A stretch of DNA of 64,000 bases from an uncultured Staphylococcaceae bacterium (GTDB lineage Bacteria; Bacillota_I; Bacilli_A; ML615J-28; CAG-313), in contig CAYPEY010000004.1 in NCBI GenBank assembly GCA_964409955.1, positions 1,569-65,568 on the forward strand, written 5' to 3'. The notes beneath the pieces are model-generated. The model was given only the letters and a program-made list of their open reading frames with translations, searched no databases and was not told the DNA's origin. How positions within the stretch are numbered: the first letter of the stretch is position 1; every line of letters begins with the position of its first letter. Both the position numbers and the translations under genes were made by a program. Below are positions 1-64,000 of the stretch, one piece after another.

Positions 1-96
1 GCCGTATTACAAACGTTCCTTTCTTACCTTTTCGTACATTTTTTATATTTCGCTTAAAACTTATTTAAGATAAATATCTAACAAAATTATAGAAGT

Positions 97-119
97 AAAG
101 GGCACTTATTGTGCCCTTT
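97..119 (-). terminator. Putative intrinsic terminator downstream of rpsO
   Basis: The inverted repeat aaagggcac/gtgcccttt with a 5-nt loop lies just after the rpsO stop. The trailing T-run is weak. Confidence 0.5.
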
Positions 120-123
120 AGTC

Positions 124-396
124 CTACTTTCTTAAACCTAATTTGGCAATAACTTCACGATAACGTTGAACATCTTTTTCTTTTAAGTAATTTAAAAGAT
201 TACGACGGTGACCAACTTTCTTTAACAGACCACGACGGTTATGGAAATCATGAATATGAACTTTTAAATGTTCATTTAATTTGTTGATTTCTGCTGTTAA
301 AATCGCAATTTGAACTTCTGGAGAACCAGTATCTCCTTCAGCACGTGCAAAATTAGCGATGATTTGTGCTTTTTCTTCTTTTGAAATACAAGCCAT
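124..396 (-). CDS. rpsO: 30S ribosomal protein S15
   Basis: The translation [34 protein letters not shown]...[23 protein letters not shown] is a typical S15. I chose the ATG at 394-396, 8 nt after a GGAGGG SD, over the TTG at 397-399 used in the ORF track. Confidence 0.95.
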
Positions 397-503
397 CAAA
401 TTTTCCCTCCTTTTTCCAATTGTTATAAAAACAATTTATTAATTACACCTGTTGCTAAAGAAAATCGTCGGAAGAATCGATAATCTTCGCAAAGGTCGTA
501 TGT

Positions 504-532
504 ATTATACCACATTCTAATAATTTTAGCAA
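504..532 (-). promoter_or_regulatory. Sigma-A type promoter of rpsO, followed by a leader of about 100 nt
   Basis: On the minus strand the sequence reads TTGCTA, a 17-nt spacer ending in TGg, then TATAAT. The leader between this promoter and the SD contains small hairpins (GAAGA/TCTTC, ttgtt/aacaa). S15 autoregulatory leaders are known in Bacillota, but I cannot confirm that fold here. Confidence 0.55.
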
Positions 533-542
533 GTAAAATCGA

Positions 543-1481
543 CTAAAATAGTTGATATTTTTTTGAAATTTCTTTCGCAAAATCTAAATCTTTACTTATT
601 TGAGTTAAAAAGTCATATACACTTGCAAATTTTGTTTCCGCTCTTATATATTCTATTAATTCAACTTCAATAGTTTTATTATAAAGATCACCATTAAAAT
701 CAATTATATGAGCCTCAAAACTCTTATTATCCACTTGATTAAAACTTGGATTATGTCCAAGATTCGCTATACCTAAATATTTATTAGAATCAATATTCAC
801 TCTGACTACATAAACACCATTTAATAAATTAGCAAATTCTTCAGTAACTTTTAGATTTGCGGTAGGAAAATTGATTTTACGCCCTACTTGGTTACCGCTA
901 ATTACAACTCCTTTTACAGAATAATATCTACCAAGTATTTTAGAAACCTCTTTTACTCTTCCAAGTGAGAGAAGTGTTTTAACTAAAGTTGTTCCTATTT
1001 TCTGATTATTATATTTAATTTCATCTATTATGTGAGTTTTAATTTTTCCATTTGATAAAGAATTAATATCTTTAGCTTTACCTGCTGCCTTATACCCAAA
1101 ACCAAAATCAAAACCAACTACCACTTCTTTAACATTATTTGCAACCAGTATTTTATTTACAAAATCAATTGGACTCATACTTGCCACATCTTTATCAAAA
1201 CGAATCACAAGTAGATAATCAATATCAAGTTTATTTAATAATACTTCTTTTTGATTAAGAGGTGTAACATAAGTTAATTCCTTTGTTTTCTTTAAAATAA
1301 AATCTGGATGAGGATCAAAAGTAATTAAACAAGATTTTAATCCTTTTTCTTTTGCTATCTCTTTAGTCTTTTCAATTAAATATAAGTGAGCAACATGTAA
1401 TCCATCAAATTGGCCTATGGTTGCGACAAGATTATCATTTATTTTAGACAAATTATTAAAATCGACTCTTATTAATTCCAT
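543..1481 (-). CDS. ribF: Bifunctional riboflavin kinase / FMN adenylyltransferase
   Basis: The N-terminal nucleotidyltransferase region (GQFDGLHVAHLYLI) and the C-terminal riboflavin kinase region (GRKINFPTANL...NLGHNPSF) are both present. The gene overlaps the truB stop by 10 nt. Confidence 0.9.
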   Translation of the reverse strand: MELIRVDFNNLSKINDNLVATIGQFDGLHVAHLYLIEKTKEIAKEKGLKSCLITFDPHPDFILKKTKELTYVTPLNQKEVLLNKLDIDYLLVIRFDKDVASMSPIDFVNKILVANNVKEVVVGFDFGFGYKAAGKAKDINSLSNGKIKTHIIDEIKYNNQKIGTTLVKTLLSLGRVKEVSKILGRYYSVKGVVISGNQVGRKINFPTANLKVTEEFANLLNGVYVVRVNIDSNKYLGIANLGHNPSFNQVDNKSFEAHIIDFNGDLYNKTIEVELIEYIRAETKFASVYDFLTQISKDLDFAKEISKKYQLF

Positions 1482-2350
1482 ATTCTCACCGCTTTATATT
1501 CTTCATTTTCCAATTGATAAATTCCTAGTAATTTATCACTATCTTTAATTACTATTTGAGATGGCGTATCTCCTAATATGCTTTTAATAAGATTTAATGT
1601 TAAGTGTCTTCCGTTTTTTGCAAAATGTACAACACGGGGATCATCTACTTGGCTAAATTCACTTAAAGCATCTAACATAGGATATAGTGTGTATTTACCT
1701 TCTTCAATCTCCTTTAATGTTGAAGCATTTTCAATAGTAAAACATCCGCTCTTAATTCTTGTAAGTCCTGCCATAAGAGAAGGAAGTCCTAGTTTCTTAC
1801 CAAGATCATTACAAATACTTCTTATGTAAGTTCCTTTTGATGAATAAACATATAAATCAAAATAGCAACACTCATCTTCATAAGTTACATCAGATATTCT
1901 TTTTATATCATAAATTTCGATATCTCTTTCTGGAATTTCTACAACAAGACCTGCTCTTGCATATTCATATAGTTTTTTTCCATCTACTTTTATTGATGAA
2001 TATATTGGTGGCAGTTGTTTTTGTTTACCCAAAAAAGTTGAAATCACTTTATCAATATCATCAAAAGATACAGCCTCTACTTTTACTTCTTCTAATACTT
2101 TTCCTTCTAAGTCATAAGTATCGGTACTTTTTCCTATACATACACGTGCGACATAAACTTTGTCATGTTCAGTTAAAAACTGAACAAGTTTAGTTGCATC
2201 ATTAATGCACACAGCAAGTAATCCTTCTGCAAGTGGATCAAGTGTACCAAGATGTCCTACTCTTTTAGTATTAAAAATCTTGCGCACCTTATTTACAACA
2301 TCATGACTAGTCATATTTTTCTCTTTATTTACTAATATTATACCATTCAT
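1472..2350 (-). CDS. truB: tRNA pseudouridine(55) synthase
   Basis: MNGIILVNKEKNMTSHDVVNKVRKIF...GHLGTLDPLAEGLL carries the TruB catalytic Asp motif. The start is set at the ATG at 2348-2350. The longer track ORF would overlap the upstream gene. Confidence 0.9.
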   Translation of the reverse strand: MNGIILVNKEKNMTSHDVVNKVRKIFNTKRVGHLGTLDPLAEGLLAVCINDATKLVQFLTEHDKVYVARVCIGKSTDTYDLEGKVLEEVKVEAVSFDDIDKVISTFLGKQKQLPPIYSSIKVDGKKLYEYARAGLVVEIPERDIEIYDIKRISDVTYEDECCYFDLYVYSSKGTYIRSICNDLGKKLGLPSLMAGLTRIKSGCFTIENASTLKEIEEGKYTLYPMLDALSEFSQVDDPRVVHFAKNGRHLTLNLIKSILGDTPSQIVIKDSDKLLGIYQLENEEYKAVRIWN

Positions 2351-2361
2351 ATTATTACCTA

Positions 2362-3723
2362 TTATAAACAAAAAGTCATGTAGGAAGGAATGCAAATTAC
2401 GCCATTTTCTTTTATTGATAAATTTCTTGGATGAATTACATAAGCACATTCTATACGATCATTAAATTTTTCAACAAATTTATCTATAGATTTAGTAGAG
2501 TAGCGTTTTCCTGCCTTTACTTCAATCGGATATATTTTGTGATTTGTTTTACTTTTATTAGAAATTACAAAGTCTATTTCAATATCATTGCGATGTTTTT
2601 CTTCTGAGTAATGAGTATAAAAATATAACTTATGACCATTTGCAACAAGGGATTGAGCTACAGCATTTTCAAAAAACATTCCATTGTTAATTGATAAATC
2701 TCCTGTTAAAATCTCCTTATATAACTGATTAGCATCTATTTCGCTTTCGTCAAAAGTATGACTAATCAAAAGTCCAGTATCTCCCATATAACATTTTATA
2801 TAACTTCTTACTTCATTTAAAGATAATCCGACATTCGGATTATTGCATAAAAAGCATTCGTTTGCAATTTGTGAATCAGATAGCCAAAAGAATGTATCTT
2901 CATACTGTTCATATTTACTACCTTCATCTATTTGATTAAGTACAACGCGTTTTTCATGTTTTGATAAAAGTCCCGGTATTTGATCAAATATCGCAATTAC
3001 TTTATTTTTATAAGGTGATGATATTTTCATTATATCACTTCTATATAATTCTAAAATATCCCTTTTTATCATATCTGAACTTTTAAATTGTTTCTTACTT
3101 TCAATAAACTCGGATAGACTTTTAGGCATTCCGCCAACAAGTATATATTGTCTAAACAAAAGCATTGCTTTTTCATGCAATAAAGTAGGCAAAGCTGTTC
3201 TTTCTTCAAAACATTTTTTAATAAGTTTGATAAGCGATATTTCATTCATTGCCCATAAAAATTCTTCGAAATCAAGTGGATACATTTTTAAATGCCTTTC
3301 CTCAGAAGGAATTAAAATATCTTTTACATTCTCCTTAACTGAAATCAAAGATCCAGTTTCTATATAATCATATCGACCATCTTTAACTAAGTGTTTTATA
3401 GCTTGCCTAGCTTTAGGACAAAATTGAACTTCATCAAAAATAATTAATGATTTTCTATTTTTTAGTTCTACATTATAATGAGTAGATAATAGCATAAATA
3501 AAGTATCAATATCTGTAACATATTTTTCAAAATATCCTTTAATTTCATCACTAACAAGTGAAAAATCAATTAACATGTACGAATCATATTCATTTTTTGC
3601 AAACTCTAATACAATAGTTGATTTTCCGATTCGTCTTGCACCTTCTATTAGAATTGCAGTAGAACCATTTGATTCTTTTTTCCATTTCAATAATTTATCA
3701 TATATTTTTCTTCTAAAAGTCAT
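2362..3723 (-). CDS. AAA+ ATPase with a C-terminal PD-(D/E)xK-like domain (AAA_14/DUF4143-type architecture)
   Basis: Walker A is GARRIGKST and Walker B is SLIIFDEVQ. The C-terminal EIDFVI...YPIEVKAG resembles a restriction-endonuclease-fold motif. The gene ends 11 nt upstream of truB. Confidence 0.7.
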   Translation of the reverse strand: MTFRRKIYDKLLKWKKESNGSTAILIEGARRIGKSTIVLEFAKNEYDSYMLIDFSLVSDEIKGYFEKYVTDIDTLFMLLSTHYNVELKNRKSLIIFDEVQFCPKARQAIKHLVKDGRYDYIETGSLISVKENVKDILIPSEERHLKMYPLDFEEFLWAMNEISLIKLIKKCFEERTALPTLLHEKAMLLFRQYILVGGMPKSLSEFIESKKQFKSSDMIKRDILELYRSDIMKISSPYKNKVIAIFDQIPGLLSKHEKRVVLNQIDEGSKYEQYEDTFFWLSDSQIANECFLCNNPNVGLSLNEVRSYIKCYMGDTGLLISHTFDESEIDANQLYKEILTGDLSINNGMFFENAVAQSLVANGHKLYFYTHYSEEKHRNDIEIDFVISNKSKTNHKIYPIEVKAGKRYSTKSIDKFVEKFNDRIECAYVIHPRNLSIKENGVICIPSYMTFCL

Positions 3724-3755
3724 ATGTCACCTCATATTACAACTATATTATAAAC

Positions 3756-3848
3756 AAAAATTCCGAAATGCGCAAGTTTAAAGCAACCAAAAATTCCGAA
3801 ATGCGCAATTTTAAAACAATAAAAATTTCCGAAATGCGCAAGTTTAAA
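3756..3848. repeat. Three direct copies of a 27-28 bp element spaced about 33 bp apart
   Basis: The copies are at 3756-3782, 3789-3815 and 3821-3848, with plus-strand consensus AAAAATTCCGAAATGCGCAAGTTTAAA and 1-2 differences per copy. The array lies between the ABC-exporter terminator and the ATPase start codon. Confidence 0.9.
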
Positions 3849-3849
3849 C

Positions 3850-3879
3850 CAAAAAGAATGATTCAAAGCGAATCATTCT
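3850..3879 (-). terminator. Intrinsic terminator of the ABC exporter pair
   Basis: A perfect 10-bp stem (agaatgattc/gaatcattct) with a 5-nt loop is followed on the minus strand by TTTTT. It overlaps the TAG stop. Confidence 0.75.
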
Positions 3880-5734
3880 AATTATTTTTTTCATATTGTA
3901 GTCGGTATAAATTATAATAATATCCTTTTTGATTTAATAGTTCTTTATGAGAACCACTTTCTATAATTCTACCTTTTCTAAGTACGATAATCTTATCACA
4001 ATGTTGAATAGTTGATAATCTATGCGCAACTATTAACATAGTTCCAATGTTCATCATTTTCTTTAAAGAATCTTGAATTAAACTTTCTGTTTCTGTATCA
4101 ATATTTGCGGTTGCTTCATCTAAAATCATGATATTAGGTTTATGTGAAACTACTCGCGCAAAAGAAATTAATTGACGTTCTCCTGATGAGAAGTTTTTAC
4201 CACGTTCTCTAACTATTTCATCATAACCATCAGGAAGTTTTTCAATGATTCTATCGGCATTTACAAACTTACATGCTTCTTTTACGGTATCAAGAGAAAT
4301 AGATCCATCTTTTAAAGTAATATTTGATTTAACAGTTCCTGAGAATAAGAATACATCTTGTAACATTTGACCTACAAATTTTCTTAAAGAAGAAATCTTA
4401 TAAGTTTTGATATCTTTACCATCAATTAAGATTTGACCTTTTTGAATATCATAGTTTCTAACAATTAAAGAAAGGATTGTCGTTTTTCCAGAACCTGTTG
4501 CACCAACAAAAGCAACATTTTCTTTTGCATTTACTTTAAAAGATACATCTTTTAATATCCAATCCTCACCAACATAAGCAAACCAAACATTTTTAAATTC
4601 AATACTTCCTTCTAAATGATCAATTTCTATTGCATTTTTTTCATCTACAATTTCAGGTTTAGTATCTAACACTTCATAAATTCTTTCTCCTGCTGCAAGC
4701 GCTGATTGCATTACATTGAATTGTTCTGCTAGTTGTTGAACAGGCGTAAAGAAATTTTGAACGAAACCATAGAAAGTAACAACAAGACCTGCATCAAGTA
4801 AGAATGTAGAATCAATAGCTTTTTTACCAGCTACATAGAATAATAATGTTAATGTTAATACATAAATTGAATAGATAAAAGGTCTAAATATTGCAAAAAC
4901 CAAAATTTGTTTTGAATAATTTTTCTTTAAATCAATATTTACCTTTTCAAATGATTTACATTGTTTTTCTTCTTGATTGAAAATTTGTGTAAGTTTAACA
5001 CCTGAAATGTTTTCTGAAAGACTTGTATTTACATTTGTAATGCCTTTTCTTACTTTTCTGTAAATGATTCTTGCAATTTTTCTGAAAGCAAAACTTAAAC
5101 CAATAATTGCAGGAGCAGTAAGTAAAATCCAAAGAGTAAGTTCTGCATCTACTATTAACATCGCAATAACAACACCAATTATTGTAAGAACATTTTTAAT
5201 TAAGTTAACGATAGTTGATGTAAACATATCATTAAGTGCCGCTGTATCACTAGTAACACGAGTTACTAATTTTCCAACTGGTGTTTGATTTAATTGATTA
5301 ATAGATAAACTTTCTAACTTTTTAAATACATCTTGTCGCATTTTAAATACGATTCTATCACCAGTTTTCGCAAGTATCATTGATTGGAAGAAAGTAATGA
5401 TTGAGCTAATCACTAAAATACCAATATAAAGACCAATTATTAAAATTATTTTATTAACATTAATCGCATCTTTTGCAAGTTCTGTTGTTGCAGAACCAAG
5501 TAATATTGGCATGATAAGTTCAGCACCAATCGCAAATATCATCATTATTAATGCTATCGCAAATGATTTTGTTTCAATTTTACTATAACTTAACAGTAAT
5601 TTTAAAGCACCTTTTTCAACATTAGAACTCTTTTTTCTAATCTTATTAGATACTTTTTTTGCAATAATAATGTACATAATAATCGATATAATTATTATAA
5701 ATAAAATTAAACCTATAACTATTTTATCTAACAT
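3878..5734 (-). CDS. ABC transporter, fused permease/ATP-binding subunit (exporter type)
   Basis: The N-terminal half has six TM helices. Walker A is GATGSGKTT, the signature is FSSGERQL and Walker B is IMILDEAT. A 1-nt stop/start overlap with the upstream partner suggests a heterodimer. Confidence 0.9.
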   Translation of the reverse strand: MLDKIVIGLILFIIIISIIMYIIIAKKVSNKIRKKSSNVEKGALKLLLSYSKIETKSFAIALIMMIFAIGAELIMPILLGSATTELAKDAINVNKIILIIGLYIGILVISSIITFFQSMILAKTGDRIVFKMRQDVFKKLESLSINQLNQTPVGKLVTRVTSDTAALNDMFTSTIVNLIKNVLTIIGVVIAMLIVDAELTLWILLTAPAIIGLSFAFRKIARIIYRKVRKGITNVNTSLSENISGVKLTQIFNQEEKQCKSFEKVNIDLKKNYSKQILVFAIFRPFIYSIYVLTLTLLFYVAGKKAIDSTFLLDAGLVVTFYGFVQNFFTPVQQLAEQFNVMQSALAAGERIYEVLDTKPEIVDEKNAIEIDHLEGSIEFKNVWFAYVGEDWILKDVSFKVNAKENVAFVGATGSGKTTILSLIVRNYDIQKGQILIDGKDIKTYKISSLRKFVGQMLQDVFLFSGTVKSNITLKDGSISLDTVKEACKFVNADRIIEKLPDGYDEIVRERGKNFSSGERQLISFARVVSHKPNIMILDEATANIDTETESLIQDSLKKMMNIGTMLIVAHRLSTIQHCDKIIVLRKGRIIESGSHKELLNQKGYYYNLYRLQYEKNN

Positions 5735-7491
5735 TATTGTTCACCTCCTTCTTCTAATTTTTGAAGGTCAACAATATCTTTGTACATTTCAACATTTTCA
5801 TATAATTCTTCATGTGTACCTGTCGCAACTATACGTCCATCATCCATTAAGATGATTTTATCAAGTGAATCAATTGTTGAAACACGGTGAGCAATCATGA
5901 TAATTGTTTTATCACTAAATTCTTCTTTTAAAGTTTTTAAAATGTCAGCCTCAGTTTTAGTATCAACTGCAGATACCGAATCATCTAAAATTAGTATTGG
6001 CGCATCTTTAGCCATCGCACGAGCCATCGAAATACGTTGTTTTTGGCCACCAGAAAGCGTTACTCCACGTTCACCGATAATTGTATCATACCCTTCAGGA
6101 AATTCCACAATGTTACTGTGAACACAGGCTGCTTGCGCATATTTTATTGCATCACCTAACTCTAATTTATCTTTACTAAAAGCAATATTATTCAAAACAG
6201 TTTCATTAAATAAGAAATTATCTTGAGGAACATAAGCAACTGCGTTTCTTACATCTTTAATTGCTAAATTCATGATATCAATACCATCGATTAACAAACT
6301 ATCTTCAGGCACATTATATACTCTTGTAATTAAATCAACAAGCGTAGTTTTTCCACAACCGGTTTTACCTATGATACCAACTTTTTCACCTTTTTTAATC
6401 TTAAAAGATACATTAGTTAAAGAATCAACAGATGATCCCGGATATCTAAATGTTAAATTCTTAAATTCTATTGAATCGCTAAATTCATGATCATTTATCA
6501 CATTTTCACTATCTTTAACCATTACTTCATATTCTAACAGTTCATTAATACGTTTTAAACTTGCTTTACCTTGAGAAACTATACTAATTAAGTTACCAAG
6601 TGCCATTGCCGGCCAAATAAGTGATGAAAAATACGAAATAAATTCAATTAACTTACCAGCAGTAAATGGAGCTTCTGTTCCTTTAGTTGATATTACTAAA
6701 TGGCTTCCATAAGCAAGACATATTACAACAATTGAACTGATTAAAGTTGAAAAAAACACATTTAAACTAACTGAGAATTTTGCAAAACTAATGTTTTTCT
6801 TAGAAAAATCTTTACTAATATTTGTAAATTCTTTATATTCTAAATCTTCTTTTACATAAGCTTTAATTACCGAAATACCAGAAAAGTTTTCTTGGGAAAA
6901 ATCTGATATTTTTTCAAAAGCATCTTGACGTTCTGTAAACTTCTTATCAATCTTTTCACCAATAATTTTTCCAAAAAATGCCATCGCAAAAAGCGGAATA
7001 CTCGAAATAATTGTTAAAGTTATATTTAGTCTTAACATTTTAATAATCGCAAGCGTTCCAAGAAAGAATGCATCAACAATCATTATAACTCCATCACTAA
7101 AGCAGTTTTTAACAACCATTATATCGTTTGTATAAAGTGCCATTTGTGCACCAGTTTTGTGAATTTGGAAATAATCTTGAGATAACATTTCCATATGATT
7201 AAACATTTTTTGTCTAAGATCTGTTTCAACATTAACACCTATATTTAGTACTGTTACACGCCATCCAAAACGACCTATAAACATTCCTACTGTTATTAAT
7301 AACATGTTATAAACGATCTTCATTAACTTATCCATTGTAAGAGTCTTTTCGTTTATCATATCAATTAAGGAACTATAATTTTCAGGCATTAATAACTGAA
7401 TATAGTCAACAACAAGTAATGCAATGATACCTAAAAGAAACAAATGCCAATATTTTAAATAATAATGATTAACATTTTTACCAAATAACAT
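5734..7491 (-). CDS. ABC transporter, fused permease/ATP-binding subunit (exporter type)
   Basis: Walker A is GKTGCGKTT, the signature is LSGGQKQR and Walker B is ILILDDS. The start is moved to the ATG at 7489-7491, preceded by a GAGGTG SD. The track start at 7500 is a GTG inside that SD. Confidence 0.9.
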   Translation of the reverse strand: MLFGKNVNHYYLKYWHLFLLGIIALLVVDYIQLLMPENYSSLIDMINEKTLTMDKLMKIVYNMLLITVGMFIGRFGWRVTVLNIGVNVETDLRQKMFNHMEMLSQDYFQIHKTGAQMALYTNDIMVVKNCFSDGVIMIVDAFFLGTLAIIKMLRLNITLTIISSIPLFAMAFFGKIIGEKIDKKFTERQDAFEKISDFSQENFSGISVIKAYVKEDLEYKEFTNISKDFSKKNISFAKFSVSLNVFFSTLISSIVVICLAYGSHLVISTKGTEAPFTAGKLIEFISYFSSLIWPAMALGNLISIVSQGKASLKRINELLEYEVMVKDSENVINDHEFSDSIEFKNLTFRYPGSSVDSLTNVSFKIKKGEKVGIIGKTGCGKTTLVDLITRVYNVPEDSLLIDGIDIMNLAIKDVRNAVAYVPQDNFLFNETVLNNIAFSKDKLELGDAIKYAQAACVHSNIVEFPEGYDTIIGERGVTLSGGQKQRISMARAMAKDAPILILDDSVSAVDTKTEADILKTLKEEFSDKTIIMIAHRVSTIDSLDKIILMDDGRIVATGTHEELYENVEMYKDIVDLQKLEEGGEQ

Positions 7492-7593
7492 TGTTCTCAC
7501 CTCGCATAGTAGATATTATACTAAATTATTTGTTTTTTTTATATTGTTTTGCTTAAATTATTAATCTTTTACCTTTATTTTTTTAAAATTATA

Positions 7594-7602
7594 TGTTATA
7601 AT
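7594..7602 (+). promoter_or_regulatory. Extended -10 element (TGtTATAAT) upstream of aroC
   Basis: The plus strand reads tgttataat about 30 nt upstream of the AGGAGGA SD. The -35 is poor (tttatt). Confidence 0.4.
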
Positions 7603-7631
7603 ATAAATAAGTAAAAAAATAGGAGGAAAGT

Positions 7632-8723
7632 ATGAATACATTTGGTAAAAACATTCGCATTAGTATCTTTGGAGAATCACATGGACCAGTGATTGGAATA
7701 ACAATTGATGGTCTTCCATCAGGTTTAAAACTTGATCATGAACGCATTAAAGAAATGCTAGTTATAAGACAAGGTCTTGCGGAAGTATCAACACCTAGAA
7801 AAGAAGCAAACCCTTACGAAATTGTAAGTGGTTACTTTGAAGATTATACAACAGGTGCTCCACTTACAATCATTGTACCAAATCAAAATATTGATAATTC
7901 AGTATATAAAGAACATGGTCTAATTCGTCCAAGTCATGCTGACCTTCCTCTTTATATTAAATATGATGGTAAAAACGACTATTTAGGTGGTGGACATTCA
8001 AGTGGTAGAATCACTGTAGTATTAATTATCTTAGGCGTTATTTGTGACCAATTACTAGAACAAAGAAATATCTTAGTAAGTTCACACCTTGCATCTGTCA
8101 AAGATATTACCGATAAAACTCCTAAAGCAAAAGACTTAACACCAGAACTTTTAAAACCACTTAAAACTGATTCTTTCCCAGTAATTGACGCTCGTGCTAG
8201 AACATTAATGATTAACGCTATTAAAAAAGCTAAAAAAGCTGAAGATGCACTTGGTGGAACAATCGAAACTTTCATTACAGGTCTTCCTGCAGGACTTGGT
8301 GAACCATTCTTTGACTCATTTGAAAGCGTAATATCTCATGCAATGTTTGCCATACCAGGTGTTAAAGCAATCGAATTTGGAGATGGTTTTGAAATGTGTG
8401 AAAAAACGGCATCAGAAATTGTAGACCAATTACACTATGTTAAAAAACAACTTCAATTTAAATCAAATCACCAAGGTGGTATCAATGGTGGTATCACAAA
8501 CGGTAATATCATTAGATTTAAAACAGGTGTTAGAGCACCATCTAGTATTACAAAACCACTTGTATCAGTAAACTACAAAAATAAAGAAAACGTAATGGTT
8601 TCATCAATCGGACGCCATGATCCAGCTATCGTTCACCGAGTTTTACACGTAGTTAATGCTTTAACTTCATTTGTAGTACTTGATTTTATCAAAGAAACCG
8701 AAGGATTCAATAGTCTTAAATAA
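7632..8723 (+). CDS. aroC: Chorismate synthase
   Basis: The N-terminus FGKNIRISIFGESHGPVIGITIDGLPSG, the GGGHSSGR motif and GRHDPAIV are hallmark chorismate synthase motifs. Confidence 0.95.
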   Translation: MNTFGKNIRISIFGESHGPVIGITIDGLPSGLKLDHERIKEMLVIRQGLAEVSTPRKEANPYEIVSGYFEDYTTGAPLTIIVPNQNIDNSVYKEHGLIRPSHADLPLYIKYDGKNDYLGGGHSSGRITVVLIILGVICDQLLEQRNILVSSHLASVKDITDKTPKAKDLTPELLKPLKTDSFPVIDARARTLMINAIKKAKKAEDALGGTIETFITGLPAGLGEPFFDSFESVISHAMFAIPGVKAIEFGDGFEMCEKTASEIVDQLHYVKKQLQFKSNHQGGINGGITNGNIIRFKTGVRAPSSITKPLVSVNYKNKENVMVSSIGRHDPAIVHRVLHVVNALTSFVVLDFIKETEGFNSLK

Positions 8724-8737
8724 ACGTCGATTTTTTG

Positions 8738-8795
8738 AAAATTGACCTAAAATTAACCCAAAAAACAGTAAAATCGCGCCAAAATCGGTCAAAAA
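8738..8795 (+). other. Six helically phased A-tracts (predicted intrinsically curved DNA)
   Basis: A4-A6 tracts start at 8738, 8749, 8760, 8770, 8781 and 8791, giving spacings of 11, 11, 10, 11 and 10 bp. Confidence 0.6.
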
Positions 8796-8875
8796 GCTGA
8801 TTTCTGAGCGTTTGAAACTAAATTTTTTGATAATTACCCAATTCAACGGTTTTTTAAAAAACAGGAGAAAATTAC

Positions 8876-9307
8876 ATGAAAATTTTAATAATTAATGGAC
8901 CAAATTTAAATTTCTTAGGGATTCGTGAACCCCAAGTTTACGGTCACTTGACATACAATGACTTAAAAGATTATCTATCAAATGAAGCAAAAAAATTAAA
9001 CCTTGAAATTGAAATTTACCAATCAAATCACGAAGGTTCTATTATCGATAAACTTCAAGAAGCATACTATAACAAAGTTGATGGCATAGTAATTAATGCT
9101 GGAGCATACACTCACTATTCTTATGCTATCCTTGATGCAATCAAATCAACAATGATACCAACAATTGAAGTTCACTTATCAGATATCACTAAAAGAGAAT
9201 CTTTTAGAGCTAACTCTGTAATAAGAGATGCTTGCATTGCTTCATACTACGGAAAAGGTTTTGAAAGTTATAAAGAATCTTTAATTCATTTTAAAAATCA
9301 TTTATAA
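8876..9307 (+). CDS. aroQ: Type II 3-dehydroquinate dehydratase
   Basis: MKILIINGPNLNFLGIREPQVYG...QSNHEG...INAGAYTHYS...EVHLSDI is the canonical type II DHQase pattern. Confidence 0.9.
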   Translation: MKILIINGPNLNFLGIREPQVYGHLTYNDLKDYLSNEAKKLNLEIEIYQSNHEGSIIDKLQEAYYNKVDGIVINAGAYTHYSYAILDAIKSTMIPTIEVHLSDITKRESFRANSVIRDACIASYYGKGFESYKESLIHFKNHL

Positions 9308-9315
9308 AAACAAAA

Positions 9316-9351
9316 GCAATAACACAATTTAAAAAGTGTTATTGCTTTTTT
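9316..9351 (+). terminator. Intrinsic terminator after aroQ (potentially bidirectional)
   Basis: The stem gcaataacac/gtgttattgc has a 10-nt loop, followed by TTTTTT. An A-run on the other side could serve the convergent minus-strand genes. Confidence 0.7.
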
Positions 9352-9359
9352 ACATCTAC

Positions 9360-9893
9360 TTAATTAAAAATGTTAATAATTTTAATCTTTTTATTTTTTG
9401 AGCTAAATACTTCTGTTTTACAACCATCCAACATTTTCGTAAACAAATTGATTATAACAAATTTCTTACTATAATACTTTCGATAATATTCTATAGCATT
9501 ACCCATGAATTTTTCAATATTTCTAGAGTATTCAGTTTCTCCATAATCATGAAATAAATAAATTTTGTCGTCTTCTATTTTAAAAGTACTATCTAAATAT
9601 ACTTTTAACGTATCTATATTTACTAATTCATCTATTTCAAAAATCTCATACGCATTACCATTGCTACAAGCATAAAACAAAATATAATTTCTTGTATACA
9701 TAAAATATCTTATTATTAGCAAAACAAAGATAATTGTAAACGCAATTATTAATCCTATTTTTTTAAAGTTAGAAAAAGGTGCAAATAATGCTATAAATAA
9801 ACAACAAAAAGCAAAATATCCAATATAATTAACTAGATAAAGCGTCCTAGTATTTGATATATAATTTTCATTTTTTACGTTATAATATTTCAT
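9360..9893 (-). CDS. Hypothetical two-TM membrane protein; candidate immunity protein for the orphan RHS tip
   Basis: The ATG at 9891-9893 lies 2 nt after the orphan toxin's TAA stop. There are two hydrophobic helices (YLVNYIGYFAFCCLFIALFAPF, IGLIIAFTIIFVLLIIRYFMY). No family was recognised. Confidence 0.45.
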   Translation of the reverse strand: MKYYNVKNENYISNTRTLYLVNYIGYFAFCCLFIALFAPFSNFKKIGLIIAFTIIFVLLIIRYFMYTRNYILFYACSNGNAYEIFEIDELVNIDTLKVYLDSTFKIEDDKIYLFHDYGETEYSRNIEKFMGNAIEYYRKYYSKKFVIINLFTKMLDGCKTEVFSSKNKKIKIINIFN

Positions 9894-9895
9894 TA

Positions 9896-10500
9896 TTAGT
9901 TTGTACCTCCAAAAATTTGACATACGCACTCCCAAGTAGTCATTATTCCTTGAGAAATCGCTTTAACCATTGCACTTGCTGTTTCATCACTTAAAGGATT
10001 AACTCCTAAAAGTTGCGACAATCCAAATGTCATAAGACCTTTAGTAATATCAATCGCAAAGGCTTCCATAGTAGATTTACCCATAATATCAGCATCATAA
10101 TCTTCTATTCCTAATACACTATTCACACCTATTTTTATCATATTACCTATTGTAGTACTTAAAAGTCCTAAATAAGGAACAGGTGATATAAAACCACTAC
10201 AGTATTACCAACATATTCACCAAATGTTGTTGATTGCTCTTCATCTGTAATATCTTCTATAGCAGTTGTTAATATACTTATAGCTGCAGAGACACACATT
10301 ATTGTAAGTAATACTGGCCAATTTCCATTATCATCTGCAAACATCACCGGATTACTATTACAATATAAGAATAAATTCATTCCATTAAATAATGTTATAT
10401 CTAAATATTCTACATCATCTTGAGATAGCCATCTAAACATATATGGTGAATAATATCTTGCATTACAGTAATAAAAATTAGATTCAACGTCATAATCTTG
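9896..10500 (-). pseudogene. Orphan (displaced) RHS C-terminal toxin cassette, split by a frameshift
   Basis: The translation begins ...DYDVESNFYYCNARYYSP, matching the core end of the main RHS gene (47/51 nt identical to 11821-11871). It then diverges (NLFLYCNSNPVMFADDNGNWP plus a TM helix). The reading frame switches to -1 somewhere within 10171-10204, joining track ORFs 10168-10440 and 9896-10141. There is no upstream ATG or SD. Confidence 0.65.
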
Positions 10501-10620
10501 ATTATCCCTCTATAAATATATAATGTGTTAGTTATTTGAACTAGGTATCCTAGTCAAATATAGATAAGCGTGCAACACAATTTGTGATGCAAAGTGATGC
10601 ACGCTTTATCCTGTTTACAA

Positions 10621-11058
10621 TTATTTAATTATTTGTTCGATTTTATTATCTTTTAATATTTTTTCGAACTCATCTTTATATCTTGTATTAATCAAAACTT
10701 TTTTGTCCTTTATGAACAAATTAAATTGGTAGAATACAGATTTCCTATATCTGTTACATGTATATTTTTTAACATCACATATATTAAGCTCTATCCTTTT
10801 AAATAAAGTTTTTAAATAAACTCTTTCACTATCAAACTCAACTCTATATTTAATAGCATATAGCCATCCATATAAACCGATTGTTCCAAACATAACCCAT
10901 GCAATTGCGAACAAAATAATATCTTTATCACTATATTTATCGTTATTCATTAAATAAATAGACAAAGGCATTAATATTGCAAAAATATATCCAAAAATCA
11001 TAATATTTCTAAATGGTTTGCCTTCTTTTTTCATTCCGTCAATTATTCTATTATCCAT
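10621..11058 (-). CDS. Hypothetical two-TM membrane protein; candidate immunity protein for the main RHS toxin
   Basis: It starts 14 nt after the RHS stop with a GGGAGGA SD. It has two TM helices (IMIFGYIFAILMPLSIYLM, IILFAIAWVMFGTIGLYGWLYAI) and a basic soluble tail. Confidence 0.5.
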   Translation of the reverse strand: MDNRIIDGMKKEGKPFRNIMIFGYIFAILMPLSIYLMNNDKYSDKDIILFAIAWVMFGTIGLYGWLYAIKYRVEFDSERVYLKTLFKRIELNICDVKKYTCNRYRKSVFYQFNLFIKDKKVLINTRYKDEFEKILKDNKIEQIIK

Positions 11059-11072
11059 AATTTCCTCCCAGT

Positions 11073-11705
11073 TTAGTTAAAAATATCAACCAATAATATT
11101 ACACAGGTAGCAGCACCCGCAAGCGCTCTAGCGCCCGGCATTGGTATTGCTGCAATCCCTGCACATACAAGGTATGCTCCAGCAATAGTACCCCACCCTA
11201 CATTTGCAGTAATTTCTTGAGTAGTATTACCAGAAATTGTGCCAAATGAGAAAGAAATACCATCTTGCAAACTAATTTCTGCTCCATAAGTAATCCATGG
11301 TGTCAATTGCATACTAGTACCAAATCCAATGTTTGATGAAACATAAGCACTAATTCCATACCAATTTCCTAAATTCATTCCAACCCCAGCACTATATCCT
11401 CCATTACCTATATTACTATAAGAATAAAACATTTCTGAATCGTTCAATTGAGTTGTTATGGTATAAGAAATATTACCAAAGAAAGATCCAATAAAAGCAT
11501 TTTCAATCAACGAAGTAGTATAGTGTGTCATTTCAACAGAATTCGCTTTAGGCCAATTAATGCTACCAAAACTTGATCCACCTAATGATCCAAAACCACT
11601 AACTTTTGACCCTACAACTACACTTCCGCTTCCAACAATATTACTAAATGTTCCTCTTGTAGAACCAATCATTCCACCACTAGACAATCCACTAACATTT
11701 GAACT
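11073..11705 (-). other. C-terminal variable (toxin) domain of the RHS protein, about 210 aa, unrecognised family
   Basis: The region after NNPIGIVYSS is Gly/Ser-rich with alternating aromatic and small residues (GISAYVSSNIGFGTSMQLTPWITYGAEISLQDGISFSFGTISG). It ends in a hydrophobic segment, GTIAGAYLVCAGIAAIPMPGARALAGAATCVILLV. Confidence 0.5.
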
Positions 11706-14700
11706 ACTATATACAATTCCAATTGGATTATTTTTCGCATAACTATATAGATTTAGTCCATTAATAGATTGTGGATTTAAACTAGAAACATCTGCAGGTT
11801 GGATAAATCTTCCAAGTTCTGGTGAATAATATCTTGCATTACAATAATAAAAATTAGATTCAGTGTCGTAATAATAACCTTTATATCTATATGGATTAAT
11901 ATTAGCTATGGTTGTTCCTTCTAAATTCATTGCTTCCGAAATAGTTTCCCCATATGCTGTATAAGTATATCTAGCAACAAGTTCTCCTGATGAATCTACT
12001 ATATATTCTATATCACCAAGTAAATTTGTTATGTAATAATATATGTTACTTACACTGTTTTGAGTTAGTTTAAATCCTATTAAATTGTTATTATCATAAA
12101 TATATTCTATTGTTTTGTCAGTATGGATTTCACCTATTAAAAGATTATCCATATATACATATTCTATCACATCATATTGATTAGTTGAAGAATTATACAC
12201 TTCTTTTTTTACTCTTCTATCCATTGCATCATATGTATATTTGTATAAATAATATCCTTCATCATCATCATATAATCCTACGAAGTTACTACCTTCATAC
12301 ACGTAAATATAATCATGATAAGAATAAATTCTATTTGCGGAATCATATGTATAATATGTTGTATCACCATTATGCCTTATACTTGTTATTTTTGTTTTGT
12401 TATTTGAATCATATGTAGCTCCAACTTCTACAGATAAATCACCGTATTCTTCACTCTTATTATATCTTTCAATTGCTGTAAGATTTCCTAAACTATCATA
12501 ATAATACGTTGCCTTAAATACATACATTGAAGCATTTCCTGATGCATCTTTTTCCGTTCCAACAAATTCTGTTTTTAACTGATTATACTCATCATAAGTA
12601 TAATCATATACTCGAAAATGAATAGGTAAAACACCTGTTAAATCTTCTACTTCTCTTGTTTTTTGACTAACATTACCCATCACATCATATTTATATTCAT
12701 ATGTTATTCTATATTGTTCAGTATTTATTACTTCTTTAGATATTCTATTAGACGTAAAATTATTATCATATATACTTTGATTTGAATTATTCATATTATC
12801 ACTTGAAAAATATGTATAATCATACGTTATTATATTTTCATATGACACTGTATCAATAATCTTCTTTTGTGTAATTCTTCCAAGTGAATCAGTTATATTT
12901 TGAGTTCTTATATCTAAATAAGTGTTTTCAAAATAATATAAAACATTATCACTATTATATACATAATCTAAGTCGCTTGTTATTCCATTTATATTATATG
13001 TTATACCAGATAACATATTATCATCATCATAATCATATTGTATTTCATTACCAATACTATCTTTAGAAAGAAGTAAATTTCCATTTAAATCATATGTATA
13101 AGTATAATTAATTCCATTAATTCTATCATATACAACTGATAAATTTCCCATTTCATCATATAAATAATCATTATGTATAAAGTATTCATTAGTAGCTATA
13201 TCTTGTTCATAATAATAATCTAATTTTAAATCATCATCATATCCATAATGAATAACATACTGATTTCCATATGTTGCATTTGCAAGTAATCCCGTATATA
13301 TACTTTCATAACTATAGCCATTATAATAATTGTAATTATGATAATCATATTCAACAATAACATTATAAGTTCCAGTAGATGAGCTTCTTTCTGATATCTT
13401 TAGTATATCTCCATATACATTATATTCAAATTTATACTGAATAAAATCTGAACTAGACCCCATCTTTATTGTATCTACATAACCTTCATCATTATATGTA
13501 TAATTAATTTGTCTACTCGCAAGCGATATTTCATTTAATCTTAATAAACTATCATATGTATAGCTAATTACTTTATTATTAGCATTAGTTATAGAATTTA
13601 ATACACCGTTTGCTTCATTGTAATCATATAATGTAGTCACATCATATTCATCTATAAAAGCTTCTGTATACATATAATTTTCACTATATTGATACGAATT
13701 TAAATAATAACCAAGCGTATCATTACCAGTCAATATTTCAGTTACTACATCAATTCCAGTTATACCAAAATTTGTTACCTCTACATTTGAACTTGTATTA
13801 CTAAAAGAATTAATTTTATTTCCATTTATATCTTCCGTTAATGAAATATCATAAGTACTTGCGTCAACTTCTGTAATTTTATTATTTTCATCTCTTGTAA
13901 TAATAGTATTTTCATTAGATTTAGCAACCCCTATAACTTTACCATAATCATTATACTGATATTCAGTCATAGTTGGATTTTTATATAAAACTAAATTATC
14001 AATATAAATGCTATTTTTTCCAGAATTAGAAATAGATATTGTAGCTTGGTCCCAATAACTTTCTACCTCAAATGATTCTAATATATACTGATATCCTAAT
14101 ATATCATTTCGATATTTTATTGTATATATCGAACTACTTGTCAAATCAGTTGTATTATGAAGTTGTAATTTCATTTCAACATCTGAATTATTTGTTGAAA
14201 TATATCCACCAAACGAAATAAATTCTCCGTGATTTACAGATAAATTTATCGTTTTAGACATTGATGTTGCTGAACTTAATCTACCCTCTATATTTCCAAA
14301 TACATTTGAATAATTCCTTAAACATGCTATAACATTAGTCCAACCATTTGCAACTGAACCTCCTTCACTTCCTTCAAATGAATGATCATCGATATAATTA
14401 ATATTTGATGTATTAAAATCATTATGGGTCTCACTAAATCTTAAATTTTCAAAATATGATGTTGTATTATAAGTTGTTGAAAGCTCAATTACAATATCAT
14501 ATAACTCTTCTGAATAACCATTTACTGTAAAATTACAACTATATAGTTTATATTCATCATCTACTGAATTATAAGAAACATTACAATCAACATCAACATC
14601 AGCTAAATTCTTTGGATACACATTAATGTAACCACCATTAATAATCGTTTCATCATTACCAGTTGATTTAACATATCCATAAATTGTATACGATTTATAA

Positions 14701-17378
14701 CCATTTAACTTAATTACTTGCGAAACTTTCGGAGAATTAGTAGAGTTTCCATTTTTTATTTTTAATGCATAAAGCCCAAATAAATTTTCTGTTGTATCAA
14801 CATTAATAATGTTACCATTGCTATCATTTAAAATATTCCAATCACTAATTCCATCAATGGAATTATAAATTTCAAATCCGTTATTAATAATTTTATTATA
14901 CTTATTATTTATAGTATCCGTCTTATATAGCAATTTATTATTTAAATATGAATTACTACTATCATTTTCATATTTATAAAAATTAGCGTTACCTTTATCA
15001 TCATATACATTAATTACTTGTCCTGATGAATTAAATAAATAAGTTATCTCATTATTTAAATTATCCGTAAATATTGTTTTCTGAACATTATAACTAATTG
15101 TTACATTTGTAAGGTTTGTTGTTATGTCACTTCCATGAACTATTCTATTATAATAATTTATTACTTGTCGATAGTTTTCATCATAAACAAAATATAATTC
15201 ACTGTTATATGTAATATCACTACTTAAATCTTCAATAACTCCCGTCATATAATTGAATGTTTGATCTAAATCACTATCATAATACGTATGATAATCATAC
15301 CATGCAACTATATAACTTGTTGATGTTGTTGTATAATAAGTTAAATAATTTAAATTCAAATTACTATCATAATTATAAGCTATTTTTTTAGTAAAAGTTG
15401 TAGAATTACTAGATAAGTTTCTTGTAATAAGAATTTCTGTTAATAAATCATTTGTATATGTGAAATCAGCTTTATTTCCCATTGCGTCTATAATATAATC
15501 AATTACTTTTAGGCCACTTGATGTTGTTGCATGTGAAATGCTTACATATTCAGTATTATTCTCATCTAACATTTCGATTTTTGTTAAGTATCCTAAATTA
15601 TTATAATAATAAACTATTTCGCTATTTACAACTCTTTTATAATATTCATTACTGCTTGAAGAATTTATAGTAATTACAGAATCTGCTCCATCTTCACTAA
15701 TATAATGATCAACATCATCTATAACCTTTAATTTATGATACATTACATTTCCTGTAGAATCTATCAAGCAATAATAATTAGAGGTTGTAAGTCCCGTAAT
15801 AGATGTCGGCGATTCAATTTTTTCACTATAGTTACTTCGCCACCCATTTCCATAACCGATATTTTCATTTGAACTAACACTATTATAATAAAATGCTAAA
15901 TTAAATGAAGATCTTGCTGTATCATTAGTATAATCACTTCTTGCAACTACAAAATTTCCAGCAAAACTATTTAAATAAAAACATCCAGCACCACCCATAT
16001 CAACTTCTTGATAATTCCAATAATCTTTTATTCCTTTAACATCATAATAAGTCATACTAATAGAAGTTGCCCCAATAGATACATACTCTTCATTTAAACT
16101 AAAATCATATGGTGAAAATTCTAAATACATAAAATCATTAGATGCACTTTTTGCTACTTTTGTTATATTTGTATAAAACTTATTAGTTGTTCCAGAAACT
16201 TTTAAAGGTTTATCTATAAATTTTTTTGTATAGACAGTATTACCATTAATCGTATCATAATTTATATTTGATGTAATCTGATTTATACTTACTAAATACA
16301 TATTTGAAACATTTATTGTAGCAGTATTATACATAACAGCATTTGTAATTATTACATCTTTTGGAAGTTCTGATTTATCAATCTTCATAATTACGTATTT
16401 TGAGATATCAGTACCGTTATCATCATATTTTTGTAATTTAAAAGTTGTAGCTGTAGTTGTTAACGTTTTTGTTATTTGCTTATACTCTATTTTAGTTGGA
16501 CTTGTATTTAAAGTATATGTTACAGTTGGATCTATAACAACAGGATATGTTGCTAGTTCTAACCAACTTGATGATGGAGTAATTGTTATTAAATATTCAT
16601 TGTTCTTAATTAATTCTACATTCATTTCTATATCATAACTAATATTTCCATCTGAATCATACATAAAATATTTATCAATTCTATATATTAATTCATTATT
16701 ATCATTATAGAAATCAATACTTGATGTAGTTTCTACTAATGTTAAGTTAGTAATTGATAATGTATAACTAAAAGAAAAATCTTTAATATATTTATTTATA
16801 ATGATATTTTCTTTTAAAGATCTACTATCTGTTATGAGTTCTAAATCAACATTATCAAATATATCAGTATACATTACTTTTCCAACAAGATGGTTTAGAT
16901 TACTTCTATCTGTTTTGTCTTCAATAATCTTCGCTTCTACCTTATTAATACTGTTATATATTATTTCAATTTTAGTATTTTCATATTGTAATTTAATCTT
17001 TTTATTGGAATGAATTTTTTTTGGTATCTTTAATTTATAATCTATTGAAGCACTGTCTAATTCATTACCATTTTCTTCAAATGTTGAGTTAATCTCAACT
17101 AAATTATTAGATTCATCTAAATAATGAACAGGTCTATTATAGATATAACTTTCATATAAGTTATCACTTTTTTTATATACTTTACCATATTCAGATCTAT
17201 CAGTAGTTATCTCACCTATTACATCATCGTTTGGATCATAATAATCTTTATTTAATACTATTTCTTCTGTATTTTTAGAATAGATACCATCCTCAGCAAA
17301 TAATTTAACAAACGGAAAGTTTGCAAATATATTGACAAAGATACTTAATGTTATAAGAATACCTATTGTTCTTTTCAT
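11073..17378 (-). CDS. Secreted RHS/YD-repeat polymorphic toxin (WapA-like), 2101 aa
   Basis: The N-terminal signal peptide is MKRTIGILITLSIFVNIFANFPFVKLFA. Two regions look like carbohydrate-binding modules (NNGFEIYNS...W; HSFEGSEGG...NGW). Dozens of YD repeats follow (YxYDxxGNL type, e.g. YTYDLNGNLL, YTYDAMDRRV). The RHS core end is YDTESNFYYCNARYYSPELGRFIQPADV...NLYSYAKNNPIG. Confidence 0.9.
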   Translation of the reverse strand: MKRTIGILITLSIFVNIFANFPFVKLFAEDGIYSKNTEEIVLNKDYYDPNDDVIGEITTDRSEYGKVYKKSDNLYESYIYNRPVHYLDESNNLVEINSTFEENGNELDSASIDYKLKIPKKIHSNKKIKLQYENTKIEIIYNSINKVEAKIIEDKTDRSNLNHLVGKVMYTDIFDNVDLELITDSRSLKENIIINKYIKDFSFSYTLSITNLTLVETTSSIDFYNDNNELIYRIDKYFMYDSDGNISYDIEMNVELIKNNEYLITITPSSSWLELATYPVVIDPTVTYTLNTSPTKIEYKQITKTLTTTATTFKLQKYDDNGTDISKYVIMKIDKSELPKDVIITNAVMYNTATINVSNMYLVSINQITSNINYDTINGNTVYTKKFIDKPLKVSGTTNKFYTNITKVAKSASNDFMYLEFSPYDFSLNEEYVSIGATSISMTYYDVKGIKDYWNYQEVDMGGAGCFYLNSFAGNFVVARSDYTNDTARSSFNLAFYYNSVSSNENIGYGNGWRSNYSEKIESPTSITGLTTSNYYCLIDSTGNVMYHKLKVIDDVDHYISEDGADSVITINSSSSNEYYKRVVNSEIVYYYNNLGYLTKIEMLDENNTEYVSISHATTSSGLKVIDYIIDAMGNKADFTYTNDLLTEILITRNLSSNSTTFTKKIAYNYDSNLNLNYLTYYTTTSTSYIVAWYDYHTYYDSDLDQTFNYMTGVIEDLSSDITYNSELYFVYDENYRQVINYYNRIVHGSDITTNLTNVTISYNVQKTIFTDNLNNEITYLFNSSGQVINVYDDKGNANFYKYENDSSNSYLNNKLLYKTDTINNKYNKIINNGFEIYNSIDGISDWNILNDSNGNIINVDTTENLFGLYALKIKNGNSTNSPKVSQVIKLNGYKSYTIYGYVKSTGNDETIINGGYINVYPKNLADVDVDCNVSYNSVDDEYKLYSCNFTVNGYSEELYDIVIELSTTYNTTSYFENLRFSETHNDFNTSNINYIDDHSFEGSEGGSVANGWTNVIACLRNYSNVFGNIEGRLSSATSMSKTINLSVNHGEFISFGGYISTNNSDVEMKLQLHNTTDLTSSSIYTIKYRNDILGYQYILESFEVESYWDQATISISNSGKNSIYIDNLVLYKNPTMTEYQYNDYGKVIGVAKSNENTIITRDENNKITEVDASTYDISLTEDINGNKINSFSNTSSNVEVTNFGITGIDVVTEILTGNDTLGYYLNSYQYSENYMYTEAFIDEYDVTTLYDYNEANGVLNSITNANNKVISYTYDSLLRLNEISLASRQINYTYNDEGYVDTIKMGSSSDFIQYKFEYNVYGDILKISERSSSTGTYNVIVEYDYHNYNYYNGYSYESIYTGLLANATYGNQYVIHYGYDDDLKLDYYYEQDIATNEYFIHNDYLYDEMGNLSVVYDRINGINYTYTYDLNGNLLLSKDSIGNEIQYDYDDDNMLSGITYNINGITSDLDYVYNSDNVLYYFENTYLDIRTQNITDSLGRITQKKIIDTVSYENIITYDYTYFSSDNMNNSNQSIYDNNFTSNRISKEVINTEQYRITYEYKYDVMGNVSQKTREVEDLTGVLPIHFRVYDYTYDEYNQLKTEFVGTEKDASGNASMYVFKATYYYDSLGNLTAIERYNKSEEYGDLSVEVGATYDSNNKTKITSIRHNGDTTYYTYDSANRIYSYHDYIYVYEGSNFVGLYDDDEGYYLYKYTYDAMDRRVKKEVYNSSTNQYDVIEYVYMDNLLIGEIHTDKTIEYIYDNNNLIGFKLTQNSVSNIYYYITNLLGDIEYIVDSSGELVARYTYTAYGETISEAMNLEGTTIANINPYRYKGYYYDTESNFYYCNARYYSPELGRFIQPADVSSLNPQSINGLNLYSYAKNNPIGIVYSSSNVSGLSSGGMIGSTRGTFSNIVGSGSVVVGSKVSGFGSLGGSSFGSINWPKANSVEMTHYTTSLIENAFIGSFFGNISYTITTQLNDSEMFYSYSNIGNGGYSAGVGMNLGNWYGISAYVSSNIGFGTSMQLTPWITYGAEISLQDGISFSFGTISGNTTQEITANVGWGTIAGAYLVCAGIAAIPMPGARALAGAATCVILLVDIFN

Positions 17379-17478
17379 TTTTATTTTTCCCTTTCTTAGA
17401 TTAATTTTTATTTTATAAAAATAATCTAGCTGAAGAGAAACTCCACATATAATACATATAATTTCATATAACCTTCCT

Positions 17479-17518
17479 AAAAAGCAATAAGACCCCTTCT
17501 TTCCTAAGAAGAGGTCTT
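17479..17518 (-). terminator. Strong hairpin terminator inside the RHS 5' leader
   Basis: On the minus strand the sequence is AAGACCTCTTCTT-AGGA-AAGAAGGGGTCTT, a 13-bp stem including one G-U pair. It is followed by attgcTTTTT. Confidence 0.6.
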
Positions 17519-17570
17519 ATGTCATATCGAAAGTTATCAATTCTTAGGATATGGCTTTGGCCACACTTAT

Positions 17571-17599
17571 ATTGTATTATAATTAATTTTTGTTGTCAA
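17571..17599 (-). promoter_or_regulatory. Sigma-A type promoter upstream of the RHS locus
   Basis: On the minus strand the sequence reads TTGACA, a 17-nt spacer, then TACAAT. A-tracts spaced about 9-10 bp apart (17604-17650) lie upstream. Confidence 0.6.
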
Positions 17600-17718
17600 G
17601 CAATTTTATAATTGAAATTTTGAGCGTTTTTATGCTTTTTCACAATTTTTCCAAAAAAATTAACACAATATACAACGTTTTATTTATTTTTTAAAAATTA
17701 TAAGTTATTTCGTTTAAT

Positions 17719-18036
17719 TTATTTTTTTATACTTTTATTTAAAAAATAATCCATCTTCTCACGACCAACAAAGCCATATAAAGTTCTTTTTAGTTTGTCA
17801 TTTCGATAAATTAAAAGTTGGGGAAATACAAGATAATTATCCAATACAAAATCAACATCATTTTTATTTATAAATTTAATATTAATAGGATATTTAATTT
17901 TGGATAAACTATTTAATACTCTCGCTTTAAATAAATTACTTAATACTTGATCATCATCAAGGACTCCAATTACTAAATATTCATCTTTATATAAAGATTC
18001 ATAAAAAAGCTCTAAACTATACTCTGTAAAATACAT
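17719..18036 (-). CDS. Thioredoxin-fold protein lacking the CxxC motif
   Basis: The pattern YLVIGVLDDDQ...FPQLLIYRNDKLKRTLYGFVGREKMDYFL matches the thioredoxin beta-alpha-beta layout with a cis-Pro. The active-site cysteines are replaced by DDDQ. Confidence 0.45.
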   Translation of the reverse strand: MYFTEYSLELFYESLYKDEYLVIGVLDDDQVLSNLFKARVLNSLSKIKYPINIKFINKNDVDFVLDNYLVFPQLLIYRNDKLKRTLYGFVGREKMDYFLNKSIKK

Positions 18037-18124
18037 AAAATCACCTCTTCTTTAGAAATTATAACACCTCTTTGTTGCAAAATTTGTTCGTTTTTGCTAT
18101 AATAATAAAAGTTAGGAGAATTTT

Positions 18125-19261
18125 ATGAAAGTATTTGGTATTATCATTGAAGCTAACCCATTTCATAATGGTCATAAATACTTTATTGACCAAATCAAAA
18201 GTGAACATAACCCAGATATTATCATCGCTATAATGAGTGGTGGCTTTTCTATGAGAGGTGAAGTATCGCTTCTTGATAAATTCACAAAGACTAGTGTTTT
18301 ACTCGATAATAATGTTGACTTAGTATTTGAGTTACCATTTTATCAAGCAGTCCAAAGTGCTGACTACTTTGCGTCTTCTTCAGTTAAAATACTAAATGAA
18401 CTTGGTATTACTGATCTTGCTTTTGGAAGTGAAACTACAGATTTAGCTTTATACGATAAAGTATACGAATTTTATAAAACAACTTCAATAAACAGTAATT
18501 CTTCAAAAAGCACTAAACAAAATTGGTTAGAATCTCTTAAAAATAACAATTTTAATGAAAATGAACTAAAAATAATATCAAAACCCAATTTCACTTTAGG
18601 TTTTTCTTACTTTAAATTTATTAAAGATAATAATTTAAACATAAAGATTAATCTAATTAAACGAGTTAATAATAATTATGATGATGAAATTCCAACATCT
18701 TCTATTGCTAGTGCTACATCAATTAGAAATTTAGTATTAAATAATGATAATGTTGACGAATACATTCCTTATAACTCTAACCTTCTAATCGATTTAAATC
18801 AAGCAAACAATAATTTCCTTTTATTATTAAGACACGTCTTTTTAACAAAAGAAAATTCAACATCAGATTATGAAGCAAAAGAAGGATTATTTAATTACAT
18901 CAAGAATAACGGTAATTTTTATAAAGATTTAAACGTTTTAAGAGAAAGTTTAAAAAATAAAAAATATACAATAAATAAAATTAACCGTAATTTTATGCAT
19001 ACTTTACTTGAAACAAAACAAATAAATTCTTCTTGTGTCTATTTAAGAATGCTTGGGACTAATAAAAAGGGACTAGTATTTATTAACAATTTACCTAAAA
19101 ATGTAAAAATGGCCGTATTTTCGGCTCCAAAATCAAATTCAAACGATAATATTTCTAAATTATTAGAATATGAACTAGCTTCAACTAGACTTTATCAAAA
19201 TATCACAAATAATGAAAATTTATACTTAAACGAGTTTAAATTACCAATTAGAAAGGACTAA
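18125..19261 (+). CDS. tmcAL: tRNA(Met) cytidine acetate ligase-like nucleotidyltransferase (YlbM/UPF0348 family)
   Basis: The N-terminus MKVFGIIIEANPFHNGHKYFI carries the HxGH-type nucleotidyltransferase motif typical of this family. The length is about 380 aa. Confidence 0.7.
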   Translation: MKVFGIIIEANPFHNGHKYFIDQIKSEHNPDIIIAIMSGGFSMRGEVSLLDKFTKTSVLLDNNVDLVFELPFYQAVQSADYFASSSVKILNELGITDLAFGSETTDLALYDKVYEFYKTTSINSNSSKSTKQNWLESLKNNNFNENELKIISKPNFTLGFSYFKFIKDNNLNIKINLIKRVNNNYDDEIPTSSIASATSIRNLVLNNDNVDEYIPYNSNLLIDLNQANNNFLLLLRHVFLTKENSTSDYEAKEGLFNYIKNNGNFYKDLNVLRESLKNKKYTINKINRNFMHTLLETKQINSSCVYLRMLGTNKKGLVFINNLPKNVKMAVFSAPKSNSNDNISKLLEYELASTRLYQNITNNENLYLNEFKLPIRKD

Positions 19262-19263
19262 AT

Positions 19264-20274
19264 ATGAATTTAAATGAATTAAAAAAATTAATTAATGAAA
19301 TTGTAGACCCATCTAATGAAATGACAATCGGTGAAACTGAATCTTTAAAACACATCGGTTACGATGAAGAAAAAGACGTTGTCATCTTAACAGTTGCGAT
19401 GGGACGTTTAGGCGGAGAAAATGAAAAGAAATTTAAAAGAGAAATTGCAAGAATCGTAAAAGTTGAAGCAGGATTCACAGGACTTCAATTAAAACTTGAA
19501 GAATCAAAAATCTTTGGAAGTATCACACAAAAACCTATTCACTTCATCGGTGTAATTAGTGGTAAAGGTGGAGTTGGTAAAAGTAGTGTAGCCGCAAACA
19601 TCGCCTACAGAATGTCAAAAAGAGGAATTAAAGTTGGTGTAATAGATGCTGACGTATATGGTTCAAGCCTACCTACTATTTTTGAAATTTCTCATCAAAA
19701 CCCTAGATTTGATGAAAAGAAAAAAATTCTTCCAATTTTAAATAACAACATTGAATTAATCTCTACTGAATTCTTTACAAATCCCGGTCAACCCGTTATT
19801 TGGAGAGGTGGAATGCTAAATAGTATGATTTCTCACTTCTTCTATGATGTTAAATGGCATGATGATACAGAGTATATCATTGTTGACTTCCCACCAGGAA
19901 CAGGGGATATTACCCTTGATATTAAATCAATTGTACCTCAAGCAAAAATGTTACTTGTAACTACACCTCATCCTTCTGCAAGTCATGTTGCTATTAAAGC
20001 AGGACATGCGGCAAAAACACTAGGTCATGAACTTCTTGGTGTAATTGAAAATATGTCATATTATATTAATCCAGTAAACAATCAAAAAGACAATATCTTT
20101 GGTGAGGGTGGAGGATTAAAAGTTGCGCAAGGTTTAGAAACTGAACTAGTTGCTCAACTTCCAATCGGTCAACCTAAATATCATCAAGATTTATACGAAA
20201 TAGATGAGGTAGCAGGAAAAGTTTACGATGAAATAGTAGACTTCATTGTATTCAAAACACAAAACAATCTATAA
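19264..20274 (+). CDS. Mrp/NBP35 family iron-sulfur cluster carrier ATPase
   Basis: It has an N-terminal DUF59-like segment, the deviant Walker A GKGGVGKSS, and the motifs DADVYGSS and ENMSY. Confidence 0.9.
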   Translation: MNLNELKKLINEIVDPSNEMTIGETESLKHIGYDEEKDVVILTVAMGRLGGENEKKFKREIARIVKVEAGFTGLQLKLEESKIFGSITQKPIHFIGVISGKGGVGKSSVAANIAYRMSKRGIKVGVIDADVYGSSLPTIFEISHQNPRFDEKKKILPILNNNIELISTEFFTNPGQPVIWRGGMLNSMISHFFYDVKWHDDTEYIIVDFPPGTGDITLDIKSIVPQAKMLLVTTPHPSASHVAIKAGHAAKTLGHELLGVIENMSYYINPVNNQKDNIFGEGGGLKVAQGLETELVAQLPIGQPKYHQDLYEIDEVAGKVYDEIVDFIVFKTQNNL

Positions 20275-20284
20275 AAGTATAAAA

Positions 20285-20310
20285 ACAGGAATTGCAAAAT
20301 TCCTGTTTTT
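20285..20310 (+). terminator. Intrinsic terminator between convergent genes
   Basis: The stem acaggaatt/aattcctgt has a 4-nt loop, followed by TTTTT. It is flanked by an A-run on the other side. Confidence 0.7.
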
Positions 20311-20326
20311 AATTTGCTATTATATT

Positions 20327-20767
20327 TTATACTACATTATATCCTAATTCCCTCATTGCGTCTTTATAACGCTCCAAAACTGAATTTAATTTAGTAGATG
20401 GTGAAAGTGATGAATTCTTACAAATAGTTTCTGTTAATTTATTAAAACTATATTCACTATATAAATCTCCACTGCCAATTAAACCAGAAAGTGTTGTTGT
20501 TAAATCAAAAACTAATTTATCATTTACAGACATAATTGTCTCAACATAGACTTGATAATCGAATAATGTATTCAATTCCATACGATATTGCTGATTATCA
20601 TCATATATAGCCTGTTCAGGACCAGCATTTTGTCCATCTAACAAATCAAACATAATCATAAAGATAATTTCATTATTTATACCATTAGTTCCATTATTAA
20701 CATCATAAAACACAAAGCAATCATTCTGGCAAACTCCGGTTATAACATAAATTTTTTTAAAATTCAA
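20327..20767 (-). CDS. Hypothetical protein (uncertain gene)
   Basis: This is a 146-aa ORF with protein-like composition. The only start at the 5' end is a TTG with no visible SD. No family was recognised. Confidence 0.35.
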   Translation of the reverse strand: MNFKKIYVITGVCQNDCFVFYDVNNGTNGINNEIIFMIMFDLLDGQNAGPEQAIYDDNQQYRMELNTLFDYQVYVETIMSVNDKLVFDLTTTLSGLIGSGDLYSEYSFNKLTETICKNSSLSPSTKLNSVLERYKDAMRELGYNVV

Positions 20768-20913
20768 GATTTTTTGTAAAAATCAAATTTCCAATTTTGT
20801 AACTTTTCTTTCGCTTTTTTTTAAAAAATAATGTGTTTTCAATTTTACGTTCATTTTTGTACTTGATTAACTTAAAAATTCTCAATTTTTTAACTAAAAT
20901 TTTTTACATAAAA

Positions 20914-20935
20914 ATAGGTGTACATGTACACCTAT
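20914..20935 (-). terminator. Perfect palindromic terminator after the alaS-ruvX-DUF1292 operon
   Basis: The palindrome ataggtgtaca/tgtacacctat is flanked by A5 and T5 runs, so it could act in both directions. Confidence 0.75.
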
Positions 20936-20944
20936 TTTTATTTA

Positions 20945-21280
20945 TTATGCTCTATTTTCACAATCTTCAGTACATCCTTCACATTCACCAGAACATTGAG
21001 AATCGAAATCAGCTACTGCAGATTCAATAAATTCCCATTCTTCATCAGTTTCGATTTCATGAAGTTCACCTTGACCATCTTCACCTTCTGTGAAACTTGC
21101 TGCCATTAATTCTACTTGTCCATCATCTTCAGCATCAGTTAATGTTGAAATTTCATAAAATACAACATATTTTTTACCGAAATCTTCAGATTCTAAAGTG
21201 AATAGAATTTGACATAATCTTTCATTTCCATCAGCGTCAATTATTGTTAATTGACCATCTACTAAATTTTGGTTTTCCAT
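20945..21280 (-). CDS. DUF1292 (UPF0473, YrzB-like) protein with a Cys-rich C-terminal tail
   Basis: DGQLTIIDADGNERLCQILFTLESEDFGKKYVVFYE...ELMAASF...EWEFIE is the DUF1292 pattern. Its position after ruvX is conserved in Bacillota. The extra tail is CSGECEGCTEDCENRA. Confidence 0.8.
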   Translation of the reverse strand: MENQNLVDGQLTIIDADGNERLCQILFTLESEDFGKKYVVFYEISTLTDAEDDGQVELMAASFTEGEDGQGELHEIETDEEWEFIESAVADFDSQCSGECEGCTEDCENRA

Positions 21281-21296
21281 AATATTTATCTCCTTT

Positions 21297-21716
21297 TTAT
21301 TTTTTTATACTATCTAAATATGATTGTAAAATTAGAGTAGCAGATAAAGTATCAACTTTAGTCTTTCTTTTCGCTCTACTCCAATCAGCTGATATCATAA
21401 TTTTAGTAACTTCAACTGTTGAAAGTCTTTCATCAAATAAGATTACCTCAAGTCCTGTTTCAGATTCAAGAATTTTTTTAAATTCCATTACATATTCACC
21501 TTGAGGGCCTATTGTTCCATTCATATTTTTAGGAAGACCCATAACAATTTTTTCTACTTTTCTTTCAGCTATGTACATTTTAACATATTCTAAACATTTT
21601 TGCAAATCTTTATCTCTAAAATGCACAGTTGTTATAGATGTTGCAATAATACCCATTGGATCACTTATTGCAATTCCGCAAGTTCTGTTTCCAAGATCAA
21701 GTCCAATATATCTCAT
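21297..21716 (-). CDS. ruvX: Putative pre-16S rRNA nuclease / Holliday junction resolvase-like protein (YqgF)
   Basis: MRYIGLDLGNRTCGIAISD...GLPKNMNGT...DERLST are YqgF family motifs. The start overlaps the alaS stop by 1 nt. Confidence 0.9.
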   Translation of the reverse strand: MRYIGLDLGNRTCGIAISDPMGIIATSITTVHFRDKDLQKCLEYVKMYIAERKVEKIVMGLPKNMNGTIGPQGEYVMEFKKILESETGLEVILFDERLSTVEVTKIMISADWSRAKRKTKVDTLSATLILQSYLDSIKK

Positions 21717-24415
21717 TATAGTTTTTCCCTTACTACAAGTAAAGCTTTATCTACATCTGATACATTCTTACCACCAGCTTGAGCAAAGTCTGGACGACCT
21801 CCACCATTACCTCCAGTAGCAATAGCAGCTTCTTTAACAAGTTGACCACAATTAACTTTATTACCTTTTGATTTAGCTATAAAGATAATCTTATTTTGAT
21901 CTGCAAATACATCCGCAAAGAAAACAACACAATTGTTATAATCATTTGAAATCTTATCAATGATATCTTTTAAACCATTAACATCAACATTTTCAACTTT
22001 TGCGATAATTACATCAGTTCCGTTAATGTTTTCTGCATTTTCTTCAAAACGTTTGTAATCAGCGGAATCTTTACTTCTTTTTTGACTGTCATATTCTTTT
22101 TCAATATCTTTTTGGATCTTTTTAGCATTTTCAAATGCTTCACGATAATTTAAAATATCTTTATAACTACCAACAAGAGTAGGAATTACAATTTGTGGCT
22201 TTACTAAACTATAACCTTCTTCTGTCCCTTTATTATATAAAGCATTTACTTTAGATATAACTGAAAGAATTTCATTTTTCATATTTTCAATTACTTTTTC
22301 AACTACTTCAAGCGTATTAGAAGTTGCTACAGCCTCAATTCTAAAAATTCCAGAACCTTTAGATTCAATACTTGTAATTGCAAAGTTAGGAATATCACCA
22401 GTACTTGCAACATGAGTTCCACCACATAATTCCTTACTGAAATCCATATCTACAAGTCTAACAACATCTCCATATTTTTCACCGAATAATGCTTGAGCTC
22501 CTCTTGCTTTAGCATCTTCAATTGATGTTTCAATTACTTGAACCGGGTAATTATCGTTAATTACTTTTCTTACTAAATCTTCTACTTTTAAAATTTCTTC
22601 AGTAGTTAAATTTTGATAATGGTTAAAGTCAAATCTTAAATTTTCACTAGAAACATATGATCCATGTTGAGCTACGTGACTGCCTAATACTTTTCTTAAC
22701 GCTTCATTTAATAGGTGAGTTGCAGAGTGATTTTGAGAAGTCATTTTTCTTAAATTTTCATCTACATTAACTTTAATTACACTATTTTCTTCTAAACAAA
22801 TATTTCCTAAATCAATAGTATGGATATGTTGACCATTTGGCATCTTTACAGTATCTAGAACACTGCATCGAGCACCATCAACAACTACAACTCCTTGGTC
22901 ACCAACTTGACCACCCATTTCCGCATAGAATGGTGTTTTATCTAGTACTACTTGAACAAGACCATCAGCAGATGATACTTTCTTACCGTTTTTAAAGATA
23001 GCTATTACTTTTGAATCTTCTTCTAAATTAGTATAACCAGTAAACTCACAAAATTCTTTATAATTTAAGTATTCTTCATTTTGAGTATTCATTGATTGTT
23101 CATCATTACGAGCAGCACGTGCTCTTGCTTTTTGCTTATTTAATTCTTCTTTGAATCCAGCAAGGTCAACAGTAAATCCTGCATCTTCAGCAGCTTCTTC
23201 TGTTAATTCAATAGGGAATCCAAATGTATCATATAATAAGAAAGCATTTTCCCCTGAAATAACTTTATCACTAGAATTTTTAATAATTTCAGCAAGTTTC
23301 TTTTCTCCAGATGCAAGTGTTCTTAAGAAATTTTCTTCTTCGATTTTAATAACTTTTTCTACAACCGCTTGTTGTTCAACTAAATAACCATAGAATTCTT
23401 TCATGTTATCAACTACTAGTGATACCATTTTATATAAGAATGCTTCGTTAATACCAAGTTTTCTACCATATCTTACAGCTCTTCTTAAAATTCTTCTAAG
23501 AACGTAACCTCTACCTTCATTAGAAAGCATTGCGCCATCTGCTACCGCAAACGTTACACTTCTAATGTGGTCAACGATAACTCTAAACGCCATTTTATAT
23601 TCTGAATCACTATATGATTTTTTTGTGTAGTTTTGTAAGAATTCAACATATGGCCAGAAAAGGTCAGTTTCATAGTTAGTTTCTGTTTCTTGGAAAATGC
23701 AAGCAAGACGTTCAAGACCACTTCCAGTATCAATATTTTTACTTGGAAGTTCTGGATAGTCTTCTCTAGCAAGACCTGTTACAGAATTAAATTGACTAAA
23801 TACAATATTCCAAATTTCAATATAACGGTCATTTTCAATATCTTCTTTTAACATCTTAATCCCGATGTTTTCAGGGTCATACTTAGTTCCTCTATCATAG
23901 AAAATTTCAGTATCAGGTCCACATGGCCCTTCACCAATTTCCCAGAAGTTATCTTCTATTGCAACTAAATGACTAGGTTCAACTCCAAGAGATACCCATT
24001 TTTCATAAGTTTTTTTGTCTTCAGGGTAATATGTAATATAAATTAAATCTTTATCAAATCCATACCACTCTTCACTAAATAATAATTCATAAGCCCAAGT
24101 TAAAACTTCTTCTCTAAAATAATCACCAATTGAGAAATTTCCAAGCATTTCAAAGAAAGTATGATGTCTTGCAGTTTTACCAACATTATCAATATCATTT
24201 GTTCTAATTGATTTTTGTGCATTACACATTCTAGGATTATTTGGAACAACACGTCCATCAAAATATTTCTTTAGTGGTGCAACACCAGCATTAATCCAAA
24301 GTAAAGTTGGATCATTATGTGGAACAAGTGATGCACTAGGAATTATCTCATGTCCTTTTGAAGAAAAGAAATCTAACCATAATTGTCTTATCTCATTTCC
24401 TGTTAATTTTTTCAT
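21716..24415 (-). CDS. alaS: Alanine--tRNA ligase
   Basis: At 899 aa, it contains FFSSKGHEIIPSASLVP, HHTFFEMLGNFSFGDYF-like and the editing-domain motif HSATHLL. The C-terminal region is DHHA1-like. Confidence 0.97.
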   Translation of the reverse strand: MKKLTGNEIRQLWLDFFSSKGHEIIPSASLVPHNDPTLLWINAGVAPLKKYFDGRVVPNNPRMCNAQKSIRTNDIDNVGKTARHHTFFEMLGNFSIGDYFREEVLTWAYELLFSEEWYGFDKDLIYITYYPEDKKTYEKWVSLGVEPSHLVAIEDNFWEIGEGPCGPDTEIFYDRGTKYDPENIGIKMLKEDIENDRYIEIWNIVFSQFNSVTGLAREDYPELPSKNIDTGSGLERLACIFQETETNYETDLFWPYVEFLQNYTKKSYSDSEYKMAFRVIVDHIRSVTFAVADGAMLSNEGRGYVLRRILRRAVRYGRKLGINEAFLYKMVSLVVDNMKEFYGYLVEQQAVVEKVIKIEEENFLRTLASGEKKLAEIIKNSSDKVISGENAFLLYDTFGFPIELTEEAAEDAGFTVDLAGFKEELNKQKARARAARNDEQSMNTQNEEYLNYKEFCEFTGYTNLEEDSKVIAIFKNGKKVSSADGLVQVVLDKTPFYAEMGGQVGDQGVVVVDGARCSVLDTVKMPNGQHIHTIDLGNICLEENSVIKVNVDENLRKMTSQNHSATHLLNEALRKVLGSHVAQHGSYVSSENLRFDFNHYQNLTTEEILKVEDLVRKVINDNYPVQVIETSIEDAKARGAQALFGEKYGDVVRLVDMDFSKELCGGTHVASTGDIPNFAITSIESKGSGIFRIEAVATSNTLEVVEKVIENMKNEILSVISKVNALYNKGTEEGYSLVKPQIVIPTLVGSYKDILNYREAFENAKKIQKDIEKEYDSQKRSKDSADYKRFEENAENINGTDVIIAKVENVDVNGLKDIIDKISNDYNNCVVFFADVFADQNKIIFIAKSKGNKVNCGQLVKEAAIATGGNGGGRPDFAQAGGKNVSDVDKALLVVREKL

Positions 24416-24453
24416 TATTTTCTCCTAATTTTAAATTTTTATTTATTATTCCA

Positions 24454-24680
24454 TAAAAAAATCGTTCCTTATATAATAAGGAACGATTAATATTATCTAT
24501 CGCGGTACCATCCTAATTTATAAAACTTATAGTCTTATACCCTCAAATTGTTTTAACGCAGGACTTGCGGGAAGGATTAGTTCCTCTAGTAAAGGAGCTT
24601 CTAATTACACTTATTATGATTTCACACCAGCCAATCACTCTCTTAAAATATTGTAATTATACTTATCTTTACGTTAACGA
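24454..24680 (-). promoter_or_regulatory. T-box leader (tRNA-Ala responsive) controlling alaS
   Basis: The following elements read on the minus strand. Stem I is GTAAAG...CTTTAC and TAATTACA...TGTAATTA, with an AGAGA bulge and a GGCUGGUGUGA distal loop. The specifier loop has an AAGUA 5' side and a GAA-GCU-C 3' side (GCU is plus-strand 24596-24598). The T-box motif AAATTAGGATGGTACCGCG corresponds to plus-strand 24501-24519. The terminator AATCGTTCCTTAT/ATAAGGAACGATT plus T7 lies at 24454-24488. Confidence 0.85.
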
Positions 24681-24690
24681 TTTATTTATA

Positions 24691-27285
24691 TTAAGCAGCT
24701 TTATTATTTTTATTATTTAAAGCTTCTTGTGCAGCCTTTGCTTCTTCTTCAGCTTTTTTAGCTCTTGCTTCAGCTCTCTTTAAAGCTTTTGCAGCTTTTT
24801 CTGCATCTGCTTGTTCTTTAGCAGCTTGTTCTTGAGCGGCTTGAGCTTCAGCAGCTTCAGATTCTGCCTTTGCTTTAGCTTTTTCTAAAGCTTTTTGAGC
24901 TTTTTCTGCTTTTGCTTCTGCAGCCTCAGCTTCAGCTTTTGCTTTTTCTTCTGCTTCTTTTTTAGCTTTTAAAGTAGCAGCCCTTTTTGCTTTTGCAGCT
25001 TCTTTCTTAGCAGCTTCTTCTTCTGGAGTTAATTCCTTTTTAGCAGCTTCTTTCTTAGCAGCTTCAACTTCTTTAGCAGCTTTAGCTACTTTCTTTTCGG
25101 CTTCTTTTTCTGCTTTTTCAACTTCTTTTTCTGCTTTAGCTACTTTCTTTTCGGCTTCTTTTTCTGCTTTTTCAACTTCTTTTTCAGCCTTAGCTACTTT
25201 CTTTTCAGCTTCTTTTAAAGCTTTTGCTGTTTGTTTTTCTAATTCTTCAGCTTCTTTTTCTGCTTCTTTTCTTGCAGCCTCAGCAGCTTCTGCTTCTTGA
25301 CGAGCTTTTTCAGCAGCTTCTGCATCAAGTTCTGCTTGTTTTCTTGCAGCTTCTGCAGCTTCTGCTTCTTGAGCGGCTTTTTCTTCTGCTTCTTTTCTTG
25401 CAGCTTCTGCAGCAGCTAATTCTTGAGCAGCTTTTTCTTCTGCTTCTTTTCTTGCAGCTTCAACAGCAGCTAATTCTTGAGCAGCTTTTTCTTCTGCTTC
25501 TTTTCTTGCAGCTTCTGCAGCTTCTTTAATAGCTTTAGCAGTTTCTTTTTCAGCTTTAGCTTGAGCAGCAGCTTCTTGTTTAGCACGCTTTTCAGCTTCT
25601 TTTTCTGCTTTTTCAGCATCTTTTTGAGCCTTTGCAATGATCTTTTCAGCTTCTTTTAACTTTTCACGGTTTTGACGTTCAAGTTCTTTAGCTTCTGCTT
25701 TTGCTTTTTCTTCTGCTTCCTTAGCTTCTTGAACTGCTTTTTCCCATGCAAGTTCAGCATCTAATGATTCAGATACTAATTTCTTTAAGAATTCAGGATC
25801 AAGTTCACCTGTATTAACAATCTTTAACCAGTTACCAGCTTTTGGAGTTTTAGCAACTTCGATTTGTCCAGGGTATCCTTGTAAGTAATCAAGTAATGCA
25901 GCTTCTTCAACGAAGAAAGTTACACGATAATCACTTGAAGTTTTTTGCATTAATAAGTAAGGTTTAGCACCAACCATAAATTTATGTTGATTTCCTGCTG
26001 GATTTACAACAACACTTAAATCTTCATGATTTAATTTTTGAGCAAATTCAATCATTTCTTCATAACTTGGTACGAATACTTTTTCTTTCTTAGGAGCAGC
26101 TTCAACAGGTTTTTCTTCTGCTTTGACTTCAACAACTTCTTCAGTTGGAACTTCAGCTTCTTGAGAAGCCTCTGATACTTCTTCAGCAACTTCAGGTTCA
26201 TTTTTAGTTTGAAGTTTAGCAACTTTTTCTTTTAATTCTGCCTCTGCAGCATTTAACGCTTCGTTTTCAACATTTAAAGCTTCTTTTTCTTTATTTAATG
26301 ATTCATTAACAAGTTCTAATTCTTTCTTTAATGTTTCAAGTTCAGCATTTGCAACATCAAGTTTAACTTTATTTTGTAATTCAGCATAAGCAACAGCCAT
26401 TTGATTATATTGAGCAACAGCTGTTTTTTGATTTGCTTTTGATGATTTTAATTCTTGTTTTAATGTAGCAAGTTGATCAGATTCAACAACTACTTGACTA
26501 GGAGCAATACTTACTTCAACGTTTTCATCAATTTCATCTTCATAAACTAAACGTTCATTAGTATATTGATTCATTGAATATAAGATATAAAGTTCAGCAT
26601 TGTAATAAGCTTTTTCTCTAGTTTGAGCCCATTTATCTACCATTTCTTGTTTGCTTCTATTTTCGAACACTTCTTGAGTTAAATATAAAGTAGTAACTCT
26701 ATAAGCAATAACACCAAGAATTCCAACACCTAAAATAATGCAGAAAGCAACGTTCACAGCAGAACTATTTGTTAAAGCAACATCTTGGAATTTATCAAGA
26801 ACTAATGATTTCATTGCAAAAATATCTAATGCAAAGATTACATAAATTGCAATATCTAGTACACTAACTTCATTTTTGCTTAAAGCTAAGTTAACTTTAT
26901 CCATTGCACAAAGTAGTACCATTACAAGTCCTACTGCAACTAGAGCACAAAGGATAACTGTATAAACAAATCTATTAAATGTTAAGACAGACATAGGAGC
27001 TGTACGATTTAATAAGAATACAACATAAACAGATAATGAAACTAAATATGCAACTACTGGAGCATATCCAATAACTGATAAGAAACGATTGTTAGGACGA
27101 TATTCATTAAATTTATGTGCTGTAATAATAATATTTAAAATTGCAATAACTGCTGGTAAAGCAATTAATTTAACAATAACTTCGGCATTACCAAATGTTT
27201 TCCCAAAAGGAATATACATAAGAAGTGATAAACCAATACCTACTAAACCTAAAATAAATGATAAACGATGGTTATTCTTTTTCAT
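24691..27285 (-). CDS. Polytopic membrane protein with coiled coil, MmcQ/YjbR-like domain and an Ala/Glu/Lys repeat tail (function unknown)
   Basis: There are about six N-terminal TM helices, then heptad-like coiled coil. The domain is ...HKFMVGAKPYLLMQKTSSDYRVTFFVEEAALLDYLQGYPGQIEVAKTPKAGNWLKIVNTGELDPEFLKKLVSES. A tail of about 350 aa follows, with KEAEEKAAQELAA and AEKEVEKAEKEAEKKVAK repeats. The start is set at the ATG at 27283-27285; the track start is a GTG. Confidence 0.6.
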   Translation of the reverse strand: MKKNNHRLSFILGLVGIGLSLLMYIPFGKTFGNAEVIVKLIALPAVIAILNIIITAHKFNEYRPNNRFLSVIGYAPVVAYLVSLSVYVVFLLNRTAPMSVLTFNRFVYTVILCALVAVGLVMVLLCAMDKVNLALSKNEVSVLDIAIYVIFALDIFAMKSLVLDKFQDVALTNSSAVNVAFCIILGVGILGVIAYRVTTLYLTQEVFENRSKQEMVDKWAQTREKAYYNAELYILYSMNQYTNERLVYEDEIDENVEVSIAPSQVVVESDQLATLKQELKSSKANQKTAVAQYNQMAVAYAELQNKVKLDVANAELETLKKELELVNESLNKEKEALNVENEALNAAEAELKEKVAKLQTKNEPEVAEEVSEASQEAEVPTEEVVEVKAEEKPVEAAPKKEKVFVPSYEEMIEFAQKLNHEDLSVVVNPAGNQHKFMVGAKPYLLMQKTSSDYRVTFFVEEAALLDYLQGYPGQIEVAKTPKAGNWLKIVNTGELDPEFLKKLVSESLDAELAWEKAVQEAKEAEEKAKAEAKELERQNREKLKEAEKIIAKAQKDAEKAEKEAEKRAKQEAAAQAKAEKETAKAIKEAAEAARKEAEEKAAQELAAVEAARKEAEEKAAQELAAAEAARKEAEEKAAQEAEAAEAARKQAELDAEAAEKARQEAEAAEAARKEAEKEAEELEKQTAKALKEAEKKVAKAEKEVEKAEKEAEKKVAKAEKEVEKAEKEAEKKVAKAAKEVEAAKKEAAKKELTPEEEAAKKEAAKAKRAATLKAKKEAEEKAKAEAEAAEAKAEKAQKALEKAKAKAESEAAEAQAAQEQAAKEQADAEKAAKALKRAEARAKKAEEEAKAAQEALNNKNNKAA
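25081..25215. repeat. In-frame 54-bp tandem repeat (about 2.5 copies)
   Basis: Copies start at 25081, 25135 and 25189 and encode AEKEVEKAEKEAEKKVAK units. Confidence 0.85.
25258..25530. repeat. In-frame 54-bp tandem repeat block (three near-identical core copies plus diverged flanks)
   Basis: Core copies start at 25381, 25435 and 25489 and encode EAARKEAEEKAAQELAAx units. Diverged copies lie near 25258 and 25330. Confidence 0.85.
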
Positions 27286-27309
27286 AGTTTTGTTCACCCT
27301 TTCCTAGTA

Positions 27310-28944
27310 TTAATTTGCTTGTTTTTCAGCGGCTTTTTGAGTAGCTCTTGCAGCAGCTCTTTCTTTAGCTTTCGCTTTTCTTTCTTCCGCTTTTTTTAAA
27401 GCTTCATCAGCTATTTGTTTTTCTGCAGTTTGAACAGCTTGTTTGATAACTTGACGCATAAACTTAGCTTCTTCTTTACCTTTATTAACTAATCTTACCC
27501 ATAAGTTATCTTTTAAGTTTTTAGGAGCTGTTAATTCACCTGGACGAGATTTTAAGTAATTAACAAATTTTTCAGGTGAAGTAATGAAACTTATACGATA
27601 ATCGCTATTTGTTGCTTGCATAACAAGATACATTTTCTTACCAATATAGAATTTATGTAAGTTACCTTTTGCATTAGAAACAACTTTAAATCCTTCATGA
27701 TCACTGAAAGAGTTAGCATATTCAACCATCTTAGCAAATGATGGAACGATTTTATCAACTTTTCTAACAACTTCAACAGGAGCAGATTCTTCTTCAACTG
27801 GTTGAGGAACTACTTCAACAACTTCTTTTTGTTTAGCAAGTTCAGCTTCATATGCATCTTGTGCAGCTTTTAATTCAGCTTTTCTTGAAGCTAATGCAGC
27901 TTTTTCACTATCTAATGCAGCAATTTCTGCTTTTGCTTTTGCGATAGCTTCAGCTGTTGCAGCTTTTTCAGCTTCAACTTTCTTAACTTCTTCTGAATCA
28001 GCAACTTCAGCAACTACAAGTGGAGCAACTTCAACTTCTTCCTCTTCTTCGATTTCGATAGTTTCAACTTGAACTGCAGGTTTTTCTTCAGTTTCAGCAA
28101 GTTCTTCAACTTCTTCTTCAACTTCAGCAACTTCTTCAACAGCTTTTGCTTCAATTGCTTCTTGATTTTCATCAAAGTATGCTTCGTAATCATCTAAAGT
28201 ATCATTGTAAGCACGATTATATTCTGTTTGTTTAATACGTTTATTAGCATCATCACTTTCAGAATAGAATACTAATACTTCATCTTTTCTTACAACTTTA
28301 GAAATGAATTTAATTGTTAAGCCAAAAGCAACAATTAATAAGATGTAAATAAAGAATAATAATGGATTACCTTGGAAATATTCTTCTAAGTGTTGATATC
28401 CGTTATTGTATGCTGCATTGATAAAATATTGTAATGATACAAAACCTACTAACATTAGTAAGCTAAATACATCAAAAATGACGTTACCTGCTGTATCTAA
28501 TTTAATTACTACATTGTGTAATCTAAATAAGCAGTATAATCCAAATACAAAGAATACAACGAATAAAGCAATTACAACACCGATAAGTTTATCTGATAAT
28601 ACACTTAACATAGCAACAGCTGTAAAATCAAATGATAATGTGTAAACCATATTTACGATTGTACCTAAAATGAATAAAAGTGTTGGCATATAAGTCATTA
28701 CTAATACTGTTTTTGAGTATTCACGATTATTTTTTACTAATTGATATTTTTTTACGCTTGGGTAAATTGAAAGTAATAATACAAAAGCAGCAACTGCTAA
28801 TTTGATAATTACTTCTAATTCTAAAACATTTTCAATTTTGTTTAATCCAGGGAAAGATCTAAAAGGGATTGCAGCAACTAATCCAGCTAAAAGACTAAAT
28901 AACCCTAAGACTGTCATTAAGAATTTTTGTTTCTTTGATAACAT
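27310..28944 (-). CDS. Paralogue of the downstream gene: polytopic membrane protein with acidic linker, coiled coil and MmcQ/YjbR-like domain
   Basis: The architecture is the same as the neighbouring gene. The domain is ...HKFYIGKKMYLVMQATNSDYRISFITSPEKFVNYLKSRPGELTAPKNLKDNLWVRLVNKGKEEAKFMRQVIKQA. The start is set at the ATG at 28942-28944, 8 nt after a GGAG. Confidence 0.6.
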   Translation of the reverse strand: MLSKKQKFLMTVLGLFSLLAGLVAAIPFRSFPGLNKIENVLELEVIIKLAVAAFVLLLSIYPSVKKYQLVKNNREYSKTVLVMTYMPTLLFILGTIVNMVYTLSFDFTAVAMLSVLSDKLIGVVIALFVVFFVFGLYCLFRLHNVVIKLDTAGNVIFDVFSLLMLVGFVSLQYFINAAYNNGYQHLEEYFQGNPLLFFIYILLIVAFGLTIKFISKVVRKDEVLVFYSESDDANKRIKQTEYNRAYNDTLDDYEAYFDENQEAIEAKAVEEVAEVEEEVEELAETEEKPAVQVETIEIEEEEEVEVAPLVVAEVADSEEVKKVEAEKAATAEAIAKAKAEIAALDSEKAALASRKAELKAAQDAYEAELAKQKEVVEVVPQPVEEESAPVEVVRKVDKIVPSFAKMVEYANSFSDHEGFKVVSNAKGNLHKFYIGKKMYLVMQATNSDYRISFITSPEKFVNYLKSRPGELTAPKNLKDNLWVRLVNKGKEEAKFMRQVIKQAVQTAEKQIADEALKKAEERKAKAKERAAARATQKAAEKQAN

Positions 28945-29008
28945 AAGTTCCACTCCTTTGTCTATTCAAAACGTTGTATATACATTTACACAACAATTTC
29001 CTATGATT

Positions 29009-29037
29009 ATTATACCACAACTCTTATTTTTTGTAAA
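29009..29037 (-). promoter_or_regulatory. Sigma-A type promoter of the paralogue pair
   Basis: On the minus strand the sequence reads TTTACA, a 17-nt spacer ending in TGg, then TATAAT. Confidence 0.65.
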
Positions 29038-29043
29038 ATGAAA

Positions 29044-30093
29044 CTACCTACTTTTTTTATATTTTTTATAAGTAATCCCTAAATTCGCCAAAATTTGTAA
29101 AATTTTAATCATCGGTACAGCAATAATCATTCCAATTATTCCCAATATTTCACCAAATATGGCTACCGATAACAAGACAATAATAGGATTAGTCTCTAAA
29201 TTTTTGCTTTGTATTTTAGGAACTAAAAAATAACTTTCTAAAAGTTGTAATGTAACTATACAAATCAAAACAAATAAAACCTTAGTAGGGATTGACGCCA
29301 GTGTAAATGCTATTACTATTCCACCTCCAATATATGGTCCAATGTAAGGAATTATATCTGTTATTCCTATAATTAATCCAAGTATTAAAGAAAAATCAAG
29401 TCCTAAATACCAAAAGCATACTGTACTAATGGCTGTTAGAATTAACATAACAATTAATACGCCTTTAAAATATTGTCTTACAATGATTTTGATTTTTGAT
29501 AGAGCTTCTTTTATTAAATTGCTTTCATCATTTTTAATTTTTTCTCTTATATAATTTTCAATATTTTTATAATAAAACATAAAATAAACTACTAAAACAG
29601 GAGTAATTAAAACTTGCAACATGTAGGAAAAATTTTCTTGTATTTTTACGCTAAACTTGGTCAAAAAAGTATTAATTTTTTCTTGTAAAAATACTTCAAT
29701 TTTAGAATAATCAATAATATAACTTCCATTTAATTTTCCATTAATGTTATCGATAATTTCCTTAATTTTATCAATATAAGATGGTAACGCTACGAATAAA
29801 AGCTTTATTTCTTTTATCATTAAAGGTATCAAATATTTGAATAGTACAAAAAATATTATCATAAAAAATATTACTATTATATAAATAGCAATTTTTCTTT
29901 TTATATGCTTTTTTTCTAAAAACTCTATGACAGGTTCTAGTAAAAAAGCAACTAAAAACGCTATAACAAATGGTAATAATATTTTATAGATTACTTTTAA
30001 AATGATTGATATTTTCGGAAACAATACAAACCCTATTAATATTATTACTAAAACTCCTATAACTTCTAAAATTTTAAATAATTTTTTAGGCAT
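29044..30093 (-). CDS. AI-2E family transporter (PerM/UPF0118)
   Basis: This multi-TM protein has the conserved C-terminal block ITDIIPYIGPYIGG...LLESYFLVPKI. The start is set at the ATG at 30091-30093. Confidence 0.85.
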   Translation of the reverse strand: MPKKLFKILEVIGVLVIILIGFVLFPKISIILKVIYKILLPFVIAFLVAFLLEPVIEFLEKKHIKRKIAIYIIVIFFMIIFFVLFKYLIPLMIKEIKLLFVALPSYIDKIKEIIDNINGKLNGSYIIDYSKIEVFLQEKINTFLTKFSVKIQENFSYMLQVLITPVLVVYFMFYYKNIENYIREKIKNDESNLIKEALSKIKIIVRQYFKGVLIVMLILTAISTVCFWYLGLDFSLILGLIIGITDIIPYIGPYIGGGIVIAFTLASIPTKVLFVLICIVTLQLLESYFLVPKIQSKNLETNPIIVLLSVAIFGEILGIIGMIIAVPMIKILQILANLGITYKKYKKSR

Positions 30094-30144
30094 AAGCTTC
30101 ACCTTTCCATATTATATTTTATGGCAAAATTTGAATTTAAAACC

Positions 30145-30185
30145 TAAAAAATTAAAAGTGTTAAACTTTTTTGTTTAACACTTTT
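30145..30185 (-). terminator. Intrinsic terminator after gap
   Basis: A 12-bp stem aaagtgttaaac/gtttaacacttt has a T6 loop, followed on the minus strand by taaTTTTTT. Confidence 0.7.
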
Positions 30186-30196
30186 GTCTTATTTAA

Positions 30197-31234
30197 TTAG
30201 TTGCAATGTTCCATTAAGTATTTAGCTGTACGAACCATTTGAGTTGTGTATGAATTTTCATTATCATACCAAGCAACTACTTGAACTTGATATAAACCAT
30301 TTCCAAGAGCAATTACCATTGTTTGAGTAGCATCAAAGATTGATCCATATCTACTTCCGATGATATCAGAAGAAACTAATTGTTCTTCAGTATATCCATA
30401 AGATTCATTAGCTACAGATTTCATATAAGCATTGATTGAAGCTGGAGTAACTTCTTCTTCAGATTTAACTACAGCAACTAAGATTGTTGAAGATCCTGTA
30501 GGAACTGGAACACGTTGTGCAGAACCGATTAATTTACCATTTAATTCAGGGATAACTAATCCGATAGCTTTAGCAGCACCAGTTGAGTTAGGAACGATAC
30601 TGCAAGCAGCAGCTCTAGCTCTTCTTAAATCACCTTTTCTATGTGGTCCATCTAATACCATTTGGTCACCAGTATAAGCATGAACAGTTGTCATGATACC
30701 ACTTTGGATAGGTGCATAGTTATGTAATGCATTTGCCATTGGAGCAAGACAGTTAGTTGTGCATGATGCAGCAGAAATAACTTGGTCTTCTTTTGTTAAT
30801 GTTTCATGGTTAACATTGTAAACGATAGTTTTTAAATCTTTTCCAGCTGGAGCAGAGATAATAACTTTTTTAGCACCTGCATTGATATGTGCCATTGATT
30901 TTTCTTTAGAGCAATAGAAACCAGTACATTCTAATACTACATCTACGTCTAATTCTTTCCAAGGACAGTTATTAGCATCTTTTTCAGCATAGATTCTAAC
31001 TTTTTGTCCATTTACAGAAATCCAGCCTTCACTAGCGCCTTCTTCTGAACATTGTACTGATTCAGCATATTGATATCTACCTTGAGCTGAATCATATTTT
31101 AATAAGTGTGCTAACATTTTTGGGCTAGTTAAGTCATTGATAGCTACTACTTCGTAACCTTCTGCACCAAACATTTGTCTGAATGCTAAACGACCAATAC
31201 GTCCAAATCCGTTAATTGCAATTTTTACAGCCAT
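30197..31234 (-). CDS. gap: Type I glyceraldehyde-3-phosphate dehydrogenase
   Basis: [13 protein letters not shown], the active site SCTTNCLAP and the C-terminal WYDNE are all present. Confidence 0.95.
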
Positions 31235-31319
31235 TTTATATACCTCCTAATGACTTATTTTTACGCTTTATATTTTACCAAATTTTGCTTTGTTTTGCAA
31301 ATGTTTTACTTAATACAAG

Positions 31320-32084
31320 TTAATCTCTATTACGTGAGGCAAGAATCAATAATAATCTTAGCACTTCAACAAACAAATAAATGACATTTAAAACAATTGC
31401 ATATGCAGCATACCACTCATATACTTTTCCCATACCAGCTTCAATCATATTATGAGCATTAGCAATCGACATTAATACATATAAAGTTGCAAACACACAC
31501 ATAATAGCACAAATCAGTAAGAAAAGTCCATCCATAAAAAAGTATGATAACATATTAAAATTTGATGTAAATCTCATTACAAGTGACATCAAAAAGAATA
31601 TTAACATAAATAACACAAAGCCACATGATGCAACAAGTACAAAATTTCTAAATTTATACCCTACTTTCACAATTTTTAAACTATAAAGCAGTAAGCATGC
31701 AACGAAGATTGATAAAGTTAACATTAACGCAACAGCTGAAATCTTTAATCCAAGATTAGGAAGTGCAAGTTCTAATAAACCACAAAGACATCCAATTGTT
31801 AAACCTTCCATTATTGCGTAAGGGATTGCAAGAACCCTTGCTGCTTTCATATTAAAAATCATTATAATTTGTAAAACAACAATACCTATTGTTGCGATAA
31901 CATAATATCCAAAAGGAACATAACCAGTTCTAAGGATTGTTCCTATTAGAAGTAATGCTGTAACTAATGTACAAGCAAGAAGTCCAAGTGTTTTAATTCC
32001 AACTCCTTCTCGACTTGCTACATCTCCAGTTTCGTAAACAGTTTCATTCATGCGATTCATCGCAAAATTTTTACCAAAAGTCAT
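31320..32084 (-). CDS. Bax inhibitor-1-like / YccA-related integral membrane protein
   Basis: It has seven hydrophobic helices and a charged C-terminal LRLLLILASRNRD tail, typical of BI-1-like families. The assignment rests on pattern only. Confidence 0.5.
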   Translation of the reverse strand: MTFGKNFAMNRMNETVYETGDVASREGVGIKTLGLLACTLVTALLLIGTILRTGYVPFGYYVIATIGIVVLQIIMIFNMKAARVLAIPYAIMEGLTIGCLCGLLELALPNLGLKISAVALMLTLSIFVACLLLYSLKIVKVGYKFRNFVLVASCGFVLFMLIFFLMSLVMRFTSNFNMLSYFFMDGLFLLICAIMCVFATLYVLMSIANAHNMIEAGMGKVYEWYAAYAIVLNVIYLFVEVLRLLLILASRNRD

Positions 32085-32092
32085 TTTTCCTC

Positions 32093-35000
32093 CTATAATA
32101 ACTTAGTATCATCATCAGGTAAACCTTCAAATGCTTCAAGTTTTATTAAATTAGCATATTGTTTTTTGTTGATACTAGTTCTAAGTTCAAAATCTTTCTT
32201 TGAACTAAATGGTCTTTTCTTTCTCGCTTCTACAATCGATAATGCCACAGTTTCACCTAATGAGTCTACAGCAACAAATGGTAAGTATAAAGATTTCTTA
32301 TCTTCAGATACCACAAGATCGGTAGCCTCAGAAATATTAACGTCAATTTGTTTAAAACTATAACCTCTAAGTACCATTTCTAAAGCTATCTTTAATTCAT
32401 CAAGTAATAATTCTTCTTTATTTGAAGCTTCACGAGCTTGAATTTTAGCTTCAATTTCCTTAATTCTATTTCTTATAGCATTTTTACCCATCGCAAATGC
32501 TTCTGGATCAAATTCCTTAGCACGTTTTGAGAAATATGCCATATAGTAATAGATTGGTCTATACACTTTAAACCATGCTATACGAAGCGCCATAATAACA
32601 TATGCGGTAGCATGAGCTTTTGGGAATAAATACTTGATTTTTTTGCATGTCCAAATATACCATGCAGGAATATTATGTTGAACAAGTAAATCTTCTTGTT
32701 CTACTGTTAATCCTTTTCCTTTACGAACAGCTTCCATTATCTTAAAAGCAGGAGCAGCTGGAACACCTTTATCAATTAAATAAATCATAATATCATCACG
32801 ACATCCAACGAGTTCATTAAATTCAATTTTAGGGAACTTTGGATTAGCACCTCTTAACAAGTCTGCAGCATTTCCAAGCCAAACATCAGTTCCATGCGAG
32901 AATCCTGATACTTTAATAATTTGACTAACAGAATTAGGTTTAATATCTTCAAGCATTCCTCGAACAAAATTAGTTCCAAATTCAGGTACACCAATTGTTC
33001 CACTTGATAATTTATCTTCATCATCGCCTTTTAATTGTAAAGCTTCTTTTGAACTAAATAACGAAATTACTTTTTCATCATAATACGGAATATCTTCAAC
33101 ATTACTAAAAGGGAATTCTTCAGGATATTTTTTAACGAAGTCCATTAAAGTTTTAACCACAGTTGGATCATCGTGACCAAGAATATCAAGTTTCAATAAA
33201 TTATCTTCAAATTTATGATAATCATAATGAGATGTACGCCATACTTGATTTGTAATATCAGTTTCTGTTACTGGAGGATATTGAACAGGAATTACATCTG
33301 TGTATTCTATATCATCTGGTACTACAACAATACCTCCTGGATGTTGTCCAGTTGTTCTTTTTGATTCTACAAGCATATCCGCAAGTCTTTCTAGTTCAGA
33401 TTGACGTTTATATACACCTATTTGTTGATAATAATCTCTTGCATAGGCATAAGCTGTTTTCTTTTGAACAGTAGATACAGTTCCTGCTCTAAATGCGTTA
33501 TCAAAACCGAATGTATCTTGACAGAATAAATGTGCTTTTGCTTGATAATCTCCTGAGAAATTTAAATCAATATCCGGAACTTTTTCCCCAGTAAATCCTA
33601 AGAAAGTTTCGAAAGCAATATCTGCACCCATTCTAGATAGTTCAGCACCACAATGAGGACACTTCATCGGTGGTAAGTCCATCCCTACACCAACTTTTTG
33701 AAGTGCTTCATCCATTTCACTAGGAATTTCTTGTGGATAAATTTCTTTTTCTTTTTCATTAAACTTAAATGCACTGAAATGACAATTTGGACAACAATAG
33801 TGTGGTTTTAACGGATTAACTTCAGTTATCCCCATCATAGTAGCTACAAATGAACTACCAACAGATCCACGACTACCTACAATATACCCAGCATCATTTG
33901 AGTTTTTAACAAGTAAATGAGAAATATAATATACTGAGAAATATCCATGGCCAATAATAGCTTCAAGTTCTACATCTAATCTTTCTCTTACGTATGAAGG
34001 TAGTGGATTACCATATGTTTTATATGCCGTCATATAAGAAATATCATAAACAGCTTCCTTCATTGAAGGTACTCCTGTCTTTTCTAACATGAAATCATCA
34101 CGTGGAACAAACAGTTTTTTAGGGAATAAATCAAACGTTTCAACCAACTTTTCAATTTTATTTGTATTTGTAACAACAATATCATAAGCTACATTATGAT
34201 CCAAGAAAGAAAACTCCTCTAGCATTTCTGTAGTATTACGATAATGCATATCAAGTGTACCTTCATATTTTGCAAGTTCATGAGGTCCACCACCATTTGG
34301 TCGTGCTACACTTAAATAAATTTTTCTGTATTCTGCATCATCTTCAATTAACTCATGAACATCTCCTGTCGCAACTACCATTTTACCCATTTCTTCAGCT
34401 GCTTGAATAATTGTTTTAATTAAACCTTGAATCATTTCAAGAGCCTCATCTTCTGTCCACAAATCAAACAAATGTAGATATGACTTTGGCGGTTGAACTT
34501 CAATGTAATCATAGAAAGCCATTGCATTTTTCAATTGATCATAAGTTTTTTCAAGTGCAAGTCTAAATATTTCTCCATTTGCACAACCTGAGCCAACCAA
34601 TATCCCTTCACGATGTTCTTCTATCAAACTTTTTAAAATTCTTGCATCCTTTTGAAAATATGTAGTGTGTGATTCTGAAATAATTTTATAAAAATTCTTA
34701 AGACCAACTTTATTCTTTACAAGAATATTGATATGTTTAGGAATCTTATATCTAAATAATTCATTCTTTTCTACTAATGTATTTATTTCATTATAATTAG
34801 AAATTCCTTCATCTTGTAAATCAGATAACATTCTTAAGAAAATATTCATCGTAGTTCTAGCATCATATACTGCACGGTGTTGTTCATTAGGTTCAACTTC
34901 TACTTTTAGATGGCGTCCTACGGCTCTTAAATTATTTTGTTTAAGACTAGCACCATATAGCCCACGGGCTAACATCATTGTGTCAATACAAGGATTGATT

Positions 35001-36619
35001 TCATGAGAAAGACCTAGTTTATCAAAAGATGCATTAATAAAATCATAGTCAAAATGAGCATTATGAGCAACTAATACACAACCTTGAATAAAATCTCTAA
35101 AACGAGGTAGCACCTCTTCAAGAGGAAGCTCATCTTGTAACATATCATTTGTAATATGAGTTAAATCACTAATTTTTTGTGACACTTTATGTTTAGGTTT
35201 AACTAAAGATGCAAATTCATCAATTACAAAACCATTTTTAACTTTAACTGCGCCTATTTCGATTATTTCATTAAAAGGAATATATAAACCTGTAGTTTCT
35301 ATATCAAATACAACATATGTTGCGTCTTTTAAATCGATATTATCATTTGTAAAGGCAATATCAAGTTCATCATTATTGATATAATAGCCTTCAACACCCG
35401 CAATAGGTTTAATATTATAATTTTTACATAACTTGAAAAATTCCGGAAGCACATGACAGTTTGCATGATCTGTTACCGCAATAGCTTTATGGCCATAACT
35501 TGCTGCTTGTTTAACATAATCATCTACGGACATAATACTGTCTAATACACTCATTTTAGTATGAGCATGAAGTTCAACACGTTTTTCAATTGCTTCATCA
35601 AAACGCACTCTAGAAATATCTGGTCCAAGTACAGATAATTCATCGCACATAATTACTACATCTCTTGCAAAATCATCCCATTGAACTTTGCCTTTAATTT
35701 GAAGTCTATTACCATTTTTAAAGTTTTCTTTATATGATTTAACTTCAGTATCTTTAATAAAGCGTTTTATCATTACTGAATCTTTATTATTAGTAATTGT
35801 TGCTGTTAAAAGCGTAAATTCTTTTCCTTGTCTAGATTTGATATTTTTAATTTCACTACTTACAAGAGTTCCAACAACTTGTACCTTATCTGTACCATTC
35901 ATTTGTTTAAACTCTGTAACTTCCATACTTGTAGTAGGAACATCACTTACACTAATGTAAACAGCATTAGCATTGTAAGAATATTTGAATGTATTTTGAA
36001 CATTAGTAGATTTATCTTCTTGTTTTTTCATTCTATATTCTTCCATTGCTTTAGTTTCATCCATTTGTTCTTGAACTTTTTGCTTCATTTCCATAAGTTC
36101 ACGGTGATTTTTAACACTATCCGAAACAACTACATCAAATTTAACAAATCCAATACCATAATTAATGAAGAATCTTTTAATGTTTACTAAATTTTCTTCT
36201 GCAACCTTTTTATCTTCTTTTGTCGCTACCATTAAAATTAGTTCATTATTCTCATAGCGTGTAAAATATTCATCCAAGATTACAACACTTTTACTAATAT
36301 TTTTGCAAATCTCCTTTGCATAAGCATAGTATTCTTTTAAGTCTTTTTCGTTTAAAATTATATTTGAAAGAATATCATTAGTATATTTAATTGTTAATTT
36401 TGCATTTTTTAATCCAAATTTATTATTTACACAATAATTTAATTTATCAATCATATCTTTAATTTCGTTGACTGTAATAAATTTATCATTAGTTATACAA
36501 AAACGAATCGAAGAATCAGCTTCATTGATTTTAACACCATCAAATTCACAATTTAAATAATTTGTTACATCAATTTCTGCAGCATAGCAAAGTTCTAAAA
36601 ATTTGTTTTCCATATCCAT
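32093..36619 (-). CDS. polC: DNA polymerase III, PolC-type alpha subunit
   Basis: At 1508 aa, it contains a PHP domain (VELHAHTKMS), an inserted 3'-5' exonuclease (VVFDIETTGL...HNAHFDYDF), a Zn finger CCPNCH...CPHCG and a polymerase core. Confidence 0.97.
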   Translation of the reverse strand: MDMENKFLELCYAAEIDVTNYLNCEFDGVKINEADSSIRFCITNDKFITVNEIKDMIDKLNYCVNNKFGLKNAKLTIKYTNDILSNIILNEKDLKEYYAYAKEICKNISKSVVILDEYFTRYENNELILMVATKEDKKVAEENLVNIKRFFINYGIGFVKFDVVVSDSVKNHRELMEMKQKVQEQMDETKAMEEYRMKKQEDKSTNVQNTFKYSYNANAVYISVSDVPTTSMEVTEFKQMNGTDKVQVVGTLVSSEIKNIKSRQGKEFTLLTATITNNKDSVMIKRFIKDTEVKSYKENFKNGNRLQIKGKVQWDDFARDVVIMCDELSVLGPDISRVRFDEAIEKRVELHAHTKMSVLDSIMSVDDYVKQAASYGHKAIAVTDHANCHVLPEFFKLCKNYNIKPIAGVEGYYINNDELDIAFTNDNIDLKDATYVVFDIETTGLYIPFNEIIEIGAVKVKNGFVIDEFASLVKPKHKVSQKISDLTHITNDMLQDELPLEEVLPRFRDFIQGCVLVAHNAHFDYDFINASFDKLGLSHEINPCIDTMMLARGLYGASLKQNNLRAVGRHLKVEVEPNEQHRAVYDARTTMNIFLRMLSDLQDEGISNYNEINTLVEKNELFRYKIPKHINILVKNKVGLKNFYKIISESHTTYFQKDARILKSLIEEHREGILVGSGCANGEIFRLALEKTYDQLKNAMAFYDYIEVQPPKSYLHLFDLWTEDEALEMIQGLIKTIIQAAEEMGKMVVATGDVHELIEDDAEYRKIYLSVARPNGGGPHELAKYEGTLDMHYRNTTEMLEEFSFLDHNVAYDIVVTNTNKIEKLVETFDLFPKKLFVPRDDFMLEKTGVPSMKEAVYDISYMTAYKTYGNPLPSYVRERLDVELEAIIGHGYFSVYYISHLLVKNSNDAGYIVGSRGSVGSSFVATMMGITEVNPLKPHYCCPNCHFSAFKFNEKEKEIYPQEIPSEMDEALQKVGVGMDLPPMKCPHCGAELSRMGADIAFETFLGFTGEKVPDIDLNFSGDYQAKAHLFCQDTFGFDNAFRAGTVSTVQKKTAYAYARDYYQQIGVYKRQSELERLADMLVESKRTTGQHPGGIVVVPDDIEYTDVIPVQYPPVTETDITNQVWRTSHYDYHKFEDNLLKLDILGHDDPTVVKTLMDFVKKYPEEFPFSNVEDIPYYDEKVISLFSSKEALQLKGDDEDKLSSGTIGVPEFGTNFVRGMLEDIKPNSVSQIIKVSGFSHGTDVWLGNAADLLRGANPKFPKIEFNELVGCRDDIMIYLIDKGVPAAPAFKIMEAVRKGKGLTVEQEDLLVQHNIPAWYIWTCKKIKYLFPKAHATAYVIMALRIAWFKVYRPIYYYMAYFSKRAKEFDPEAFAMGKNAIRNRIKEIEAKIQAREASNKEELLLDELKIALEMVLRGYSFKQIDVNISEATDLVVSEDKKSLYLPFVAVDSLGETVALSIVEARKKRPFSSKKDFELRTSINKKQYANLIKLEAFEGLPDDDTKLL

Positions 36620-36645
36620 AACGATACTCCTCCTTTTTACTATTT

Positions 36646-36674
36646 ATTATATCAATATTAGACAAAATAGTCAA
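36646..36674 (-). promoter_or_regulatory. Sigma-A type promoter of polC
   Basis: On the minus strand the sequence reads TTGACT, a 17-nt spacer, then TATAAT. The AAGGAGGA SD lies about 20 nt downstream. Confidence 0.65.
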
Positions 36675-36711
36675 ACAAAATATCAACAAAATATCAATAT
36701 ATTTTCCATAT

Positions 36712-36734
36712 AAAAACCATATCAAAAGATATGG
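36712..36734 (-). terminator. Intrinsic terminator after the murI-to-ABC-F gene string
   Basis: On the minus strand the sequence is CCATATC-tttt-GATATGG followed by TTTTTA. Confidence 0.6.
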
Positions 36735-36745
36735 CTTTTAAGCTT

Positions 36746-38290
36746 TTATAATGCAAAATCTTCTAAATTTATAACTCTTGAAGCAACTTTTTCATAGAAT
36801 TCTTTTTCATGACAAACAAGGAGTATTGTACCTTTATAATTATTAATTGCTTCTTGTAATGACTCTTTTGCAAGCACATCTAAATGATTTGTTGGTTCAT
36901 CAAGTACCAAACAATTATACTCACCAATCGTAAGTTTACAAAGTCTTACCTTTGCTGCCTCACCACCAGATAGAGTAATCATTTGTGAATTGATATGTTC
37001 ACTTGTTAAACCTGATGCCGCAAGTGCCGCATGTACTTCTCCTTGGTTTAAAGTTGGGAACATATCCCAAATTTCATCACGAGCAGTATTTCTTGATCCA
37101 GCTACTTCTTGTTCAAAATATCCAAAAGTTATAGTTGGACTCATTTCAACTTCACCTGAAAGTGGTTTTATAATTTTTAGTAAAGTTTTTATCAATGTTG
37201 ATTTTCCAACACCATTTATTCCTTTAATAACAACATGCTCACCTTTAACAATTTCAATGTCCATTGGTTTTGTAAGCGCTCTATCGTAGCCAAGTACAAG
37301 ATTTTCAGTTCTGAATAAGACTTTTCCTGAAGGGCGCCCTTCTTTAAAGATAAAATTAGGTTTTATTTGAATGCGTCCCTTATCAAGGCGTTCCATCTTA
37401 TCAAGCTTTTTTTGTCTACTATTAGCCATACCACGAGTTGCAACACGAGCTTTATTTCTAGCAATAAAGTCTTCCATTTGTTTAATTTCTCTTTGTTGTG
37501 CCTCATACGCTGAATCAGCTTGACGCTTTTTCATTTCATATGCTGATACAAATTGTTCATAATTACCTGTATATCTTGTTAATTCACCATTATCAATATG
37601 ATAAACAACATTGATAACCGAATTTAAGAAGGCAGTATCGTGTGATACTAAAATAAAGGCGTTTTCAAAATTATTTAAATAATTTTTTAACCAATTAACG
37701 TGGTTTTCATCCAAGTAATTAGTCGGTTCATCTAGTATTAAAATACCAGGATTTTGTAACAACAGCTTTGTAAGGAGTACCTTTGCACGTTCACCACCTG
37801 AAAGTTCTGATACATCTTTATCAAGACCTATCGCATGAAGGCCAAGACCAGATGAGATTTCTTCAATTTTGGCATCTATCATGTAGAAACCACCTTGTTC
37901 TAGCATTGATTGCATTTCACCAATATCATCAAGTAATTCTTGCATTCTATCATCATCTGCATCAGCCATTAATTCATAGTTTTTATAGATTTCTTGTTCC
38001 ATATCAAACATGTAACTAAAAGCTTCTTTTAAAAATTCTCTTATCGTTTTACCTTTTGTAAGCGTTGAAAACTGATCTAAGTACCCAACCTTTAAATGCT
38101 TTGCCCATTCAATTTTACCATCGCTTGGTAGTTCATTACCTAAAATAATATTAATAAATGTTGATTTACCTTCACCATTTGCACCAACAATACCTACATG
38201 TTCGCCTTTTAACAATCTAAAACTAGCATTTTTTAAAATTTGACGTCCCCCAAAACTATGAGAAACATTTACTACATTTAATAAACTCAT
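36746..38290 (-). CDS. ABC-F family ATPase (two NBDs, no TM domain)
   Basis: There are two Walker A motifs (GANGEGKST, GINGVGKST) and two signatures (LSGGERAK, LSGGEAAK). The inter-domain linker is about 75 aa. Confidence 0.85.
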   Translation of the reverse strand: MSLLNVVNVSHSFGGRQILKNASFRLLKGEHVGIVGANGEGKSTFINIILGNELPSDGKIEWAKHLKVGYLDQFSTLTKGKTIREFLKEAFSYMFDMEQEIYKNYELMADADDDRMQELLDDIGEMQSMLEQGGFYMIDAKIEEISSGLGLHAIGLDKDVSELSGGERAKVLLTKLLLQNPGILILDEPTNYLDENHVNWLKNYLNNFENAFILVSHDTAFLNSVINVVYHIDNGELTRYTGNYEQFVSAYEMKKRQADSAYEAQQREIKQMEDFIARNKARVATRGMANSRQKKLDKMERLDKGRIQIKPNFIFKEGRPSGKVLFRTENLVLGYDRALTKPMDIEIVKGEHVVIKGINGVGKSTLIKTLLKIIKPLSGEVEMSPTITFGYFEQEVAGSRNTARDEIWDMFPTLNQGEVHAALAASGLTSEHINSQMITLSGGEAAKVRLCKLTIGEYNCLVLDEPTNHLDVLAKESLQEAINNYKGTILLVCHEKEFYEKVASRVINLEDFAL

Positions 38291-38313
38291 ATATTCCTTC
38301 CTTTAAGGTATTC

Positions 38314-39840
38314 TTATTTTTGCCATATTTTTCTATTAAATAGTATTAAAACTGGTAATATTTCAAGACGACCTATTAACATTGTAAATGTCAATATTAA
38401 TGTAGATATATTATTATATAAACTAAAACTACAATAAGGTCCTACAGCATCAAGACCAGGTCCTATGTTTGAAAGACAAGAAATTGTTGATGTGAAAGCA
38501 GTTGTAAACGAATCAGAAGGAAGATTAGGATCAAAAGAAATCAAAATTATTACTATAAAGGCGATTATAAAATATAAACTCAAAAACGCAAATACATCAT
38601 TTATCGTATTTTCTTCTAATGTTTTACCCTCAAAATTTGTTTTAACAACTTGCCGCGGACTGATTAATCTTTTTATTTGTACGCCAACGCCTTTTATCGC
38701 AATCACCAAACGTGATACTTTAATACCACCACCAGTAGATCCAGCCATTGCACCACATAACATTAAAATAATAATTACAGCTTTAGATAAAGAAGGCCAT
38801 AAATCATAATTTGTAGTACTATAACCTGTTGATGTAATAATAGATGCTACCTGAAAATAAGCATGCCTAAAGGTTTCTTCAAAAACTACTGGTGTAAGTT
38901 CACTTATTGAAGACAGTCTATCAACTAGTACATCACCAATTATTATTGTTATTGCAACACCAATAATAATAAAATATGCTTTTAATTCTTCACTTTTGAA
39001 CGCATCTTTAGCTTTTCCAATTAAAATTAAAAAGTATAAACTAAAATTAATACCGAATAAAATTAAGAATGTAGCTACAACATATTGAGTATAGGGACTG
39101 TAATATTCCATACTTCCAGGTATAAATCCAAAGCCTCCTGTACCAGCACTACCAAATGATGTCAATAGATTATGAAACAAATCCATTTTATAAACAGTAC
39201 CATCTGGCCCTACACCATCAGGACTAAATGATAATAAAATAATTTCTAAAACTGTCATTCCAAGATAAATTAAATATAAAATTCTTGTTGTAACCTTCAT
39301 TTTAGACGCAAGTTTACCTACTTGTGGACCAGGACTCTCTGCTTTTAGTAAATGTAGTGATGATCCATCATTACTTTCAGGAATAAAGATTAAAATAAAC
39401 ACTAAAATCCCCATACCACCTATCCAGTGAGTAAAACTACGCCAAAATAAAGAGCTGTGTGAAATTATTGTTATGTCATCAATAATAGATGCTCCAGTAG
39501 TAGTAAAACCTGACATTGTTTCAAATAAAGCATCTATGTAGTTTGGAATATCCCCATTTATTACAAAAGGCATTGCACCAAAAAGAGTCATTATTATCCA
39601 AACAAGAGCACATACCACAAATCCTTCTTTTTGGTATAACCCTTTTCTATCAGTTTTAAATGTTTGGAGAATATTACCTAATAATAGTAACACTATTATT
39701 GGAATAACAAAACCAAGCGGATACCAAATACTTGTTTCATATTCTTTGTAAATTATGCTTACTATAAGTGGGAAAATCATCATAATCCCCTCAAGTATCA
39801 TAATTTTACCAAGAATCTTACTTATTACTTTAAGATCCAT
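38314..39840 (-). CDS. TrkH/KtrB family potassium uptake membrane subunit
   Basis: This polytopic protein has repeated selectivity-filter-like motifs: SGFTTTGAS, SAGTGGFG, ITSTGYS and GSTGGGIK. Confidence 0.85.
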   Translation of the reverse strand: MDLKVISKILGKIMILEGIMMIFPLIVSIIYKEYETSIWYPLGFVIPIIVLLLLGNILQTFKTDRKGLYQKEGFVVCALVWIIMTLFGAMPFVINGDIPNYIDALFETMSGFTTTGASIIDDITIISHSSLFWRSFTHWIGGMGILVFILIFIPESNDGSSLHLLKAESPGPQVGKLASKMKVTTRILYLIYLGMTVLEIILLSFSPDGVGPDGTVYKMDLFHNLLTSFGSAGTGGFGFIPGSMEYYSPYTQYVVATFLILFGINFSLYFLILIGKAKDAFKSEELKAYFIIIGVAITIIIGDVLVDRLSSISELTPVVFEETFRHAYFQVASIITSTGYSTTNYDLWPSLSKAVIIILMLCGAMAGSTGGGIKVSRLVIAIKGVGVQIKRLISPRQVVKTNFEGKTLEENTINDVFAFLSLYFIIAFIVIILISFDPNLPSDSFTTAFTSTISCLSNIGPGLDAVGPYCSFSLYNNISTLILTFTMLIGRLEILPVLILFNRKIWQK

Positions 39841-39847
39841 ACTTCAC

Positions 39848-41203
39848 CTACTCGAAAATATCTTTTAAATCATCAAAGTTTTCATGTTTTGTTACAACAA
39901 TAACACTATCATTTAACATTATACAATCATTACCATTTGGAATTATTACTTGTCCTTCACGAATAATACAAGCTATAAGACAGTTTTCTTTGACATGAAG
40001 ATCACGAAGAGGTTTACCAAAATGTCTTGACTTCTTCTTTGCAAAGAATTCTAATGCTTCTACTTTGTTATTTACAAGTTTATAAAGCGTCATAACATTG
40101 CTTCCACGCTTATTTGTTACAGCCCTAATATAACTAACAATCTTATTTGCAATAATTTCTTTAGGCATAACTACACTAGCTATCCCTAAATCATCAAACA
40201 TATTCGCAAAAGTACTACGTTTTAATTTAGTAATAACCTTTGGAACTTTTTGTTTATTCGCATACATTGAAATAATAATATTTTCTTCATCTATATTTGT
40301 TAAAGAAATACAAGCATCAGTAGTTCTAATACCTTCTTCAATTAATACTTCGTGATCACTTCCATCACAATTTAAAACTGTAACTTTTGGTAAAAGTTCC
40401 GCAAGTTCATTAGCACGTTCTGTATTTGATTCAAGAAGTTTTACTTTATATTTTTTCTTACTAAGTTCATTGGCAAGGTAATATCCAATTTTTCCCCCAC
40501 CAATAATCATAATGTTTTTAAGTGGCGATTTATTTAATTTAACTTCTTGTAAGAAATCAGCAAGGCTTGATGCATCAGCTGTAATATGTAGATGGTCTCC
40601 TGCTTCGATTACAAAGTTACCTGTCGGAATATAAACTTCTGTACCTCTTTGTACAGCACAAACTAAAACTTTAGTTTTAATTTTTTTAGCCATAGAAATT
40701 AAAGTTTCTCCCGCAAGCATACTTTTTTCTTCAACAATGATTTCGATTAAACTTACCTTGCCCTTGGCAAAATGTTCAAGTTTTACAATTGAAGGTAAAT
40801 TAATCATATTCATGATTTCTTCACTTGTTTCTTGCTCCGGATTAACAGTTAAAGTTAGTCCTAATTCTTCTTGCATTAGTTTAGTTTGACGAATATATTC
40901 AGGATTTCTAACGCGCGCAATAGTTGAATCAGCTCCAGCTTTTTTTGCGGCCATACAAGATAAGATATTCATCTCATCACTACTAGTTATCGCAACTACT
41001 AAATTAGTATTCTTTACTCCTGCTTCTTCTAATATTTCAAGACTAGCACCATTACCAACAACACCAACAACGTCAAACTTTTCAATCGCTTCTTCGATTT
41101 TTGCCTTATCAGTATCGATTACTGTAATCGTATGTCCTTCTTTTCTAACGCGTTCAATAATAGTTCTTCCTACTTTCCCGCACCCTACTACTATAATTTT
41201 CAT
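39848..41203 (-). CDS. trkA: Trk system potassium uptake protein TrkA (tandem RCK/NAD-binding domains)
   Basis: There are two Rossmann motifs (MKIIVVGCGKVG and IMIIGGGKIGYYLA). The start is set at the ATG at 41201-41203. Confidence 0.85.
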   Translation of the reverse strand: MKIIVVGCGKVGRTIIERVRKEGHTITVIDTDKAKIEEAIEKFDVVGVVGNGASLEILEEAGVKNTNLVVAITSSDEMNILSCMAAKKAGADSTIARVRNPEYIRQTKLMQEELGLTLTVNPEQETSEEIMNMINLPSIVKLEHFAKGKVSLIEIIVEEKSMLAGETLISMAKKIKTKVLVCAVQRGTEVYIPTGNFVIEAGDHLHITADASSLADFLQEVKLNKSPLKNIMIIGGGKIGYYLANELSKKKYKVKLLESNTERANELAELLPKVTVLNCDGSDHEVLIEEGIRTTDACISLTNIDEENIIISMYANKQKVPKVITKLKRSTFANMFDDLGIASVVMPKEIIANKIVSYIRAVTNKRGSNVMTLYKLVNNKVEALEFFAKKKSRHFGKPLRDLHVKENCLIACIIREGQVIIPNGNDCIMLNDSVIVVTKHENFDDLKDIFE

Positions 41204-41243
41204 AAACACCTCTTACTTAGTCATTTAAAAATTTTAGTTATTT

Positions 41244-41714
41244 TTAAAGAATTTCTCCTTTAGAATTTACTGTTTTAACAAAAGTAAAACCTTCTTCAAG
41301 TGTTGGTTTAATAATACGTTCATGATAACTATCAAGCACTTCAAGAGGAATAAAAATTCCTGTGTCTTGATTGTTTCTTATTTCTACACGTTTTTTACAA
41401 GTCTCAAGTGGTACATCAAAAAAGTAACACCCTACTTCAAATTCAGCATTTAATTCTTTAACATTATCAATCAATCTTTTTCTAACCTTTGGAGTAATAC
41501 TTGTCGCATCAAAAATTACATCTTTGTTGCTTTTAAGTTCATCAGCACACATTTTATATACTGTTGGCCAAACTAAGGTTTCATCAATACCAGAATTTTC
41601 AGCCCTTATAAGATCAGTTGATACAACTTTAATATTTAATTCATTAGATAATTTTTTTGAAAAAGTTGATTTTCCACTTCCTTGAATACCAACCATTATA
41701 TGTAAAGTGCTCAT
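41244..41714 (-). CDS. Small P-loop kinase-like protein (AAA_33 type)
   Basis: Walker A (HIMVGIQGSGKSTF) sits at the N-terminus of a 156-aa protein. The layout resembles polynucleotide or gluconate kinase. Confidence 0.55.
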   Translation of the reverse strand: MSTLHIMVGIQGSGKSTFSKKLSNELNIKVVSTDLIRAENSGIDETLVWPTVYKMCADELKSNKDVIFDATSITPKVRKRLIDNVKELNAEFEVGCYFFDVPLETCKKRVEIRNNQDTGIFIPLEVLDSYHERIIKPTLEEGFTFVKTVNSKGEIL

Positions 41715-41748
41715 AAATTACTCCTTTTTAATATTGCATTTTTTCCTA

Positions 41749-43305
41749 TTAACTAATCAATAATTCTTCTATACTATATACTTTTGTTGCTAAACGATCA
41801 ACAAAATCTTTTTCATGACTAACGAAAATTACTGTTCCGCCATATTTCTTCAAAGCAGTTAGTAAATCTTCTTTAGCTATTTTATCTAAATGATTTGTCG
41901 GTTCATCTAATATTAATACATTTGCTTTTTGTAACATTACTTTACAAAGTTTAAGTTTTGATTGTTCACCACCAGATAAATTCTTTATCGGTGATACCGC
42001 AAGTTCTTTAGTTAAACCACATTTTGCAAGTAAACTTCTAATTTCACCATTTGATTTATTTGGATAAATATTTTGAATTTCATCTAGTGGTGTTAAATTA
42101 GGATTATCAAAATGATGTTCTTGCTCAAAATATGCAATTTTAGCGTTATCTACAAATTTAAAACTACCATCAATTACTTTTAACTCCCCTATCAAAGTCT
42201 TTAAAAGCGTTGATTTACCTATACCATTGAAACCTGTTATCGCAAGACGAGTTCCACTTCTTATTTCAAAACTTATTGGTGGAAGCAAGCTTGATGTATA
42301 ACCAATTTCAAGTTTATCTACTATTAAAAATCTATCTGATGCAATGGGCGCATAATTAAAATAAAGATTAAGATGAATGTCTGATGCTTTTGGTTTATCC
42401 ATTACTTCAATTCTCTCTAACATCTTTTCTCTACTTTTTGCTTGACGTGCAGTAGATGTTTTAACTTTATTCTTAGCGATATAGTCTTTTAATTGTTTTA
42501 TTTCTTTAACTTGCGCATTATAACGTTTTTCATAATCTTGGTCTGCCATCATTTTTTTAAGTAAATACTCTTGATAGTTTCCTTTATATTTAGTAATTTT
42601 AGAATTTTCTATTTCTAAAACTACATTTACAACATCATTTAAAAATTCTTGATTATGAGAAACGATTAAAAAGTTACCTTTATATTCTTTCAAATATTTA
42701 ACTAACCAATCAACATGAGATGAATCTAAAAAGTTAGTCGGTTCATCAAGAATTAATAAGTCTGGTTCTTCAAGCAAAAGTTTTGCAAGAATTACTTTTA
42801 TCTTTTGGCCACCTGAAAGTTTAGATAACTTGGTATTTAATCCATAATTAGTGATTCCAAGACCTGTTACAATACGACCTATTTTAGAATCTATTGCGTA
42901 AAAGTCACTTGCTTCTAGTTCTTCTCTAATTTGAGTAGTAAGCCTAACTAATCTATCAATTAATACAGCATCGGTTGTATTAGATAATTCATCTAAGTAT
43001 TTATTCATTTCAGCATCTTTATCATATAACTTGATAAAGGCTTTTTTTAAATAATTATCAATTGAGATATCTTGATTAATACTCATATATTGATCAAGAT
43101 AACCAACTTTGATATTTTTATCAAAAGTAATATTTCCAGAATCTGGAATAACTGATGAACATAAGATTTTAATTAAAGTTGTTTTACCAACTCCATTATT
43201 GCCAACAATTCCAATTTTCTCGTTAGGTAATACTCTAAAAGAAGCATTTCTAAATAGCTCTTTTTTATCATATGTTAGCGATAAGTTTTCCACTGTCAAA
43301 AGCAT
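41749..43305 (-). CDS. ABC-F family ATPase (second copy)
   Basis: Walker A motifs are GNNGVGKTT and GFNGIGKST. Signatures are LSGGQKIK and LSGGEQSK. There is no TM domain. Confidence 0.85.
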   Translation of the reverse strand: MLLTVENLSLTYDKKELFRNASFRVLPNEKIGIVGNNGVGKTTLIKILCSSVIPDSGNITFDKNIKVGYLDQYMSINQDISIDNYLKKAFIKLYDKDAEMNKYLDELSNTTDAVLIDRLVRLTTQIREELEASDFYAIDSKIGRIVTGLGITNYGLNTKLSKLSGGQKIKVILAKLLLEEPDLLILDEPTNFLDSSHVDWLVKYLKEYKGNFLIVSHNQEFLNDVVNVVLEIENSKITKYKGNYQEYLLKKMMADQDYEKRYNAQVKEIKQLKDYIAKNKVKTSTARQAKSREKMLERIEVMDKPKASDIHLNLYFNYAPIASDRFLIVDKLEIGYTSSLLPPISFEIRSGTRLAITGFNGIGKSTLLKTLIGELKVIDGSFKFVDNAKIAYFEQEHHFDNPNLTPLDEIQNIYPNKSNGEIRSLLAKCGLTKELAVSPIKNLSGGEQSKLKLCKVMLQKANVLILDEPTNHLDKIAKEDLLTALKKYGGTVIFVSHEKDFVDRLATKVYSIEELLIS

Positions 43306-43306
43306 A

Positions 43307-43795
43307 TTATGCCTCCTTCTTATTTATTCTTAAGTTCTCCTTTTTTGCAAACTCTGCTGCTTTGTATAAATCACTTAAATATAGTAATTTATCTGTAAAA
43401 ATATAATTTACATTTGCATATCCTTTTTCAACAAGCATTACATTTAATAACTTATAATCAACCCACACCCAGGCAAGTAATCTTTTGGGATATGAATCAT
43501 CATATAACGAATCAAATGGATCAGTTTGAAGATAAATGTTTTTAGCATATTTTAAACAATTGTCTGTAAAGGTTCTTGCTTCGACGGAATATAATTCTTT
43601 TTCTTCAGTATAGTACTCTGGAGTATCAACGCCAAAGAAACGAACTCTTACTGCCGCACCATCAATTAAAAAACATGCAGTGTCACCATCAAGGGTATAA
43701 ATATACTCTACTTTTTTAAATCCACCACCTGCTGTATCATCATCTGTAATAAAATCTTGATTATTAAAGGCAAGATAAGGTCCATTATATTTCAT
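43307..43795 (-). CDS. Thermonuclease (staphylococcal nuclease, SNase) family protein without a signal peptide
   Basis: LDGDTACF...VRVRFFGVDTPE...PKRLLAWVW preserves the SNase Ca-binding and catalytic residues (D, R, D-T-P-E, R). The 25-aa N-terminal extension MKYNGPYLAFNNQDFITDDDTAGGG has no hydrophobic core. Confidence 0.8.
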   Translation of the reverse strand: MKYNGPYLAFNNQDFITDDDTAGGGFKKVEYIYTLDGDTACFLIDGAAVRVRFFGVDTPEYYTEEKELYSVEARTFTDNCLKYAKNIYLQTDPFDSLYDDSYPKRLLAWVWVDYKLLNVMLVEKGYANVNYIFTDKLLYLSDLYKAAEFAKKENLRINKKEA

Positions 43796-43799
43796 ATTA

Positions 43800-44228
43800 T
43801 TAAATATTTCCTTTAAATATTTTCTTTACAATATGTTTAATTCTTCTAAATAAGCGTGTTCTAACACGTCTTTTAGCATATTTTAAATGGGCAGCATTTC
43901 GTGATTCAAAATAATTTTCACCCTTGTAATATCCTTCCATTACCCCTATAACCCAACCGTCTTTAACATATTTTTCAAGACCTACTTGATTATCGCCACA
44001 AAGTACATATCCTTTTTTAGTAATTTTTACAATTCGGTGAAGTACATATTTCCCGTTTGGTCTTCTATATAAAATAACATCATACTTCTTTAATGGGACA
44101 GTTACAGGAACAATCTTTACAGTATCTTTACCTTCTTCGATTAATGGTAACATTGAGTTTCCTGTTGGAGTAACTATACAAAAGCCAATTTCATCAATCT
44201 TTTGTTTGTAAGGGCAACTACTCAACAA
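43800..44228 (-). CDS. S24/S26 family serine peptidase-like protein (soluble)
   Basis: GNSMLP carries the nucleophile Ser, HRIVKI a candidate general-base Lys, and a CGDN motif is present. The TTG start lies 6 nt after a GGAGG and overlaps the PqqD-like gene by 11 nt. The C-terminus is a basic amphipathic tail. Confidence 0.7.
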   Translation of the reverse strand: MLSSCPYKQKIDEIGFCIVTPTGNSMLPLIEEGKDTVKIVPVTVPLKKYDVILYRRPNGKYVLHRIVKITKKGYVLCGDNQVGLEKYVKDGWVIGVMEGYYKGENYFESRNAAHLKYAKRRVRTRLFRRIKHIVKKIFKGNI

Positions 44229-44481
44229 GTTTAGCCTCCACTACTTTCTTGATGAATTTTTCAACATCAATTTCTGCTTGTTGTTTGTCTACTTCATATT
44301 CACCAAGTAAAGCTTCAACTAAAGTTGCTTTTGTTGCTTCATTTTCAAGACATTTCCAAAGAAATGCTCCACTTTCATTAAGAGTAATAAGCCCATTAAA
44401 CTCCTTTGTTGCTTTTCCTGTTGCGACAACTACAAAATTTCCTGCAACTTCTCTTAATATAAAGCCTTTTTTTACTTTCAT
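44218..44481 (-). CDS. PqqD family protein (RiPP recognition element-like)
   Basis: The 87-aa protein reads FILREVAGNFVVVATG...LITLNESGAFLWKCLENEATKATLVEALLGEYEVDKQQAEIDVEKFIKKV. This matches the PqqD/RRE winged-helix pattern. Confidence 0.75.
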   Translation of the reverse strand: MKVKKGFILREVAGNFVVVATGKATKEFNGLITLNESGAFLWKCLENEATKATLVEALLGEYEVDKQQAEIDVEKFIKKVVEAKLVE

Positions 44482-44490
44482 ACGTTTCTC

Positions 44491-46128
44491 CTATTCTTTA
44501 CAGATTATTGTTGAATCAACAAAGTCTAATTCTTTATTACAAATTTCCTTTGATGCGTCTTTATGCGTAACAATAATACATGTTAAATCTTTCATTTTCT
44601 TTAAATTTTCTAATAATTTAATTTCAGTATTTAAATCAAGGGCACTTGTTGCTTCATCTAATAATAAAATTGGTTTATTATTAAGTAATGCTCTAGCTAT
44701 TGCAAGACGTTGGATTTGACCTTCAGAGAGTCCTAGTCCCCTTTCTCCAATAACAGTATCAATTCCATCATCTAATTTTTCAATAAAATCAAGGGCACAA
44801 CTATTAACTAAAGCATTATGAATATCATCATATGAAACATCAGTTTTGAAGAAAGTTAAGTTTTCTTTAATTGTACCACTGAATACGAAATTACCTTGTG
44901 GAACATAAGAGAAAAGTCCTCTTGTTCCTTTTGATATTTTTATTTCATTATCATCTTGCTTAATAATTAAACTACCTTCTTTTGCTTCATATAAACCTAG
45001 TAATAGTTTTAAAAGTGTTGATTTGCCGATACCTGATGATCCTTTAATCAAAACAAAATCACCTTTATTAAGAGTAAATGAACTAGAATTAATTACTTCA
45101 AAATCATCATATTTAAAACTTAAATCTTCCGCAATTATCTTATCAAATTCATAAGATGAAAGTCTTTCTATTACTTCATCTTCTTTTAAATTGATAATTT
45201 CTATGATTCTATCAGCTGATGCTATCATTGAGTAATACTTACTAAATGTTCCAGAAAGTGAGACAAGTGGAGATCTAATTTGTGCAACAAGTTGAATTAA
45301 AGCAAGAATTGTTCCATAAGTAATTAAGCCTTCATCATATAATAAACACCATACAGCATAAACAATTGTTAAAGCATAAGCTAGTCTAAATACTAAGTTA
45401 AGACAAGCGTTAATACTAGTAGAGAATCTTAATTTCTTTATTTGAATATTTTCAGAATCTGTTTGTTTATTATAAGCTTTTTTAAATGTTGCTTTTTCAC
45501 CTTTAAATGATTTAATAATTAACATTGATTCAATCGATTCTTGATAATAAGCTCTAACATTACCTTCTGCTTCTTGAACATTTTTATGTAGAGCTTTTAA
45601 TTTTTTTCTAAATACAAACGACAAAGCAAATCCAAGAATTCCAACAAAAATAAAGAATAAACCAAGAATTGGTAATATATAAGTAATTACCACCATTCCA
45701 AGTACAAGTTTTGTAACCATTAATACTACTTGAGGAAGTAGTGTCGCAAGCGTTGATGACACAACTGATACATCACTTGTTAAATAATTCATTATTTTTC
45801 CACTATGAACTTTAGAAATTGTTTCATAGTCTTTATTAAAAATATTTTCATATAAATCAAGTCGAATCATTTTTTCAATTTTAATTGTATTTTTAGATTG
45901 AAAAAAAGTATTTATAGCGTTTAATAATATAATTGATGTAATAACAGAAATTAAAACAATCATATTAACAGTAAAATTATCTTTAGTTGAATCTACCATG
46001 TTTTGTGATGCAAAGGCCAAATAAATACTTACCACCGCAAGCACTAAACTAGTAAGAATAGAAATAATAAAATTTAGTAAATTTTTATTTAATACTTTAA
46101 ATAAATAATTCATTTTATTAACTTTCAT
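44491..46128 (-). CDS. ABC transporter, fused permease/ATP-binding exporter (no C39 peptidase domain)
   Basis: The N-terminal half has six TM helices. Walker A is GSSGIGKST, the signature is LSEGQIQR and Walker B is ILLLDEAT. Confidence 0.85.
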   Translation of the reverse strand: MKVNKMNYLFKVLNKNLLNFIISILTSLVLAVVSIYLAFASQNMVDSTKDNFTVNMIVLISVITSIILLNAINTFFQSKNTIKIEKMIRLDLYENIFNKDYETISKVHSGKIMNYLTSDVSVVSSTLATLLPQVVLMVTKLVLGMVVITYILPILGLFFIFVGILGFALSFVFRKKLKALHKNVQEAEGNVRAYYQESIESMLIIKSFKGEKATFKKAYNKQTDSENIQIKKLRFSTSINACLNLVFRLAYALTIVYAVWCLLYDEGLITYGTILALIQLVAQIRSPLVSLSGTFSKYYSMIASADRIIEIINLKEDEVIERLSSYEFDKIIAEDLSFKYDDFEVINSSSFTLNKGDFVLIKGSSGIGKSTLLKLLLGLYEAKEGSLIIKQDDNEIKISKGTRGLFSYVPQGNFVFSGTIKENLTFFKTDVSYDDIHNALVNSCALDFIEKLDDGIDTVIGERGLGLSEGQIQRLAIARALLNNKPILLLDEATSALDLNTEIKLLENLKKMKDLTCIIVTHKDASKEICNKELDFVDSTIICKE

Positions 46129-46136
46129 AAGTTTAC

Positions 46137-46916
46137 CTATATTTCAACTTGTTTTACCTCATCAAAACTAAAGTTGAATCTTTCTATTTGTTTTTTGGCA
46201 TTATCTATATTACCTGTTGTAAGAAATATCACACGACGCGAGTCTTTATTACTTAATTTATTATTATTTGTTAAATATACTTTTAGTACATCTGTTGTTG
46301 GCTTACCACTTGATACTAAGTTTTCTATATTTGATTCTTTTTTAATAAGTTTTTCTATAAAAGGAAAATGGGTACAACCAAGAATTAAAGTATCCACACC
46401 TTCTACTTTTTTTAAATGATTTAGAACTGCCGTTTTCATTTCCACACTTTCAATTTCACCATTTTCGATTAACGGTACAAAATCACTACATCCCTCACTT
46501 AAAACAGTTGCATCTTTTAAATACTCATTATAAATATTCGATGAAACTGTTAGGTTAGTAGCAAATACTCCTATAACTTTATTTTTAGAAGTATTATAAG
46601 CAAATTTTGCGGTTGGCTCTATTACACCAGTAATAAAACCATTACTATTATTTATTTCATCTATAACTGTAGAGGTAGCAGTATTACAAGCAATAACAAT
46701 TGCTTTGGCACCAAGATTTTTTAAATATTCGATATTTTTCAAAGTAATCTCTTTAACTTGTTCTTTACTTTTGATTCCATATGGGCAATTAAGTGTGTCC
46801 GCAAGATATACAATATCTTCATTTTTAAAGTCTTCTTGTATCGACTTTAATACCGATAAACCACCTATACCTGAATCAAATAAAGCAATAAAATCTCTCA
46901 TTTTAATCACATCCAT
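46137..46916 (-). CDS. murI: Glutamate racemase
   Basis: FDSGIGGLSV, the catalytic motifs ACNTAT and GCTHFP are present. An alternative start exists at 46901. Confidence 0.9.
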   Translation of the reverse strand: MDVIKMRDFIALFDSGIGGLSVLKSIQEDFKNEDIVYLADTLNCPYGIKSKEQVKEITLKNIEYLKNLGAKAIVIACNTATSTVIDEINNSNGFITGVIEPTAKFAYNTSKNKVIGVFATNLTVSSNIYNEYLKDATVLSEGCSDFVPLIENGEIESVEMKTAVLNHLKKVEGVDTLILGCTHFPFIEKLIKKESNIENLVSSGKPTTDVLKVYLTNNNKLSNKDSRRVIFLTTGNIDNAKKQIERFNFSFDEVKQVEI

Positions 46917-46949
46917 TTATCTATTATATCATATATTTATTTTTTTTGC

Positions 46950-46985
46950 ATAGAAAAAAAGAAAAATAGGTGATTATTCACCTAT
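46950..46985 (-). terminator. Intrinsic terminator after htrA
   Basis: On the minus strand the sequence is ATAGGTGA-ataa-TCACCTAT followed by TTTTCTTTTTTT. It overlaps the TAG stop. Confidence 0.75.
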
Positions 46986-48187
46986 TTTAAAGTTACTGTT
47001 GTTGTTTTTATTGTATTAGTAGAACGACAATAATATGTAATTTCTACTTTTGAACCAATGAAATAATCATTTAAAGAATTTAAATATCCAGATAAAATGT
47101 TCATTCGTGTAAGTTTGACACTTCCAAATTGAAGAATTATATCATCAGCTTTGATACCTGATCCATCAACTGAGCCACCTTTTGTAACTTCTACAACGTA
47201 TAAACCATAAGGAGTTTCATCTCCATAGATATCCGGAATTTCTTTCATTCCATTTGATGCAATAATTGCTGGAGTTAATTCTCTTACTTCTGATCCTGTA
47301 ATACCAAGACGAGGTCTTACTACAGGTTCACCCTTTTCCAGGAAGTTTTCAAGAATATTTTTAGCAATATTAGATGGAACTGCAAATCCCATGTTTTCAT
47401 AGTTATCTTTTACCATTTTTAATGTATTAATTCCAACCAATTTTCCATCAATTGTGAAAAGTCCACCACCACTATTACCTGGGTTGATTGCTGCATCATG
47501 TTGAATATACGCACCATTAAAATCATTTACACCATCACTATCTGTATCTTCACTAATATAACGAAGAGTACCACTAATAACACCAAGTGTTACTGAACCA
47601 TAGTAATCAAATCCATCAGGATTACCAATAGCAAACACATATTCACCTTTTCTAATATCATCACTATCAGCAAATTCTACAGTTTTAATCTTTTTAGCAT
47701 AATTAAATTTGATTAAAGCTATATCAGCTTTATCATCATATCCCATGATTTCCGCTTCTATTTCTAAATCAATATTTCCTAGATAAATATATGCAGTGTA
47801 TGTATATTTTTCAGGATAACTTCCATTAATTACGTGACTATTTGTCACTACATAATATGTATAATCTACTACTTCATCTTCACTATCTAAATTTTCAAAT
47901 CTTTTATAGATAACGCCACTTCCATAGCTTTCAACATCAGTTGATTCTACTAAAGTTCCGTTAATCATAGTTTTATGAGTGTATTTTAAACTTACACCAA
48001 TTACAGAATCTTCTATTACTTCTACGATATCAGCAAGTTCGTTTGCATCAGATACAATTTTATCTGTTTCTCCGTTATTTTCAGAATTATTTGTTGTTCC
48101 CCCACCCGTAGTAATATTAATACCTGTACATCCAGCTAGAGTAAACACTAATAATATTGTTATTAATAATCTATATATTTTTTTCAT
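46982..48187 (-). CDS. htrA: HtrA/DegP-type trypsin-like serine protease with PDZ domain (lipoprotein signal)
   Basis: The lipobox is LVFTLAGCTG. The catalytic elements are TNSHVI (His), DIALIK (Asp) and GNSGGGLF (Ser). The C-terminal region is PDZ-like. Confidence 0.85.
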   Translation of the reverse strand: MKKIYRLLITILLVFTLAGCTGINITTGGGTTNNSENNGETDKIVSDANELADIVEVIEDSVIGVSLKYTHKTMINGTLVESTDVESYGSGVIYKRFENLDSEDEVVDYTYYVVTNSHVINGSYPEKYTYTAYIYLGNIDLEIEAEIMGYDDKADIALIKFNYAKKIKTVEFADSDDIRKGEYVFAIGNPDGFDYYGSVTLGVISGTLRYISEDTDSDGVNDFNGAYIQHDAAINPGNSGGGLFTIDGKLVGINTLKMVKDNYENMGFAVPSNIAKNILENFLEKGEPVVRPRLGITGSEVRELTPAIIASNGMKEIPDIYGDETPYGLYVVEVTKGGSVDGSGIKADDIILQFGSVKLTRMNILSGYLNSLNDYFIGSKVEITYYCRSTNTIKTTTVTLK

Positions 48188-48212
48188 TTTGTAATCCTTT
48201 CTTATAAAAATT

Positions 48213-48263
48213 AAAAAAATGGCACATAATACAAAGGAAGAATAATTAAAAAATTATGTGCCA
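48213..48263 (-). terminator. Putative terminator after the two-component operon
   Basis: An 11-bp stem tggcacataat/attatgtgcca has a 22-nt loop, followed on the minus strand by TTTTTTT. Confidence 0.55.
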
Positions 48264-48397
48264 GTATCTTATAGGCAATTTGAAGGAAAGTTTTCCTATA
48301 AAATACTCTTACATTATACCACTCATATGTGATATTATTGTGATATATTTTTAAGTTTTTGATTAAAATAATCTGATTATAAAATAATCAAATGTTT

Positions 48398-49909
48398 TTA
48401 ATCTAATTGCTTTTTGATAGGCATCTTAAACCAGAAAGTACTTCCTTTTCCTACCTCTGATTCTACACCATATTCAAAATTATGGTATTCTAAAATACCT
48501 TTTACAATTGATAGACCAAGGCCTGAACCTTGAACTGAACGTTTATGTCCTTTATCTACTCGATAATATCTATCCCAGATAATAGCAAGATCTTCTTCCT
48601 TAATTCCAATACCATAATCTATTACAGAGATTTTAACTTGGTCTTTTTCAACTGTTTGAACTACCTCAATAATTTTATTGTTATTACTATAATTAATTGC
48701 ATTATTGATAAAATTATAAATAACTTGATCGATCTTTATTTCATCAGCTATAACGTTAACTGATGTATCATAGATTAGTTTAAACTCAATCTCATTTTCA
48801 TTAAACTTATTAAATCTGTCAACTATCTCAATTAAATTATCAGTAATACAATAAAATTGCGGATGAAGTTCAATAGTTTTAGATGAAAGACGCGATAAGT
48901 CTAACATATCATTAACCAGTACATTAAGTCTATTTGCTTCATCTACAATAATTTGCAGATTTTCCGGATTATTTTCACCTGGTAAATCTTTCATCATTTC
49001 TGCATAACCAGTAATCATCGTAAGCGGAGTTCTTAAATCATGTGAAACATTAGCCATAAGTTCTCTTCTTAATGTTTCTGTTTTAGCTAGTTCTGTTGTT
49101 GTATTATTAAGGGTATCGCTTAATACATCAATTTCTTTAAAGCCTCCACCTTCAAATACAACTTCATAATTACCTGTCGCAAGCTCTTTTGCGGCAACAC
49201 TCATTTTTTGAAGAGGTTTAGAAATTACTCTAGATATGACAACAGCAATAAACAGAGTTAATATAATTACTATTGTAGCAATATACGCAAGTTGTAATTT
49301 TAATGTTGCAACCGCTGAATCTACAGGAGTTATTTTATTATCTAGTATTAATAAATACTGGCTTCCATCCTTTAATTTTACAAATGAACAACACATTATC
49401 GAATCATCTAAACTAGACAAATCTCTTGTTAATTGTCTTTTAGATGTATTAATATCTAGTACCTGAATTTTATGCATTGGATCGGGGTTAACCGATAAAA
49501 TCGCATAAAATCTTTTTAAATGAGCATCAGATCCCTTTGTCCATATTGATTTTATTGTTGATGGTTCTAATTTATCAAAAGAGCCTCCCTTATTTGTTAT
49601 ATAAACAAGTTTATCAGGTTCAAGCACTGGATTTGCATATAAATAAACAGCCATTTCTTCTTTAGAATATAGTTCTTCTAACATATTTACTAGTTCACTG
49701 TCTTCAGAAGAAAAAACACTTAACTCCTGATTATTGACATAATCAGAAATTTCTGTAATCATTTCATTTGTTCTATTAATTTTATTATAACTATAAAAAG
49801 TTTCCAAGAGTCCTATTTGGAATACAATAAAAATGCCTGTAATTATACCAGCAAACATTAAAATAACAATAAACAATTGCCATTTTAAACTAATTTTACT
49901 GTGTATCAA
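48398..49909 (-). CDS. Sensor histidine kinase (two TM, HAMP, HisKA, HATPase_c)
   Basis: The H-box is LMANVSHDLRTPLT, the N-box is NFINNAINYS and the G-boxes are DYGIGI and GSGLGLSIV. The TTG start overlaps the regulator gene. Confidence 0.85.
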   Translation of the reverse strand: MIHSKISLKWQLFIVILMFAGIITGIFIVFQIGLLETFYSYNKINRTNEMITEISDYVNNQELSVFSSEDSELVNMLEELYSKEEMAVYLYANPVLEPDKLVYITNKGGSFDKLEPSTIKSIWTKGSDAHLKRFYAILSVNPDPMHKIQVLDINTSKRQLTRDLSSLDDSIMCCSFVKLKDGSQYLLILDNKITPVDSAVATLKLQLAYIATIVIILTLFIAVVISRVISKPLQKMSVAAKELATGNYEVVFEGGGFKEIDVLSDTLNNTTTELAKTETLRRELMANVSHDLRTPLTMITGYAEMMKDLPGENNPENLQIIVDEANRLNVLVNDMLDLSRLSSKTIELHPQFYCITDNLIEIVDRFNKFNENEIEFKLIYDTSVNVIADEIKIDQVIYNFINNAINYSNNNKIIEVVQTVEKDQVKISVIDYGIGIKEEDLAIIWDRYYRVDKGHKRSVQGSGLGLSIVKGILEYHNFEYGVESEVGKGSTFWFKMPIKKQLD

Positions 49910-50579
49910 AACGATAACCTACCCTTCTTAAAGTAATAATATTATCAGCATAAACTCCTAGTTTTCTTCTTAAAGATTTCATATGAGTATCTAGAGTTCT
50001 ATCATCTCCATAGTACCCATACCCCCATACTTTTTCAAGCAATCTTTCTCTTTTCACCGCAATATTAGCATTCTTTGTTAAGAATACTAATAGTTCAAAT
50101 TCTTTTGGAGTAAGTTCAACTTTTTCATCATCAATATAAACAATATGAGCAGTAAAATCAATTTTTAAAGTTTTATATTCCCAAACTTCACTAATTGCTT
50201 CTTCTTTTTTAATTCTAACCTTTGATCGATTAATTATCGCATTTACTCTCATCATTAATTCTTTTGGAGAAAAAGGTTTAGTTACATAATCATCAATTCC
50301 AAGATCGAATCCATATAGTTTATCATATTCTTCACTTCTTGCCGATAACATAATAATCGGAATATCTGATACTTTTCTAATTTCTTTTACAGCAGAAAAA
50401 CCATCAAGTTCTGGCATCATGATATCCATAATAATTAAATCATATGAAAACTTTGTTGCTTTTTCAATTGCTTCAAGACCATTTTCTGCTGTATCTGTTT
50501 CAAAGTTTTCGAAATTTGCATATTTTTTTACTAGTTCTCTAATATAAATTTCATCATCTACTATTAAAATTTTAGCCAT
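49896..50579 (-). CDS. OmpR-family response regulator
   Basis: The receiver domain reads KILIVDDE...DLIIMDIMMPELDG. The winged-helix output domain reads LTPKEFELL...RTLDTHMKSLRRKL...TLRRVGYRF. Confidence 0.9.
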   Translation of the reverse strand: MAKILIVDDEIYIRELVKKYANFENFETDTAENGLEAIEKATKFSYDLIIMDIMMPELDGFSAVKEIRKVSDIPIIMLSARSEEYDKLYGFDLGIDDYVTKPFSPKELMMRVNAIINRSKVRIKKEEAISEVWEYKTLKIDFTAHIVYIDDEKVELTPKEFELLVFLTKNANIAVKRERLLEKVWGYGYYGDDRTLDTHMKSLRRKLGVYADNIITLRRVGYRFDTQ

Positions 50580-50697
50580 ATTTTCTCCTTATTTTATACT
50601 AAACTTATGTCTATTATACCACAGATTTCATTATAATAGGTGAAATTTAACTGAAAAATAATCTTTTTTTATTTAATTTAGTATTAAGGCACATTTT

Positions 50698-50726
50698 TTG
50701 ACTAAACAAAAAATTTAATGTATAAT
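50698..50726 (+). promoter_or_regulatory. Sigma-A type promoter of the MATE transporter gene
   Basis: The plus strand reads TTGACT, a 17-nt spacer, then TATAAT. The TGGAGG SD lies 12 nt downstream. Confidence 0.7.
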
Positions 50727-50746
50727 ACTTAAGGTTTGGAGGTTTT

Positions 50747-52135
50747 ATGGAAAATAATCAAAATATAACAAAAGATAACAAAATGAGGTATACTCCAGTA
50801 GGAAAGTTATTATTCTCAATGGCTATTCCTGCAATATTCTCAATGTTAATACAAGCACTTTATAATGTAGTTGACAGTTTATTTGTTGCTAGAATTTCTT
50901 CATCAAACGATGAATTAACTGCTCTTAACTATGCATTCCCTTTGCAAATGATCTGCCTTGCAATAGCACTAGGTATTGGAATTGGTACAAGCTCTGTAAT
51001 TTCAAGAAAACTAGGCGCAAAAATGCAAAATGATGCAAATAATGCAGCAACAACAGGAATATTCCTATCTCTTTGTGCATTTGCTATAACTTTAGTTTGT
51101 AGTTTCTTCTTGCCAAGACTTTTCTTAAATATTTATAATGACTCTGCTCATATAAAAGATCTTGCAGTAAGTTATTTATCTATAACAATGGCATTCAGTA
51201 TTGGAATGTACTTAGAAGTTACTATTACAAAAATTCTTCAAGGTACAGGCAATATGATTATTCCAATGTTATCTCAATTACTTGGTGCTATTACAAATAT
51301 CATCTTAGACCCTATTTTCATCTTTAATCCAGGTGAGGGAATTGGCCTTCCATTTGGACTAGGATTAGGTGTTGAAGGTGCCGCTATAGCAACTGTAATT
51401 GGTCAATGTGCTTCAGGCTTATTCTGTGTAGCAATCATCTTATTTCAAAAGCATCACATATCATTTAGTTTCAAAAACTTTAAATTAAGAAAAGAAATCA
51501 TTAAAAGCATCTTTAGTGTAGGTCTTGCTACAACAATAATGAATTCTATTAATGCTTTAACTACTATAATTCTTAACTTAATCTTATCTTCAAGTGGAGT
51601 TACAATTCTTGGAACATACTTCAAAGTTCAATCATTTATCTTTATGCCTGTATTTGGTCTAACTCAAGGTGCTCTTCCAATTATGGGATTCAACTATGGC
51701 GCAAATGAAAAAGAAAGATTTATAAAAACATTTAAACTTTCTATTTACACTTCGCTTACAATAATGACTCTAGGATTACTTCTTTTCCAATTTGGTTCAG
51801 GAGTTTTAACAAAAATGTTTAATTTAGGAGACATTAGCAACCTTGCAATTAGTGCATTTAGAATTATTAGTTTATGCTTCATTCCTGCAGCTATCTCAAT
51901 CATAATTTCATCAATGTTCCAGTCTATTGGACATGGTTATAAATCTATGTTAATGAGTATATTAAGACAAGCAATTATTTTAATCCCTTGTGCTTTAATA
52001 TTAAAACTAATAACTCAATCTGATAACGCAGTTTGGTGGGCATATCCGATATCAGAAGTATTATGTTTTAGTGTTTTTGCAATAGTAGCATTTAAAACAA
52101 TGAAAAATTTATTCAACAAGCAAACTACTTTATAA
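50747..52135 (+). CDS. MATE family efflux transporter
   Basis: It has twelve TM helices and the N-terminal pattern LLFSMAIPAIFSMLIQALYNVVDSLFVAR typical of MATE/NorM proteins. Confidence 0.9.
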   Translation: MENNQNITKDNKMRYTPVGKLLFSMAIPAIFSMLIQALYNVVDSLFVARISSSNDELTALNYAFPLQMICLAIALGIGIGTSSVISRKLGAKMQNDANNAATTGIFLSLCAFAITLVCSFFLPRLFLNIYNDSAHIKDLAVSYLSITMAFSIGMYLEVTITKILQGTGNMIIPMLSQLLGAITNIILDPIFIFNPGEGIGLPFGLGLGVEGAAIATVIGQCASGLFCVAIILFQKHHISFSFKNFKLRKEIIKSIFSVGLATTIMNSINALTTIILNLILSSSGVTILGTYFKVQSFIFMPVFGLTQGALPIMGFNYGANEKERFIKTFKLSIYTSLTIMTLGLLLFQFGSGVLTKMFNLGDISNLAISAFRIISLCFIPAAISIIISSMFQSIGHGYKSMLMSILRQAIILIPCALILKLITQSDNAVWWAYPISEVLCFSVFAIVAFKTMKNLFNKQTTL

Positions 52136-52223
52136 GTCAAAAAGGCAACTTTTTGACTTTTTATTTTATATTACTTCCCAAAATATCGTTTTTTTGATAT
52201 AATAAAAAGTGGAGGAAAAAATC

Positions 52224-53660
52224 ATGAAAAATAATAATATTGAAAATACACGTACCTTGAAACTTAACGTAAAAAATACCCTATATATTGGATGTGCATT
52301 CTTTGCTATCCTAATGTTATGGCAAATGTATAATAACTATTGCCCACTATTCTTAGATTATTTAATAAGAAAACATAGTGCTAATCACGAAAGCAATGAA
52401 TTCTTAATCGGTATCATAATGGCTGGAGATAATGGACTTGCAATCTTTATGTTACCTTTATTTGGTTCACTTTCAGATAAAACTAATACAAAATTTGGTA
52501 AGCGTATGCCTTATATTGTAGTTGGCATGTTACTATCTGCAATTTTATTTCCACTGATTGCGGTAATGTTCTACATTGAATCTTTAGTAGGAACTATCGT
52601 AATGATGGCAGTAATTTTAATTATTATGAATATGTATAGAAATCCTGCAGTTGCTTTAATGCCTGATGTTACACCAAAACCACTTAGATCAAAAGCTAAT
52701 GGTTTAATTAACTTTGTTGGTTACCTTGGTGCAATCATAGCTGGCGCTCTTGCATTATTTTTAAAAATCGCAAAAGACTCTAAAGTTGGAGCAAACTGGG
52801 AACCTACTAATAAAGCTAACGCAATTATTGCTTTCTGTATTGCTAGTTTCTTTATGCTTCTTGCAATGTTTATCTTAATTTTCAAAATAAAAGAAAATAA
52901 ACTTGTTGAAGAAAATAAAGAAGATATCGAATATGGTGAAAAAATTAGTGAAACTTTAAATGAAGTTGTTGATGATAAACCACTTAGCAAAGAAGATAAA
53001 AAGAATTTCTTTATACTACTTGCTGGAATCTTATTCTGGTTTATGTCATTTAATGCTATTGAAACATTTAACAGTTTGTTCTGTAAGAATATTCTACAAG
53101 ATGAAGGAATCGGATCAACTATTGTAATCGTTATGACAGTATCTTCTATCATTACATTCCTTGCAGCAGCAAATCTTCCTGCAAAAATCGGTAGAAAAAA
53201 TAGCGTATTAATCGGTATTGGCGCACTTGTTTTAAGTTTCCTTGGCATTCTTCTTTACTTCTACTTCTGTGGAGTATTTAAAGAAAGTTATGCAACAGAA
53301 ATCGCTCTTGCAATTAGAAAAACTCCAAACCCTATTCCTGTTTACTTACTAATTGCTGTAGCCGGTGCTGGTTGGGCATTAATTAATGCTAATTCTTATC
53401 CTATGATGGTTGAAATGTCAAGCCAAAAAACAATTGGTAAATTCACTGGTTACTACTATACAACATCAATGATTGCACAAACCGTTACTCCTATCTTAGT
53501 AGGTTTAATAATGTACTTCAGCGATGCTAGTCTAAAACTATTATATGTTTACTCTGGAATTCTAATGCTATGTGCATTTGTTGTAATGTTCTTCTTTAAA
53601 GAAAACAAAAACAATCGCAAATCTATTAAAAAAGGATTAGACGCATTAGACATCGATTAA
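52224..53660 (+). CDS. MFS transporter (GPH/SLC45-like)
   Basis: It has twelve TM helices with a central charged loop and a GKRMPYIV motif after TM2. The start is taken at the internal ATG (MKNNN), 7 nt after a GGAGGA, in the frame given by the ORF track. Confidence 0.8.
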   Translation: MKNNNIENTRTLKLNVKNTLYIGCAFFAILMLWQMYNNYCPLFLDYLIRKHSANHESNEFLIGIIMAGDNGLAIFMLPLFGSLSDKTNTKFGKRMPYIVVGMLLSAILFPLIAVMFYIESLVGTIVMMAVILIIMNMYRNPAVALMPDVTPKPLRSKANGLINFVGYLGAIIAGALALFLKIAKDSKVGANWEPTNKANAIIAFCIASFFMLLAMFILIFKIKENKLVEENKEDIEYGEKISETLNEVVDDKPLSKEDKKNFFILLAGILFWFMSFNAIETFNSLFCKNILQDEGIGSTIVIVMTVSSIITFLAAANLPAKIGRKNSVLIGIGALVLSFLGILLYFYFCGVFKESYATEIALAIRKTPNPIPVYLLIAVAGAGWALINANSYPMMVEMSSQKTIGKFTGYYYTTSMIAQTVTPILVGLIMYFSDASLKLLYVYSGILMLCAFVVMFFFKENKNNRKSIKKGLDALDID

Positions 53661-53695
53661 AAAACAAAAAAGAAATACATCAAGTATTTCTTTTT

Positions 53696-55876
53696 TTACA
53701 CAATTTTTAATAAAATTTTAACAATATCTTCTTTTGTTTCTGTAGTGAAAACTAGTAAATAATTTTTAATACCTATACTATTATAAGTTTGATAATCTTT
53801 AACGTTATTAGTAATCTTATAATCTAATATTCTAATTGAACAATTTTTTGAATTTGTGAATATTGGAAAATAATTATTATATTCATCTACAATCTTATAA
53901 TCATTCTTCAGACATTTTCCACACTTATTGTGATTAAAATTAAAATGTTTTGCTATCATACAATGTCTAGACACCATTAAATCATATCTACCATATAACA
54001 TGATACCAATATTATTTAATTCAATATCTTTTAAATCTTTTAATTCTAATTCATTTGATAAATAAACTTTATTAAAACCAAGTATCTTTAATAATTCTAT
54101 TGCATTATTATTTATAACATTAAAATAACTTGAAGCTATAGAATTTATCCCTCTTTGACCTAGCGAATGAACTATCGAGTTATTAAATTTATCTTTTGAA
54201 TATCTTGGCGCATTCATCATATCACTTTCGTAATCAGTATAGATATTTGTAAAGCCTAACTCTTTACATACTTCATATTGATTTTGATTATGAACAATGA
54301 TATCAAAAACAGTATCATTAGATGATTCATTTTTTACATCAGTATAAGAATAAGGTATATTTACTCTTCTAAATGATTCTAATCTTAACTGATTTAACTT
54401 ATCTACTCCAAGCCTTCTTATTTCATTTAACTGTTTAACACTAACAAATGCTTTATTATCTGTTTGAACAATTAAACTTTCTAATTTATATACTGTATCT
54501 TTTAATTTATTAATTTTATCTTGTAAGAAATCTCTATTTTGAGGATTATTTGCTAGTTCTGTTAATTTATCAGTTTTTATGGTTACTTCTATATTCCCAC
54601 ATTTTAATGTTAAGGTTAATGGTTCATTATACTTAACAATTAGTTTTCCGAAAATGGAAAACTTAATATGTTCTTCATTTAAATAAGCATCTACCTCATC
54701 TTGAACACTCTTTGATAAAGTTTTAACAACTTCACAATTTTTAACAGATTCTATTTTTATTGGAAGTTTTACAATTTCTCCTGTATAAGCTATTTTTCTA
54801 TCAATGCCATCAACAAACATTTTTTGTGCAGTTAATCCTATTTCTTTATTAGCAAGGATTCTTATACCATCATGTTGAAATAAAGGATAAGTTAATTTAA
54901 TTTCAATAGCGTTATTTGTTTGGTTAATAACTTTACCTATCTTTAATCCTTGATGATTTACATTATCAATATTTGTAATTTGAGAATTTGTTTCATTGAA
55001 TAAATAACCTTTTGTATAAGTTCTGTTAAACGATAATTTCATCTTTTCAGTTGTCGTATCATCAATTAAAATGCTCTTATTAGAACTTATACGATCGAGC
55101 TGTTCTTTATAAGCTTTAATAGTTATATAGACATACTCAGGACTTTTCATTCTTCCTTCTATTTTAAAAGAATCAATTCCAACTTCTATCAACTTATCAA
55201 TATATTCAAGCGTATTTAAATCTTTCATTGATAAATATGATTTACTATGTGAAATAAATAAGTTATTTTCAATAATTTTATATTTCTTACGACAAGGTTG
55301 AGCACATGTTCCACGATTTCCACTACGCTTTCCTATCGAATAACTCATTAAACAATTTCCACTAAAGGCATAACAAAGAGCACCATGAACAAATACTTCA
55401 AGTTCAATGCCTAGTTCTTTGAATTTTTTTATATCTTCAAGCGGTGTTTCTCTTGCAAGAACTATTCTTTTAATTCCTAAACTTTTATATACTTTTAAAG
55501 TTTCTATATCGTATACATTTGCTTGTGTGGATAGATGAAGTTCAAAGTCTGGATATGTTTTTCTAATAAAGTGAATTAATCCTAAATCTTGAACAATCAA
55601 GGCATCTACATTTAAGTTATATAGTTCATCAATATATTTTGAAACTTCTGTAAACTCATGTTCATAAATTATAGTATTAACAGTCACATAAACCCTTACG
55701 CCTCTTAAATGTGCAAATGTAACTGCTTCTTTTATTTCATCAAGAGAAAAGTTTGTGGCAAAAGCTCTTGCGCCAAAATTTTTACCTGATATGTAAACAG
55801 CATTAGCACCAGCCTCTACTGCTGTTATAAAAGTATTATAATCTCCAGCAGGAGCAAGAATTTCACCTTTCCTCAT
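53696..55876 (-). CDS. U32 family peptidase (long form with C-terminal extension)
   Basis: ILAPAGDYNTFITAVEAGANAVYISG and the Cys-rich segment GNCLMSYSIGKRSGNRGTCAQPCR are typical of the U32 family. The start is at the ATG at 55874-55876, after a GGAGGA. Confidence 0.85.
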   Translation of the reverse strand: MRKGEILAPAGDYNTFITAVEAGANAVYISGKNFGARAFATNFSLDEIKEAVTFAHLRGVRVYVTVNTIIYEHEFTEVSKYIDELYNLNVDALIVQDLGLIHFIRKTYPDFELHLSTQANVYDIETLKVYKSLGIKRIVLARETPLEDIKKFKELGIELEVFVHGALCYAFSGNCLMSYSIGKRSGNRGTCAQPCRKKYKIIENNLFISHSKSYLSMKDLNTLEYIDKLIEVGIDSFKIEGRMKSPEYVYITIKAYKEQLDRISSNKSILIDDTTTEKMKLSFNRTYTKGYLFNETNSQITNIDNVNHQGLKIGKVINQTNNAIEIKLTYPLFQHDGIRILANKEIGLTAQKMFVDGIDRKIAYTGEIVKLPIKIESVKNCEVVKTLSKSVQDEVDAYLNEEHIKFSIFGKLIVKYNEPLTLTLKCGNIEVTIKTDKLTELANNPQNRDFLQDKINKLKDTVYKLESLIVQTDNKAFVSVKQLNEIRRLGVDKLNQLRLESFRRVNIPYSYTDVKNESSNDTVFDIIVHNQNQYEVCKELGFTNIYTDYESDMMNAPRYSKDKFNNSIVHSLGQRGINSIASSYFNVINNNAIELLKILGFNKVYLSNELELKDLKDIELNNIGIMLYGRYDLMVSRHCMIAKHFNFNHNKCGKCLKNDYKIVDEYNNYFPIFTNSKNCSIRILDYKITNNVKDYQTYNSIGIKNYLLVFTTETKEDIVKILLKIV

Positions 55877-55926
55877 ATTTTCCTCCAAAATAATAATACC
55901 ATTAGAAGCCTAATGGTATTTATTTT

Positions 55927-56829
55927 TTATTCTATTACATTTTCTTCTTTCTTAACTTCTTCATCTTTCATGATGTATAAAATACCAATTGTTTTTCTTC
56001 CACAGTGAGTACCGATAACACATCCTGCAACTGTTTCATATAAAGTTTCAATTTCACCAGTAACTGGTTCAATCATAGACTTGATATTTTCAGCACCTTC
56101 ATAGTTAAAAGTATGAGTAATAAATACAAATTCTTTATCAATTTTTTCAAAATCATTTAAGAATAAATTTGTCATACCTTTTTCTGCTTTTTTAAGTGAT
56201 CCTACAAATTTAGCACCTACTTGAAGAGATCCTTCTCTTACAACAATCATAGGCTTAATTTTTAATACTTTAGATGCAACAAGTGTAACTGCACTACAAC
56301 GTCCGCCTTTATGTAAATAATCAAGCGTATTAATTACAAATTGTGATTTAACACGAGGAACAATTTTATCAACTTCTTCTTTAATTTGTTTTGCAGAAAG
56401 GCCTTTATCCCTAAATCCTGCTGCTTTTAGAATTAATAATCCAATACCTGTAGATAAGTTTTTACTATCAACTAAATAAACTCTTTTTTCTCCATATTCT
56501 TCTTCTAGTTCTTGTGATACAAGATAAGCTACTTGGAATGTAACTGAAAGTTTAGATGAAATACCACAATATACAATATCATATCCTTCATCTAAATATT
56601 TTTTGAAAAAATTTGTAATCTCTCCGTGAGAAGCAGCAGCAGTTTTCGGAAGTTTTCCGCTTTCTTCAACTTTTGCATATAATTGTTCAAGATTAATGTC
56701 AATACCATCATCATAAGATTCATTTTCAAATGTAACATGTAATGGGAAAGACTTAATATCATATTTATTTAATAATTCAACACCTAAATCAGATGTGCTA
56801 TCTGTTATAATAACTACTTTATTACTCAT
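55927..56829 (-). CDS. DegV family fatty-acid-binding protein
   Basis: VVIITDSTSDL at the N-terminus, TAAAS and a length of about 280-300 aa are typical of DegV. Confidence 0.9.
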   Translation of the reverse strand: MSNKVVIITDSTSDLGVELLNKYDIKSFPLHVTFENESYDDGIDINLEQLYAKVEESGKLPKTAAASHGEITNFFKKYLDEGYDIVYCGISSKLSVTFQVAYLVSQELEEEYGEKRVYLVDSKNLSTGIGLLILKAAGFRDKGLSAKQIKEEVDKIVPRVKSQFVINTLDYLHKGGRCSAVTLVASKVLKIKPMIVVREGSLQVGAKFVGSLKKAEKGMTNLFLNDFEKIDKEFVFITHTFNYEGAENIKSMIEPVTGEIETLYETVAGCVIGTHCGRKTIGILYIMKDEEVKKEENVIE

Positions 56830-56843
56830 ATATTTACCTCTTT

Positions 56844-58283
56844 CTATAATTTAATAGTCTTATCTTGTTCTACTCTTTGAATTAGAATATCTCTAAATAA
56901 TGTTCCATCATTTACAATATTATCTCCACTTAAAAATGGATTTTCTGGTTTATCGAAAATATAATCAATTGCGGCAACTGAATATACCTTATTATCATCT
57001 AACAATTCACCATTAATATAAATTTGGCCTGTAGCATTATTTACAAATACATTAGTACTTAAAATAAAATCACTTCTATTCACTAATATTCTAATGGCAG
57101 AGCCTTTCAAATCAACTGTTTTTAGGAAATTATCAAACGGCATAATTTCATGAATTCTTGAAACTGTAATAGATTCACCAACATTGATAGGGAAAGCTTG
57201 TGATCTAATACCGCCATAATTTATAACACCAATATCAGTTCCCGCATAATCATTTAAAGCGGTAGCAGCCCAATAAGCACCACTATTTCTATTAACTTTA
57301 ACTGTTGCAACACCTAATACTCTTGCAAATACCGGTGCAGTTTCTTCAATTAAATCATCAAGAATACTATCAACTTTTTTATGTGAATAATCACCAACAT
57401 TATATTTTACTTCAGCAGTTCCACCGGTTACAGTTTTCGTTTCTATATCTATATTTAAATTAACAACACCATATTTTTCCCCTGCACTACCTGCTTGAAC
57501 ATAAGGGACTTTGACACCATCAGGGCGTGTCAACGTTCCACTATATGTAGCATGAGTGTGTGAATTAACAATAGCATCAATTCTTTCATCACCAGTTAAT
57601 CTTGAAAGTTGTTTATTTAAATCATTTCCTTCATGACCCACTGTAATAACAATATCAACATCTTTTTCATTTCTTAATTCACTAGTTAATTCTTTGATAA
57701 TCGGCATAGGATCTACAAATTCATAATCTGCAATCATAGATTCTGCTATATCGCTTTCATTATTTTCGCCCATATAGCCAATAATCCCAATTCTTAATCC
57801 ACTTTCTTCAACTATATGATAAGCATCGGTACCCTCTGGTAACTTTCCTGTTGTTTTTTCAATAATGTTACAACCAAGAAAAGGGAAAACGGCTTCACCA
57901 TTTGATTTATCACCATCTTGATAATTTTCCATTTTATCATATCCCCAATCAAACTCATGATTACCAAGTGTCATTACATCAAAACCTATTTCATTCATTA
58001 TTTCAATTGTGGTTTTTCCATAATTATAGTTTGAAAGAGCTGTTCCTTGAAACATATCCCCTGCAGATATAACTATAGATGCTTCTGCATTATTTACTTC
58101 AGCTTCAATTGCTCCAGCAAGTCTAACTATACCATATTTACCACTCTCTTCTTCAAAAGCACCATGGAAATCATTAACAGTAATTAAAGTTAATGTGCTA
58201 GGTATCTTTTTAACACAACTAGAAATAGATAAAACAGATATTATTGTTACGAAAAATATAAATAATTTATTCAACTTATTCAT
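56844..58283 (-). CDS. Bifunctional metallophosphatase / 5'-nucleotidase (lipoprotein)
   Basis: The lipobox is LSISSCVK. The calcineurin-like motifs are TVNDFHG, GDMFQG, GNHEFD and GHEG, plus SHTH. A C-terminal 5'-nucleotidase domain is present. Confidence 0.85.
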   Translation of the reverse strand: MNKLNKLFIFFVTIISVLSISSCVKKIPSTLTLITVNDFHGAFEEESGKYGIVRLAGAIEAEVNNAEASIVISAGDMFQGTALSNYNYGKTTIEIMNEIGFDVMTLGNHEFDWGYDKMENYQDGDKSNGEAVFPFLGCNIIEKTTGKLPEGTDAYHIVEESGLRIGIIGYMGENNESDIAESMIADYEFVDPMPIIKELTSELRNEKDVDIVITVGHEGNDLNKQLSRLTGDERIDAIVNSHTHATYSGTLTRPDGVKVPYVQAGSAGEKYGVVNLNIDIETKTVTGGTAEVKYNVGDYSHKKVDSILDDLIEETAPVFARVLGVATVKVNRNSGAYWAATALNDYAGTDIGVINYGGIRSQAFPINVGESITVSRIHEIMPFDNFLKTVDLKGSAIRILVNRSDFILSTNVFVNNATGQIYINGELLDDNKVYSVAAIDYIFDKPENPFLSGDNIVNDGTLFRDILIQRVEQDKTIKL

Positions 58284-58306
58284 TTTTTACCTCTTATTCT
58301 CTTCTT

Positions 58307-58335
58307 ATTATACCAAATTTTTGAAGATTTTTCAA
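58307..58335 (-). promoter_or_regulatory. Sigma-A type promoter of the 5'-nucleotidase gene
   Basis: On the minus strand the sequence reads TTGAAA, a 17-nt spacer ending in TGg, then TATAAT. It lies about 20 nt upstream of the AGAGG SD. Confidence 0.6.
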
Positions 58336-58424
58336 CATTATAGATAATACTATTGACACATTATAGATAATACTATTGTTGACACATTATAGATAATACT
58401 ATTATTGACACATTATAGATAAAA
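58336..58424. repeat. Array of 3.5 tandem direct repeats (23-26 bp period) abutting the promoter
   Basis: The plus-strand unit CATTATAGATAATACTATT(n0-3)GACA starts at 58336, 58359, 58385 and 58411 (the last copy is truncated). Each unit contains the imperfect inverted repeat ATTAT-nn-ATAAT. Confidence 0.9.
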
Positions 58425-58450
58425 AAGCAAGTAGGATTAAAACTACTTGC
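58421..58450 (-). terminator. Intrinsic terminator after the glutamate symporter gene
   Basis: The stem gcaagtag/ctacttgc has an 8-nt loop, followed on the minus strand by TTTTTT. Confidence 0.7.
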
Positions 58451-58459
58451 CTTATTTTT

Positions 58460-59833
58460 TTAATTATTATGTTTTTGATAGCGTTTCTTGAATATAACTT
58501 TTCTAAATATTATTAATGTATAAATTATAAAAGCAATTACAAAAACAACTAAAGTTATACATGCTTCTGTCAAGCCTCTAGGACAATAATCAAGCAACAG
58601 CAATAAAAAACCACCAAATGCTATTGCGGGTATACTTTGCATTACTAAATTTGTTGCCGCAGGAGTTTCAAATTTCGGATCGATTTCTCTTAGTAAAATC
58701 ATACCATTACTAGCTGTACCAGTTAGCATTCCAAACATTGAGAAGAATCCCTCTTGTTCATATCCTTTATACAAATGATTAGAAGCTAGTCTTATAAATA
58801 TAAATGTCACAATTGAACCAACACTACAAATAACTAAAATCGGTAACATCATAGTTGACAGTTCAGTTAAATCAATTGCAGCAACACCTGCAATAATCAT
58901 CAAATCAAACATAAAACCACTAATTCTATCTAATAAGAAATTGTTAGTTAATTCTCTATGCATAATGTTCTTTTTCTTTAAAAAATTAAATATTTGTCTA
59001 AAAACAACTGCAACAATAGTTCCAAGTAAAAAATTAAATCCCCAAATTAAATCCATATTAATTAGTCTCATAATAGCATATACAACAGCGTATACAACTA
59101 AAACTAAAGATACATTAATCGTAAATTTATCTACAGATTCAGTAACAGGTATTTCGCCTTCAGAAACATAGTCATCTAACTTTTCTTCAACTCGAACATC
59201 TTCACCTGCAATTTTTAATTTACCTTTTTTTCGCAAAATATTCATATAAACTACACCAACAACACTAGCTACCATAAAGCCTATCGTTGCAATAGTTAAA
59301 CCAAATGTTTCACCACCAACAAATCCATAATTACTTTCATAAAGTTTTCCATAATTAAGAGCTTGTCCAGTCCCTTGTCCAAATCCTAGTGCTAAAATTA
59401 CTCCGCCACCTGCTATCATATCTGTGATAAATAATGAAAAAATAATTGTCAGCCCAATACCTACTATTGCTTGAATCAAATATGTTGCGCCAGTAACAAG
59501 ACCCGTTTCAATTACAGTCTTGGTTGATGTGTTCTTTTGACCTTTTTTAGCAGTTTTTAGTGCTAAAGCAATAAATCCAATTCCCAAACTATGATAAGTA
59601 AGCATTTCCATAGATTCTACTTTAATTAAATCATTAAAAAAAGGGATTAACTTTAATATTAAAATTAATAAACCACCTATTAATGCCGTAGGCATTAAAC
59701 TTCTTCTAATAAAAGGGACTTTTCTTCTTATTGTATTTCCTAAAGTCATTGCAACAACTAGAATAAACACTTGAGCCATAAAAGACCATACAAAATCATC
59801 ACCAAATGATTTAATATTCGACGTTAAAAACAT
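58460..59833 (-). CDS. gltS: Sodium/glutamate symporter (GltS/ESS family)
   Basis: This polytopic protein has an N-terminal region LGNTIRRKVPFIRRSLMPTALIGGLL that resembles the GltS pattern LGRxL...FLxKxxIPxxVxGG. Confidence 0.65.
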   Translation of the reverse strand: MFLTSNIKSFGDDFVWSFMAQVFILVVAMTLGNTIRRKVPFIRRSLMPTALIGGLLILILKLIPFFNDLIKVESMEMLTYHSLGIGFIALALKTAKKGQKNTSTKTVIETGLVTGATYLIQAIVGIGLTIIFSLFITDMIAGGGVILALGFGQGTGQALNYGKLYESNYGFVGGETFGLTIATIGFMVASVVGVVYMNILRKKGKLKIAGEDVRVEEKLDDYVSEGEIPVTESVDKFTINVSLVLVVYAVVYAIMRLINMDLIWGFNFLLGTIVAVVFRQIFNFLKKKNIMHRELTNNFLLDRISGFMFDLMIIAGVAAIDLTELSTMMLPILVICSVGSIVTFIFIRLASNHLYKGYEQEGFFSMFGMLTGTASNGMILLREIDPKFETPAATNLVMQSIPAIAFGGFLLLLLDYCPRGLTEACITLVVFVIAFIIYTLIIFRKVIFKKRYQKHNN

Positions 59834-59971
59834 TTTTTTCTACCTCTTTTCATCTTAAAATCTTTTTCCTTCTTTATAATTTTATCACATTTTTAAAAAA
59901 AATACAACTAATTTTATTTATAGATACAGGATAAATTATTTTTTATAAAATAACAAAACTAAATTCATAAA

Positions 59972-60006
59972 TAAAAACTAGTTAATTAAATAAATTATTA
60001 ACTAGT
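59972..60006 (-). terminator. Intrinsic terminator after the M55 peptidase gene
   Basis: A 10-bp stem ACTAGTTAAT/ATTAACTAGT has a 10-nt loop, followed on the minus strand by TTTTATTT. Confidence 0.65.
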
Positions 60007-60016
60007 TATATTCTAT

Positions 60017-60814
60017 TTATAATATAAATTTTAAGGCTCTAACGACTTCATAATAATCATCACTTTCAAAAACAACGGTATTTGAATTAATTAATTTACA
60101 ACCTGGATAAAAAGAAACACTATAAGCATCATTAAATTTTTTAAATTGAATTTCTACTTCAAAATGCTTTGGTAAACTAACTAAATTATTCTTTAAATCT
60201 TTTGAAAGAGAAAGTTTTACTTGATCTTCAATTTCTTGGTTTGTAACATTCGGATGACGACTTACAACAGCTCCATGATAACCTTCTTTTGTTGCAACTG
60301 TTACGATATTTGGGTTTTCTTCTTTTACAAGATTAGTTAATTCTTTATCACCACTTAAGAAAGCAACAGGTACTCCTAAATAACTTGCATATAATGCGTT
60401 AATATAAAATTCACTTGCAAGTTTTCCATTTATTTTTACATATTGATTTCTTAAATTCATAGTATGAGACAATGGATTACCATCAGATGAAGCAGGACTA
60501 TGGTAACCAATAAAAATTACCGCATCAAAACTTTCATCAAGGCCTGCCATCATACTACATGGAGATCCTTCCCAACCTCTATGGAGCTTAACGAAATCAG
60601 GTAAATCTTTTAAAATTAGATTTCTTGCTGAATCATGAGCATCTTTAATAAGGATTTCTGTTGCGCCAGCTTCTTTTGCAGCATAACATGCTCTTGCAAC
60701 TTCATCTGTCATTTGTTTTCTAAAATAATTATACTCAGGACTTTTATTATCTGTTTCATCCCAAGTAACAATATTATTTACTCCTTCTATATCGGCACTA
60801 ATAAATACTTTCAT
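60017..60814 (-). CDS. M55 family metallopeptidase (D-aminopeptidase DppA-like)
   Basis: The MKVFISADIEGV N-terminus, IKDAHDS, GYHS and a size of about 265 aa fit the family. The start is at the ATG at 60812-60814, 7 nt after a GGAGGA. Confidence 0.8.
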   Translation of the reverse strand: MKVFISADIEGVNNIVTWDETDNKSPEYNYFRKQMTDEVARACYAAKEAGATEILIKDAHDSARNLILKDLPDFVKLHRGWEGSPCSMMAGLDESFDAVIFIGYHSPASSDGNPLSHTMNLRNQYVKINGKLASEFYINALYASYLGVPVAFLSGDKELTNLVKEENPNIVTVATKEGYHGAVVSRHPNVTNQEIEDQVKLSLSKDLKNNLVSLPKHFEVEIQFKKFNDAYSVSFYPGCKLINSNTVVFESDDYYEVVRALKFIL

Positions 60815-60838
60815 AACTTTTTCCTCCATATTATTGTA

Positions 60839-61291
60839 TTAATCTTTGTTTAAAATATCATTTAAAAATTCCTCTAAAATTTTTATTAATTCAGGTAGTT
60901 CTGAAAACTCATCATCAAAATCATCAAATGGGTAAGCATTGCACTTTTCTTCATAGAAATCTAAATCATCAATGATGAAAAATGATAGATCATTTAAATT
61001 GATATCATTACTCTTTATAAAATTATCAAATAATTTCTTATGTTCGATTGCACCAACTTTTTCTAAATATTCACTAACATATGGTGCAAAGTTTCTACTA
61101 GAATTAACGAAAAATTGGCATAAGCCTCCATTTTGAAACTCCATATCAAAAGTATACAAAACGTAAAATATCTTTTCATTATCAGTTAATAAAGAAATAT
61201 CTTCATCTTGAATTTCTTCATTAAAACATTTTTCCAATAATTCATTATATTTTATCTCTATAGGACTTAAACTAAAATCAAATAAATTCAT
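60839..61291 (-). CDS. DUF4375 (DMP19-like) domain protein
   Basis: The motif YVLYTFDMEFQNGGLCQFFVNSS matches the QNGG(F/L)xQFF signature of DUF4375. Confidence 0.55.
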   Translation of the reverse strand: MNLFDFSLSPIEIKYNELLEKCFNEEIQDEDISLLTDNEKIFYVLYTFDMEFQNGGLCQFFVNSSRNFAPYVSEYLEKVGAIEHKKLFDNFIKSNDINLNDLSFFIIDDLDFYEEKCNAYPFDDFDDEFSELPELIKILEEFLNDILNKD

Positions 61292-61303
61292 AAATTCTCC
61301 CTC

Positions 61304-61534
61304 CTAATCGATTGATCTATGATATTCCTTTTTATTACAATGAGGACATTTAATTTTATAATATTCTCCGAAATGACTTTCAAACATCACTTGATACCAT
61401 TTCGGATAAAATTCTTTATTACACTGAGAACATAAAAATCTATGTTTTGACAAAACTATTCCTTTGATAAATGAAAAAAGTATGCAAAATGCAGCTGTTG
61501 GCACTAAGATTATTAATAAAATTTTTCCTATCAT
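61304..61534 (-). CDS. Small membrane-anchored zinc-ribbon protein
   Basis: The 76-aa protein has one N-terminal TM helix, then CSQC...17 aa...CPHC. The ATG overlaps the upstream TGA stop (ATGA). Confidence 0.45.
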   Translation of the reverse strand: MIGKILLIILVPTAAFCILFSFIKGIVLSKHRFLCSQCNKEFYPKWYQVMFESHFGEYYKIKCPHCNKKEYHRSID

Positions 61535-61881
61535 TTTTCAGTTCTCCTTAAATTTCCTTCCTTATCAAATTTAATAAAATGAATAATGAAAATTAAAGGA
61601 AGCGGAATTAAAGCTATTAACAAAATAATTAAACATCTTTCTATACTAGATAATGTTACTTGTTTTAATAATATTCTTATTGATAAAACTGAATAAGCAA
61701 TACCTTCAATTAATAAACAAATCGCATAACTTCTTCTAGAACTAATTAGTGTTGCTTTATTCTTTTTAAACATTTTAATATCTAGTTTAAAAGCATCAGT
61801 ACACTTTAATGGTTCAATTATCGCATAAATACTAACCCCAATTATAATAATGGGAAAAATTATATGTAATAATATAGACAT
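61531..61881 (-). CDS. Hypothetical three-TM membrane protein
   Basis: The 116-aa protein has a good SD (GAGGAGG), three hydrophobic helices and a basic C-terminus. Confidence 0.4.
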   Translation of the reverse strand: MSILLHIIFPIIIIGVSIYAIIEPLKCTDAFKLDIKMFKKNKATLISSRRSYAICLLIEGIAYSVLSIRILLKQVTLSSIERCLIILLIALIPLPLIFIIHFIKFDKEGNLRRTEK

Positions 61882-61912
61882 TTTATACCTCCTCTAAAAA
61901 GAAAATTTTAGC

Positions 61913-63709
61913 TTATTCATACCACTTCTTTTGAACTTCATACATTTGCTTGTATAAACTATCTTTGTTCATTAGATTATCAGGTGAATCATCTTCAACA
62001 ACTTGTCCTTGATTAAATACTAAAATTCTATCGCATTGTCTTGAAAAGCCTAATCGGTGAGAAATAAATAATATAGTTTTATCTTTTCGTAATGATTTAA
62101 TTAAATTATATATTTCTATTTCTCCCATAGGATCTAAAAAGGCAGTAGGCTCATCTAATATCCAAATTTTGCTATCGTCTTTTGCTAAAAGTCTTGCTAT
62201 GGCTAACCTTTGCCATTCACCTTTTGAAAGTTCCATACCCTTTTCTATTTGACCAAGCATTGTATTAATTCCATCTGGTAATGTTTTAACATAATCAAGT
62301 AAACCAACTTTATCGAGTATTTCTTCAATTTCTTCATCTGTAAATTCTTTATTCATATTTCCTAAACAAATATTTTGTTTAATTGTAAAAGAATACTGTA
62401 AGAAATCTTGAAAAATACAACTTGTGCTATTTTTTAAAACACCCATTTGATTATTAATAACTTCATCATTTACGATAACATCACCTTGATATTTTTTTGT
62501 AAGTTCAGTCAACAAATTAACAAAAGTAGTCTTACCACTACCGTTATAACCTACTACAGCAATTACTTCATTTTCATGTAATTTTAAATTTAACTTATTA
62601 AGTGCTTTATAATCTGATTGTGGGTAAGTAAAAGTAACATCTTTAAATTCTATATTGAATTTTTCATCTAATTCTTTGTTATTGTTTTCTAAATCTTCTT
62701 CTAATTCCATTAATTCTAAATAACTCTTATAAACATTATTATCTCTAACATCATATTGATATGCGTACCCTAAACTCTTTAATAAATAACTAAATGTTAT
62801 TATATTACTAATAATAACTGAAAAATAACCGATTTCTTGATTTCCATTAGCGATTTCTAATATTACAAAAAATAATACAAACATGGAAATACAAGCATAA
62901 AATATATTCGGGATTAACTCAAATTTTTCTCTTAATAGACCTGCTTTTAATGATTCATCGTTCCAATAATCATTTAATACTCGCCACCTTTTAATAAAAG
63001 GTATTGTTAATCGATTCATTAAACTATCTTGATGGGTTTCTTTTGACTGAGTTGAAAAGTAAAAATAATTTCTTCTTTGTCTGGTAAGTTCTAATTCATC
63101 ATATTTATTGAAAAGTTTTTTACCGAAACGAATACCAAGAATAACATAAAATAAACTAGCAATTATAAAAATTACTACTACCCACCAAGGAAGTCTTGAT
63201 GTAAAGAAAACAAATATTCCGATTCCCGCAAAACTATAAAATAAGCTTTGCCAACTATATAAAGCAACTCTTGCGTAGATCCATGTACCATAACTTTTAA
63301 CTAAATTAATTTTACTATCTACTTCTTGTGTTTCATAATTTTCAAAAGTCAACTTTGAAAGTTTCTTGTTAAATCTTTTAAAATAATTATAGCCTAATTT
63401 ATAATTTAATTTTTCACTTAAAATATTATTAATATCATATAAAATTCTAAAAACCAATAAAACTAGTGCTAATAAGAAGATATGATTTACGGCAGGTAAA
63501 AATGTAGTTTCAGCTCCACTAATAAAATCATATGCTTTATTTGTTACTTTTTCTAATAATACATACCATAAAATTTCATTTGGAATATATAAAAGCAATG
63601 TGATAATCTGAAATATTACTATAAACGGGCAATCTTTAAAAGCGTTTTTAAAGGCTATTAACATTGTTGAAAAATAATTATACTTACTCTTATTTTTATT
63701 CTTCTTCAT
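61913..63709 (-). CDS. ABC transporter, fused permease/ATP-binding exporter
   Basis: Walker A is GYNGSGKTT, the signature is LSKGEWQR and Walker B is IWILDEPT. The start is chosen at the ATG at 63707-63709 (MKKNKNK), which overlaps the partner's stop by 14 nt. Confidence 0.85.
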   Translation of the reverse strand: MKKNKNKSKYNYFSTMLIAFKNAFKDCPFIVIFQIITLLLYIPNEILWYVLLEKVTNKAYDFISGAETTFLPAVNHIFLLALVLLVFRILYDINNILSEKLNYKLGYNYFKRFNKKLSKLTFENYETQEVDSKINLVKSYGTWIYARVALYSWQSLFYSFAGIGIFVFFTSRLPWWVVVIFIIASLFYVILGIRFGKKLFNKYDELELTRQRRNYFYFSTQSKETHQDSLMNRLTIPFIKRWRVLNDYWNDESLKAGLLREKFELIPNIFYACISMFVLFFVILEIANGNQEIGYFSVIISNIITFSYLLKSLGYAYQYDVRDNNVYKSYLELMELEEDLENNNKELDEKFNIEFKDVTFTYPQSDYKALNKLNLKLHENEVIAVVGYNGSGKTTFVNLLTELTKKYQGDVIVNDEVINNQMGVLKNSTSCIFQDFLQYSFTIKQNICLGNMNKEFTDEEIEEILDKVGLLDYVKTLPDGINTMLGQIEKGMELSKGEWQRLAIARLLAKDDSKIWILDEPTAFLDPMGEIEIYNLIKSLRKDKTILFISHRLGFSRQCDRILVFNQGQVVEDDSPDNLMNKDSLYKQMYEVQKKWYE

Positions 63710-64000
63710 TTTCTTCACCATTATAAAGATTTTGTTGAGAAGTAAACAGTTCATGATAATAACCTTTTTTAGCTAATAGTTCATCATGTGTTCCACTTTC
63801 AATAATTCTTCCTTCTTTCATTATGATAATTTTAGAAGCTAGTCTTGCAAAAGCAATTCTATGAGAAATAAGTATTGCTGTCTTACCTTCAAGATTTACT
63901 TTAAATTCATTTAACATTCTTTCTTCTTCGATAGGGTCGATTGCGGCAGTAGGTTCATCTAACAACAATACTTCTGGTCCACCCATGTAAGCTCTTGCTA
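63696..64000 (-). CDS. ABC transporter ATP-binding domain, C-terminal part (gene continues beyond the window)
   Basis: The frame stays open to the window edge (...QRAYMGGPEVLLLDEPTAAIDP...ISHR...). The Walker B and H-loop region is visible. Confidence 0.8.
   Translation of the reverse strand, partial: ARAYMGGPEVLLLDEPTAAIDPIEEERMLNEFKVNLEGKTAILISHRIAFARLASKIIIMKEGRIIESGTHDELLAKKGYYHELFTSQQNLYNGEENEEE

What the first reader, a model, noticed from the sequence alone, without database searches (positions are those of the whole stretch)
9360..10500. Displaced orphan RHS tip and immunity cassette, sharing a ~50-bp recombination handle with the main gene and interrupted by a -1 frame break
Positions 10445-10495 are 47/51 identical to 11821-11871 of the main rhs gene, which encodes YD(T/V)ESNFYYCNARYYSP. 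After this block the two sequences diverge completely. The orphan encodes a different tip (NSNPVMFADDNGNWP followed by a TM helix) and has no promoter-proximal ATG or SD. It is followed 2 nt after its stop by a 177-aa two-TM protein. This is the classic orphan toxin/immunity layout that permits tip switching by homologous recombination. The orphan reading frame also shifts to -1 within 10171-10204, near a T4 run at 10190-10193. The tip is therefore decayed, mis-sequenced, or dependent on frameshifting.
Basis: seen in the sequence. Interest (0 to 1): 0.6.

Follow-up and report, generated by a model that had tools for sequence, protein, structure and literature searches.

The report
Displaced, decayed RHS toxin tip cassette
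This is a silent spare toxin tip with its antidote gene, pushed out of a giant RHS toxin gene when a small mobile tip-plus-antidote cassette inserted; the spare tip is broken by a one-base loss, and its edge carries a conserved recombinase-associated sequence shared by many related gut bacteria.

Summary
Positions 10445-10495 match 11821-11871 at 47/51. The orphan has no in-frame start. Its frame breaks by -1 at about 10190-10198. A 177-aa two-TM gene starts 2 nt after its stop.

The two fragments are one tip. They align collinearly, one residue apart, to intact homologues from two metagenomes, one of which is followed by a homologue of the immunity gene. The tip is therefore a pseudogene unless the indel is an assembly error. 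About half of comparable orphans in relatives are also truncated.

New here: the 25 nt 5' of the orphan (10484-10508) are a conserved stub, not RHS core. The stub occurs in 14 of 49 family genomes. In eight loci checked, three clades of TndX/TnpX-type large serine recombinase genes each end 12-35 nt before their own stub class. All stubs end at the same GA in the Glu codon of YD(V/T)E.

The 1376 bp between the two GAs (tip1, imm1, hairpin module, stub) form a recombinase-less mini-cassette. Two congeners carry the same cassette at 89% nt identity with the recombinase gene still attached.

The orphan is an ordinary kind of feature. The recombinase-linked route is unpublished in the library searched.

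The parts
11073..17378 (-). Full-length Sec-type rhs gene (2101 aa). The tip1 cassette occupies its 3' end.
   Evidence: ORF. TIGR03696 at residues 1806-1888, E 1e-16, and YD repeat. Weak Pfam RHS hits.
11860..11861 (-). GA of the Glu codon in YDTE: proposed left crossover (attL) of cassette 1.
   Evidence: Near-identity with the orphan starts exactly here: 40/42 to the right, 12/30 to the left. The same GA ends all three stub classes.
11820..11859 (-). Handle copy 1 (ESNFYYCNARYYSP), 39/40 identical to 10444-10483.
   Evidence: The variant is unique to this locus.
10621..11058 (-). imm1, membrane immunity gene of tip1.
   Evidence: 49% identical to the gene after the tip1-like orphan in L036. 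Lies within the 89% nt block shared with G009 and G003.
10509..10620 (-). Module B: conserved intergenic module with two hairpins (10562-10611 and 10533-10560). In congeners it lies between imm1 and the recombinase gene.
   Evidence: Fold -33.4 kcal/mol, z -5.5. Homologous modules occur in other genomes, with compensatory changes in hairpin 2. G009 and G003 continue from here into the recombinase SD and ATG. No Rfam family.
10484..10508 (-). Class-1 stub GGGATAATCAAGATTATGACGTT-GA: conserved right end of cassette 1, ending in the proposed attR crossover GA (10484-10485).
   Evidence: Single match in the window, 0 expected. Exact 20-mer in 14 of 49 family genomes against 1 control hit. 27 stretches among 185,579 species, nearly all the same gut lineage. 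Directly follows clade-1 recombinase genes.
10318..10483 (-). Orphan's remnant of the RHS core end: handle copy 2 and the core-end motif through DDNGNW.
   Evidence: TIGR03696 positions 22-75, E 3e-13. tblastn 54% to the main gene.
10196..10317 (-). Tip2, first part: TM helix and the conserved GEYVGNTV block.
   Evidence: Aligns to P0004 residues 94-143. TM at residues 62-85.
10190..10198 (-). Frame break: one base missing relative to intact homologues.
   Evidence: No canonical slippery heptamer (sequence).
9896..10195 (-). Tip2, second part, in the -1 frame, with its stop codon.
   Evidence: Hits P0003 (E 2e-10) and P0004 (E 2e-7) among 1.84 billion representatives.
9360..9893 (-). imm2, intact 177-aa two-TM orphan immunity gene.
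   Evidence: 31% identical (E 5e-10) to the gene after the intact tip homologue in L011. TM segments.
9306..9351 (.). Hairpin between imm2 and the convergent aroQ gene, likely a bidirectional terminator. This is the end of the array, and no stub follows.
   Evidence: Inverted repeat in the sequence. Only spurious hairpin-type Rfam hits here. aroQ and aroC identified downstream.

Best explanation
The rhs gene originally ended in tip2, followed by imm2. A small mobile cassette then inserted into the Glu codon of the conserved YD(T/V)E motif. The cassette carried a handle, tip1, imm1, a hairpin module, a TndX/TnpX-type large serine recombinase gene and a roughly 24-nt right-end stub.

The insertion fused tip1 in frame to the core. 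It pushed tip2 and imm2 downstream as a start-less silent orphan, now preceded by the cassette's stub. The recombinase gene was later deleted, leaving a 1376-bp mini-cassette (11861 to 10484).

The silent tip2 has since lost one base and is a pseudogene. imm2 stays intact and most likely still protects against tip2-type toxins from neighbouring cells.

Tip2 is a small helical domain with an N-terminal TM helix, paired with a two-TM immunity protein. It was therefore probably a membrane-acting toxin.

The 40-nt handle shared by main gene and orphan has been homogenised or used by homologous recombination in this lineage. It could still mediate deletion of cassette 1. So could the single clade-1 recombinase on contig C6, acting in trans. 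Either event would refuse a broken tip.

Shown: the anatomy, the homologies, the stub-recombinase linkage, and cassette sharing between species. Inferred: the direction of events, crossover at GA, imm2 function, and the toxin mechanism.
For: Orphan layout and frame break.

One collinear tip, with intact homologues P0003 and P0004 and a linked immunity homologue.

Decay is the norm. 15 of 29 class-1 orphans are truncated, 11 of them within 100 codons.

Stub: unique in the window; present in 14 of 49 family genomes and 7 of 13 genera; restricted to this lineage among 185,579 species.

Recombinase linkage: the proteins carry Resolvase + Recombinase + Zn_ribbon_recom + DUF4368. Three clades each sit 12-35 nt before their own stub class, and every stub ends ...GTN-GA-AAC at the same codon, in 8 loci from 5 genomes. 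Stubs not followed by a tip diverge right after GTCGA. TndX cuts at GA dinucleotides (PMC3672683).

Cassette 1 is shared at 89% nt identity over 1364 nt with G009 and G003. Their rhs cores are only 46-62% identical at protein level, and in those genomes module B runs straight into a recombinase gene. A tip1/imm1 homologue sits as a stub-preceded orphan in another genus.

No stub follows imm2, and housekeeping genes come next.
Against: No reads could be examined, so the indel may be an assembly error.

No excision product, circle or empty site for this cassette has been seen.

The main gene's handle matches the orphan's, not the handle carried by the same cassette in G009 and G003. A simple GA crossover therefore cannot be the whole history. 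Homologous recombination or gene conversion must also have acted.

GA is a common dinucleotide, so the exact crossover point is inferred from divergence points only.

Tip2 was never seen fused to a full-length core. Only four copies exist in 5.8 billion protein clusters.

The structure model of the tip is poor (pLDDT 45), so the toxin mechanism rests on TM content alone.
Confidence: 0.7

Rival explanations
1. Classical recombination-only displacement. Tip1 and imm1 arrived on foreign DNA or a circle and entered by RecA-dependent recombination in the shared handle. The stub is just an inherited relic of one ancient junction, and no site-specific recombinase was involved at this locus.
For: The 39/40 handle identity is specific to this locus and differs from the handle of the same cassette in congeners. 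That pattern is what Campbell-type homologous insertion or gene conversion predicts. There is no recombinase gene in the cassette. The stub resembles the core sequence AAGGATATTATTATGAT with a 4-nt difference.
Against: Three different stub classes each follow their own recombinase clade and all end at the same GA. Stubs without tips break off right after GTCGA in several unrelated contexts. The same cassette still carries a recombinase gene in G009 and G003.
Confidence: 0.2
2. The frame break is a sequencing or assembly error. Tip2 is an intact reserve toxin that can be reactivated by deletion of cassette 1.
For: The break lies beside a short G/T run. The rest of both frames is open and well conserved against homologues. 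The genome is a 69-contig draft.
Against: Half of comparable orphans in other assemblies are also truncated, and another tip2 copy (P0006) is decayed. Single-base indels outside long homopolymers are uncommon in short-read assemblies (my own knowledge).
Confidence: 0.12
3. The orphan is expressed on its own, through an internal start or programmed -1 frameshifting, and acts as an intracellular toxin-antitoxin-like module, as reported for the Salmonella rhs orphan.
For: There is a precedent for internal expression of Rhs orphans (PMC7043789, abstract only). Some stub-preceding modules in relatives carry a TGnTATAAT promoter.
Against: There is no in-frame start or SD before Met24, and no promoter-like site in module B. 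There is no X XXY YYZ slippery site at the break, and the homologues need no frameshift.
Confidence: 0.03

Closest known systems
Orphan rhs toxin/immunity modules of Enterobacteria (Poole et al. 2011, PMC3150448; Salmonella LT2 rhs-main/rhs-orphan, Koskiniemi et al. 2014, PMC3967940) and Rhs C-terminal displacement (Jackson et al. 2009, from memory, not read here)
   Same: A start-less 3' core fragment with a different tip and its own immunity gene, lying downstream of a full-length rhs in the same orientation. A shared core-end block allows recombination that would refuse the orphan.
   Different: This is a Gram-positive-type, Sec-signal RHS with no T6SS. The homology block is only about 40-50 nt. 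The orphan's 5' edge is a fixed 25-nt stub shared across genera and linked to serine recombinase genes. The tip is broken.
Tn5397 (TndX) and Tn4451/Tn4453 (TnpX), clostridial elements moved by DUF4368-type large serine recombinases
   Same: The recombinases next to the stubs have the same domain set. The elements are delimited by GA dinucleotides, and the target resembles the element joint (PMC3672683).
   Different: Here the elements are 1.4-7 kb cassettes with no conjugation or resistance genes. They target one codon inside rhs genes and carry an in-frame toxin tip with its immunity gene. The window's copy has lost its recombinase. Recombination activity is untested.
rAID-1, recombinase-associated arrays of orphan immunity genes in Bacteroidales (Ross et al. 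2019, from memory)
   Same: Stacked toxin-remnant and immunity cassettes with conserved junction sequences and a dedicated recombinase. Orphan immunity genes are kept as defence.
   Different: rAID uses a tyrosine recombinase and is not embedded in an active toxin gene. Here the recombinases are serine type and the array starts inside a functional rhs.
WapA/WapI of Bacillus subtilis (Koskiniemi et al. 2013, from memory) and membrane-acting tips such as Tse5 or TspA/TsaI
   Same: A Sec-dependent RHS/YD-repeat toxin of Bacillota with a polymorphic C-terminus and an adjacent immunity gene. A TM-containing tip is paired with a membrane immunity protein.
   Different: There is no sequence or confident structural similarity of tip2 or imm2 to any described family.

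Membership tests
Orphan Rhs toxin/immunity module | Begins with a fragment homologous to the 3' end of the rhs core, including the core-end motif | tested here: met
   TIGR03696 positions 22-75 of 76, E 3e-13, 50 bits against a 32.5 cut-off. 54% identical to the main gene over 50 aa.
Orphan Rhs toxin/immunity module | Lacks the N-terminal and core body and has no translation start of its own | tested here: met
   An in-frame stop lies 1 codon upstream of RDNQ. The first Met is residue 24, with no SD.
Orphan Rhs toxin/immunity module | Lies downstream of a full-length rhs plus immunity pair, in the same orientation | tested here: met
   ORF map.
Orphan Rhs toxin/immunity module | Distinct tip followed by a cognate immunity gene | tested here: met
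   Tip2 is unrelated to tip1. The tip and immunity pair co-occurs in L011. Toxicity and protection were not tested.
Orphan Rhs toxin/immunity module | Nucleotide homology with the main gene sufficient for recombination | tested here: met
   47/51, and 39/40 right of the GA. No recombinant was observed.
TndX/TnpX-type serine-recombinase element | Encodes a large serine recombinase with Resolvase, Recombinase, zinc ribbon and DUF4368 domains | tested here: not met
   There is none in the 1376-bp cassette of the window. One copy is on contig C6 of the same genome. The homologous cassettes in G009 and G003 carry one. Domains were confirmed on L035 copies.
TndX/TnpX-type serine-recombinase element | GA dinucleotide at both ends and at the target | tested here: inconclusive
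   GA is present at 11860-11861 and 10484-10485, in the same codon phase. Identity and stub divergence points fall there. GA is frequent, however, and no cleavage data exist.
TndX/TnpX-type serine-recombinase element | Excises as a circle and reinserts | not testable with these tools
Programmed -1 ribosomal frameshift site | Slippery heptamer X XXY YYZ with a downstream stimulator, conserved in homologues | tested here: not met
   The sequence at the break is GTA GTG GTT TTA. The homologues are in one frame.
Known toxin or immunity domain families (Pfam, NCBIfam) | Significant profile match for tip2 or imm2 | tested here: not met
   No hits above cut-off.

The most novel reading that the evidence does not exclude
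The orphan's edge may be the footprint of an undescribed, family-wide toxin-swapping system. In this reading, at least three clades of TndX/TnpX-like serine recombinases, each with its own roughly 24-nt right end, carry promoterless tip-plus-immunity cassettes. The cassettes integrate at one GA inside the YD(V/T)E codons of rhs genes. This installs a new toxin in frame and stacks the old one as a silent orphan.

The window would then hold a recombinase-less mini-cassette. The genome's single clade-1 recombinase on contig C6 might still excise or move it in trans.

The stub is the core sequence with its outer AAGGATA block moved 4 nt outwards. This recalls the attP/attB zinc-ribbon-motif offset of serine integrases (PMC3783163).
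Probability: 0.55. Interest if true: 0.75.

Novelty: new variant of a known kind. Interest (0 to 1): 0.5.

Why it matters
Orphan Rhs tips are usually explained by homologous recombination alone. This locus, read together with its relatives, gives sequence-level evidence that dedicated serine-recombinase cassettes deliver new toxin tips to a fixed codon and create the orphans.

If confirmed, this explains how gut Bacillota diversify contact-dependent weapons quickly and build up immunity genes. It would also supply compact, codon-precise recombinase/site pairs.

For this particular orphan the practical message is modest. The toxin is probably dead, and the immunity gene is probably the selected part.

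Tried and rejected
No read-level test of the indel, of excision joints or of subpopulations was possible.

**Searches that found nothing useful**
- Word-based search with imm2 found only itself.
- Tip2 is absent from all 49 family genomes.
- The metagenome scan with the tip alignment found nothing.
- Look-up of the window's own truncated ORF was withheld.
- Pfam and NCBIfam gave nothing for tip2 or imm2.
- Rfam gave nothing for module B or for the related left block.

**Low-quality or spurious results**
- The AlphaFold model of the intact homologue was poor (pLDDT 45), so I ran no fold search.
- P0005 is a low-complexity repeat protein and was ignored.

**Ideas dropped**
- The palindrome ATAATC-AA-GATTAT as the crossover centre. 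The other two stub classes lack it, and all classes share only GTN-GA-AAC.
- The SD-like AAGGA plus ATG inside the stub as a start. The ATG is out of frame and opens only 9-30 codons.
- The stub boundary GAT|TAT as the breakpoint. The GA fits the stub-only sites better.
- Programmed frameshifting. There is no slippery site, and the homologues are unshifted.

Full report
**Anatomy**

All features below lie on the minus strand. A 2101-aa rhs gene (11073-17378) is followed by a 145-aa membrane protein gene, imm1 (10621-11058). Next come a 112-nt spacer, two open frames that overlap at about 10171-10204, a 177-aa ORF (9360-9893), a hairpin, and then convergent aroQ and aroC genes. The main gene matches the RHS repeat-associated core domain at residues 1806-1888. 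The window is contig C4 of a 1.81-Mb, 28% GC, 69-contig genome. Record titles of relatives place the lineage among gut MAGs labelled Erysipelotrichaceae, Bacilli, Mollicutes or Coprobacillus.

**Checking the observation**

The 51-nt block is 47/51 identical. Downstream of it the nucleotides are unrelated (43/87). The orphan protein, however, still matches the core-end model to position 75 of 76 and the main gene at 54% over 50 aa. NSNPVMFADDNGNW is therefore the end of the core, not the start of the tip. There is no in-frame start before Met24, and the promoter scan lists nothing in the spacer. The 177-aa ORF starts 2 nt after the orphan stop and has two TM segments.

**One tip, broken once**

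I searched 1.84 billion protein representatives with the second fragment. Besides the window's own ORF, the search returned two real relatives. P0004 is a 247-aa RHS C-terminus on a 1.2-kb JGI contig. P0003 is a 167-aa ORF on a Logan contig.

The first fragment aligns to P0004 residues 36-143 and the second aligns from residue 145. With an X at the break, all three sequences align end to end. One base is therefore missing in or beside one codon at 10190-10198. I did not restore it.

P0003 is followed by a gene 31% identical to the 177-aa ORF, so tip and immunity gene travel together. A profile search of 5.8 billion clusters added only one more copy, and it is decayed. No copy occurs in the 49 genomes of the family.

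There is no slippery heptamer at the break, and the homologues are unshifted. Programmed frameshifting is therefore unlikely.

**The orphan's edge is a conserved stub**

The own genome holds at least four full-length rhs genes and about seven orphans. Five orphans begin with the identical sequence GATAATCAAGATTATGA. Full-length genes read AAAGGATATTATTATGAT at that position.

The 20-mer GATAATCAAGATTATGAYGT occurs in 14 of 49 family genomes from 7 of 13 genera, against one hit for the reversed control. Among 185,579 species genomes it occurs in only 27 stretches, nearly all from the same lineage. In the window it is unique.

Sequences upstream of the stub fall into a few conserved module types. 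Several loci carry the stub with no tip after it, and these diverge right after GTCGA.

**Link to serine recombinases**

On own contig C6, a 546-aa ORF ends 15 nt before a stub. A copy of this gene in another genus (98% protein identity) has Resolvase, Recombinase, zinc-ribbon and DUF4368 domains. This is the TndX/TnpX type, and TndX cuts at GA dinucleotides (PMC3672683).

A family-wide search found such genes in 21 of 49 genomes. In eight loci from five genomes, three clades each sit 12-35 nt upstream of their own stub class:
- Class 1: AAGGATAATCAAGATTATGACGTC
- Class 2: GAGGATACTCGTGAGAGNCCCGTC
- Class 3: GAGGTTATATAAAAGAGTGATGTN

Every stub is followed by GA-AAC and an rhs handle at the same codon.

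Earlier notes of this scan on other genomes had proposed insertion at a fixed GA. That made me test the GA, and my data agree. The library search found no paper that links serine recombinases with Rhs tips.

**The upstream cassette is mobile and has lost its recombinase**

Window 11897-10535 is 89% identical over 1364 nt to loci in two congeners, G009 and G003. This stretch covers the end of the core, tip1, imm1 and the hairpin part of the spacer. The rhs cores of those congeners are only 46-62% identical at protein level.

In both congeners the hairpin module runs straight into the SD and ATG of a recombinase gene. In the window it joins about 25 nt of leftover sequence and the stub. Another module type visibly keeps the last 24-35 nt of the clade-1 recombinase ORF.

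A tip1/imm1 homologue (53% and 49% identical) also sits as a stub-preceded orphan in another genus. Tips therefore occupy both main and orphan positions. Because no stub follows imm2, tip2 and imm2 are best read as the original end of this rhs gene.

**Role of the shared handle**

Main gene and orphan are 40/42 identical right of the GA, and only 12/30 identical to its left. This handle variant (ESNFYYCNARYYSP) occurs nowhere else in my data. It differs from the handles of the same cassette in G009 and G003. Two other loci show the same locus-specific sharing.

A plain GA crossover does not explain this pattern. Homologous insertion or gene conversion must also have acted.

**Decay and likely function**

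Of 29 class-1 orphans with an rhs handle, 15 stop before 200 codons, and 11 of those stop within 100 codons. Silent tips decay, while immunity genes can stay useful.

Tip2 has one TM helix and a helical remainder. The structure model is poor (pLDDT 45), and no profile matches. A membrane-acting toxin is the best guess.

Module B folds strongly (z -5.5), and its second hairpin shows compensatory changes. Its place between the immunity gene and the recombinase gene suggests a terminator or regulatory role.

**Verdict**

This is a real, ordinary orphan tip/immunity cassette, probably dead as a toxin. Its boundary adds evidence for an unpublished recombinase-borne route of Rhs tip exchange.

Noticed in passing
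Own genome contigs C46 (reverse) + C6:1-4235; L035 (G030:C3:225000-240000): This is a recombinase-bearing version of the cassette. Its order is main rhs tip, immunity gene, a roughly 250-nt structured block with a TGGTATAAT promoter, HAD hydrolase, GNAT acetyltransferase, an HTH protein, a 546-aa DUF4368 serine recombinase, the stub, and a decayed orphan. The backbone is 91-94% nt identical between two genera, while the tips differ.
   Followed up: partly
L011:1-1724 (Logan SRR15070237 contig): A group II intron-type reverse transcriptase ORF (RVT_1, weak GIIM) ends about 90 nt before the intact tip2 homologue, which starts at ...MYADPNGN. An intron may sit inside the rhs core end there.
   Followed up: no
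window 10533-10611 (-); homologous modules in L013, L019, L020, L030, L032, L037, L062 and own C18:1230-1363: A conserved two-hairpin intergenic module begins ACAGGATAA. Its second hairpin is NNNGG(A/T)TA(T/C)CNNN with compensatory changes. There is no Rfam match and the function is unknown.
   Followed up: partly
Own C18:9-743; L036 8170-8877; L033; L047; L065: Second and third orphan junction classes (EDTRNSPVET and a GAGGTTATATAAAAGAGTGATGT type) are each tied to their own recombinase clade.
   Followed up: partly
Stub versus core, e.g. window 10484-10508 versus 11860-11880: The stub reads like the core sequence AAGGATA..TTATGAYGTN-GA with the AAGGATA block moved 4 nt further from the GA. 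This resembles the 5-bp offset of the zinc-ribbon motif between attP and attB of a Listeria serine integrase (PMC3783163). This is an inference only.
   Followed up: no
L035 8081-12678: Two large ORFs (993 and 545 aa, the second with an N6-methylase-like YYTPYDLA motif) sit between two recombinase cassettes. They may be restriction-modification or defence cargo inside the rhs array.
   Followed up: no
L034 (G026:C6) 1665-2057: A module-B stub with no tip lies directly next to what looks like the ribosomal protein S20 gene. An array end can therefore abut housekeeping DNA with only the stub left.
   Followed up: no

Follow-up and report, generated by a model that had tools for sequence, protein, structure and literature searches.

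The locus at positions 11,073 to 17,378 of the window, as we call the whole stretch of 64,000 nucleotides from an uncultured Staphylococcaceae bacterium, raises the question of how an RHS toxin might act when its C-terminal tip resembles no known enzyme. A sequence-only reading had proposed a membrane-targeting tip with an immunity protein encoded beside it, and that interpretation is supported here. We consider it reasonably likely that the product of the locus is a Sec-exported RHS polymorphic toxin of the WapA type, with an exchangeable tip from an undescribed, non-enzymatic family that, we infer, targets membranes.

The RHS scaffold and its core end

The open reading frame on the minus strand (11073-17378) is intact and encodes an RHS protein of 2101 amino acids (aa), and a linked frame of 145 aa lies downstream, both as described earlier. 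The protein starts with a Sec-type signal-peptide-like segment (aa 1-28; 17295..17378, minus strand) composed of MKR, a hydrophobic core with its hydropathy peak at aa 10-19, and KLFA followed by E; the signal peptide proposed earlier was accepted solely by inspection and hydropathy. The shell, or RHS/YD-repeat body (11964..17294, minus strand), was recognized by the NCBIfam YD-repeat profile TIGR01643 (27.7 bits), by weak matches to RHS_repeat and to a plug-like DUF6531 (aa 473-523), and by the homology of aa 1421-1925 to the PDB sequences of the solved Rhs shells 7q97 (E 1.4e-21), 8h8a (E 2.4e-18) and 8qja. It is followed by the Rhs-associated core domain (aa 1806-1888; 11715..11963, minus strand), which matches TIGR03696 with an E value of 1.3e-16 and 60.8 bits against a cutoff of 32.5. 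The earlier assignment to RHS proteins with a YD-repeat shell is thus backed by TIGR03696, TIGR01643 and the homology to 7q97 and 8h8a. Searches near the RHS locus found no T6SS or T7SS domains or genes, and no cell-wall-binding domain (LysM or similar), sortase or SecF-like partner.

The core had been said to have a canonical end. The motifs YYCNARYYSPELGRF and NLYSYAKNNPIG are present at aa 1844-1887, the latter closing the core and leaving a tip of 214 aa, but the end is not fully canonical: of the 76 positions in the TIGR03696 model the match covers 1-70, and the 2101-aa protein lacks the terminal DPxG(L). When the aspartyl-protease self-cleavage motif, as defined in PMC10684867, was compared across the family, its second DPxG was missing in the subgroup of the window protein, and the D..G cleavage motif was kept in 30 of 70 tip-family members. 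This incomplete motif is a caveat to the membrane-toxin reading because release of the tip would lack the canonical route. It would better suit a C-terminal module that serves as an anchor or assembly domain, tethering the RHS protein to the producer's membrane after Sec export with the 145-aa protein as its membrane partner. The long flexible Gly/Ser linker ahead of the domain would also fit such a role, and the hydrophobic hairpin at the C-terminus might stop transfer while the protein is being exported. We nevertheless regard a tether as improbable, given the marginal hydrophobicity of the hairpin, the relatives that retain D..G, and the exchange of the module between RHS proteins described below.

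The toxin domain and its possible modes of action

Glycine and serine account for 15.9% and 15.0% of the tip, and charged residues for only 5.6%, compared to 20.7% in the RHS body. The description of the tip as Gly/Ser-rich therefore holds, but not all of it is toxin. Its first ~55 aa (aa ~1889-1944; 11547..11714, minus strand) form a linker between core and toxin domain that is variable or absent in the homologue alignment and contains ~34-39% Gly+Ser within the close subgroup, so that the conserved toxin domain comprises only the final ~157 aa. AlphaFold2 (AF2) modeled this domain with high confidence (pLDDT 91.9). The model has ten beta-strands that are amphipathic and nearly free of charge, and after them a helix-PxPGAR-helix hairpin rich in Ala and Gly. 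In the beta part (aa 1945-2061; 11196..11546, minus strand; pLDDT 90-97), the ten strands run in up-and-down order with one short helix, and throughout the family one strand face carries I/V/L/F/Y and the other G/S/T/N/Q; the hydrophobic face may either pack on the helices, giving a soluble form, or look towards lipid. Against shuffled sequences, the strand region scores a z of 4.2 for period-2 (beta-type) amphipathicity, a value reached by 1 of 5000 shuffles. Of 177 windows taken from the RHS body, 175 are less amphipathic in this sense. The amphipathic strands suspected earlier are thus predicted with high confidence and conserved across the family.

The hydrophobic C-terminal stretch noted before is likewise real and is modeled as two helices around a PMPGAR turn (aa 2062-2101, WGTIAGAYLVCAGIAAI - PMPGAR - ALAGAATCVILLVDIFN; 11076..11195, minus strand), spanning domain residues 123-138 and 144-161. 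In the alignment of 104 homologues, the last ~40 columns hold uncharged, hydrophobic residues and vary in sequence except for the conserved PxPG(A)R turn. With 16-18 residues, the helices are short and only marginally hydrophobic compared to the transmembrane (TM) helices of the immunity protein, a property that would suit passage through Sec and later insertion. Three conserved tryptophans (W67, W89 and W123) occupy alternate turns and the junction of strand 10 and the helix; in an up-and-down meander they should share one side, beside the start of the hairpin.

The tip had been said to carry no recognizable nuclease, deaminase or ADP-ribosyltransferase motif, and a profile or fold match to an enzymatic toxin had been named as the result that would speak against a membrane toxin. 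No such match emerged: the tip hit no family in Pfam or NCBIfam and nothing relevant among PDB sequences, Pfam assigned no enzymatic toxin family to the 104 tip-family members, and Foldseek found no analogue of the toxin-domain model in PDB or BFVD. The fold itself is therefore silent on function. Only glycines are conserved in at least 90% of the 104 sequences, and none of the His, Cys, Lys, Arg, Ser or Asp columns typical of catalysis reaches that level; catalytic residues are thus not evident.

These results bear on a second explanation, in which the tip has a fold not seen before and acts as an enzyme, or else specifically inhibits a target associated with the membrane, which could be a membrane protein, a phospholipid or lipid II. 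The hairpin would then merely anchor the tip in the membrane or direct it there, and the active or binding site would lie on the polar face of the strands. Several positions could form such an unrecognized site: position 116 of the domain carries an acidic residue in 84% of sequences, always Glu within the closer homologue set, and N63 (84%), Q85 (78%), N7 (77%) and H13 (66%) are fairly conserved. Moreover, the beta domain is conserved far better than the hairpin sequence, and novel enzymatic toxin folds are still turning up. We judge an enzyme or inhibitor unlikely, if worth keeping in view, since the family and fold searches gave no match, no catalysis-type column stands out, and so low a charge with so strict an amphipathic pattern would be unusual in a soluble enzyme.

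The partner gene and a mobile cassette

The candidate for the cognate immunity gene (10621..11058, minus strand), identified by synteny, alignment, AF2 and Foldseek, begins 14 nt past the RHS stop and is preceded by the ribosome-binding site GGAGG. Of 23 related loci, 21 have a homologue immediately behind the tip, and at 90% identity the immunity homologues form 240 clusters versus 51 for the tip homologues. The earlier claim that this gene encodes a two-TM membrane protein was confirmed by hydropathy and AF2 (pLDDT 89.8), which placed TM helices at aa 11-37 and 44-70 and a PH-like domain at aa 72-137. Foldseek matched this protein to PH domains (probability 1.0, rmsd 2.4-3 A), and no Pfam bPH family matched it at E <= 1. 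Bacterial PH-like (bPH) proteins of the YdbS-YdbT type have two N-terminal TM helices followed by a PH-like domain. The 145-aa protein resembles them in this order and in its small beta-sandwich capped by a helix, and any relation would be one of fold and architecture only.

The positive-inside rule assigns the PH-like domain to the cytoplasm, and the model leaves almost no extracellular part. With its only large soluble domain placed there, the partner must exert its protection within the membrane or at its surface. The PH-like domain could bind a soluble domain, as an enzyme or inhibitor would require, but a partner with so little outside the cell argues against neutralization of an extracellular enzyme.

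The tip and its partner move together. Nucleotide similarity to related loci (blastn against 11 of them, 87-91%) is confined to a segment of ~1.36 kb (10535..11898, minus strand) containing handle, linker, tip and immunity gene, with a GC content of 0.32-0.35 versus 0.21-0.28 in the RHS body; the RHS bodies of the loci that share it are at most 30-40% identical in protein, or their similarity is undetectable. The two genes are therefore a cassette moving between unrelated RHS scaffolds. Such exchange at ~90% nucleotide identity, the classic polymorphic-toxin position behind the Rhs core, and the orphan tip-partner pairs that also occur downstream of other RHS/immunity pairs are not what a membrane tether of one RHS protein would lead one to expect.

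A recombination handle of 53 nt (11820..11872, minus strand), encoding YDTESNFYYCNARYYSP and identified by repeat search and frame translation, is repeated with 92% identity at 10444-10496, ahead of an orphan tip. Just 3' of the immunity gene, sequence inspection and a motif and repeat search revealed a conserved inverted repeat (GATAAAGCGTGCA ... TGCACGCTTATC; 10563..10610, minus strand), probably the cassette terminator; the motif GTAAACAGGATAAGRCGTG recurs behind immunity genes in related loci, and repeat families were seen in two of these. The orphan cassette (9896..10500, minus strand), recognized by a partial TIGR03696 match and three-frame translation, consists of a core-end fragment, YDVESNFYYCNARYYSP...NGMNLFLYCNSNPVMFADDNGNW, and a different tip that starts with a hydrophobic helix. 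It is promoter-less and apparently frameshifted (ORFs 10168-10440 and 9896-10141). Behind it, the ORF list and hydropathy point to a candidate orphan immunity gene (9360..9935, minus strand; up to 191 aa from a TTG start), whose product has two strongly hydrophobic helices and a C-terminal domain and matches no family in Pfam or NCBIfam. With its homologous 53-nt handle, this silent cassette would be material for tip switching.

The frameshift next door, and the many database homologues that are short ORFs on short contigs, might suggest that the main cassette too is a decaying or non-functional remnant whose conservation reflects only recent horizontal spread. This appears very improbable. 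The 2101-aa frame is unbroken, has a ribosome-binding site and is coupled to the gene downstream, and the family alignment yields high AF2 confidence. Furthermore, the strand pattern, glycines and hairpin are kept where identities fall to ~25%, a sign of purifying selection. With about 180 clusters at 50% identity, the family is small, and its members turn up in gut Bacillota MAGs; the survey of other genomes proposed earlier found them at RHS C-termini only, always fused to an Rhs core.

Comparison with known systems and a proposed mechanism

The closest precedent in design is Tse5 (RhsP1, PA2684) of Pseudomonas aeruginosa, whose Rhs shell encloses a C-terminal fragment of ~150 aa without enzymatic signature that inserts into membranes and depolarizes target cells; the adjacent gene encodes Tsi5, an immunity protein with two predicted TM helices (PMC9637101, PMC10684867). 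The window locus shares the non-enzymatic-looking tip, presumably enclosed by the shell, and the adjacent two-TM immunity protein. It differs in several respects. First, Tse5 is delivered by a T6SS (PAAR-like N-terminus, VgrG4), whereas the window protein carries a putative signal peptide and has no T6SS genes around it. Second, Tse5-CT is predicted to be alpha-helical, while the model of the window tip is dominated by beta-strands and ends in a helical hairpin, and the search of PDB sequences showed no similarity between them. Third, Tse5 is active only after cleavage and its DPXGX19DPXG motif is complete, whereas the window protein lacks the second DPxG. Finally, the PH-like domain of the immunity protein is an addition relative to Tsi5.

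In overall layout, the locus follows the WapA-type toxins of Bacillus subtilis and Streptococcus suis, with an N-terminal Sec signal, YD-repeat shell, polymorphic C-terminal toxin and downstream immunity gene (PMC12704120), and it shares the orphan cassettes known for polymorphic toxins in general (PMC3482391). However, characterized WapA tips are tRNases or other enzymes, whereas the window tip is predicted to be non-enzymatic and membrane-directed, and the wall-binding domain, sortase and SecF-like partner are missing from the features found. In Gram-positive bacteria, the T7SSb toxins TelE and EsxX (glycine-zipper LXG toxins) and TspA depolarize the membrane of Gram-positive competitors with a small-residue-rich C-terminus and are neutralized by membrane-embedded immunity proteins, which also exist as orphan immunity genes (PMC10434224, PMC12744356). 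The window tip is similarly rich in small residues and paired with a membrane immunity protein. Compared to these toxins, with their T7SS export, LXG domains and alpha-helical GxxxGxxxG zippers, it includes a large beta domain, its small-xxx-small spacing is limited to the GxxxG and AxxxAxxxT types, and it matches no Pfam Gly-zipper family. Tox-WTIP, a predicted non-catalytic pore-forming tip with two membrane-spanning helices on RHS proteins (Zhang et al. 2012, PMC3482391), is alike in its predicted architecture. Tox-WTIP is, however, proteobacterial and defined by RxxR and Wx[ST]IP, while the window tip lacks RxxR, resembles the second motif only in WGTIA, matches nothing in Pfam and adds a beta domain of ~115 aa.

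These precedents, the near-uncharged amphipathic strands, the hydrophobic hairpin, the lack of an enzyme match and the membrane-anchored partner speak for a membrane-targeting tip; the short, marginally hydrophobic hairpin helices and the fairly conserved polar positions speak against it. A mechanism can be proposed on this basis. The protein would be exported by Sec through its N-terminal signal peptide, and its YD-repeat shell would fold outside the cell and enclose the C-terminal ~215 aa, as the solved Rhs shells suggest. On contact with a neighboring monoderm or wall-less Bacillota cell, the tip would exit the shell, perhaps remaining tethered through the ~55-aa Gly/Ser linker. The domain would then partition into the cytoplasmic membrane of the target, probably oligomerize, and dissipate the membrane potential or ion gradients. 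The 145-aa partner, anchored by its two TM helices, would protect the producer by binding the toxin within the membrane or at its inner face.

We therefore read the tip and the 145-aa gene as a toxin/immunity family that is new in itself but whose kind is known from Tse5/Tsi5, TelE and EsxX, and which probably depolarizes the membranes of neighboring bacteria. Pairing an Rhs tip that forms pores with an immunity protein of two TM helices is an established concept; what is undescribed is the domain family and the fold of the tip.

Identity, predicted export and core end of the RHS protein

The minus strand of the window carries an intact open reading frame at 11073-17378 that encodes a protein of 2101 amino acids. 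By its YD repeats (TIGR01643, 27.7 bits against a cutoff of 15.8) and its Rhs-associated core (TIGR03696 at amino acids 1806-1888, 60.8 bits against a cutoff of 32.5), this protein is an RHS/YD-repeat polymorphic toxin. Residues 1421-1925 align with solved Rhs shells (7q97, E 1.4e-21; 8h8a, E 2.4e-18), in agreement with the YD-repeat shell that the sequence-only reading had described.

By inspection, the N-terminus resembles a Sec signal peptide (MKR, a hydrophobic core, then KLFA|E). Scans with Pfam and NCBIfam found no PAAR, VgrG or LXG domain in the protein, and the genes around the locus are housekeeping genes (aroC, aroQ, a HIGH nucleotidyltransferase, Mrp/ParA, ruvX and alaS). For these reasons, "Sec-type" appears to be a reasonable label for the RHS protein. 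The same scans revealed no LysM, SH3, CWB or sortase signal for cell-wall binding or anchoring, and the gene upstream is neither SecF-like nor a sortase. The RHS gene is preceded by a leader of ~190 nt, within 17379-17600 of the minus strand, with a near-consensus promoter-like site (TTGACA-17-TACAAT, 17599-17571) and a strong terminator-like hairpin with a 15-bp stem and a T-run (17520-17487), after which comes the ribosome-binding site. The fold z-score of the leader is -4.6, and an Rfam scan returned no family, only a chance miRNA match. This leader could be an attenuator or riboswitch-like element, or the plain terminator of the upstream gene.

The core ends in ...RFIQPADVSSLNPQSINGLNLYSYAKNNPIGIVYSSS, and the motif NLYSYAKNNPIG stops at amino acid 1887, which leaves a tip of 214 amino acids. 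This core end had been called canonical; it is not fully so, as the first DPxG is degenerate (PADV), the second is absent, and the TIGR03696 match ends at model position 70 of 76. At 11715-11760 (minus strand; amino acids ~1874-1888) the protein has NNPIGIVYSSS where NNPxxxxDPxGL is expected, so that the aspartyl-protease self-cleavage motif DPxG-X18/19-DPxG(L) lacks its second DPxG(L) and is incomplete in this core end. Among 70 family members, the D..G of the cleavage motif is kept in 30 and absent in 40, the latter including a subgroup with a long Gly/Ser linker. In Rhs proteins, tips are cut off by the aspartyl-protease motif (DPXGX18-19DPXG), which Tse5 needs for its activity (PMC10684867). 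In the RHS protein of the window, the tip may be released by some other route or may act while tethered by its Gly/Ser linker, and the absent motif bears on the question of how Gram-positive RHS cages free their cargo.

A tip and immunity module on unrelated RHS scaffolds

At the nucleotide level, the window resembles its closest related loci (87-91% identity) in 10535-11898 alone. The part so shared begins with the codons for ...YDTESNFYYCNARYYSP, takes in the linker, tip and immunity gene, and ends at a conserved hairpin beyond the stop codon of the last. The RHS bodies of these loci share at most 30-40% protein identity with that of the window or are undetectable, and the GC content is 0.32-0.35 in the cassette versus 0.21-0.28 in the RHS body. 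Because the similarity is limited to the cassette, the bodies are unrelated and the GC content is higher, the tip and immunity genes are recognised as a discrete module of ~1.36 kb that has moved between unrelated RHS scaffolds.

Directly downstream of the immunity gene, a silent second cassette occupies 9360-10500 of the minus strand. A second copy (10444-10496) of the 53-nt handle that lies in the core-end coding region (11820-11872), 92% identical to it, is accompanied by an orphan core-end fragment that has no start codon and by a different tip, which has a hydrophobic helix first and is apparently frameshifted (10168-10440, then 9896-10141). After the orphan tip comes an orphan candidate immunity gene (9360-9935) for a two-TM protein of 191 amino acids. 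None of the orphan parts matched a family in Pfam or NCBIfam. Orphan copies of the tip under study are present in related loci as well (L001-L005 and L025-L030). As is usual for RHS polymorphic toxins, the tip is exchangeable, a candidate gene for its immunity protein lies downstream, and orphan cassettes are present. The tip could also be read as a membrane anchor and not a toxin, but the cassette organisation and the behaviour of the orphan copies contradict this, and we consider it very unlikely.

A word-indexed search with the tip returned 51 clusters at 90% identity, and a profile search run exhaustively over 1.84 billion representatives returned 180 proteins at E <= 0.001, with 108 reaching E <= 1e-10. 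The survey of homologous tips proposed in the sequence-only reading thus places them at C-termini, with the exception of one chimeric-looking protein (P0151), and after an Rhs core end in every member with enough upstream sequence. That the cassette is a decaying remnant is extremely unlikely, as its intact reading frame and deep conservation contradict such an origin. The genomes with homologues are gut metagenome-assembled genomes (MAGs) labelled Bacilli, Mollicutes, Anaeroplasma, Clostridia, Lachnospiraceae, Christensenellaceae and similar, and the hosts are essentially monoderm or wall-less Bacillota. A tblastn search of plasmid and phage collections with the tip gave no match. Near-identical cassettes (91-96% tip identity) occur in JAMPDF010000003.1 (L011) and CAZDPJ010000033.1 (L010), from MAGs that carry the labels Prevotella sp. 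and Staphylococcaceae; since the context elsewhere is Bacilli-like with ~25% GC, both labels probably stem from errors of binning or taxonomy and do not give the true hosts.

In a set of related gut-metagenome contigs of 250-336 kb (L024-L031), a large serine recombinase gene (Resolvase + Recombinase + Zn_ribbon_recom) follows each tip and immunity cassette (e.g., at L024:4100-14389, L026:1-11327 and L027:4100-18438). The order of the cassettes relative to the RHS body varies between samples of apparently one organism (body-A-B in L027, body-B-A in L026), a repeated handle of ~137 nt marks the cassette junctions in these two contigs, and a 1628-aa RHS protein carries the tip in some samples of the set, where others have this tip as a 257-aa orphan. 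These arrangements suggest recombinase-borne, site-specific switching of RHS toxin tips in L024-L031. No recombinase was found at the RHS locus of the window, and a metagenome scan with its RHS body for other tips on the same body was uninformative, returning one 40%-identical relative only.

A conserved motif, GTAAACAGGATAAGRCGTG, stands directly after the immunity genes of different cassettes; a motif search located it at 10563-10618 of the minus strand in the window, at L024:9432-9480, and at L026:6351-6400, 9415-9464, 13260-13309 and 14030-14079. The copy in the window makes up the 5' arm of an inverted repeat of 12 bp, the stem of a hairpin. This hairpin makes a cassette terminator, which the motif probably represents, a simpler reading than a recombinase att site. 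An att-site role is still conceivable, as the motif lies just upstream of recombinase genes in related loci.

Predicted structures of the tip and its partner

The tip is composed of 15.9% Gly and 15.0% Ser, and charged residues make up 5.6% of it versus 20.7% of the RHS body. An alignment of homologues divides the tip into a variable Gly/Ser-rich linker of ~55 amino acids and a conserved domain of ~157 amino acids that spans ...ANSVEMTHYT to ...DIFN. The earlier description of ~210 Gly/Ser-rich residues after the core thus holds for composition, but the part that is conserved as a toxin domain is shorter than had been supposed.

AlphaFold2 modelled the conserved domain from a 104-sequence alignment with a mean pLDDT of 91.9 and a pTM of 0.76. 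The model consists of ten up-and-down beta-strands of 8-12 residues each, with one short helix after strand 1 and conserved Trp at turns, followed by a C-terminal helix-PMPGAR-helix hairpin. On each strand, I/V/L/F/Y make up one face and G/S/T/N/Q the other, a pattern that holds column by column across the family, and the period-2 amphipathicity of the window tip lies 4.2 sd over shuffles (1 in 5000 reach it) and is higher than in 175 of the 177 windows taken from the beta-rich RHS body. The amphipathic strands that had been suspected from alternating residues therefore appear both in the model and in the periodicity of the sequence. The hydrophobic stretch at the end of the tip corresponds to the modelled hairpin; over its last ~40 columns the whole family is hydrophobic and free of charge, with a sequence that varies save for the PxPG(A)R turn. 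This amphipathic, hydrophobic and low-charge design is conserved. On a Hessa-type scale, the two hairpin helices score +1.5 and +3.3 kcal/mol over 17 residues, i.e., marginally hydrophobic, and the TM helices of the immunity candidate score -1.35 and +0.3. Such marginal values are typical of segments that may remain soluble and insert later. In the model, the hydrophobic face of the strands could either pack on the hairpin, in a soluble pre-insertion form comparable to colicin-type domains, or face lipid in a barrel-like membrane form.

Family, sequence and fold searches matched the tip to no known enzyme. When the tip, the immunity candidate and the orphan reading frames were scanned with Pfam and NCBIfam, the tip had no significant match; weak matches to PGPGW on the PxPG turn (E 0.02) and to DUF5976 on an immunity TM helix were set aside. 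Among 104 aligned family members, Pfam found RHS-related families and chance matches only, and OMP_b-brl, seen weakly in one of them (E 0.0024), was dismissed as being at chance level. A phmmer search of all PDB sequences returned nothing relevant (1yga alone, E 0.41). Foldseek searches of PDB and BFVD with the tip model gave nothing at E <= 0.001 and no TM-score >0.3; the top match, a designed 10-strand TM barrel, was weak (E 0.03, TM 0.24-0.27), and matches to barrels, nitrobindin and Cys-loop receptors were treated as noise. The confident enzymatic match that would have spoken against a membrane-inserting tip was thus absent from Pfam, NCBIfam, PDB phmmer and Foldseek searches. Within the 104 homologues, the columns that are at least 90% conserved are glycines only, and the best-kept polar positions (counted within the domain) are an acidic residue at 116 (84%; an invariant Glu in the closer set), N63, Q85, N7 and H13. 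This pattern of polar conservation is not that of a catalytic centre, but may still represent a binding site. We consider it unlikely that the tip is a novel enzyme, or an inhibitor of a specific target, with the hairpin as its anchor.

The partner gene (10621-11058, minus strand) begins 14 nt past the RHS stop codon, behind a GGAGG ribosome-binding site, and encodes 145 amino acids. Synteny is conserved: in 21 of 23 loci a homologue follows the tip at a spacing of 12-20 nt (87 nt in one locus); the two loci that lack it are a contig end and a truncated tip. Homologues of the partner form 240 clusters, more than those of the toxin, and all are unannotated. Its AlphaFold2 model (pLDDT 89.8) has two long TM helices (amino acids 11-37 and 44-70) joined by a 6-residue loop, as expected from the two-TM protein proposed earlier, followed by a beta-sandwich and a helix. 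Foldseek matched this C-terminal domain to PH domains (probability 1.0, rmsd 2.4-3 A over ~80 residues). The fold and order of its parts agree with the bPH architecture (two TM helices and a PH-like domain), and no bPH sequence family in Pfam matched at E <= 1. The positive-inside rule predicts a cytoplasmic location for both termini and for the PH-like domain. Such a putative protector, with virtually no extracellular surface in the model, would suit a toxin that acts inside the bilayer, and for the same reason an extracellular enzyme is disfavoured.

A probable membrane-acting toxin and its relation to known systems

The hydrophobic hairpin, the low charge and the two-TM partner are the correlates of membrane action in the sequence and models, and a membrane-acting RHS toxin is the reading that we consider fairly likely. 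First, the RHS protein would be exported via Sec. Second, its shell would fold outside the cell, around the tip. Third, the tip would be freed at a neighbouring cell. Fourth, the hairpin and the amphipathic beta domain would enter the exposed cytoplasmic membrane, with loss of membrane potential. Fifth, the membrane-anchored 145-aa partner would neutralise the tip in the producer. A bolder version, distinctly unlikely in our view, makes the tip the founder of a new class of pore-formers, in which the ten-strand beta-meander, locked by the hairpin, would span the cytoplasmic membrane of monoderm or wall-less bacteria or oligomerise into a barrel within it; the toxin would be carried by a Sec-exported RHS cage that lacks canonical aspartyl self-cleavage, and would be blocked from inside by the two-TM and PH-like immunity protein.

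Several known systems resemble a membrane-acting RHS toxin of this kind. In Pseudomonas aeruginosa, Tse5 is an Rhs cage with a non-enzymatic, pore-forming and depolarising tip of ~150 amino acids, and its immunity protein Tsi5 has two predicted TM helices (PMC9637101, PMC10684867). The logic proposed for the window is the same, but Tse5 is delivered by a T6SS (PAAR-like N-terminus, VgrG partner), and the RHS protein of the window has neither such domains nor such neighbour genes. Among PDB sequences, in which the deposited Tse5 chains may omit the CT, the tip had no relevant chain and the whole RHS protein did not retrieve Tse5 at E <= 0.001. Gram-positive LXG toxins follow a similar membrane-depolarising logic, with depolarising tips and membrane-embedded, often orphan immunity proteins (TelE, PMC10434224; EsxX, PMC12744356). 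A glycine-zipper toxin of the TelE/EsxX/Tse4 type was considered and rejected, as the hairpin has G124xxxG128 and A144xxxA148xxxT152 and no GxxxGxxxG, and no Gly-zipper family matched in Pfam. In its predicted delivery, the RHS protein of the window resembles the Sec-dependent RHS proteins of the WapA type (PMC12704120), but it showed no wall-binding region and no sortase or SecF-like neighbour. Tox-WTIP, the only pore-forming tip in the 2012 polymorphic-toxin census, is defined by two TM helices, RxxR and Wx[ST]IP (PMC3482391). It was likewise rejected, since the tip has no RxxR, has WGTIA in place of Wx[ST]IP, and gave no Pfam match at E <= 1, nor did any of the 104 members.

An uncharacterised RHS tip aimed at membranes would be no surprise to a specialist. 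The system is of a known kind, and within it the pair is best regarded as a putative new toxin and immunity domain family whose predicted fold is unmatched. Polymorphic toxins, RHS proteins among them, shape how members of the gut microbiota compete. To our knowledge, nearly all characterised polymorphic-toxin tips are enzymes that need entry to the cytoplasm; the few non-enzymatic, membrane-acting tips that we know of (Tse5 and the LXG toxins TelE, EsxX and TspA) are all helical, and none is carried by a Sec-type RHS protein of Bacillota. The tip family supplies a confidently modelled fold without structural analogue in PDB or BFVD. The pair is a worthwhile experimental target: the tip is rich in beta-strands, the immunity protein is PH-like, the cleavage motif is missing, and both members are compact (~157 and 145 amino acids) and easily tested. 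The gut lineages in which the family resides (uncultured Bacilli, Mollicutes and Anaeroplasma MAGs) are poorly studied and in part wall-less, and against wall-less cells a toxin that needs just an exposed membrane would be especially effective.

Follow-up and report, generated by a model that had tools for sequence, protein, structure and literature searches.

Two adjacent genes in the window (the whole 64,000-nucleotide stretch of DNA analysed here, from an uncultured Acholeplasma-like bacterium) encode membrane proteins that carry a small domain resembling YjbR/MmcQ ahead of a charged tail. The initial annotation knew of no characterized membrane-tethered YjbR-like protein, which is consistent with the literature. 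The locus raises the question of what such a domain does at the membrane, and what the two proteins do as a pair.

Organization and conservation of the locus

The open reading frame list places gene A at 27310..28953 and gene B at 24691..27297; the two are neighbours and co-oriented on the minus strand, as are all of the features of the pair described below. An ATG with an RBS-like sequence 5' of it is found at 28944 for A and at 27285 for B. Read from these starts, gene A (27310..28944) encodes 544 residues and gene B (24691..27285) encodes 864 residues; a GTG at 27297 is an alternative start for B that would give 868 residues. A sigma-70-type promoter-like site (TTTACA-17-TGnTATAAT; 29009..29037, read from 29037 to 29009 on the minus strand) matches the consensus at 11 of 12 positions, has the TG extension and is the top-scoring site within 24300-29300. 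The initial annotation had assigned the pair a strong promoter of its own here; the site is present, while its strength remains something that we infer. On the other side of the pair, the T-box leader of alaS (24476..24678, minus strand) begins 13 nt past the gene B stop codon, directly downstream of the pair as first described, and ahead of alaS (21716-24415). It is a full-length match to the Rfam RF00230 covariance model (model positions 1-219; 107.9 bits against a gathering score of 93). The terminator scan placed the T-box terminator hairpin at 24460-24488 and predicted no terminator between gene B and the T-box and alaS. A two-gene operon is the best explanation for A and B.

A check of phyletic distribution and neighbourhood showed that 12 further contigs keep the pair in synteny, at identities as low as 29%, in the conserved order polC-BaxI-gap-AI-2E-A-B-T-box-alaS-ruvX-DUF1292. 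The contigs belong to Acholeplasmatales, Anaeroplasma and uncultured Mollicutes MAGs, and the family occurs chiefly in Mollicutes-like lineages. None of the 66 full-length homologues of A carries a name. A remote single-copy clade adjoins a divergently oriented TetR-family gene and lacks the alaS adjacency. Neither A nor B gave a PADLOC or PHROG match when searched for anti-phage defence and phage proteins, and the conservation of the pair together with its housekeeping neighbourhood points to a core function in the cell rather than to a mobile or defensive one. The neighbouring genes offer no specific functional link to A and B.

Architecture of the two proteins

A and B are paralogues end to end and are strongly predicted to be ancient. 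Their membrane domains are homologous (hhalign 98.1%, E 9e-14), and the block of about 110 residues that had been seen to align between them (A 392-507 against B 397-512) shares 38% identity (BLASTP E 7e-25). The initial reading of tandem paralogues of 544 and 864 residues with a common layout is therefore borne out.

Protein A begins with a six-helix membrane domain (residues 1-220; 28285..28944), delineated by Kyte-Doolittle analysis, AlphaFold and conservation. It continues into a conserved acidic/aromatic juxtamembrane helix (residues 221-262; 28159..28284; EYNRAYNDTLDDYEAYFDEN), identified in the homologue alignment and modelled by AF2 as a helix over 231-259. From composition, residues 263-318 (27991..28158) form an acidic Glu/Val-rich linker with 39% Glu and a net charge of -21; alignment and composition define residues 319-376 (27817..27990) as an Ala/Glu/Lys-rich helical segment and putative coiled coil. 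A divergent YjbR/MmcQ-like double-wing domain with a net charge of +8 (residues 397-508; 27421..27756), recognized with BLASTP, AF2, Foldseek and hhalign, precedes a compositionally basic Ala/Lys-rich tail (residues 509-544; 27313..27420; net +5).

Protein B repeats this plan with a six-helix membrane domain (residues 1-200; 26686..27285; Kyte-Doolittle and hhalign), a Leu-containing heptad-like helical segment that is a probable coiled coil (residues 272-361; 26203..26472), an acidic linker by composition (residues 362-401; 26083..26202; net -10) and a YjbR-like domain (residues 402-512; 25750..26082; BLASTP, hhalign and composition) that is slightly acidic, with a net charge of -5 over 402-512 and -4 over the HMM envelope. 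The coiled-coil segments claimed at the outset are probable for B, where a crude heptad score flags residues 269-345 and the NCBIfam SEC10/PgrA coiled-coil model matches weakly, and only putative for A, where 319-376 is unflagged and is an Ala-rich amphipathic helical stretch. The Ala/Glu/Lys helical tail of about 350 residues reported for the longer paralogue comprises 352 residues (513-864; 24694..25749) with 34% Ala, 25% Glu and 21% Lys (80% A+E+K) and a net charge of -5. Composition and a repeat scan show that it contains 18-residue tandem repeats in two arrays of 54-bp units (25063-25216 and 25330-25521; 92-94% identity).

Two properties of this architecture were compared among the orthologues. 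Every one of the 12 orthologue pairs has a strongly basic A-type domain (net +9 to +14, with a tail of +3 to +7) and a B-type domain that is about neutral (-4 to +1). The B tail ranges from 69 to 352 residues among complete orthologues. This variation through tandem repeats, in proteins much of whose length is long charged helix (the 352-residue B tail would span about 50 nm as a single helix), would suit a membrane-associated structural or scaffold pair, cytoskeleton-like or a division or shape factor of a wall-less cell, in which the YjbR-like domain is a protein-protein module and the helices are rods or spacers. The Mollicutes-like distribution of the family, the non-basic B-type domain and weak matches of the LmuB, JetC and PgrA coiled-coil models to the linkers fit that explanation as well. 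We nevertheless consider it somewhat unlikely: the A-type domain and tail have kept their strongly basic charge, the closest functional analogue of the fold binds DNA and no similarity to known cytoskeletal families was seen in Pfam or NCBIfam.

The YjbR-like domain

AlphaFold modelled the shared block of about 112 residues without a template at pLDDT 90.8, with elements in the order H-E-E-E-E-H-E-H. The three best PDB matches to this model in Foldseek are the three PF04237 structures 2fki, 2a1v and 3h9x (TM 0.64-0.67), led by 2fki, E. coli YjbR (E 7.8e-5, TM 0.67). At the sequence level, a domain profile searched against 1.84 billion (1.84e9) representative proteins reaches the stand-alone proteins P0153, P0155 and P0158 of about 110 residues (E 5e-5 to 9e-4), which score 63.8, 40.2 and 34.2 bits on PF04237, all above its gathering threshold of 30.1 bits. 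In hhalign, the domain aligns with stand-alone YjbR proteins at 98.1% (E 8e-14); when the two types were aligned separately, A-type domains scored 96.7% and B-type domains 80.7%, with reversed controls at 0.1-0.2%. Both profile and structure similarity to YjbR-like folds were thus found, in agreement with the MmcQ/YjbR-like block proposed by the initial annotation.

The Pfam scan returned sub-threshold PF04237 matches in 12 of 17 family domains (best E 9.1e-5) and a sub-threshold DUF1801 match in one family member. Scanned directly, full-length A and B gave no PF04237 match at E <= 1, nor did the isolated A domain at E <= 10, which makes the domain a divergent superfamily relative and not a Pfam-threshold member. 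The combined evidence supports the shared block as a divergent YjbR/MmcQ relative with a predicted frataxin-like 'double-wing' alpha/beta fold. It has in common with YjbR/MmcQ (PF04237, formerly DUF419; E. coli YjbR, 2FKI; P. syringae PSPTO_3016, 3H9X; D. radiodurans DR2400, 2A1V) the predicted fold, the length of about 110 residues and the motifs F-x-hydrophobic-x-G-K-K-x-F and a late N-W then G. It differs in falling below the gathering score, in capping a stalk of about 170 residues on a six-helix membrane domain, with a charged tail after it, and in occurring as a conserved A/B pair. Outside membrane proteins, this subtype of the domain has its nearest relatives in DUF2357 proteins, in which the module is repeated, and some relatives (P0069 and P0070) contain two tandem domain copies. 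YjbR family members are otherwise small soluble single-domain proteins, although YjbR domains are also fused to EVE, TerB, GNAT and nucleases (PMC7641849).

After the YjbR structures, the next-best match is the DNA-bound, C-terminal double-wing domain of T4 MotA (MotCF; 1KAF and 5JLT; E 5.5e-3 to 2.4e-2, TM about 0.46). Structural and electrostatic resemblance to the C-terminal domain of MotA underlies the prediction that YjbR-family proteins bind DNA (PMC7641849), and the A-type domain resembles MotCF further in being basic. The likeness has limits, as no sequence homology is shown, the TM-score is below those of the YjbR structures and MotA, an activator of phage transcription, is soluble, lacks a membrane anchor and binds sigma-70 through its N-terminal domain. 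By eye, the stand-alone YjbR proteins reached by the profile look acidic, so the fold alone implies no nucleic-acid binding.

The YjbR fold has been assigned to the frataxin-like alpha/beta class (PMC9424270), which raises the prospect of a membrane-held protein that binds metal, haem or a small ligand in the manner of frataxin, YdhG or NEAT domains. The YdhG/DUF1801 'frataxin' structures (B. subtilis YdhG, 2OC6; Listeria 9T2W, E 0.075) have the same broad alpha-beta-alpha sandwich and are weak Foldseek matches, and the best PDB sequence-profile matches are IsdB NEAT domains (E 0.05 over 37 residues). Such a role is extremely unlikely: the YjbR structures match far better than the frataxin-like ones, the A/B domain has no sign of metal-binding residues, YjbR reportedly does not retain the functional residues of CyaY (PMC7641849), and the NEAT match covers a short stretch, has an E-value above any threshold of significance and is to a beta-sandwich, which the predicted fold is not.

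The basic charge of the A-type domain could also serve an RNA or ribosome tether that localizes, for example, mRNA or translation at the membrane. The adjoining T-box and alaS, with which the pair may be co-transcribed across the terminator-free junction, would fit. We regard this as very unlikely, since the literature yielded no RNA-binding precedent for the YjbR fold, and the lack of alaS adjacency in the remote clade indicates that the adjacency may be merely syntenic.

Membrane domain and topology

Kyte-Doolittle analysis finds six hydrophobic segments in the first ~215 residues of A and B alike, and AlphaFold models A 1-220 as six long helices (pLDDT 87.9), in line with the roughly six TM helices per protein originally described. 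Over 57 family members, the predicted inside loops contain a mean of 12.0 K+R compared with 3.5 in the outside loops. By the positive-inside rule this supports a predicted N-in/C-in topology with a cytoplasmic C-terminal part, the orientation that had been predicted.

The domain appears to be an unclassified membrane fold or family. No Pfam family was matched by more than 2 of 20 members, NCBIfam gave no match, PDB sequence profiles returned weak hydrophobic matches only (E >= 0.005) and a Foldseek search of the PDB with the AF2 model found no significant fold (best E 0.64, TM 0.24). Its conserved positions in A are P27, F28, E44, K48, P87 and D158. The conservation of charged residues within a membrane domain suggests more than anchoring, which a simple tether model leaves unexplained.

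A membrane-bound, signal-responsive transcription regulator following ToxR/CadC logic would account for these charges: E44, K48 and D158 would let the six-helix domain detect an ionic or membrane signal and thereby control how the tethered double-wing domain binds DNA at specific promoters. The double-wing domain belongs to a DNA-binding type, of which the MotA version recognizes a specific promoter element, and the divergently oriented TetR-family gene beside the remote clade is also compatible. However, one-component regulators do not usually have a stalk of about 170 residues or long low-complexity tails, such a mechanism would not need two paralogues of opposite domain charge, and the genes conserved nearby are housekeeping genes under signals of their own. 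We consider this explanation distinctly improbable.

A proposed role for the pair

Our tentative proposal, held at something short of an even chance, is that A and B are a membrane-anchored nucleic-acid-binding pair that acts as a nucleoid-membrane tether or organizer in Acholeplasma-like Bacilli. As strongly predicted, the six-helix domain, with its conserved charges inside the bilayer, anchors each protein, and the long acidic and helical stalk projects into the cytoplasm to end in the double-wing domain and then the charged helical tail. The basic domain and Ala/Lys tail of A would bind nucleic acid, most likely chromosomal DNA and without strict sequence specificity. Purely as conjecture, B might associate with A by way of their homologous TM or helical segments, serving as a spacer or modulator, its helical tail being a polyampholyte of variable length that would grow by repeats; together, the two may hold nucleic acid at the membrane. 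The conserved positive charge of the A-type domain and its fold similarity to the MotA C-terminal domain are consistent with the predicted binding. Against it, the literature contained no experimental DNA binding for any YjbR-family protein, the PF04237 threshold is missed and the B-type domain is not basic.

A more elaborate form of this proposal is unlikely. It would make A and B a new kind of tether, restricted to Acholeplasma-like Bacilli and dedicated to joining nucleoid and membrane: a heteromeric polytopic membrane complex in which A binds the chromosome directly, B sets the spacing with a helical rod that repeats can extend to about 50 nm and the six-helix domain, through its buried charges, couples the tether to an ionic or membrane signal.

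DNA-binding modules at the cytoplasmic membrane face are familiar from ToxR/CadC, Noc, FtsK/SpoIIIE and RacA-DivIVA. ToxR and CadC combine one TM helix with a winged helix-turn-helix, Noc combines an amphipathic helix with a ParB fold, and FtsK is an ATPase motor. We know of none among them with a YjbR fold or such a six-helix anchor, and Pfam, NCBIfam, PDB profile and Foldseek searches found no homology of A or B to any of these systems.

Significance

The combination of a six-helix domain, a charged stalk and a YjbR-like fold is a conserved architecture not previously described. The YjbR/MmcQ fold is widespread, and none of its members is known to have a demonstrated function. In A and B a divergent copy is membrane-fixed, within a conserved and syntenic pair of core genes whose products differ sharply in charge. 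This turns the matter into a defined question, namely whether DNA is bound by the basic domain and whether that domain keeps the chromosome at the membrane. If it does not, A and B still represent a conserved protein family that Pfam and NCBIfam models do not cover and that deserves one. If it does, the pair would connect the nucleoid to the membrane directly through protein in genome-reduced, Acholeplasma-like gut bacteria, a group with a cell biology that has hardly been explored.

Operon organization

The window has a G+C content of about 29% and carries nearly all of its genes on the minus strand. Two adjoining minus-strand entries in the ORF listing (27310..28953 and 24691..27297) contain the tandem paralogues gene A (27310-28944) and gene B (24691-27285). 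AAAGGAG lies 8 bases upstream of the ATG at 28944 and GGAAAGGG precedes the ATG at 27285; translation from these starts gives exactly the 544 and 864 residues stated in the initial annotation. A GTG at 27297 may be an alternative start for gene B, giving 868 residues. The A stop codon is separated from the B start by 24 nt.

The earlier assignment of a dedicated promoter to the pair, directly upstream of the alaS T-box, agrees with the scans made here. Consensus scanning of the region ranked highest a promoter-like site directly upstream of A (29037..29009; TTTACA-17-TATAAT with a TG extension, 11/12 matches), and a full-length T-box leader (Rfam RF00230; 24476-24678, minus strand; 107.9 bits; gathering score, 93) begins 13 nt past the B stop codon. 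The terminator scan placed the hairpin of this leader at 24460-24488, and alaS lies downstream at 21716-24415 (both minus strand). No terminator-like site was predicted between the B stop codon (24691-24693) and the T-box (from 24678); A-B transcripts may therefore run into the alaS leader. A weak promoter-like sequence (TTAACG-16-TACAAT; 24677..24650, minus strand) overlaps the start of the RF00230 match. Visual inspection of the leader shows GAA-GCU, which may be an Ala specifier, together with the T-box sequence GGATGGTACCGCG.

Domain architecture of A and B

Hydropathy scanning located six hydrophobic segments in the first ~215 residues of both A and B. C-terminal to them, A has a conserved acidic/aromatic juxtamembrane helix (EYNRAYNDTLDDYEAYFDEN), then a Glu/Val-rich linker (net charge -21), an Ala/Glu/Lys helical stretch, the block shared with B and a 36-residue basic Ala/Lys tail. 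The elements of B occur in the same order and end in a tail of 352 residues, 80% of which are Ala, Glu or Lys, with a net charge near zero; it contains 54 bp (18-residue) tandem repeats in two arrays (92-94% identity). The common layout, and the tail of about 350 residues on the longer paralogue, are thus as first described. With leucine at only 3%, the B tail appears closer to a single charged helix than to a classical coiled coil. The coiled-coil segments proposed for both proteins were recovered in part: a crude home-made heptad score flagged B 269-345 and the tails and did not flag A 319-376; the coiled coil in A is therefore no more than putative.

The shared block aligns between the two proteins by BLASTP (A 392-507 with B 397-512; 38% identity, E 7e-25), and the profiles of the membrane domains align with hhalign (98.1%, E 9e-14; reversed control 0.2%). 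A and B are therefore paralogues along their whole length, beyond one common domain.

A divergent YjbR/MmcQ domain common to both proteins

Direct scans of full-length A and B against Pfam and NCBIfam gave no relevant match; those to HlyIII (E 0.73), MR_MLE_N (E 0.079), AuxB (E 0.069) and coiled-coil PgrA were judged to be noise. When the domains were isolated, 12 of 17 family members gave sub-threshold matches to the YjbR/MmcQ-like family PF04237 (best E 9.1e-5), and 2a1v, a PF04237 structure, appeared in a PDB sequence-profile search (E 0.39). AlphaFold modelled A 393-512 without templates, from a 17-sequence alignment, at a mean pLDDT of 90.8. When Foldseek compared this model with the PDB, PF04237 structures took the first three places, namely Escherichia coli YjbR (2fki; E 7.8e-5, TM 0.67, r.m.s.d. 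of 3.1 Å), DR2400 (2a1v) and PSPTO_3016 (3h9x); next in rank is the double-wing domain of T4 MotA in its DNA-bound form.

A search of 1.84 billion representative proteins with the domain profile found 93 proteins, the weakest of which include three stand-alone proteins of ~110 residues that score above the Pfam YjbR gathering score (63.8, 40.2 and 34.2 bits). The domain alignment matches these three proteins over 97 columns (hhalign, 98.1%, E 8e-14), as do the A-type domains alone (96.7%, E 4e-10) and the B-type domains alone (80.7%, E 1e-5), with reversed controls at 0.1-0.2% for the two types. The block is thus placed, as a divergent relative, within the YjbR/MmcQ superfamily. The assignment made by eye in the initial annotation holds for both fold and superfamily, with the block falling short of the strict Pfam PF04237 threshold.

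The PDB sequence-profile search was headed by the haem-binding NEAT domains of IsdB (E 0.05 over 37 residues). The resemblance covers A ~428-464 (27553-27663, minus strand), where fyigkkmfLvlqsTnndYRisF is matched to GMLNGKKYMVMETTNDDYWKDF. Since the domain is predicted to adopt an α/β YjbR-like fold and not a NEAT sandwich, we dismiss this local similarity as fortuitous. That the domain binds a ligand in the manner of frataxin or NEAT is highly improbable.

A six-helix membrane domain

The AlphaFold model of A 1-265 (57-sequence alignment; mean pLDDT 87.9) consists of six long helices and the juxtamembrane helix, in keeping with the hydropathy scan of both proteins and with the six transmembrane helices first proposed. 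This membrane domain is without a known relative. Foldseek found nothing similar in the PDB (best E 0.64, TM 0.24), no Pfam family was matched by more than two of 20 members and the PDB sequence-profile search returned weak hydrophobic matches only. To see whether the six helices also occur with other C-terminal domains, a 5.8-billion-protein collection was searched with the transmembrane-domain profile (alignment A6); it returned three family members only, a yield limited by an index that does not work for hydrophobic words.

Mean Lys plus Arg counts are 2.3 at the N-terminus, 4.0 in loop 2, 2.7 in loop 4 and 3.0 in the flank after TM6, compared with 1.0, 1.0 and 1.5 in loops 1, 3 and 5. Under the positive-inside rule these counts predict a cytoplasmic location for the N- and C-termini and, with them, for the YjbR-like domain, the orientation that had been expected for the C-terminus.

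P27 is invariant in all 57 family members compared, and F28, E44, K48, P87 and D158 are kept in 81-95%. The conservation of charged residues within TM2 (E44 and K48) and TM5 (D158) suggests that the membrane domain has a role beyond anchoring. A simple tether leaves these buried charges unexplained; a membrane-bound, signal-responsive transcription factor is an alternative that would give the helices a sensory part, and we regard it as distinctly unlikely.

Distribution and synteny

The 5.8-billion-protein collection contains 66 homologues of gene A, all without names and almost all of 530-620 residues. Of 90 domain-profile matches scanned, about two thirds have six hydrophobic segments followed by a C-terminal domain. 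A genome scan for the family, run with a narrower alignment (A3), identified carriers titled Acholeplasmatales bacterium UBA11505 (the nearest, with 81% identity over the domain), uncultured Mollicutes, an Anaeroplasma bactoclasticum MAG, 'Staphylococcus sp. CAG:324', uncultured Bacilli MAGs and a MAG labelled Prevotella sp. The contigs titled 'Prevotella sp.' (L012; JAMPDF010000001.1) and 'Staphylococcus sp. CAG:324' (L006; FR890812.1) have typical Mollicutes-like synteny, and both labels look wrong or outdated.

The initial annotation had called for the phyletic spread and neighbourhood of this domain combination to be determined, and both the pair and its surroundings proved to be conserved. 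The order polC-BaxI-GAPDH-AI-2E transporter-A-B-alaS-ruvX-DUF1292 is present in all related contigs long enough to show it, and is retained even around a homologue with only 29% identity to A. A-type proteins are constant in length in close relatives (532-546 residues), and the variable tail gives complete B-type proteins lengths of 572 to 865 residues. ParA-like and HIGH_NTase1 genes are conserved after alaS-ruvX in related loci; just past them in the window, in its lowest-GC part (0.23-0.25), is a 2101-residue ORF (11073-17378, minus strand) with a sub-threshold DUF6531 match as its only Pfam match (21.4 bits; gathering score, 24.1). It is followed by a 145-residue ORF (10621-11058, minus strand) with a sub-threshold DUF5976 match.

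Variant forms were also found. A remote single-copy clade of 441-442 residues (L013 2381-3709, L015 5707-7032 and L016 4608-5933) has the six transmembrane segments and a YjbR-like domain at the extreme C-terminus, with no tail. Its context differs, with a divergently oriented TetR gene upstream and Fic, LplA and glycine-cleavage genes downstream (TetR-X-Fic-LplA-glycine cleavage). Two proteins from the representative-protein search (P0069, 709 residues; P0070, 580 residues) carry two tandem YjbR-like domains on the same six-helix anchor and may be a single-gene counterpart of the A/B pair. In P0059 (546 residues, JGI) an A-type membrane domain (N-terminal ~220 residues) is joined to a GyrB/topoisomerase C-terminal part (PF00986, PF01751 and PF00204); this apparent chimera probably reflects an error of assembly or gene calling.

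Outside the membrane-anchored forms, the nearest relatives are DUF2357 proteins, in which the module is repeated. Two of these (P0148, 1124 residues; P0150, 703 residues) are soluble, with an N-terminal DUF2357 domain and YjbR-like modules spaced by Lys/Glu-rich helices; they have no transmembrane segments and no PADLOC match. The YjbR fold has been found fused to nucleases and EVE domains (PMC7641849). As the YjbR-EVE fusions and the DUF2357 relatives suggested a defence or phage origin, A and B were scanned against PADLOC and PHROG; neither protein had a match in either, and such an origin was rejected.

Proposed function

The two copies differ consistently in charge. In 12/12 orthologue pairs the A-type domain envelope carries +9 to +14 and the tail +3 to +7, whereas the B-type domain carries -4 to +1 and the tail is approximately neutral. 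A-type domains are on average 70% identical to one another and B-type domains 59%, with a mean of 34% between the two types. The copies stem from an old duplication, and their divergence has followed a consistent direction.

By observation or strong prediction, A and B form a conserved operon encoding two polytopic membrane proteins, each with a YjbR-like domain on a long stalk. We found no membrane-tethered YjbR-like protein in the literature searched, in agreement with the earlier statement that no characterized example is known. DNA binding by the YjbR fold has been predicted from its likeness to the MotA double-wing domain (PMC7641849). This prediction, together with the conserved basic domain and tail of A, leads us to propose that A binds nucleic acid at the membrane. 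Were the YjbR-like domain instead to mediate protein contacts, the pair would be a structural scaffold, a reading that we consider somewhat unlikely; a tether for RNA or ribosomes, which would also employ a basic A subunit, is quite improbable. ToxR/CadC, Noc and FtsK have in common with our nucleic-acid-binding proposal only the logic of a DNA-binding module held at the membrane.

The architecture of A and B is real, conserved and without annotation. As a tentative proposal for its function, subunit A would bind nucleic acid at the membrane, DNA being the likeliest target, with its paralogue B serving as partner or spacer; the pair would act as a nucleoid-membrane tether or organizer.

Follow-up and report, generated by a model that had tools for sequence, protein, structure and literature searches.

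An ABC exporter, a PqqD-like protein, a soluble peptidase and a nuclease without a secretion signal are encoded side by side at positions 43307 to 46128 of the 64,000-nucleotide stretch of DNA analyzed here (the window). The arrangement raises two questions: whether the exporter, PqqD-like protein and peptidase form a RiPP-type unit for processing and exporting a peptide, and whether their substrate is the adjacent nuclease, as a first-pass annotation of the locus had suggested.

Gene Layout and Transcription Unit

All four genes lie on the minus strand, in the order ABC exporter (44491..46128, 545 aa), PqqD-like adapter (44218..44481, 87 aa), peptidase (43800..44228, 142 aa, TTG start) and SNase, a leaderless homologue of staphylococcal nuclease (43307..43795, 162 aa). 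The first three are referred to below as the cassette. The four ORFs, their coordinates and their spacings were reproduced as first annotated, with a 9-nt gap after the exporter gene, an 11-nt overlap between the adapter and peptidase genes and a 4-nt gap before the nuclease gene. These values stood, but tight spacing was not peculiar to the four genes, as murI and the ABC exporter gene are separated by 8 nt, and the SNase and ABC-F genes by 1 nt.

The sole convincing terminator-like structure was a hairpin at 46963..46988 (minus strand) upstream of murI, between that gene and the HtrA-like gene, which has an 11-bp stem and a T run. The transcription unit that includes the cassette probably has its upstream limit at this hairpin, and the region from murI to the AAA_33 kinase gene showed no terminator comparable to it. 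The cassette occupies the interval between murI and SNase in the source lineage and is absent from that interval in relatives. The SNase was 55–57% identical to those of cassette-bearing relatives and 47–54% identical to those of cassette-free relatives, ranges that lie too close together for telling insertion from loss.

The Exporter, Adapter and Peptidase

The exporter is an MsbA-like half-transporter with a transmembrane and a nucleotide-binding domain (Pfam ABC_membrane, 6e-31; ABC_tran, 7.5e-27). These domains begin at residue 18, with the transmembrane domain, and the protein therefore has no C39 peptidase domain, in agreement with the first-pass annotation; its alignment to the NCBIfam peptidase-ABC models starts at about model position 140. 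The best NCBIfam similarity was to MsbA, below the cut-off. Its nearest relatives among all loci adjoin PqqD/peptidase pairs (33–40% identity, E 1e-98 to 1e-136), and identity to the other ABC exporters of the window was only 27–28%.

The adapter is a discrete RRE that matched PqqD in Pfam (PF05402, E=1.9e-17) and, below the cut-off, the lasso PqqD chaperones of NCBIfam (7e-10). Its best PDB match was PbaB1 (9x90, E=1.6e-4), with LppB also matched (9x8z, E=1.8e-3), and by this likeness it would be a leader-binding adapter of the LppB or lasso-B1 type. It is 44–52% identical to adapters from loci that have small precursors. Natural PqqD-peptidase fusions occur in two loci (L030 and L085), and fusions of the peptidase with NTP_transf_5 were also found among related loci.

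No Pfam model matched the peptidase. Its best NCBIfam matches were sigpep_I_arch and SipW, the match to archaeal-type signal peptidase I (E=7e-7) being below the curated cut-off. An alignment with LppS (WP_029196374.1; 29% identity, E=3e-11) places S25, H64 and E85 opposite the LppS catalytic residues S29, H68 and D93, with Glu rather than Asp as the acid. In LppS, the substitutions S29A, H68A and D93A abolish cleavage (PMC13381572). The residues G23, S25, M26, P28, H64, R65, G78, D79 and E85 were invariant in 23 homologues of the peptidase, and S25, H64 and E85 are its predicted catalytic residues. Based on their invariance and their alignment with LppS, the enzyme, initially described as a Ser/Lys-type peptidase, appears instead to be a Ser/His(/acid) peptidase of the archaeal or SipW type. 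The AlphaFold2 model (pLDDT 92) has a clan SF fold, resembling SipA, SpsB, LexA and UmuD.

The peptidase also shares the GxSMxP ... HR ... GDN/E motif pattern of SipW and archaeal-type (ER-type) signal peptidase I. It differs from those enzymes in being about 140 aa long, cytoplasmic, without a membrane anchor and paired with an adapter, as well as in scoring below their curated cut-offs.

Linkage in Related Loci

A total of 821 peptidase homologues were retrieved, and when the first 600 pattern matches from species-representative genomes were checked, 540 stretches were confirmed. Linkage was scored in those species-representative loci, 47 in all, in which the sequence extends 3.5 kb or more to either side of the peptidase gene. 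The neighbors of the peptidase gene in these well-flanked loci included an HprK-like/ScmC kinase in 38 (81%), PqqD in 36 (77%), NTP_transf_5 in 13 (28%) and an exporter of the window's type in nine (19%); SNase was found beside it in none of the 47. Every exporter-bearing cassette in this set was accompanied by the kinase, and in the wider set of loci a similar kinase-less trio was seen only in L093.

Within the 64-kb window, no HprK-like kinase was identified, either by Pfam or with a profile of 67 ScmC/HprK-like proteins from related loci (best E=1.4), and there was no match for NTP_transf_5. Among the window's 44 large ORFs, Pfam searches found no radical SAM protein, YcaO, lasso cyclase or B2 transglutaminase-like peptidase. 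The absence of a maturase and of a small precursor ORF, first noted among the four genes, was confirmed across the whole window. A locus inspected in full, L046, likewise had no lasso cyclase or B2 peptidase beside its five-gene cassette.

A Likely Family of Precursors in Related Loci

About 300 unannotated peptides with a leader of the form MKExYxxPxxEhhxFxxEDhITTSG are likely to be the precursors in this clade; all are 31–81 aa long after the trimming of mis-called starts. A whole-database search with a leader profile (consensus MKEEYETPEMEIVEFETEDVITTSG) returned 303 matches with a best E of 1e-12; one example of a clade leader is MKKEYQVPFIEIIEIEEDIITFSNTG. No model in Pfam or NCBIfam covered these peptides. 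In related loci, 24 distinct small peptides were located 1–7 kb from the peptidase gene, and 22 loci had a precursor at a profile E<0.001, with a recognizable precursor within reach in only 11 of the 47 well-flanked loci.

The window has no precursor of the clade type (best profile E=11), and a small-ORF scan of all its intergenic gaps found no precursor-like peptide, so that the substrate is unseen. For the canonical LPP leader, YxxPxVLxHQxIxFET, and for looser forms of it, regular-expression scans in all six frames gave no matches in the window or in 106 loci.

Comparison with Known RiPP Systems

The closest parallel is with the LPP (linear polyphosphorylated peptide) RiPP clusters of Bacillota, whose components are LppA/K/B/S/D/N (Popov et al., Nat Commun 2026, PMC13381572). 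In that system LppB is needed to present the leader to LppS, an SpI-like peptidase that cleaves only when LppB is present (PMC13381572). The locus in the window has the same combination of a PqqD-fold adapter adjoining a soluble archaeal-type Ser/His/acid peptidase, plus an MsbA-like exporter. This match bears out the earlier interpretation of the exporter, PqqD-like protein and stand-alone peptidase as a RiPP-style unit for leader recognition, cleavage and export. In addition, related loci of the same clade carry an HprK-like kinase and NTP_transf_5, and their precursors have an N-terminal Y-x-x-P leader. Sequence signatures of the family in the window are shared by the peptidases and adapters that the published Supplementary Data 1 assigns to SSN clusters 4 and 9 and gives as "RRE others" with precursor ND (PMC13381572). 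However, there are also differences: the peptidase has only the low identity to LppS given above, the similarity of the adapter to LppB is marginal, the leader of the clade departs from the LPP form (YxxPxVLxHQxIxFET|xxS), and the copy in the window is without kinase, transferase and precursor.

Paeninodin/pseudomycoidin-type lasso clusters of Bacillota, the type to which the best PDB match of the adapter belongs, share with the clade an HprK-like kinase, NTP_transf_5 and an ABC exporter (PMC7533575, PMC13381572), but the window has neither a lasso cyclase nor B2, the latter being replaced by the serine SpI-like peptidase. With the C39 exporters of class II bacteriocins and peptide pheromones the likeness is in function, as in both a small peptide would lose its leader in connection with its export by an ABC transporter. 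By analogy, the peptidase would fill the role that the C39 domain has elsewhere, with the differences that it is a separate serine peptidase, presumably adapter-dependent like LppS, and that there is no double-glycine leader logic.

A Probable Reduced RiPP Cluster and Its Possible Substrates

The exporter, adapter and peptidase are homologues of LppD, LppB and LppS, respectively, their genes are recurrently linked, related loci encode a family of small precursors, and the genes are under purifying selection. We consider it likely that the genes at 43800-46128 are a reduced, kinase-less SpI-peptidase/RRE RiPP cluster belonging to a sister clade of LPP, with a substrate encoded outside the window and the nuclease as a bystander. 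By likeness to LppB, LppS and LppD, the adapter would bind the leader, of the clade type, of a small ribosomal peptide that has a short acidic core. It would then position the junction of leader and core for removal of the leader by the soluble Ser/His peptidase, and the core would be pumped out by the MsbA-like exporter. The substrate gene would lie elsewhere in the genome, beyond the 64-kb window.

Polyphosphorylation of the core by the HprK-like kinase is the defining modification of LPP, and unphosphorylated LPP precursor is poorly cleaved (PMC13381572). The absence of the kinase, the transferase and a clade-type precursor from the window counts against this reading, as does the presence of the kinase with every exporter-bearing cassette of the well-flanked loci.

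An alternative is that the trio is a decaying, functionless remnant of a full cluster that has lost its kinase, transferase and precursor. All three are indeed missing from the window, the composition of the trio is unusual among the 47 well-flanked loci, and many gain and loss events have been reported for LPP (PMC13381572). However, none of the three cassette ORFs is disrupted in any of four diverged lineages (the window, L095, L099 and L101), and neither the catalytic S, H and E nor the Walker motifs have been lost. Moreover, the dN/dS of the cassette genes was 0.16–0.46 in comparisons with relatives at 51–68% identity, like that of the flanking housekeeping genes (murI, 0.28; SNase, 0.32–0.40). 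We regard decay as unlikely.

It is also conceivable, though quite improbable, that the cassette has no dedicated small precursor and instead, for example, processes another protein or provides immunity to, or efflux of, a peptide made by neighbors. The unseen substrate and the low proportion of well-flanked loci with a recognizable precursor leave room for this, and even for the LPP system that has been studied no biological role is known (PMC13381572). No positive evidence for such a function was found, the pairing of an adapter with a leader peptidase follows a biosynthetic rather than an immunity logic, and the adapter in the window is close to those of precursor-bearing loci.

The Nuclease and Its N-Terminus

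The nuclease matched SNase in Pfam (PF00565, E=1.7e-11). Its residues D38, R52, D57, T58, E60 and R105 correspond to D21, R35, D40, T41, E43 and R87 of S. aureus nuclease, and its model gave a target-normalised TM-score of 0.9 against S. aureus nuclease structures (1kaa, 1ey4 and others) at 32% identity. It thus has the full catalytic set, comprising the Ca2+ ligands and the catalytic Arg/Glu/Arg, and the OB-fold of staphylococcal (micrococcal) nuclease. It differs from that enzyme in having no signal peptide and in its conserved, ordered N-terminal segment of 25 residues, MKYNGPYLAFNNQDFITDDDTAGGG. The retention of the catalytic residues and the lack of a Sec signal were confirmed as first described, and no signal peptide can be added upstream because the peptidase stop codon is 4 nt away. 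The N-terminal segment is conserved in a subfamily that includes both secreted and leaderless relatives, and in the window it carries Y3-x-x-P6-x-L8.

The cassette is located directly upstream of a nuclease bearing Y-x-x-P-x-L, a coincidence that the reading as a reduced RiPP cluster leaves without explanation and that counts against it.

The first-pass annotation had proposed that the nuclease is itself the cargo: the adapter would bind its N-terminal segment, the peptidase would cut that segment, and the ABC transporter would then export the nuclease. The short distance of 4 nt between the peptidase and nuclease genes and the order of the genes, both preserved in relatives at 56–68% identity, would suit such a relationship, but the kept adjacency is not independent evidence for it because the whole block from murI to AAA_33 is syntenic. 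Nor was the association of PqqD-like protein, peptidase and SNase, whose co-occurrence the annotation had suggested surveying, conserved: SNase was present in none of the 94 other peptidase-carrying loci, and no adapter, peptidase, kinase or transferase gene was found within 8 kb in any of 80 metagenomic SNase loci. Instead, the PqqD-peptidase pair consistently accompanies a separate small precursor and modifying enzymes, which is largely the pattern that the annotation had said would speak against nuclease cargo.

The N-terminal motif is the most suggestive feature, as it forms the core of the [Y/W]xxPx[L/V/I/F/A] motif that lasso and LPP adapters bind (PMC13381572) and is rare, being present at the N-terminus of two of 1241 long ORFs, one of which is the nuclease itself. 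A second element, P-x8-F-I-T, is one residue shorter than the LPP motif P-x9-F-x-[T/A]. However, in the cassette-adjacent nuclease of the L099/L100 lineage, which begins MTEPKF, the tyrosine is lost. Furthermore, with a profile of 114 leaders and a null of 1219 unrelated N-termini (null maximum 5.8 bits), residues 1–35 of the window SNase scored 2.2 bits. Six other N-termini of the subfamily scored -1.4 to -2.4 bits, also within the null, with -1.5 to -2.4 bits for the three cassette-adjacent ones; an earlier seed profile had given the genuine precursors encoded in the loci up to 72 bits (17–72 for those with E<0.01). The size of the nuclease is compatible with the 35–200 aa spanned by putative LPP precursor ORFs (PMC13381572), but the members of the clade's own precursor family are all small peptides.

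The SNase family is usually secreted, and the missing signal peptide of this member might seem to call for another route. Yet in several lineages a leaderless SNase sharing this N-terminus is encoded in a murI-SNase-ABC-F or HtrA-ABC-F-SNase arrangement that includes no cassette. In secreted or lipobox-bearing relatives the homologous segment, Y-x-G-P-x-L...F...DG[YF], is located after the signal peptide and is therefore part of the mature domain. AlphaFold2 modeled residues 1–30 of the window SNase as ordered (pLDDT 91–98), so they do not resemble a floppy leader. The N-terminal extension, whose conservation the annotation had suggested checking, is conserved, but these same observations speak against a role for it as a leader.

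Comparative, structural and profile evidence all contradict the export of the nuclease as dedicated cargo, which we judge very unlikely, and the locus gives no evidence for a dedicated nuclease export system. A variant in which the RiPP cassette came to lie upstream of a leaderless nuclease with a pre-existing Y-x-x-P-x-L and was then co-opted to recognize, trim and secrete it is similarly hard to credit, although if true it would amount to a new route of Sec-independent protein export made from RiPP parts. The nuclease is most likely an unrelated resident gene that lies outside the cassette.

Implications for the Family

If the cassette is a reduced RiPP cluster, as we favor, the locus would join a RiPP family described only in 2026. 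Its kinase-less trio raises the question of whether leader removal and export are possible without the phosphorylation that defines the class. The pairing of SpI peptidase and adapter reaches far beyond the published Bacillales set, being widespread in uncultured gut and rumen Clostridia and Bacilli, and the previously unassigned family of about 300 precursor peptides makes the clade directly minable and testable.

Organization of the gene cluster

The four ORFs and the spacings between them (9 nt, an 11-nt overlap and 4 nt) given by the first-pass annotation were recovered exactly on the minus strand at 43307–46128. They encode an ABC half-transporter of 545 aa (44491–46128; ABC_membrane and ABC_tran by Pfam/NCBIfam), a PqqD-like adapter of 87 aa (44218–44481; PqqD, E=1.9e-17), a peptidase of 142 aa (43800–44228) that resembles archaeal-type signal peptidase I (E=7e-7) and also SipW, and a staphylococcal-nuclease (SNase) homologue of 162 aa (43307–43795; E=1.7e-11). 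The reported absence of a C39 domain from the exporter was confirmed by Pfam and NCBIfam. The peptidase had no Pfam match, and its matches to archaeal-type signal peptidase I and SipW fall below curated cut-offs. Tight spacing is not special to these genes: tight gaps are the rule along this strand (murI–ABC 8 nt, SNase–ABC-F 1 nt, ABC-F–AAA_33 34 nt), and the sole convincing terminator-like hairpin (46963–46988) is upstream of murI. Rather than forming an operon of their own, the four genes thus belong to a more extended unit.

Pfam scans of the other large ORFs in the window identified housekeeping genes only. A 2101-aa ORF at 11073–17378 (minus strand) had no Pfam match at E<=1e-5 and is followed by small ORFs at 10168–10440 and 10621–11058 (both minus), the 90-aa one containing YCNSNPVMFADDNGNWP, reminiscent of the end of an RHS/YD-repeat core; together these may be a polymorphic toxin locus. 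Adjacent ORFs of 868 and 547 aa (24691–27297 and 27310–28953, both minus), also with no Pfam match at E<=1e-5, are in the highest-GC part of the window, which has a strong AT skew (24–26 kb: GC 0.34, AT skew -0.32).

The peptidase and adapter resemble those of the LPP family

In an alignment of 23 homologues the invariant peptidase residues were G23, S25, M26, P28, H64, R65, G78, D79 and E85. This is the Ser/His/acid arrangement seen in signal peptidases of the ER, archaeal and SipW types, and not the Ser/Lys type first proposed. The same gene set has been described as the linear polyphosphorylated peptide (LPP) family of RiPPs (Popov et al. 2026, Nat Commun 17:6633; PMC13381572), in which the kinase LppK polyphosphorylates Ser3 of the core, cleavage by the peptidase LppS requires presentation of the leader by the adapter LppB, and S29A, H68A and D93A each inactivate LppS. 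The window peptidase is homologous to LppS (29% identity, E=3e-11), with S25, H64 and E85 aligned opposite S29, H68 and D93, and the adapter matched the crystal-structure chains of PbaB1 (9x90, E=1.6e-4) and LppB (9x8z, E=1.8e-3). The AlphaFold2 model of the peptidase was confident (pLDDT 92), with a clan SF fold and a predicted N-terminal helix, as in the published LPP model, where this helix is the element contacting LppB. In Supplementary Data 1 of that study, SSN clusters #4 and #9 are labelled "RRE others" and their precursors are given as not determined (PMC13381572). The peptidases and adapters of these clusters bear the signatures of the window family (KKYD..LHR..GDN and MKIKEGFxLREVAG...), which places the window cassette in a sister clade of LPP that has been recognised but not characterised.

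The peptidase is linked to an adapter and a kinase in related loci

There were 821 peptidase homologues in the protein collection. All six encoding contigs looked up had a conserved PqqD–peptidase pair with a few-base overlap, preceded by an NTP_transf_5 nucleotidyltransferase or ScmC-like protein, and neither nuclease nor exporter was found beside the pair. A scan of species-representative genomes added 80 peptidase loci (Clostridia, Bacilli and "Tenericutes" MAGs), which were annotated with purpose-built profiles. The recurrent order was ScmC/HprK-like, PqqD, peptidase, an optional ABC exporter (550–570 aa) and an optional NTP_transf_5. Of the 47 loci whose flanks reached 3.5 kb or more on both sides of the peptidase, an HprK-like kinase was present in 38, a PqqD adapter in 36, NTP_transf_5 in 13, an exporter of the window type in 9 and an SNase in none. 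The window exporter was closest to these cassette-linked exporters (33–40% identity, E down to 1e-136), with just 27–28% identity to the window's remaining ABC exporters, and is therefore a genuine part of the cassette.

Natural fusions of PqqD to the peptidase (comparison loci L030, a 242-aa ORF at the peptidase match, and L085, 237 aa) and of the peptidase to NTP_transf_5 (L055, 540 aa) support physical cooperation of the fused proteins. At six other loci (L035, L037, L061, L070, L087 and L094) the peptidase directly follows the HprK-like gene with no separate PqqD ORF detected; either the adapter is absent or it was overlooked by ORF or profile calling.

A family of candidate precursor peptides

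No canonical LPP leader was found in 107 sequences. A scan for ORFs with an N-terminal Y-x-x-P-x-hydrophobic motif revealed a coherent small-ORF family near the cassettes. A seed profile identified 24 distinct small peptides in related loci, 1–7 kb from the peptidase gene, 22 of them with a match at E<0.001. When their alignment was used to search the whole database, 303 proteins matched at E<=0.01 (best E 1e-12); seven fetched members listed as 77–111 aa were mis-called starts of ~38-aa peptides. After trimming, 114 distinct peptides of 31–81 aa remained, with the leader consensus MKEEYETPEMEIVEFETEDVITTSG (pattern MKExYxxPxxEhhxFxxEDhITTSG) followed by a short acidic core, often with W or F last. 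Examples include L072:8239–8376, L004:12898–13035, L090:7401–7502, L001:2894–2989 and 8481–8576, L025:11264–11371 and L067:5573–5692. No Pfam or NCBIfam model covers these peptides, which are probably the precursors missing from the description of the LPP sister clade. The window adapter is 44–52% identical to the adapters of peptide-bearing loci, and most likely binds the same type of leader.

The two L001 copies flank the cassette and result from duplication of a segment (2864–3180 and 8451–8760; identical translation over ~300 nt) that carries the gene for a 31-aa precursor together with the beginning of a gene for a large Flg_new-repeat surface protein. The L004 precursor overlaps the start of a GHL10 glycosidase gene with a Sec signal.

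The lack of a small precursor ORF among the four genes, as first noted, extends to the whole window (best profile E=11; intergenic small-ORF scan). This is not unusual within 64 kb, since a precursor was within reach in just 11 of the 47 well-flanked loci.

The nuclease as candidate cargo

The first-pass annotation considered the cluster an orphan RiPP-style module, possibly dedicated to nuclease export, with the N-terminal extension of the nuclease as leader. The RiPP-style module stands, but six results count against the nuclease as cargo, and we regard co-option of a RiPP cassette for an adapter-recognised nuclease as very improbable. The window nuclease retains every catalytic residue and the fold expected of its family, and its N-terminus holds Y-x-x-P-x-L, the core of the motif bound by lasso and LPP adapters. 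N-terminal Y-x-x-P-x-hydrophobic is rare (2 of 1241 long ORFs, one being the cassette-adjacent nuclease), so that the position of the cassette beside such a gene is a remaining coincidence. Close relatives retain the order murI–ABC–PqqD–peptidase–SNase–ABC-F–AAA_33, but this is not independent evidence because the entire block is syntenic. Moreover, relatives at 47–53% identity have murI–SNase–ABC-F–AAA_33–polC without the cassette and keep the extension, and no PqqD, peptidase, kinase or transferase gene was within 8 kb of any of 80 further SNase loci in a metagenome scan.

The leaderless N-terminus, MKYxGPxxxxNxxPFxxxxxPxGG[FY], is common to about twenty homologues; more distant relatives have a signal or anchor segment in its place. 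In signal-peptide or lipobox relatives (L119, L121–L123, L125–L127, L129, L146, L150, L151, L155 and L165) the segment Y-x-G-P-x-L...F...DG[YF]xxV comes after both signal peptide and linker and immediately precedes the DGDT core; it belongs to the mature domain by ancestry. In the AlphaFold2 model the segment of the window nuclease is ordered and built into the fold, as a free leader would not be (pLDDT 91, 97 and 98 for residues 1–10, 11–20 and 21–30). Against the 114-leader profile the window N-terminus scored 2.2 bits and six relatives -1.4 to -2.4, compared with a maximum of 5.8 bits for 1219 unrelated N-termini; genuine precursors reached 72 bits with the earlier seed profile (17–72 at E<0.01). 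Finally, lineage L099/L100 is cassette-adjacent, yet its nuclease begins MTEPKF. Its start codon is shifted (L099:3085–3215, and L100), leaving the ancestral tyrosine codon outside the ORF, between the peptidase stop and the nuclease ATG.

Leaderless SNase genes, present at 14 of the 80 metagenome loci, mostly adjoin an ABC-F (ribosome-associated ATPase) gene. This neighbourhood (window 41749–43795) occurs across lineages in two orders, murI–SNase–ABC-F (L102–L110) and HtrA–ABC-F–SNase (L113–L117), which hints at a functional link between cytoplasmic nuclease and ABC-F unrelated to the cassette. A second presence/absence difference in the neighbourhood is the TrkA–TrkH–second ABC-F block between AAA_33 and polC (36746–41209), absent from syntenic L102 and L105, where polC directly follows AAA_33.

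A kinase-less cassette

No HprK-like or NTP_transf_5 gene was found anywhere in the 64-kb window, and a similar kinase-less trio was seen in L093 only. The window copy is atypical in this respect, since an LPP precursor lacking phosphorylation is cleaved poorly (PMC13381572). Its being a decaying remnant is argued against by exporter, adapter and peptidase genes intact across four diverged lineages and by purifying selection similar to that on murI and the nuclease (dN/dS 0.16–0.46, versus 0.28 and 0.32–0.40; rough values, with synonymous sites near saturation).

The best-supported reading is that the nuclease is a bystander, with the ABC-F gene as the partner conserved from one lineage to the next, and that the cassette is a kinase-less unit of the SpI/RRE RiPP family. 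Homology, linkage, the precursor family and purifying selection come directly from the sequence comparisons made here; by analogy with the LPP experiments, the cassette would bind the leader of its substrate, cleave it off and carry out export, and this substrate would be a small peptide with its gene elsewhere in the genome.
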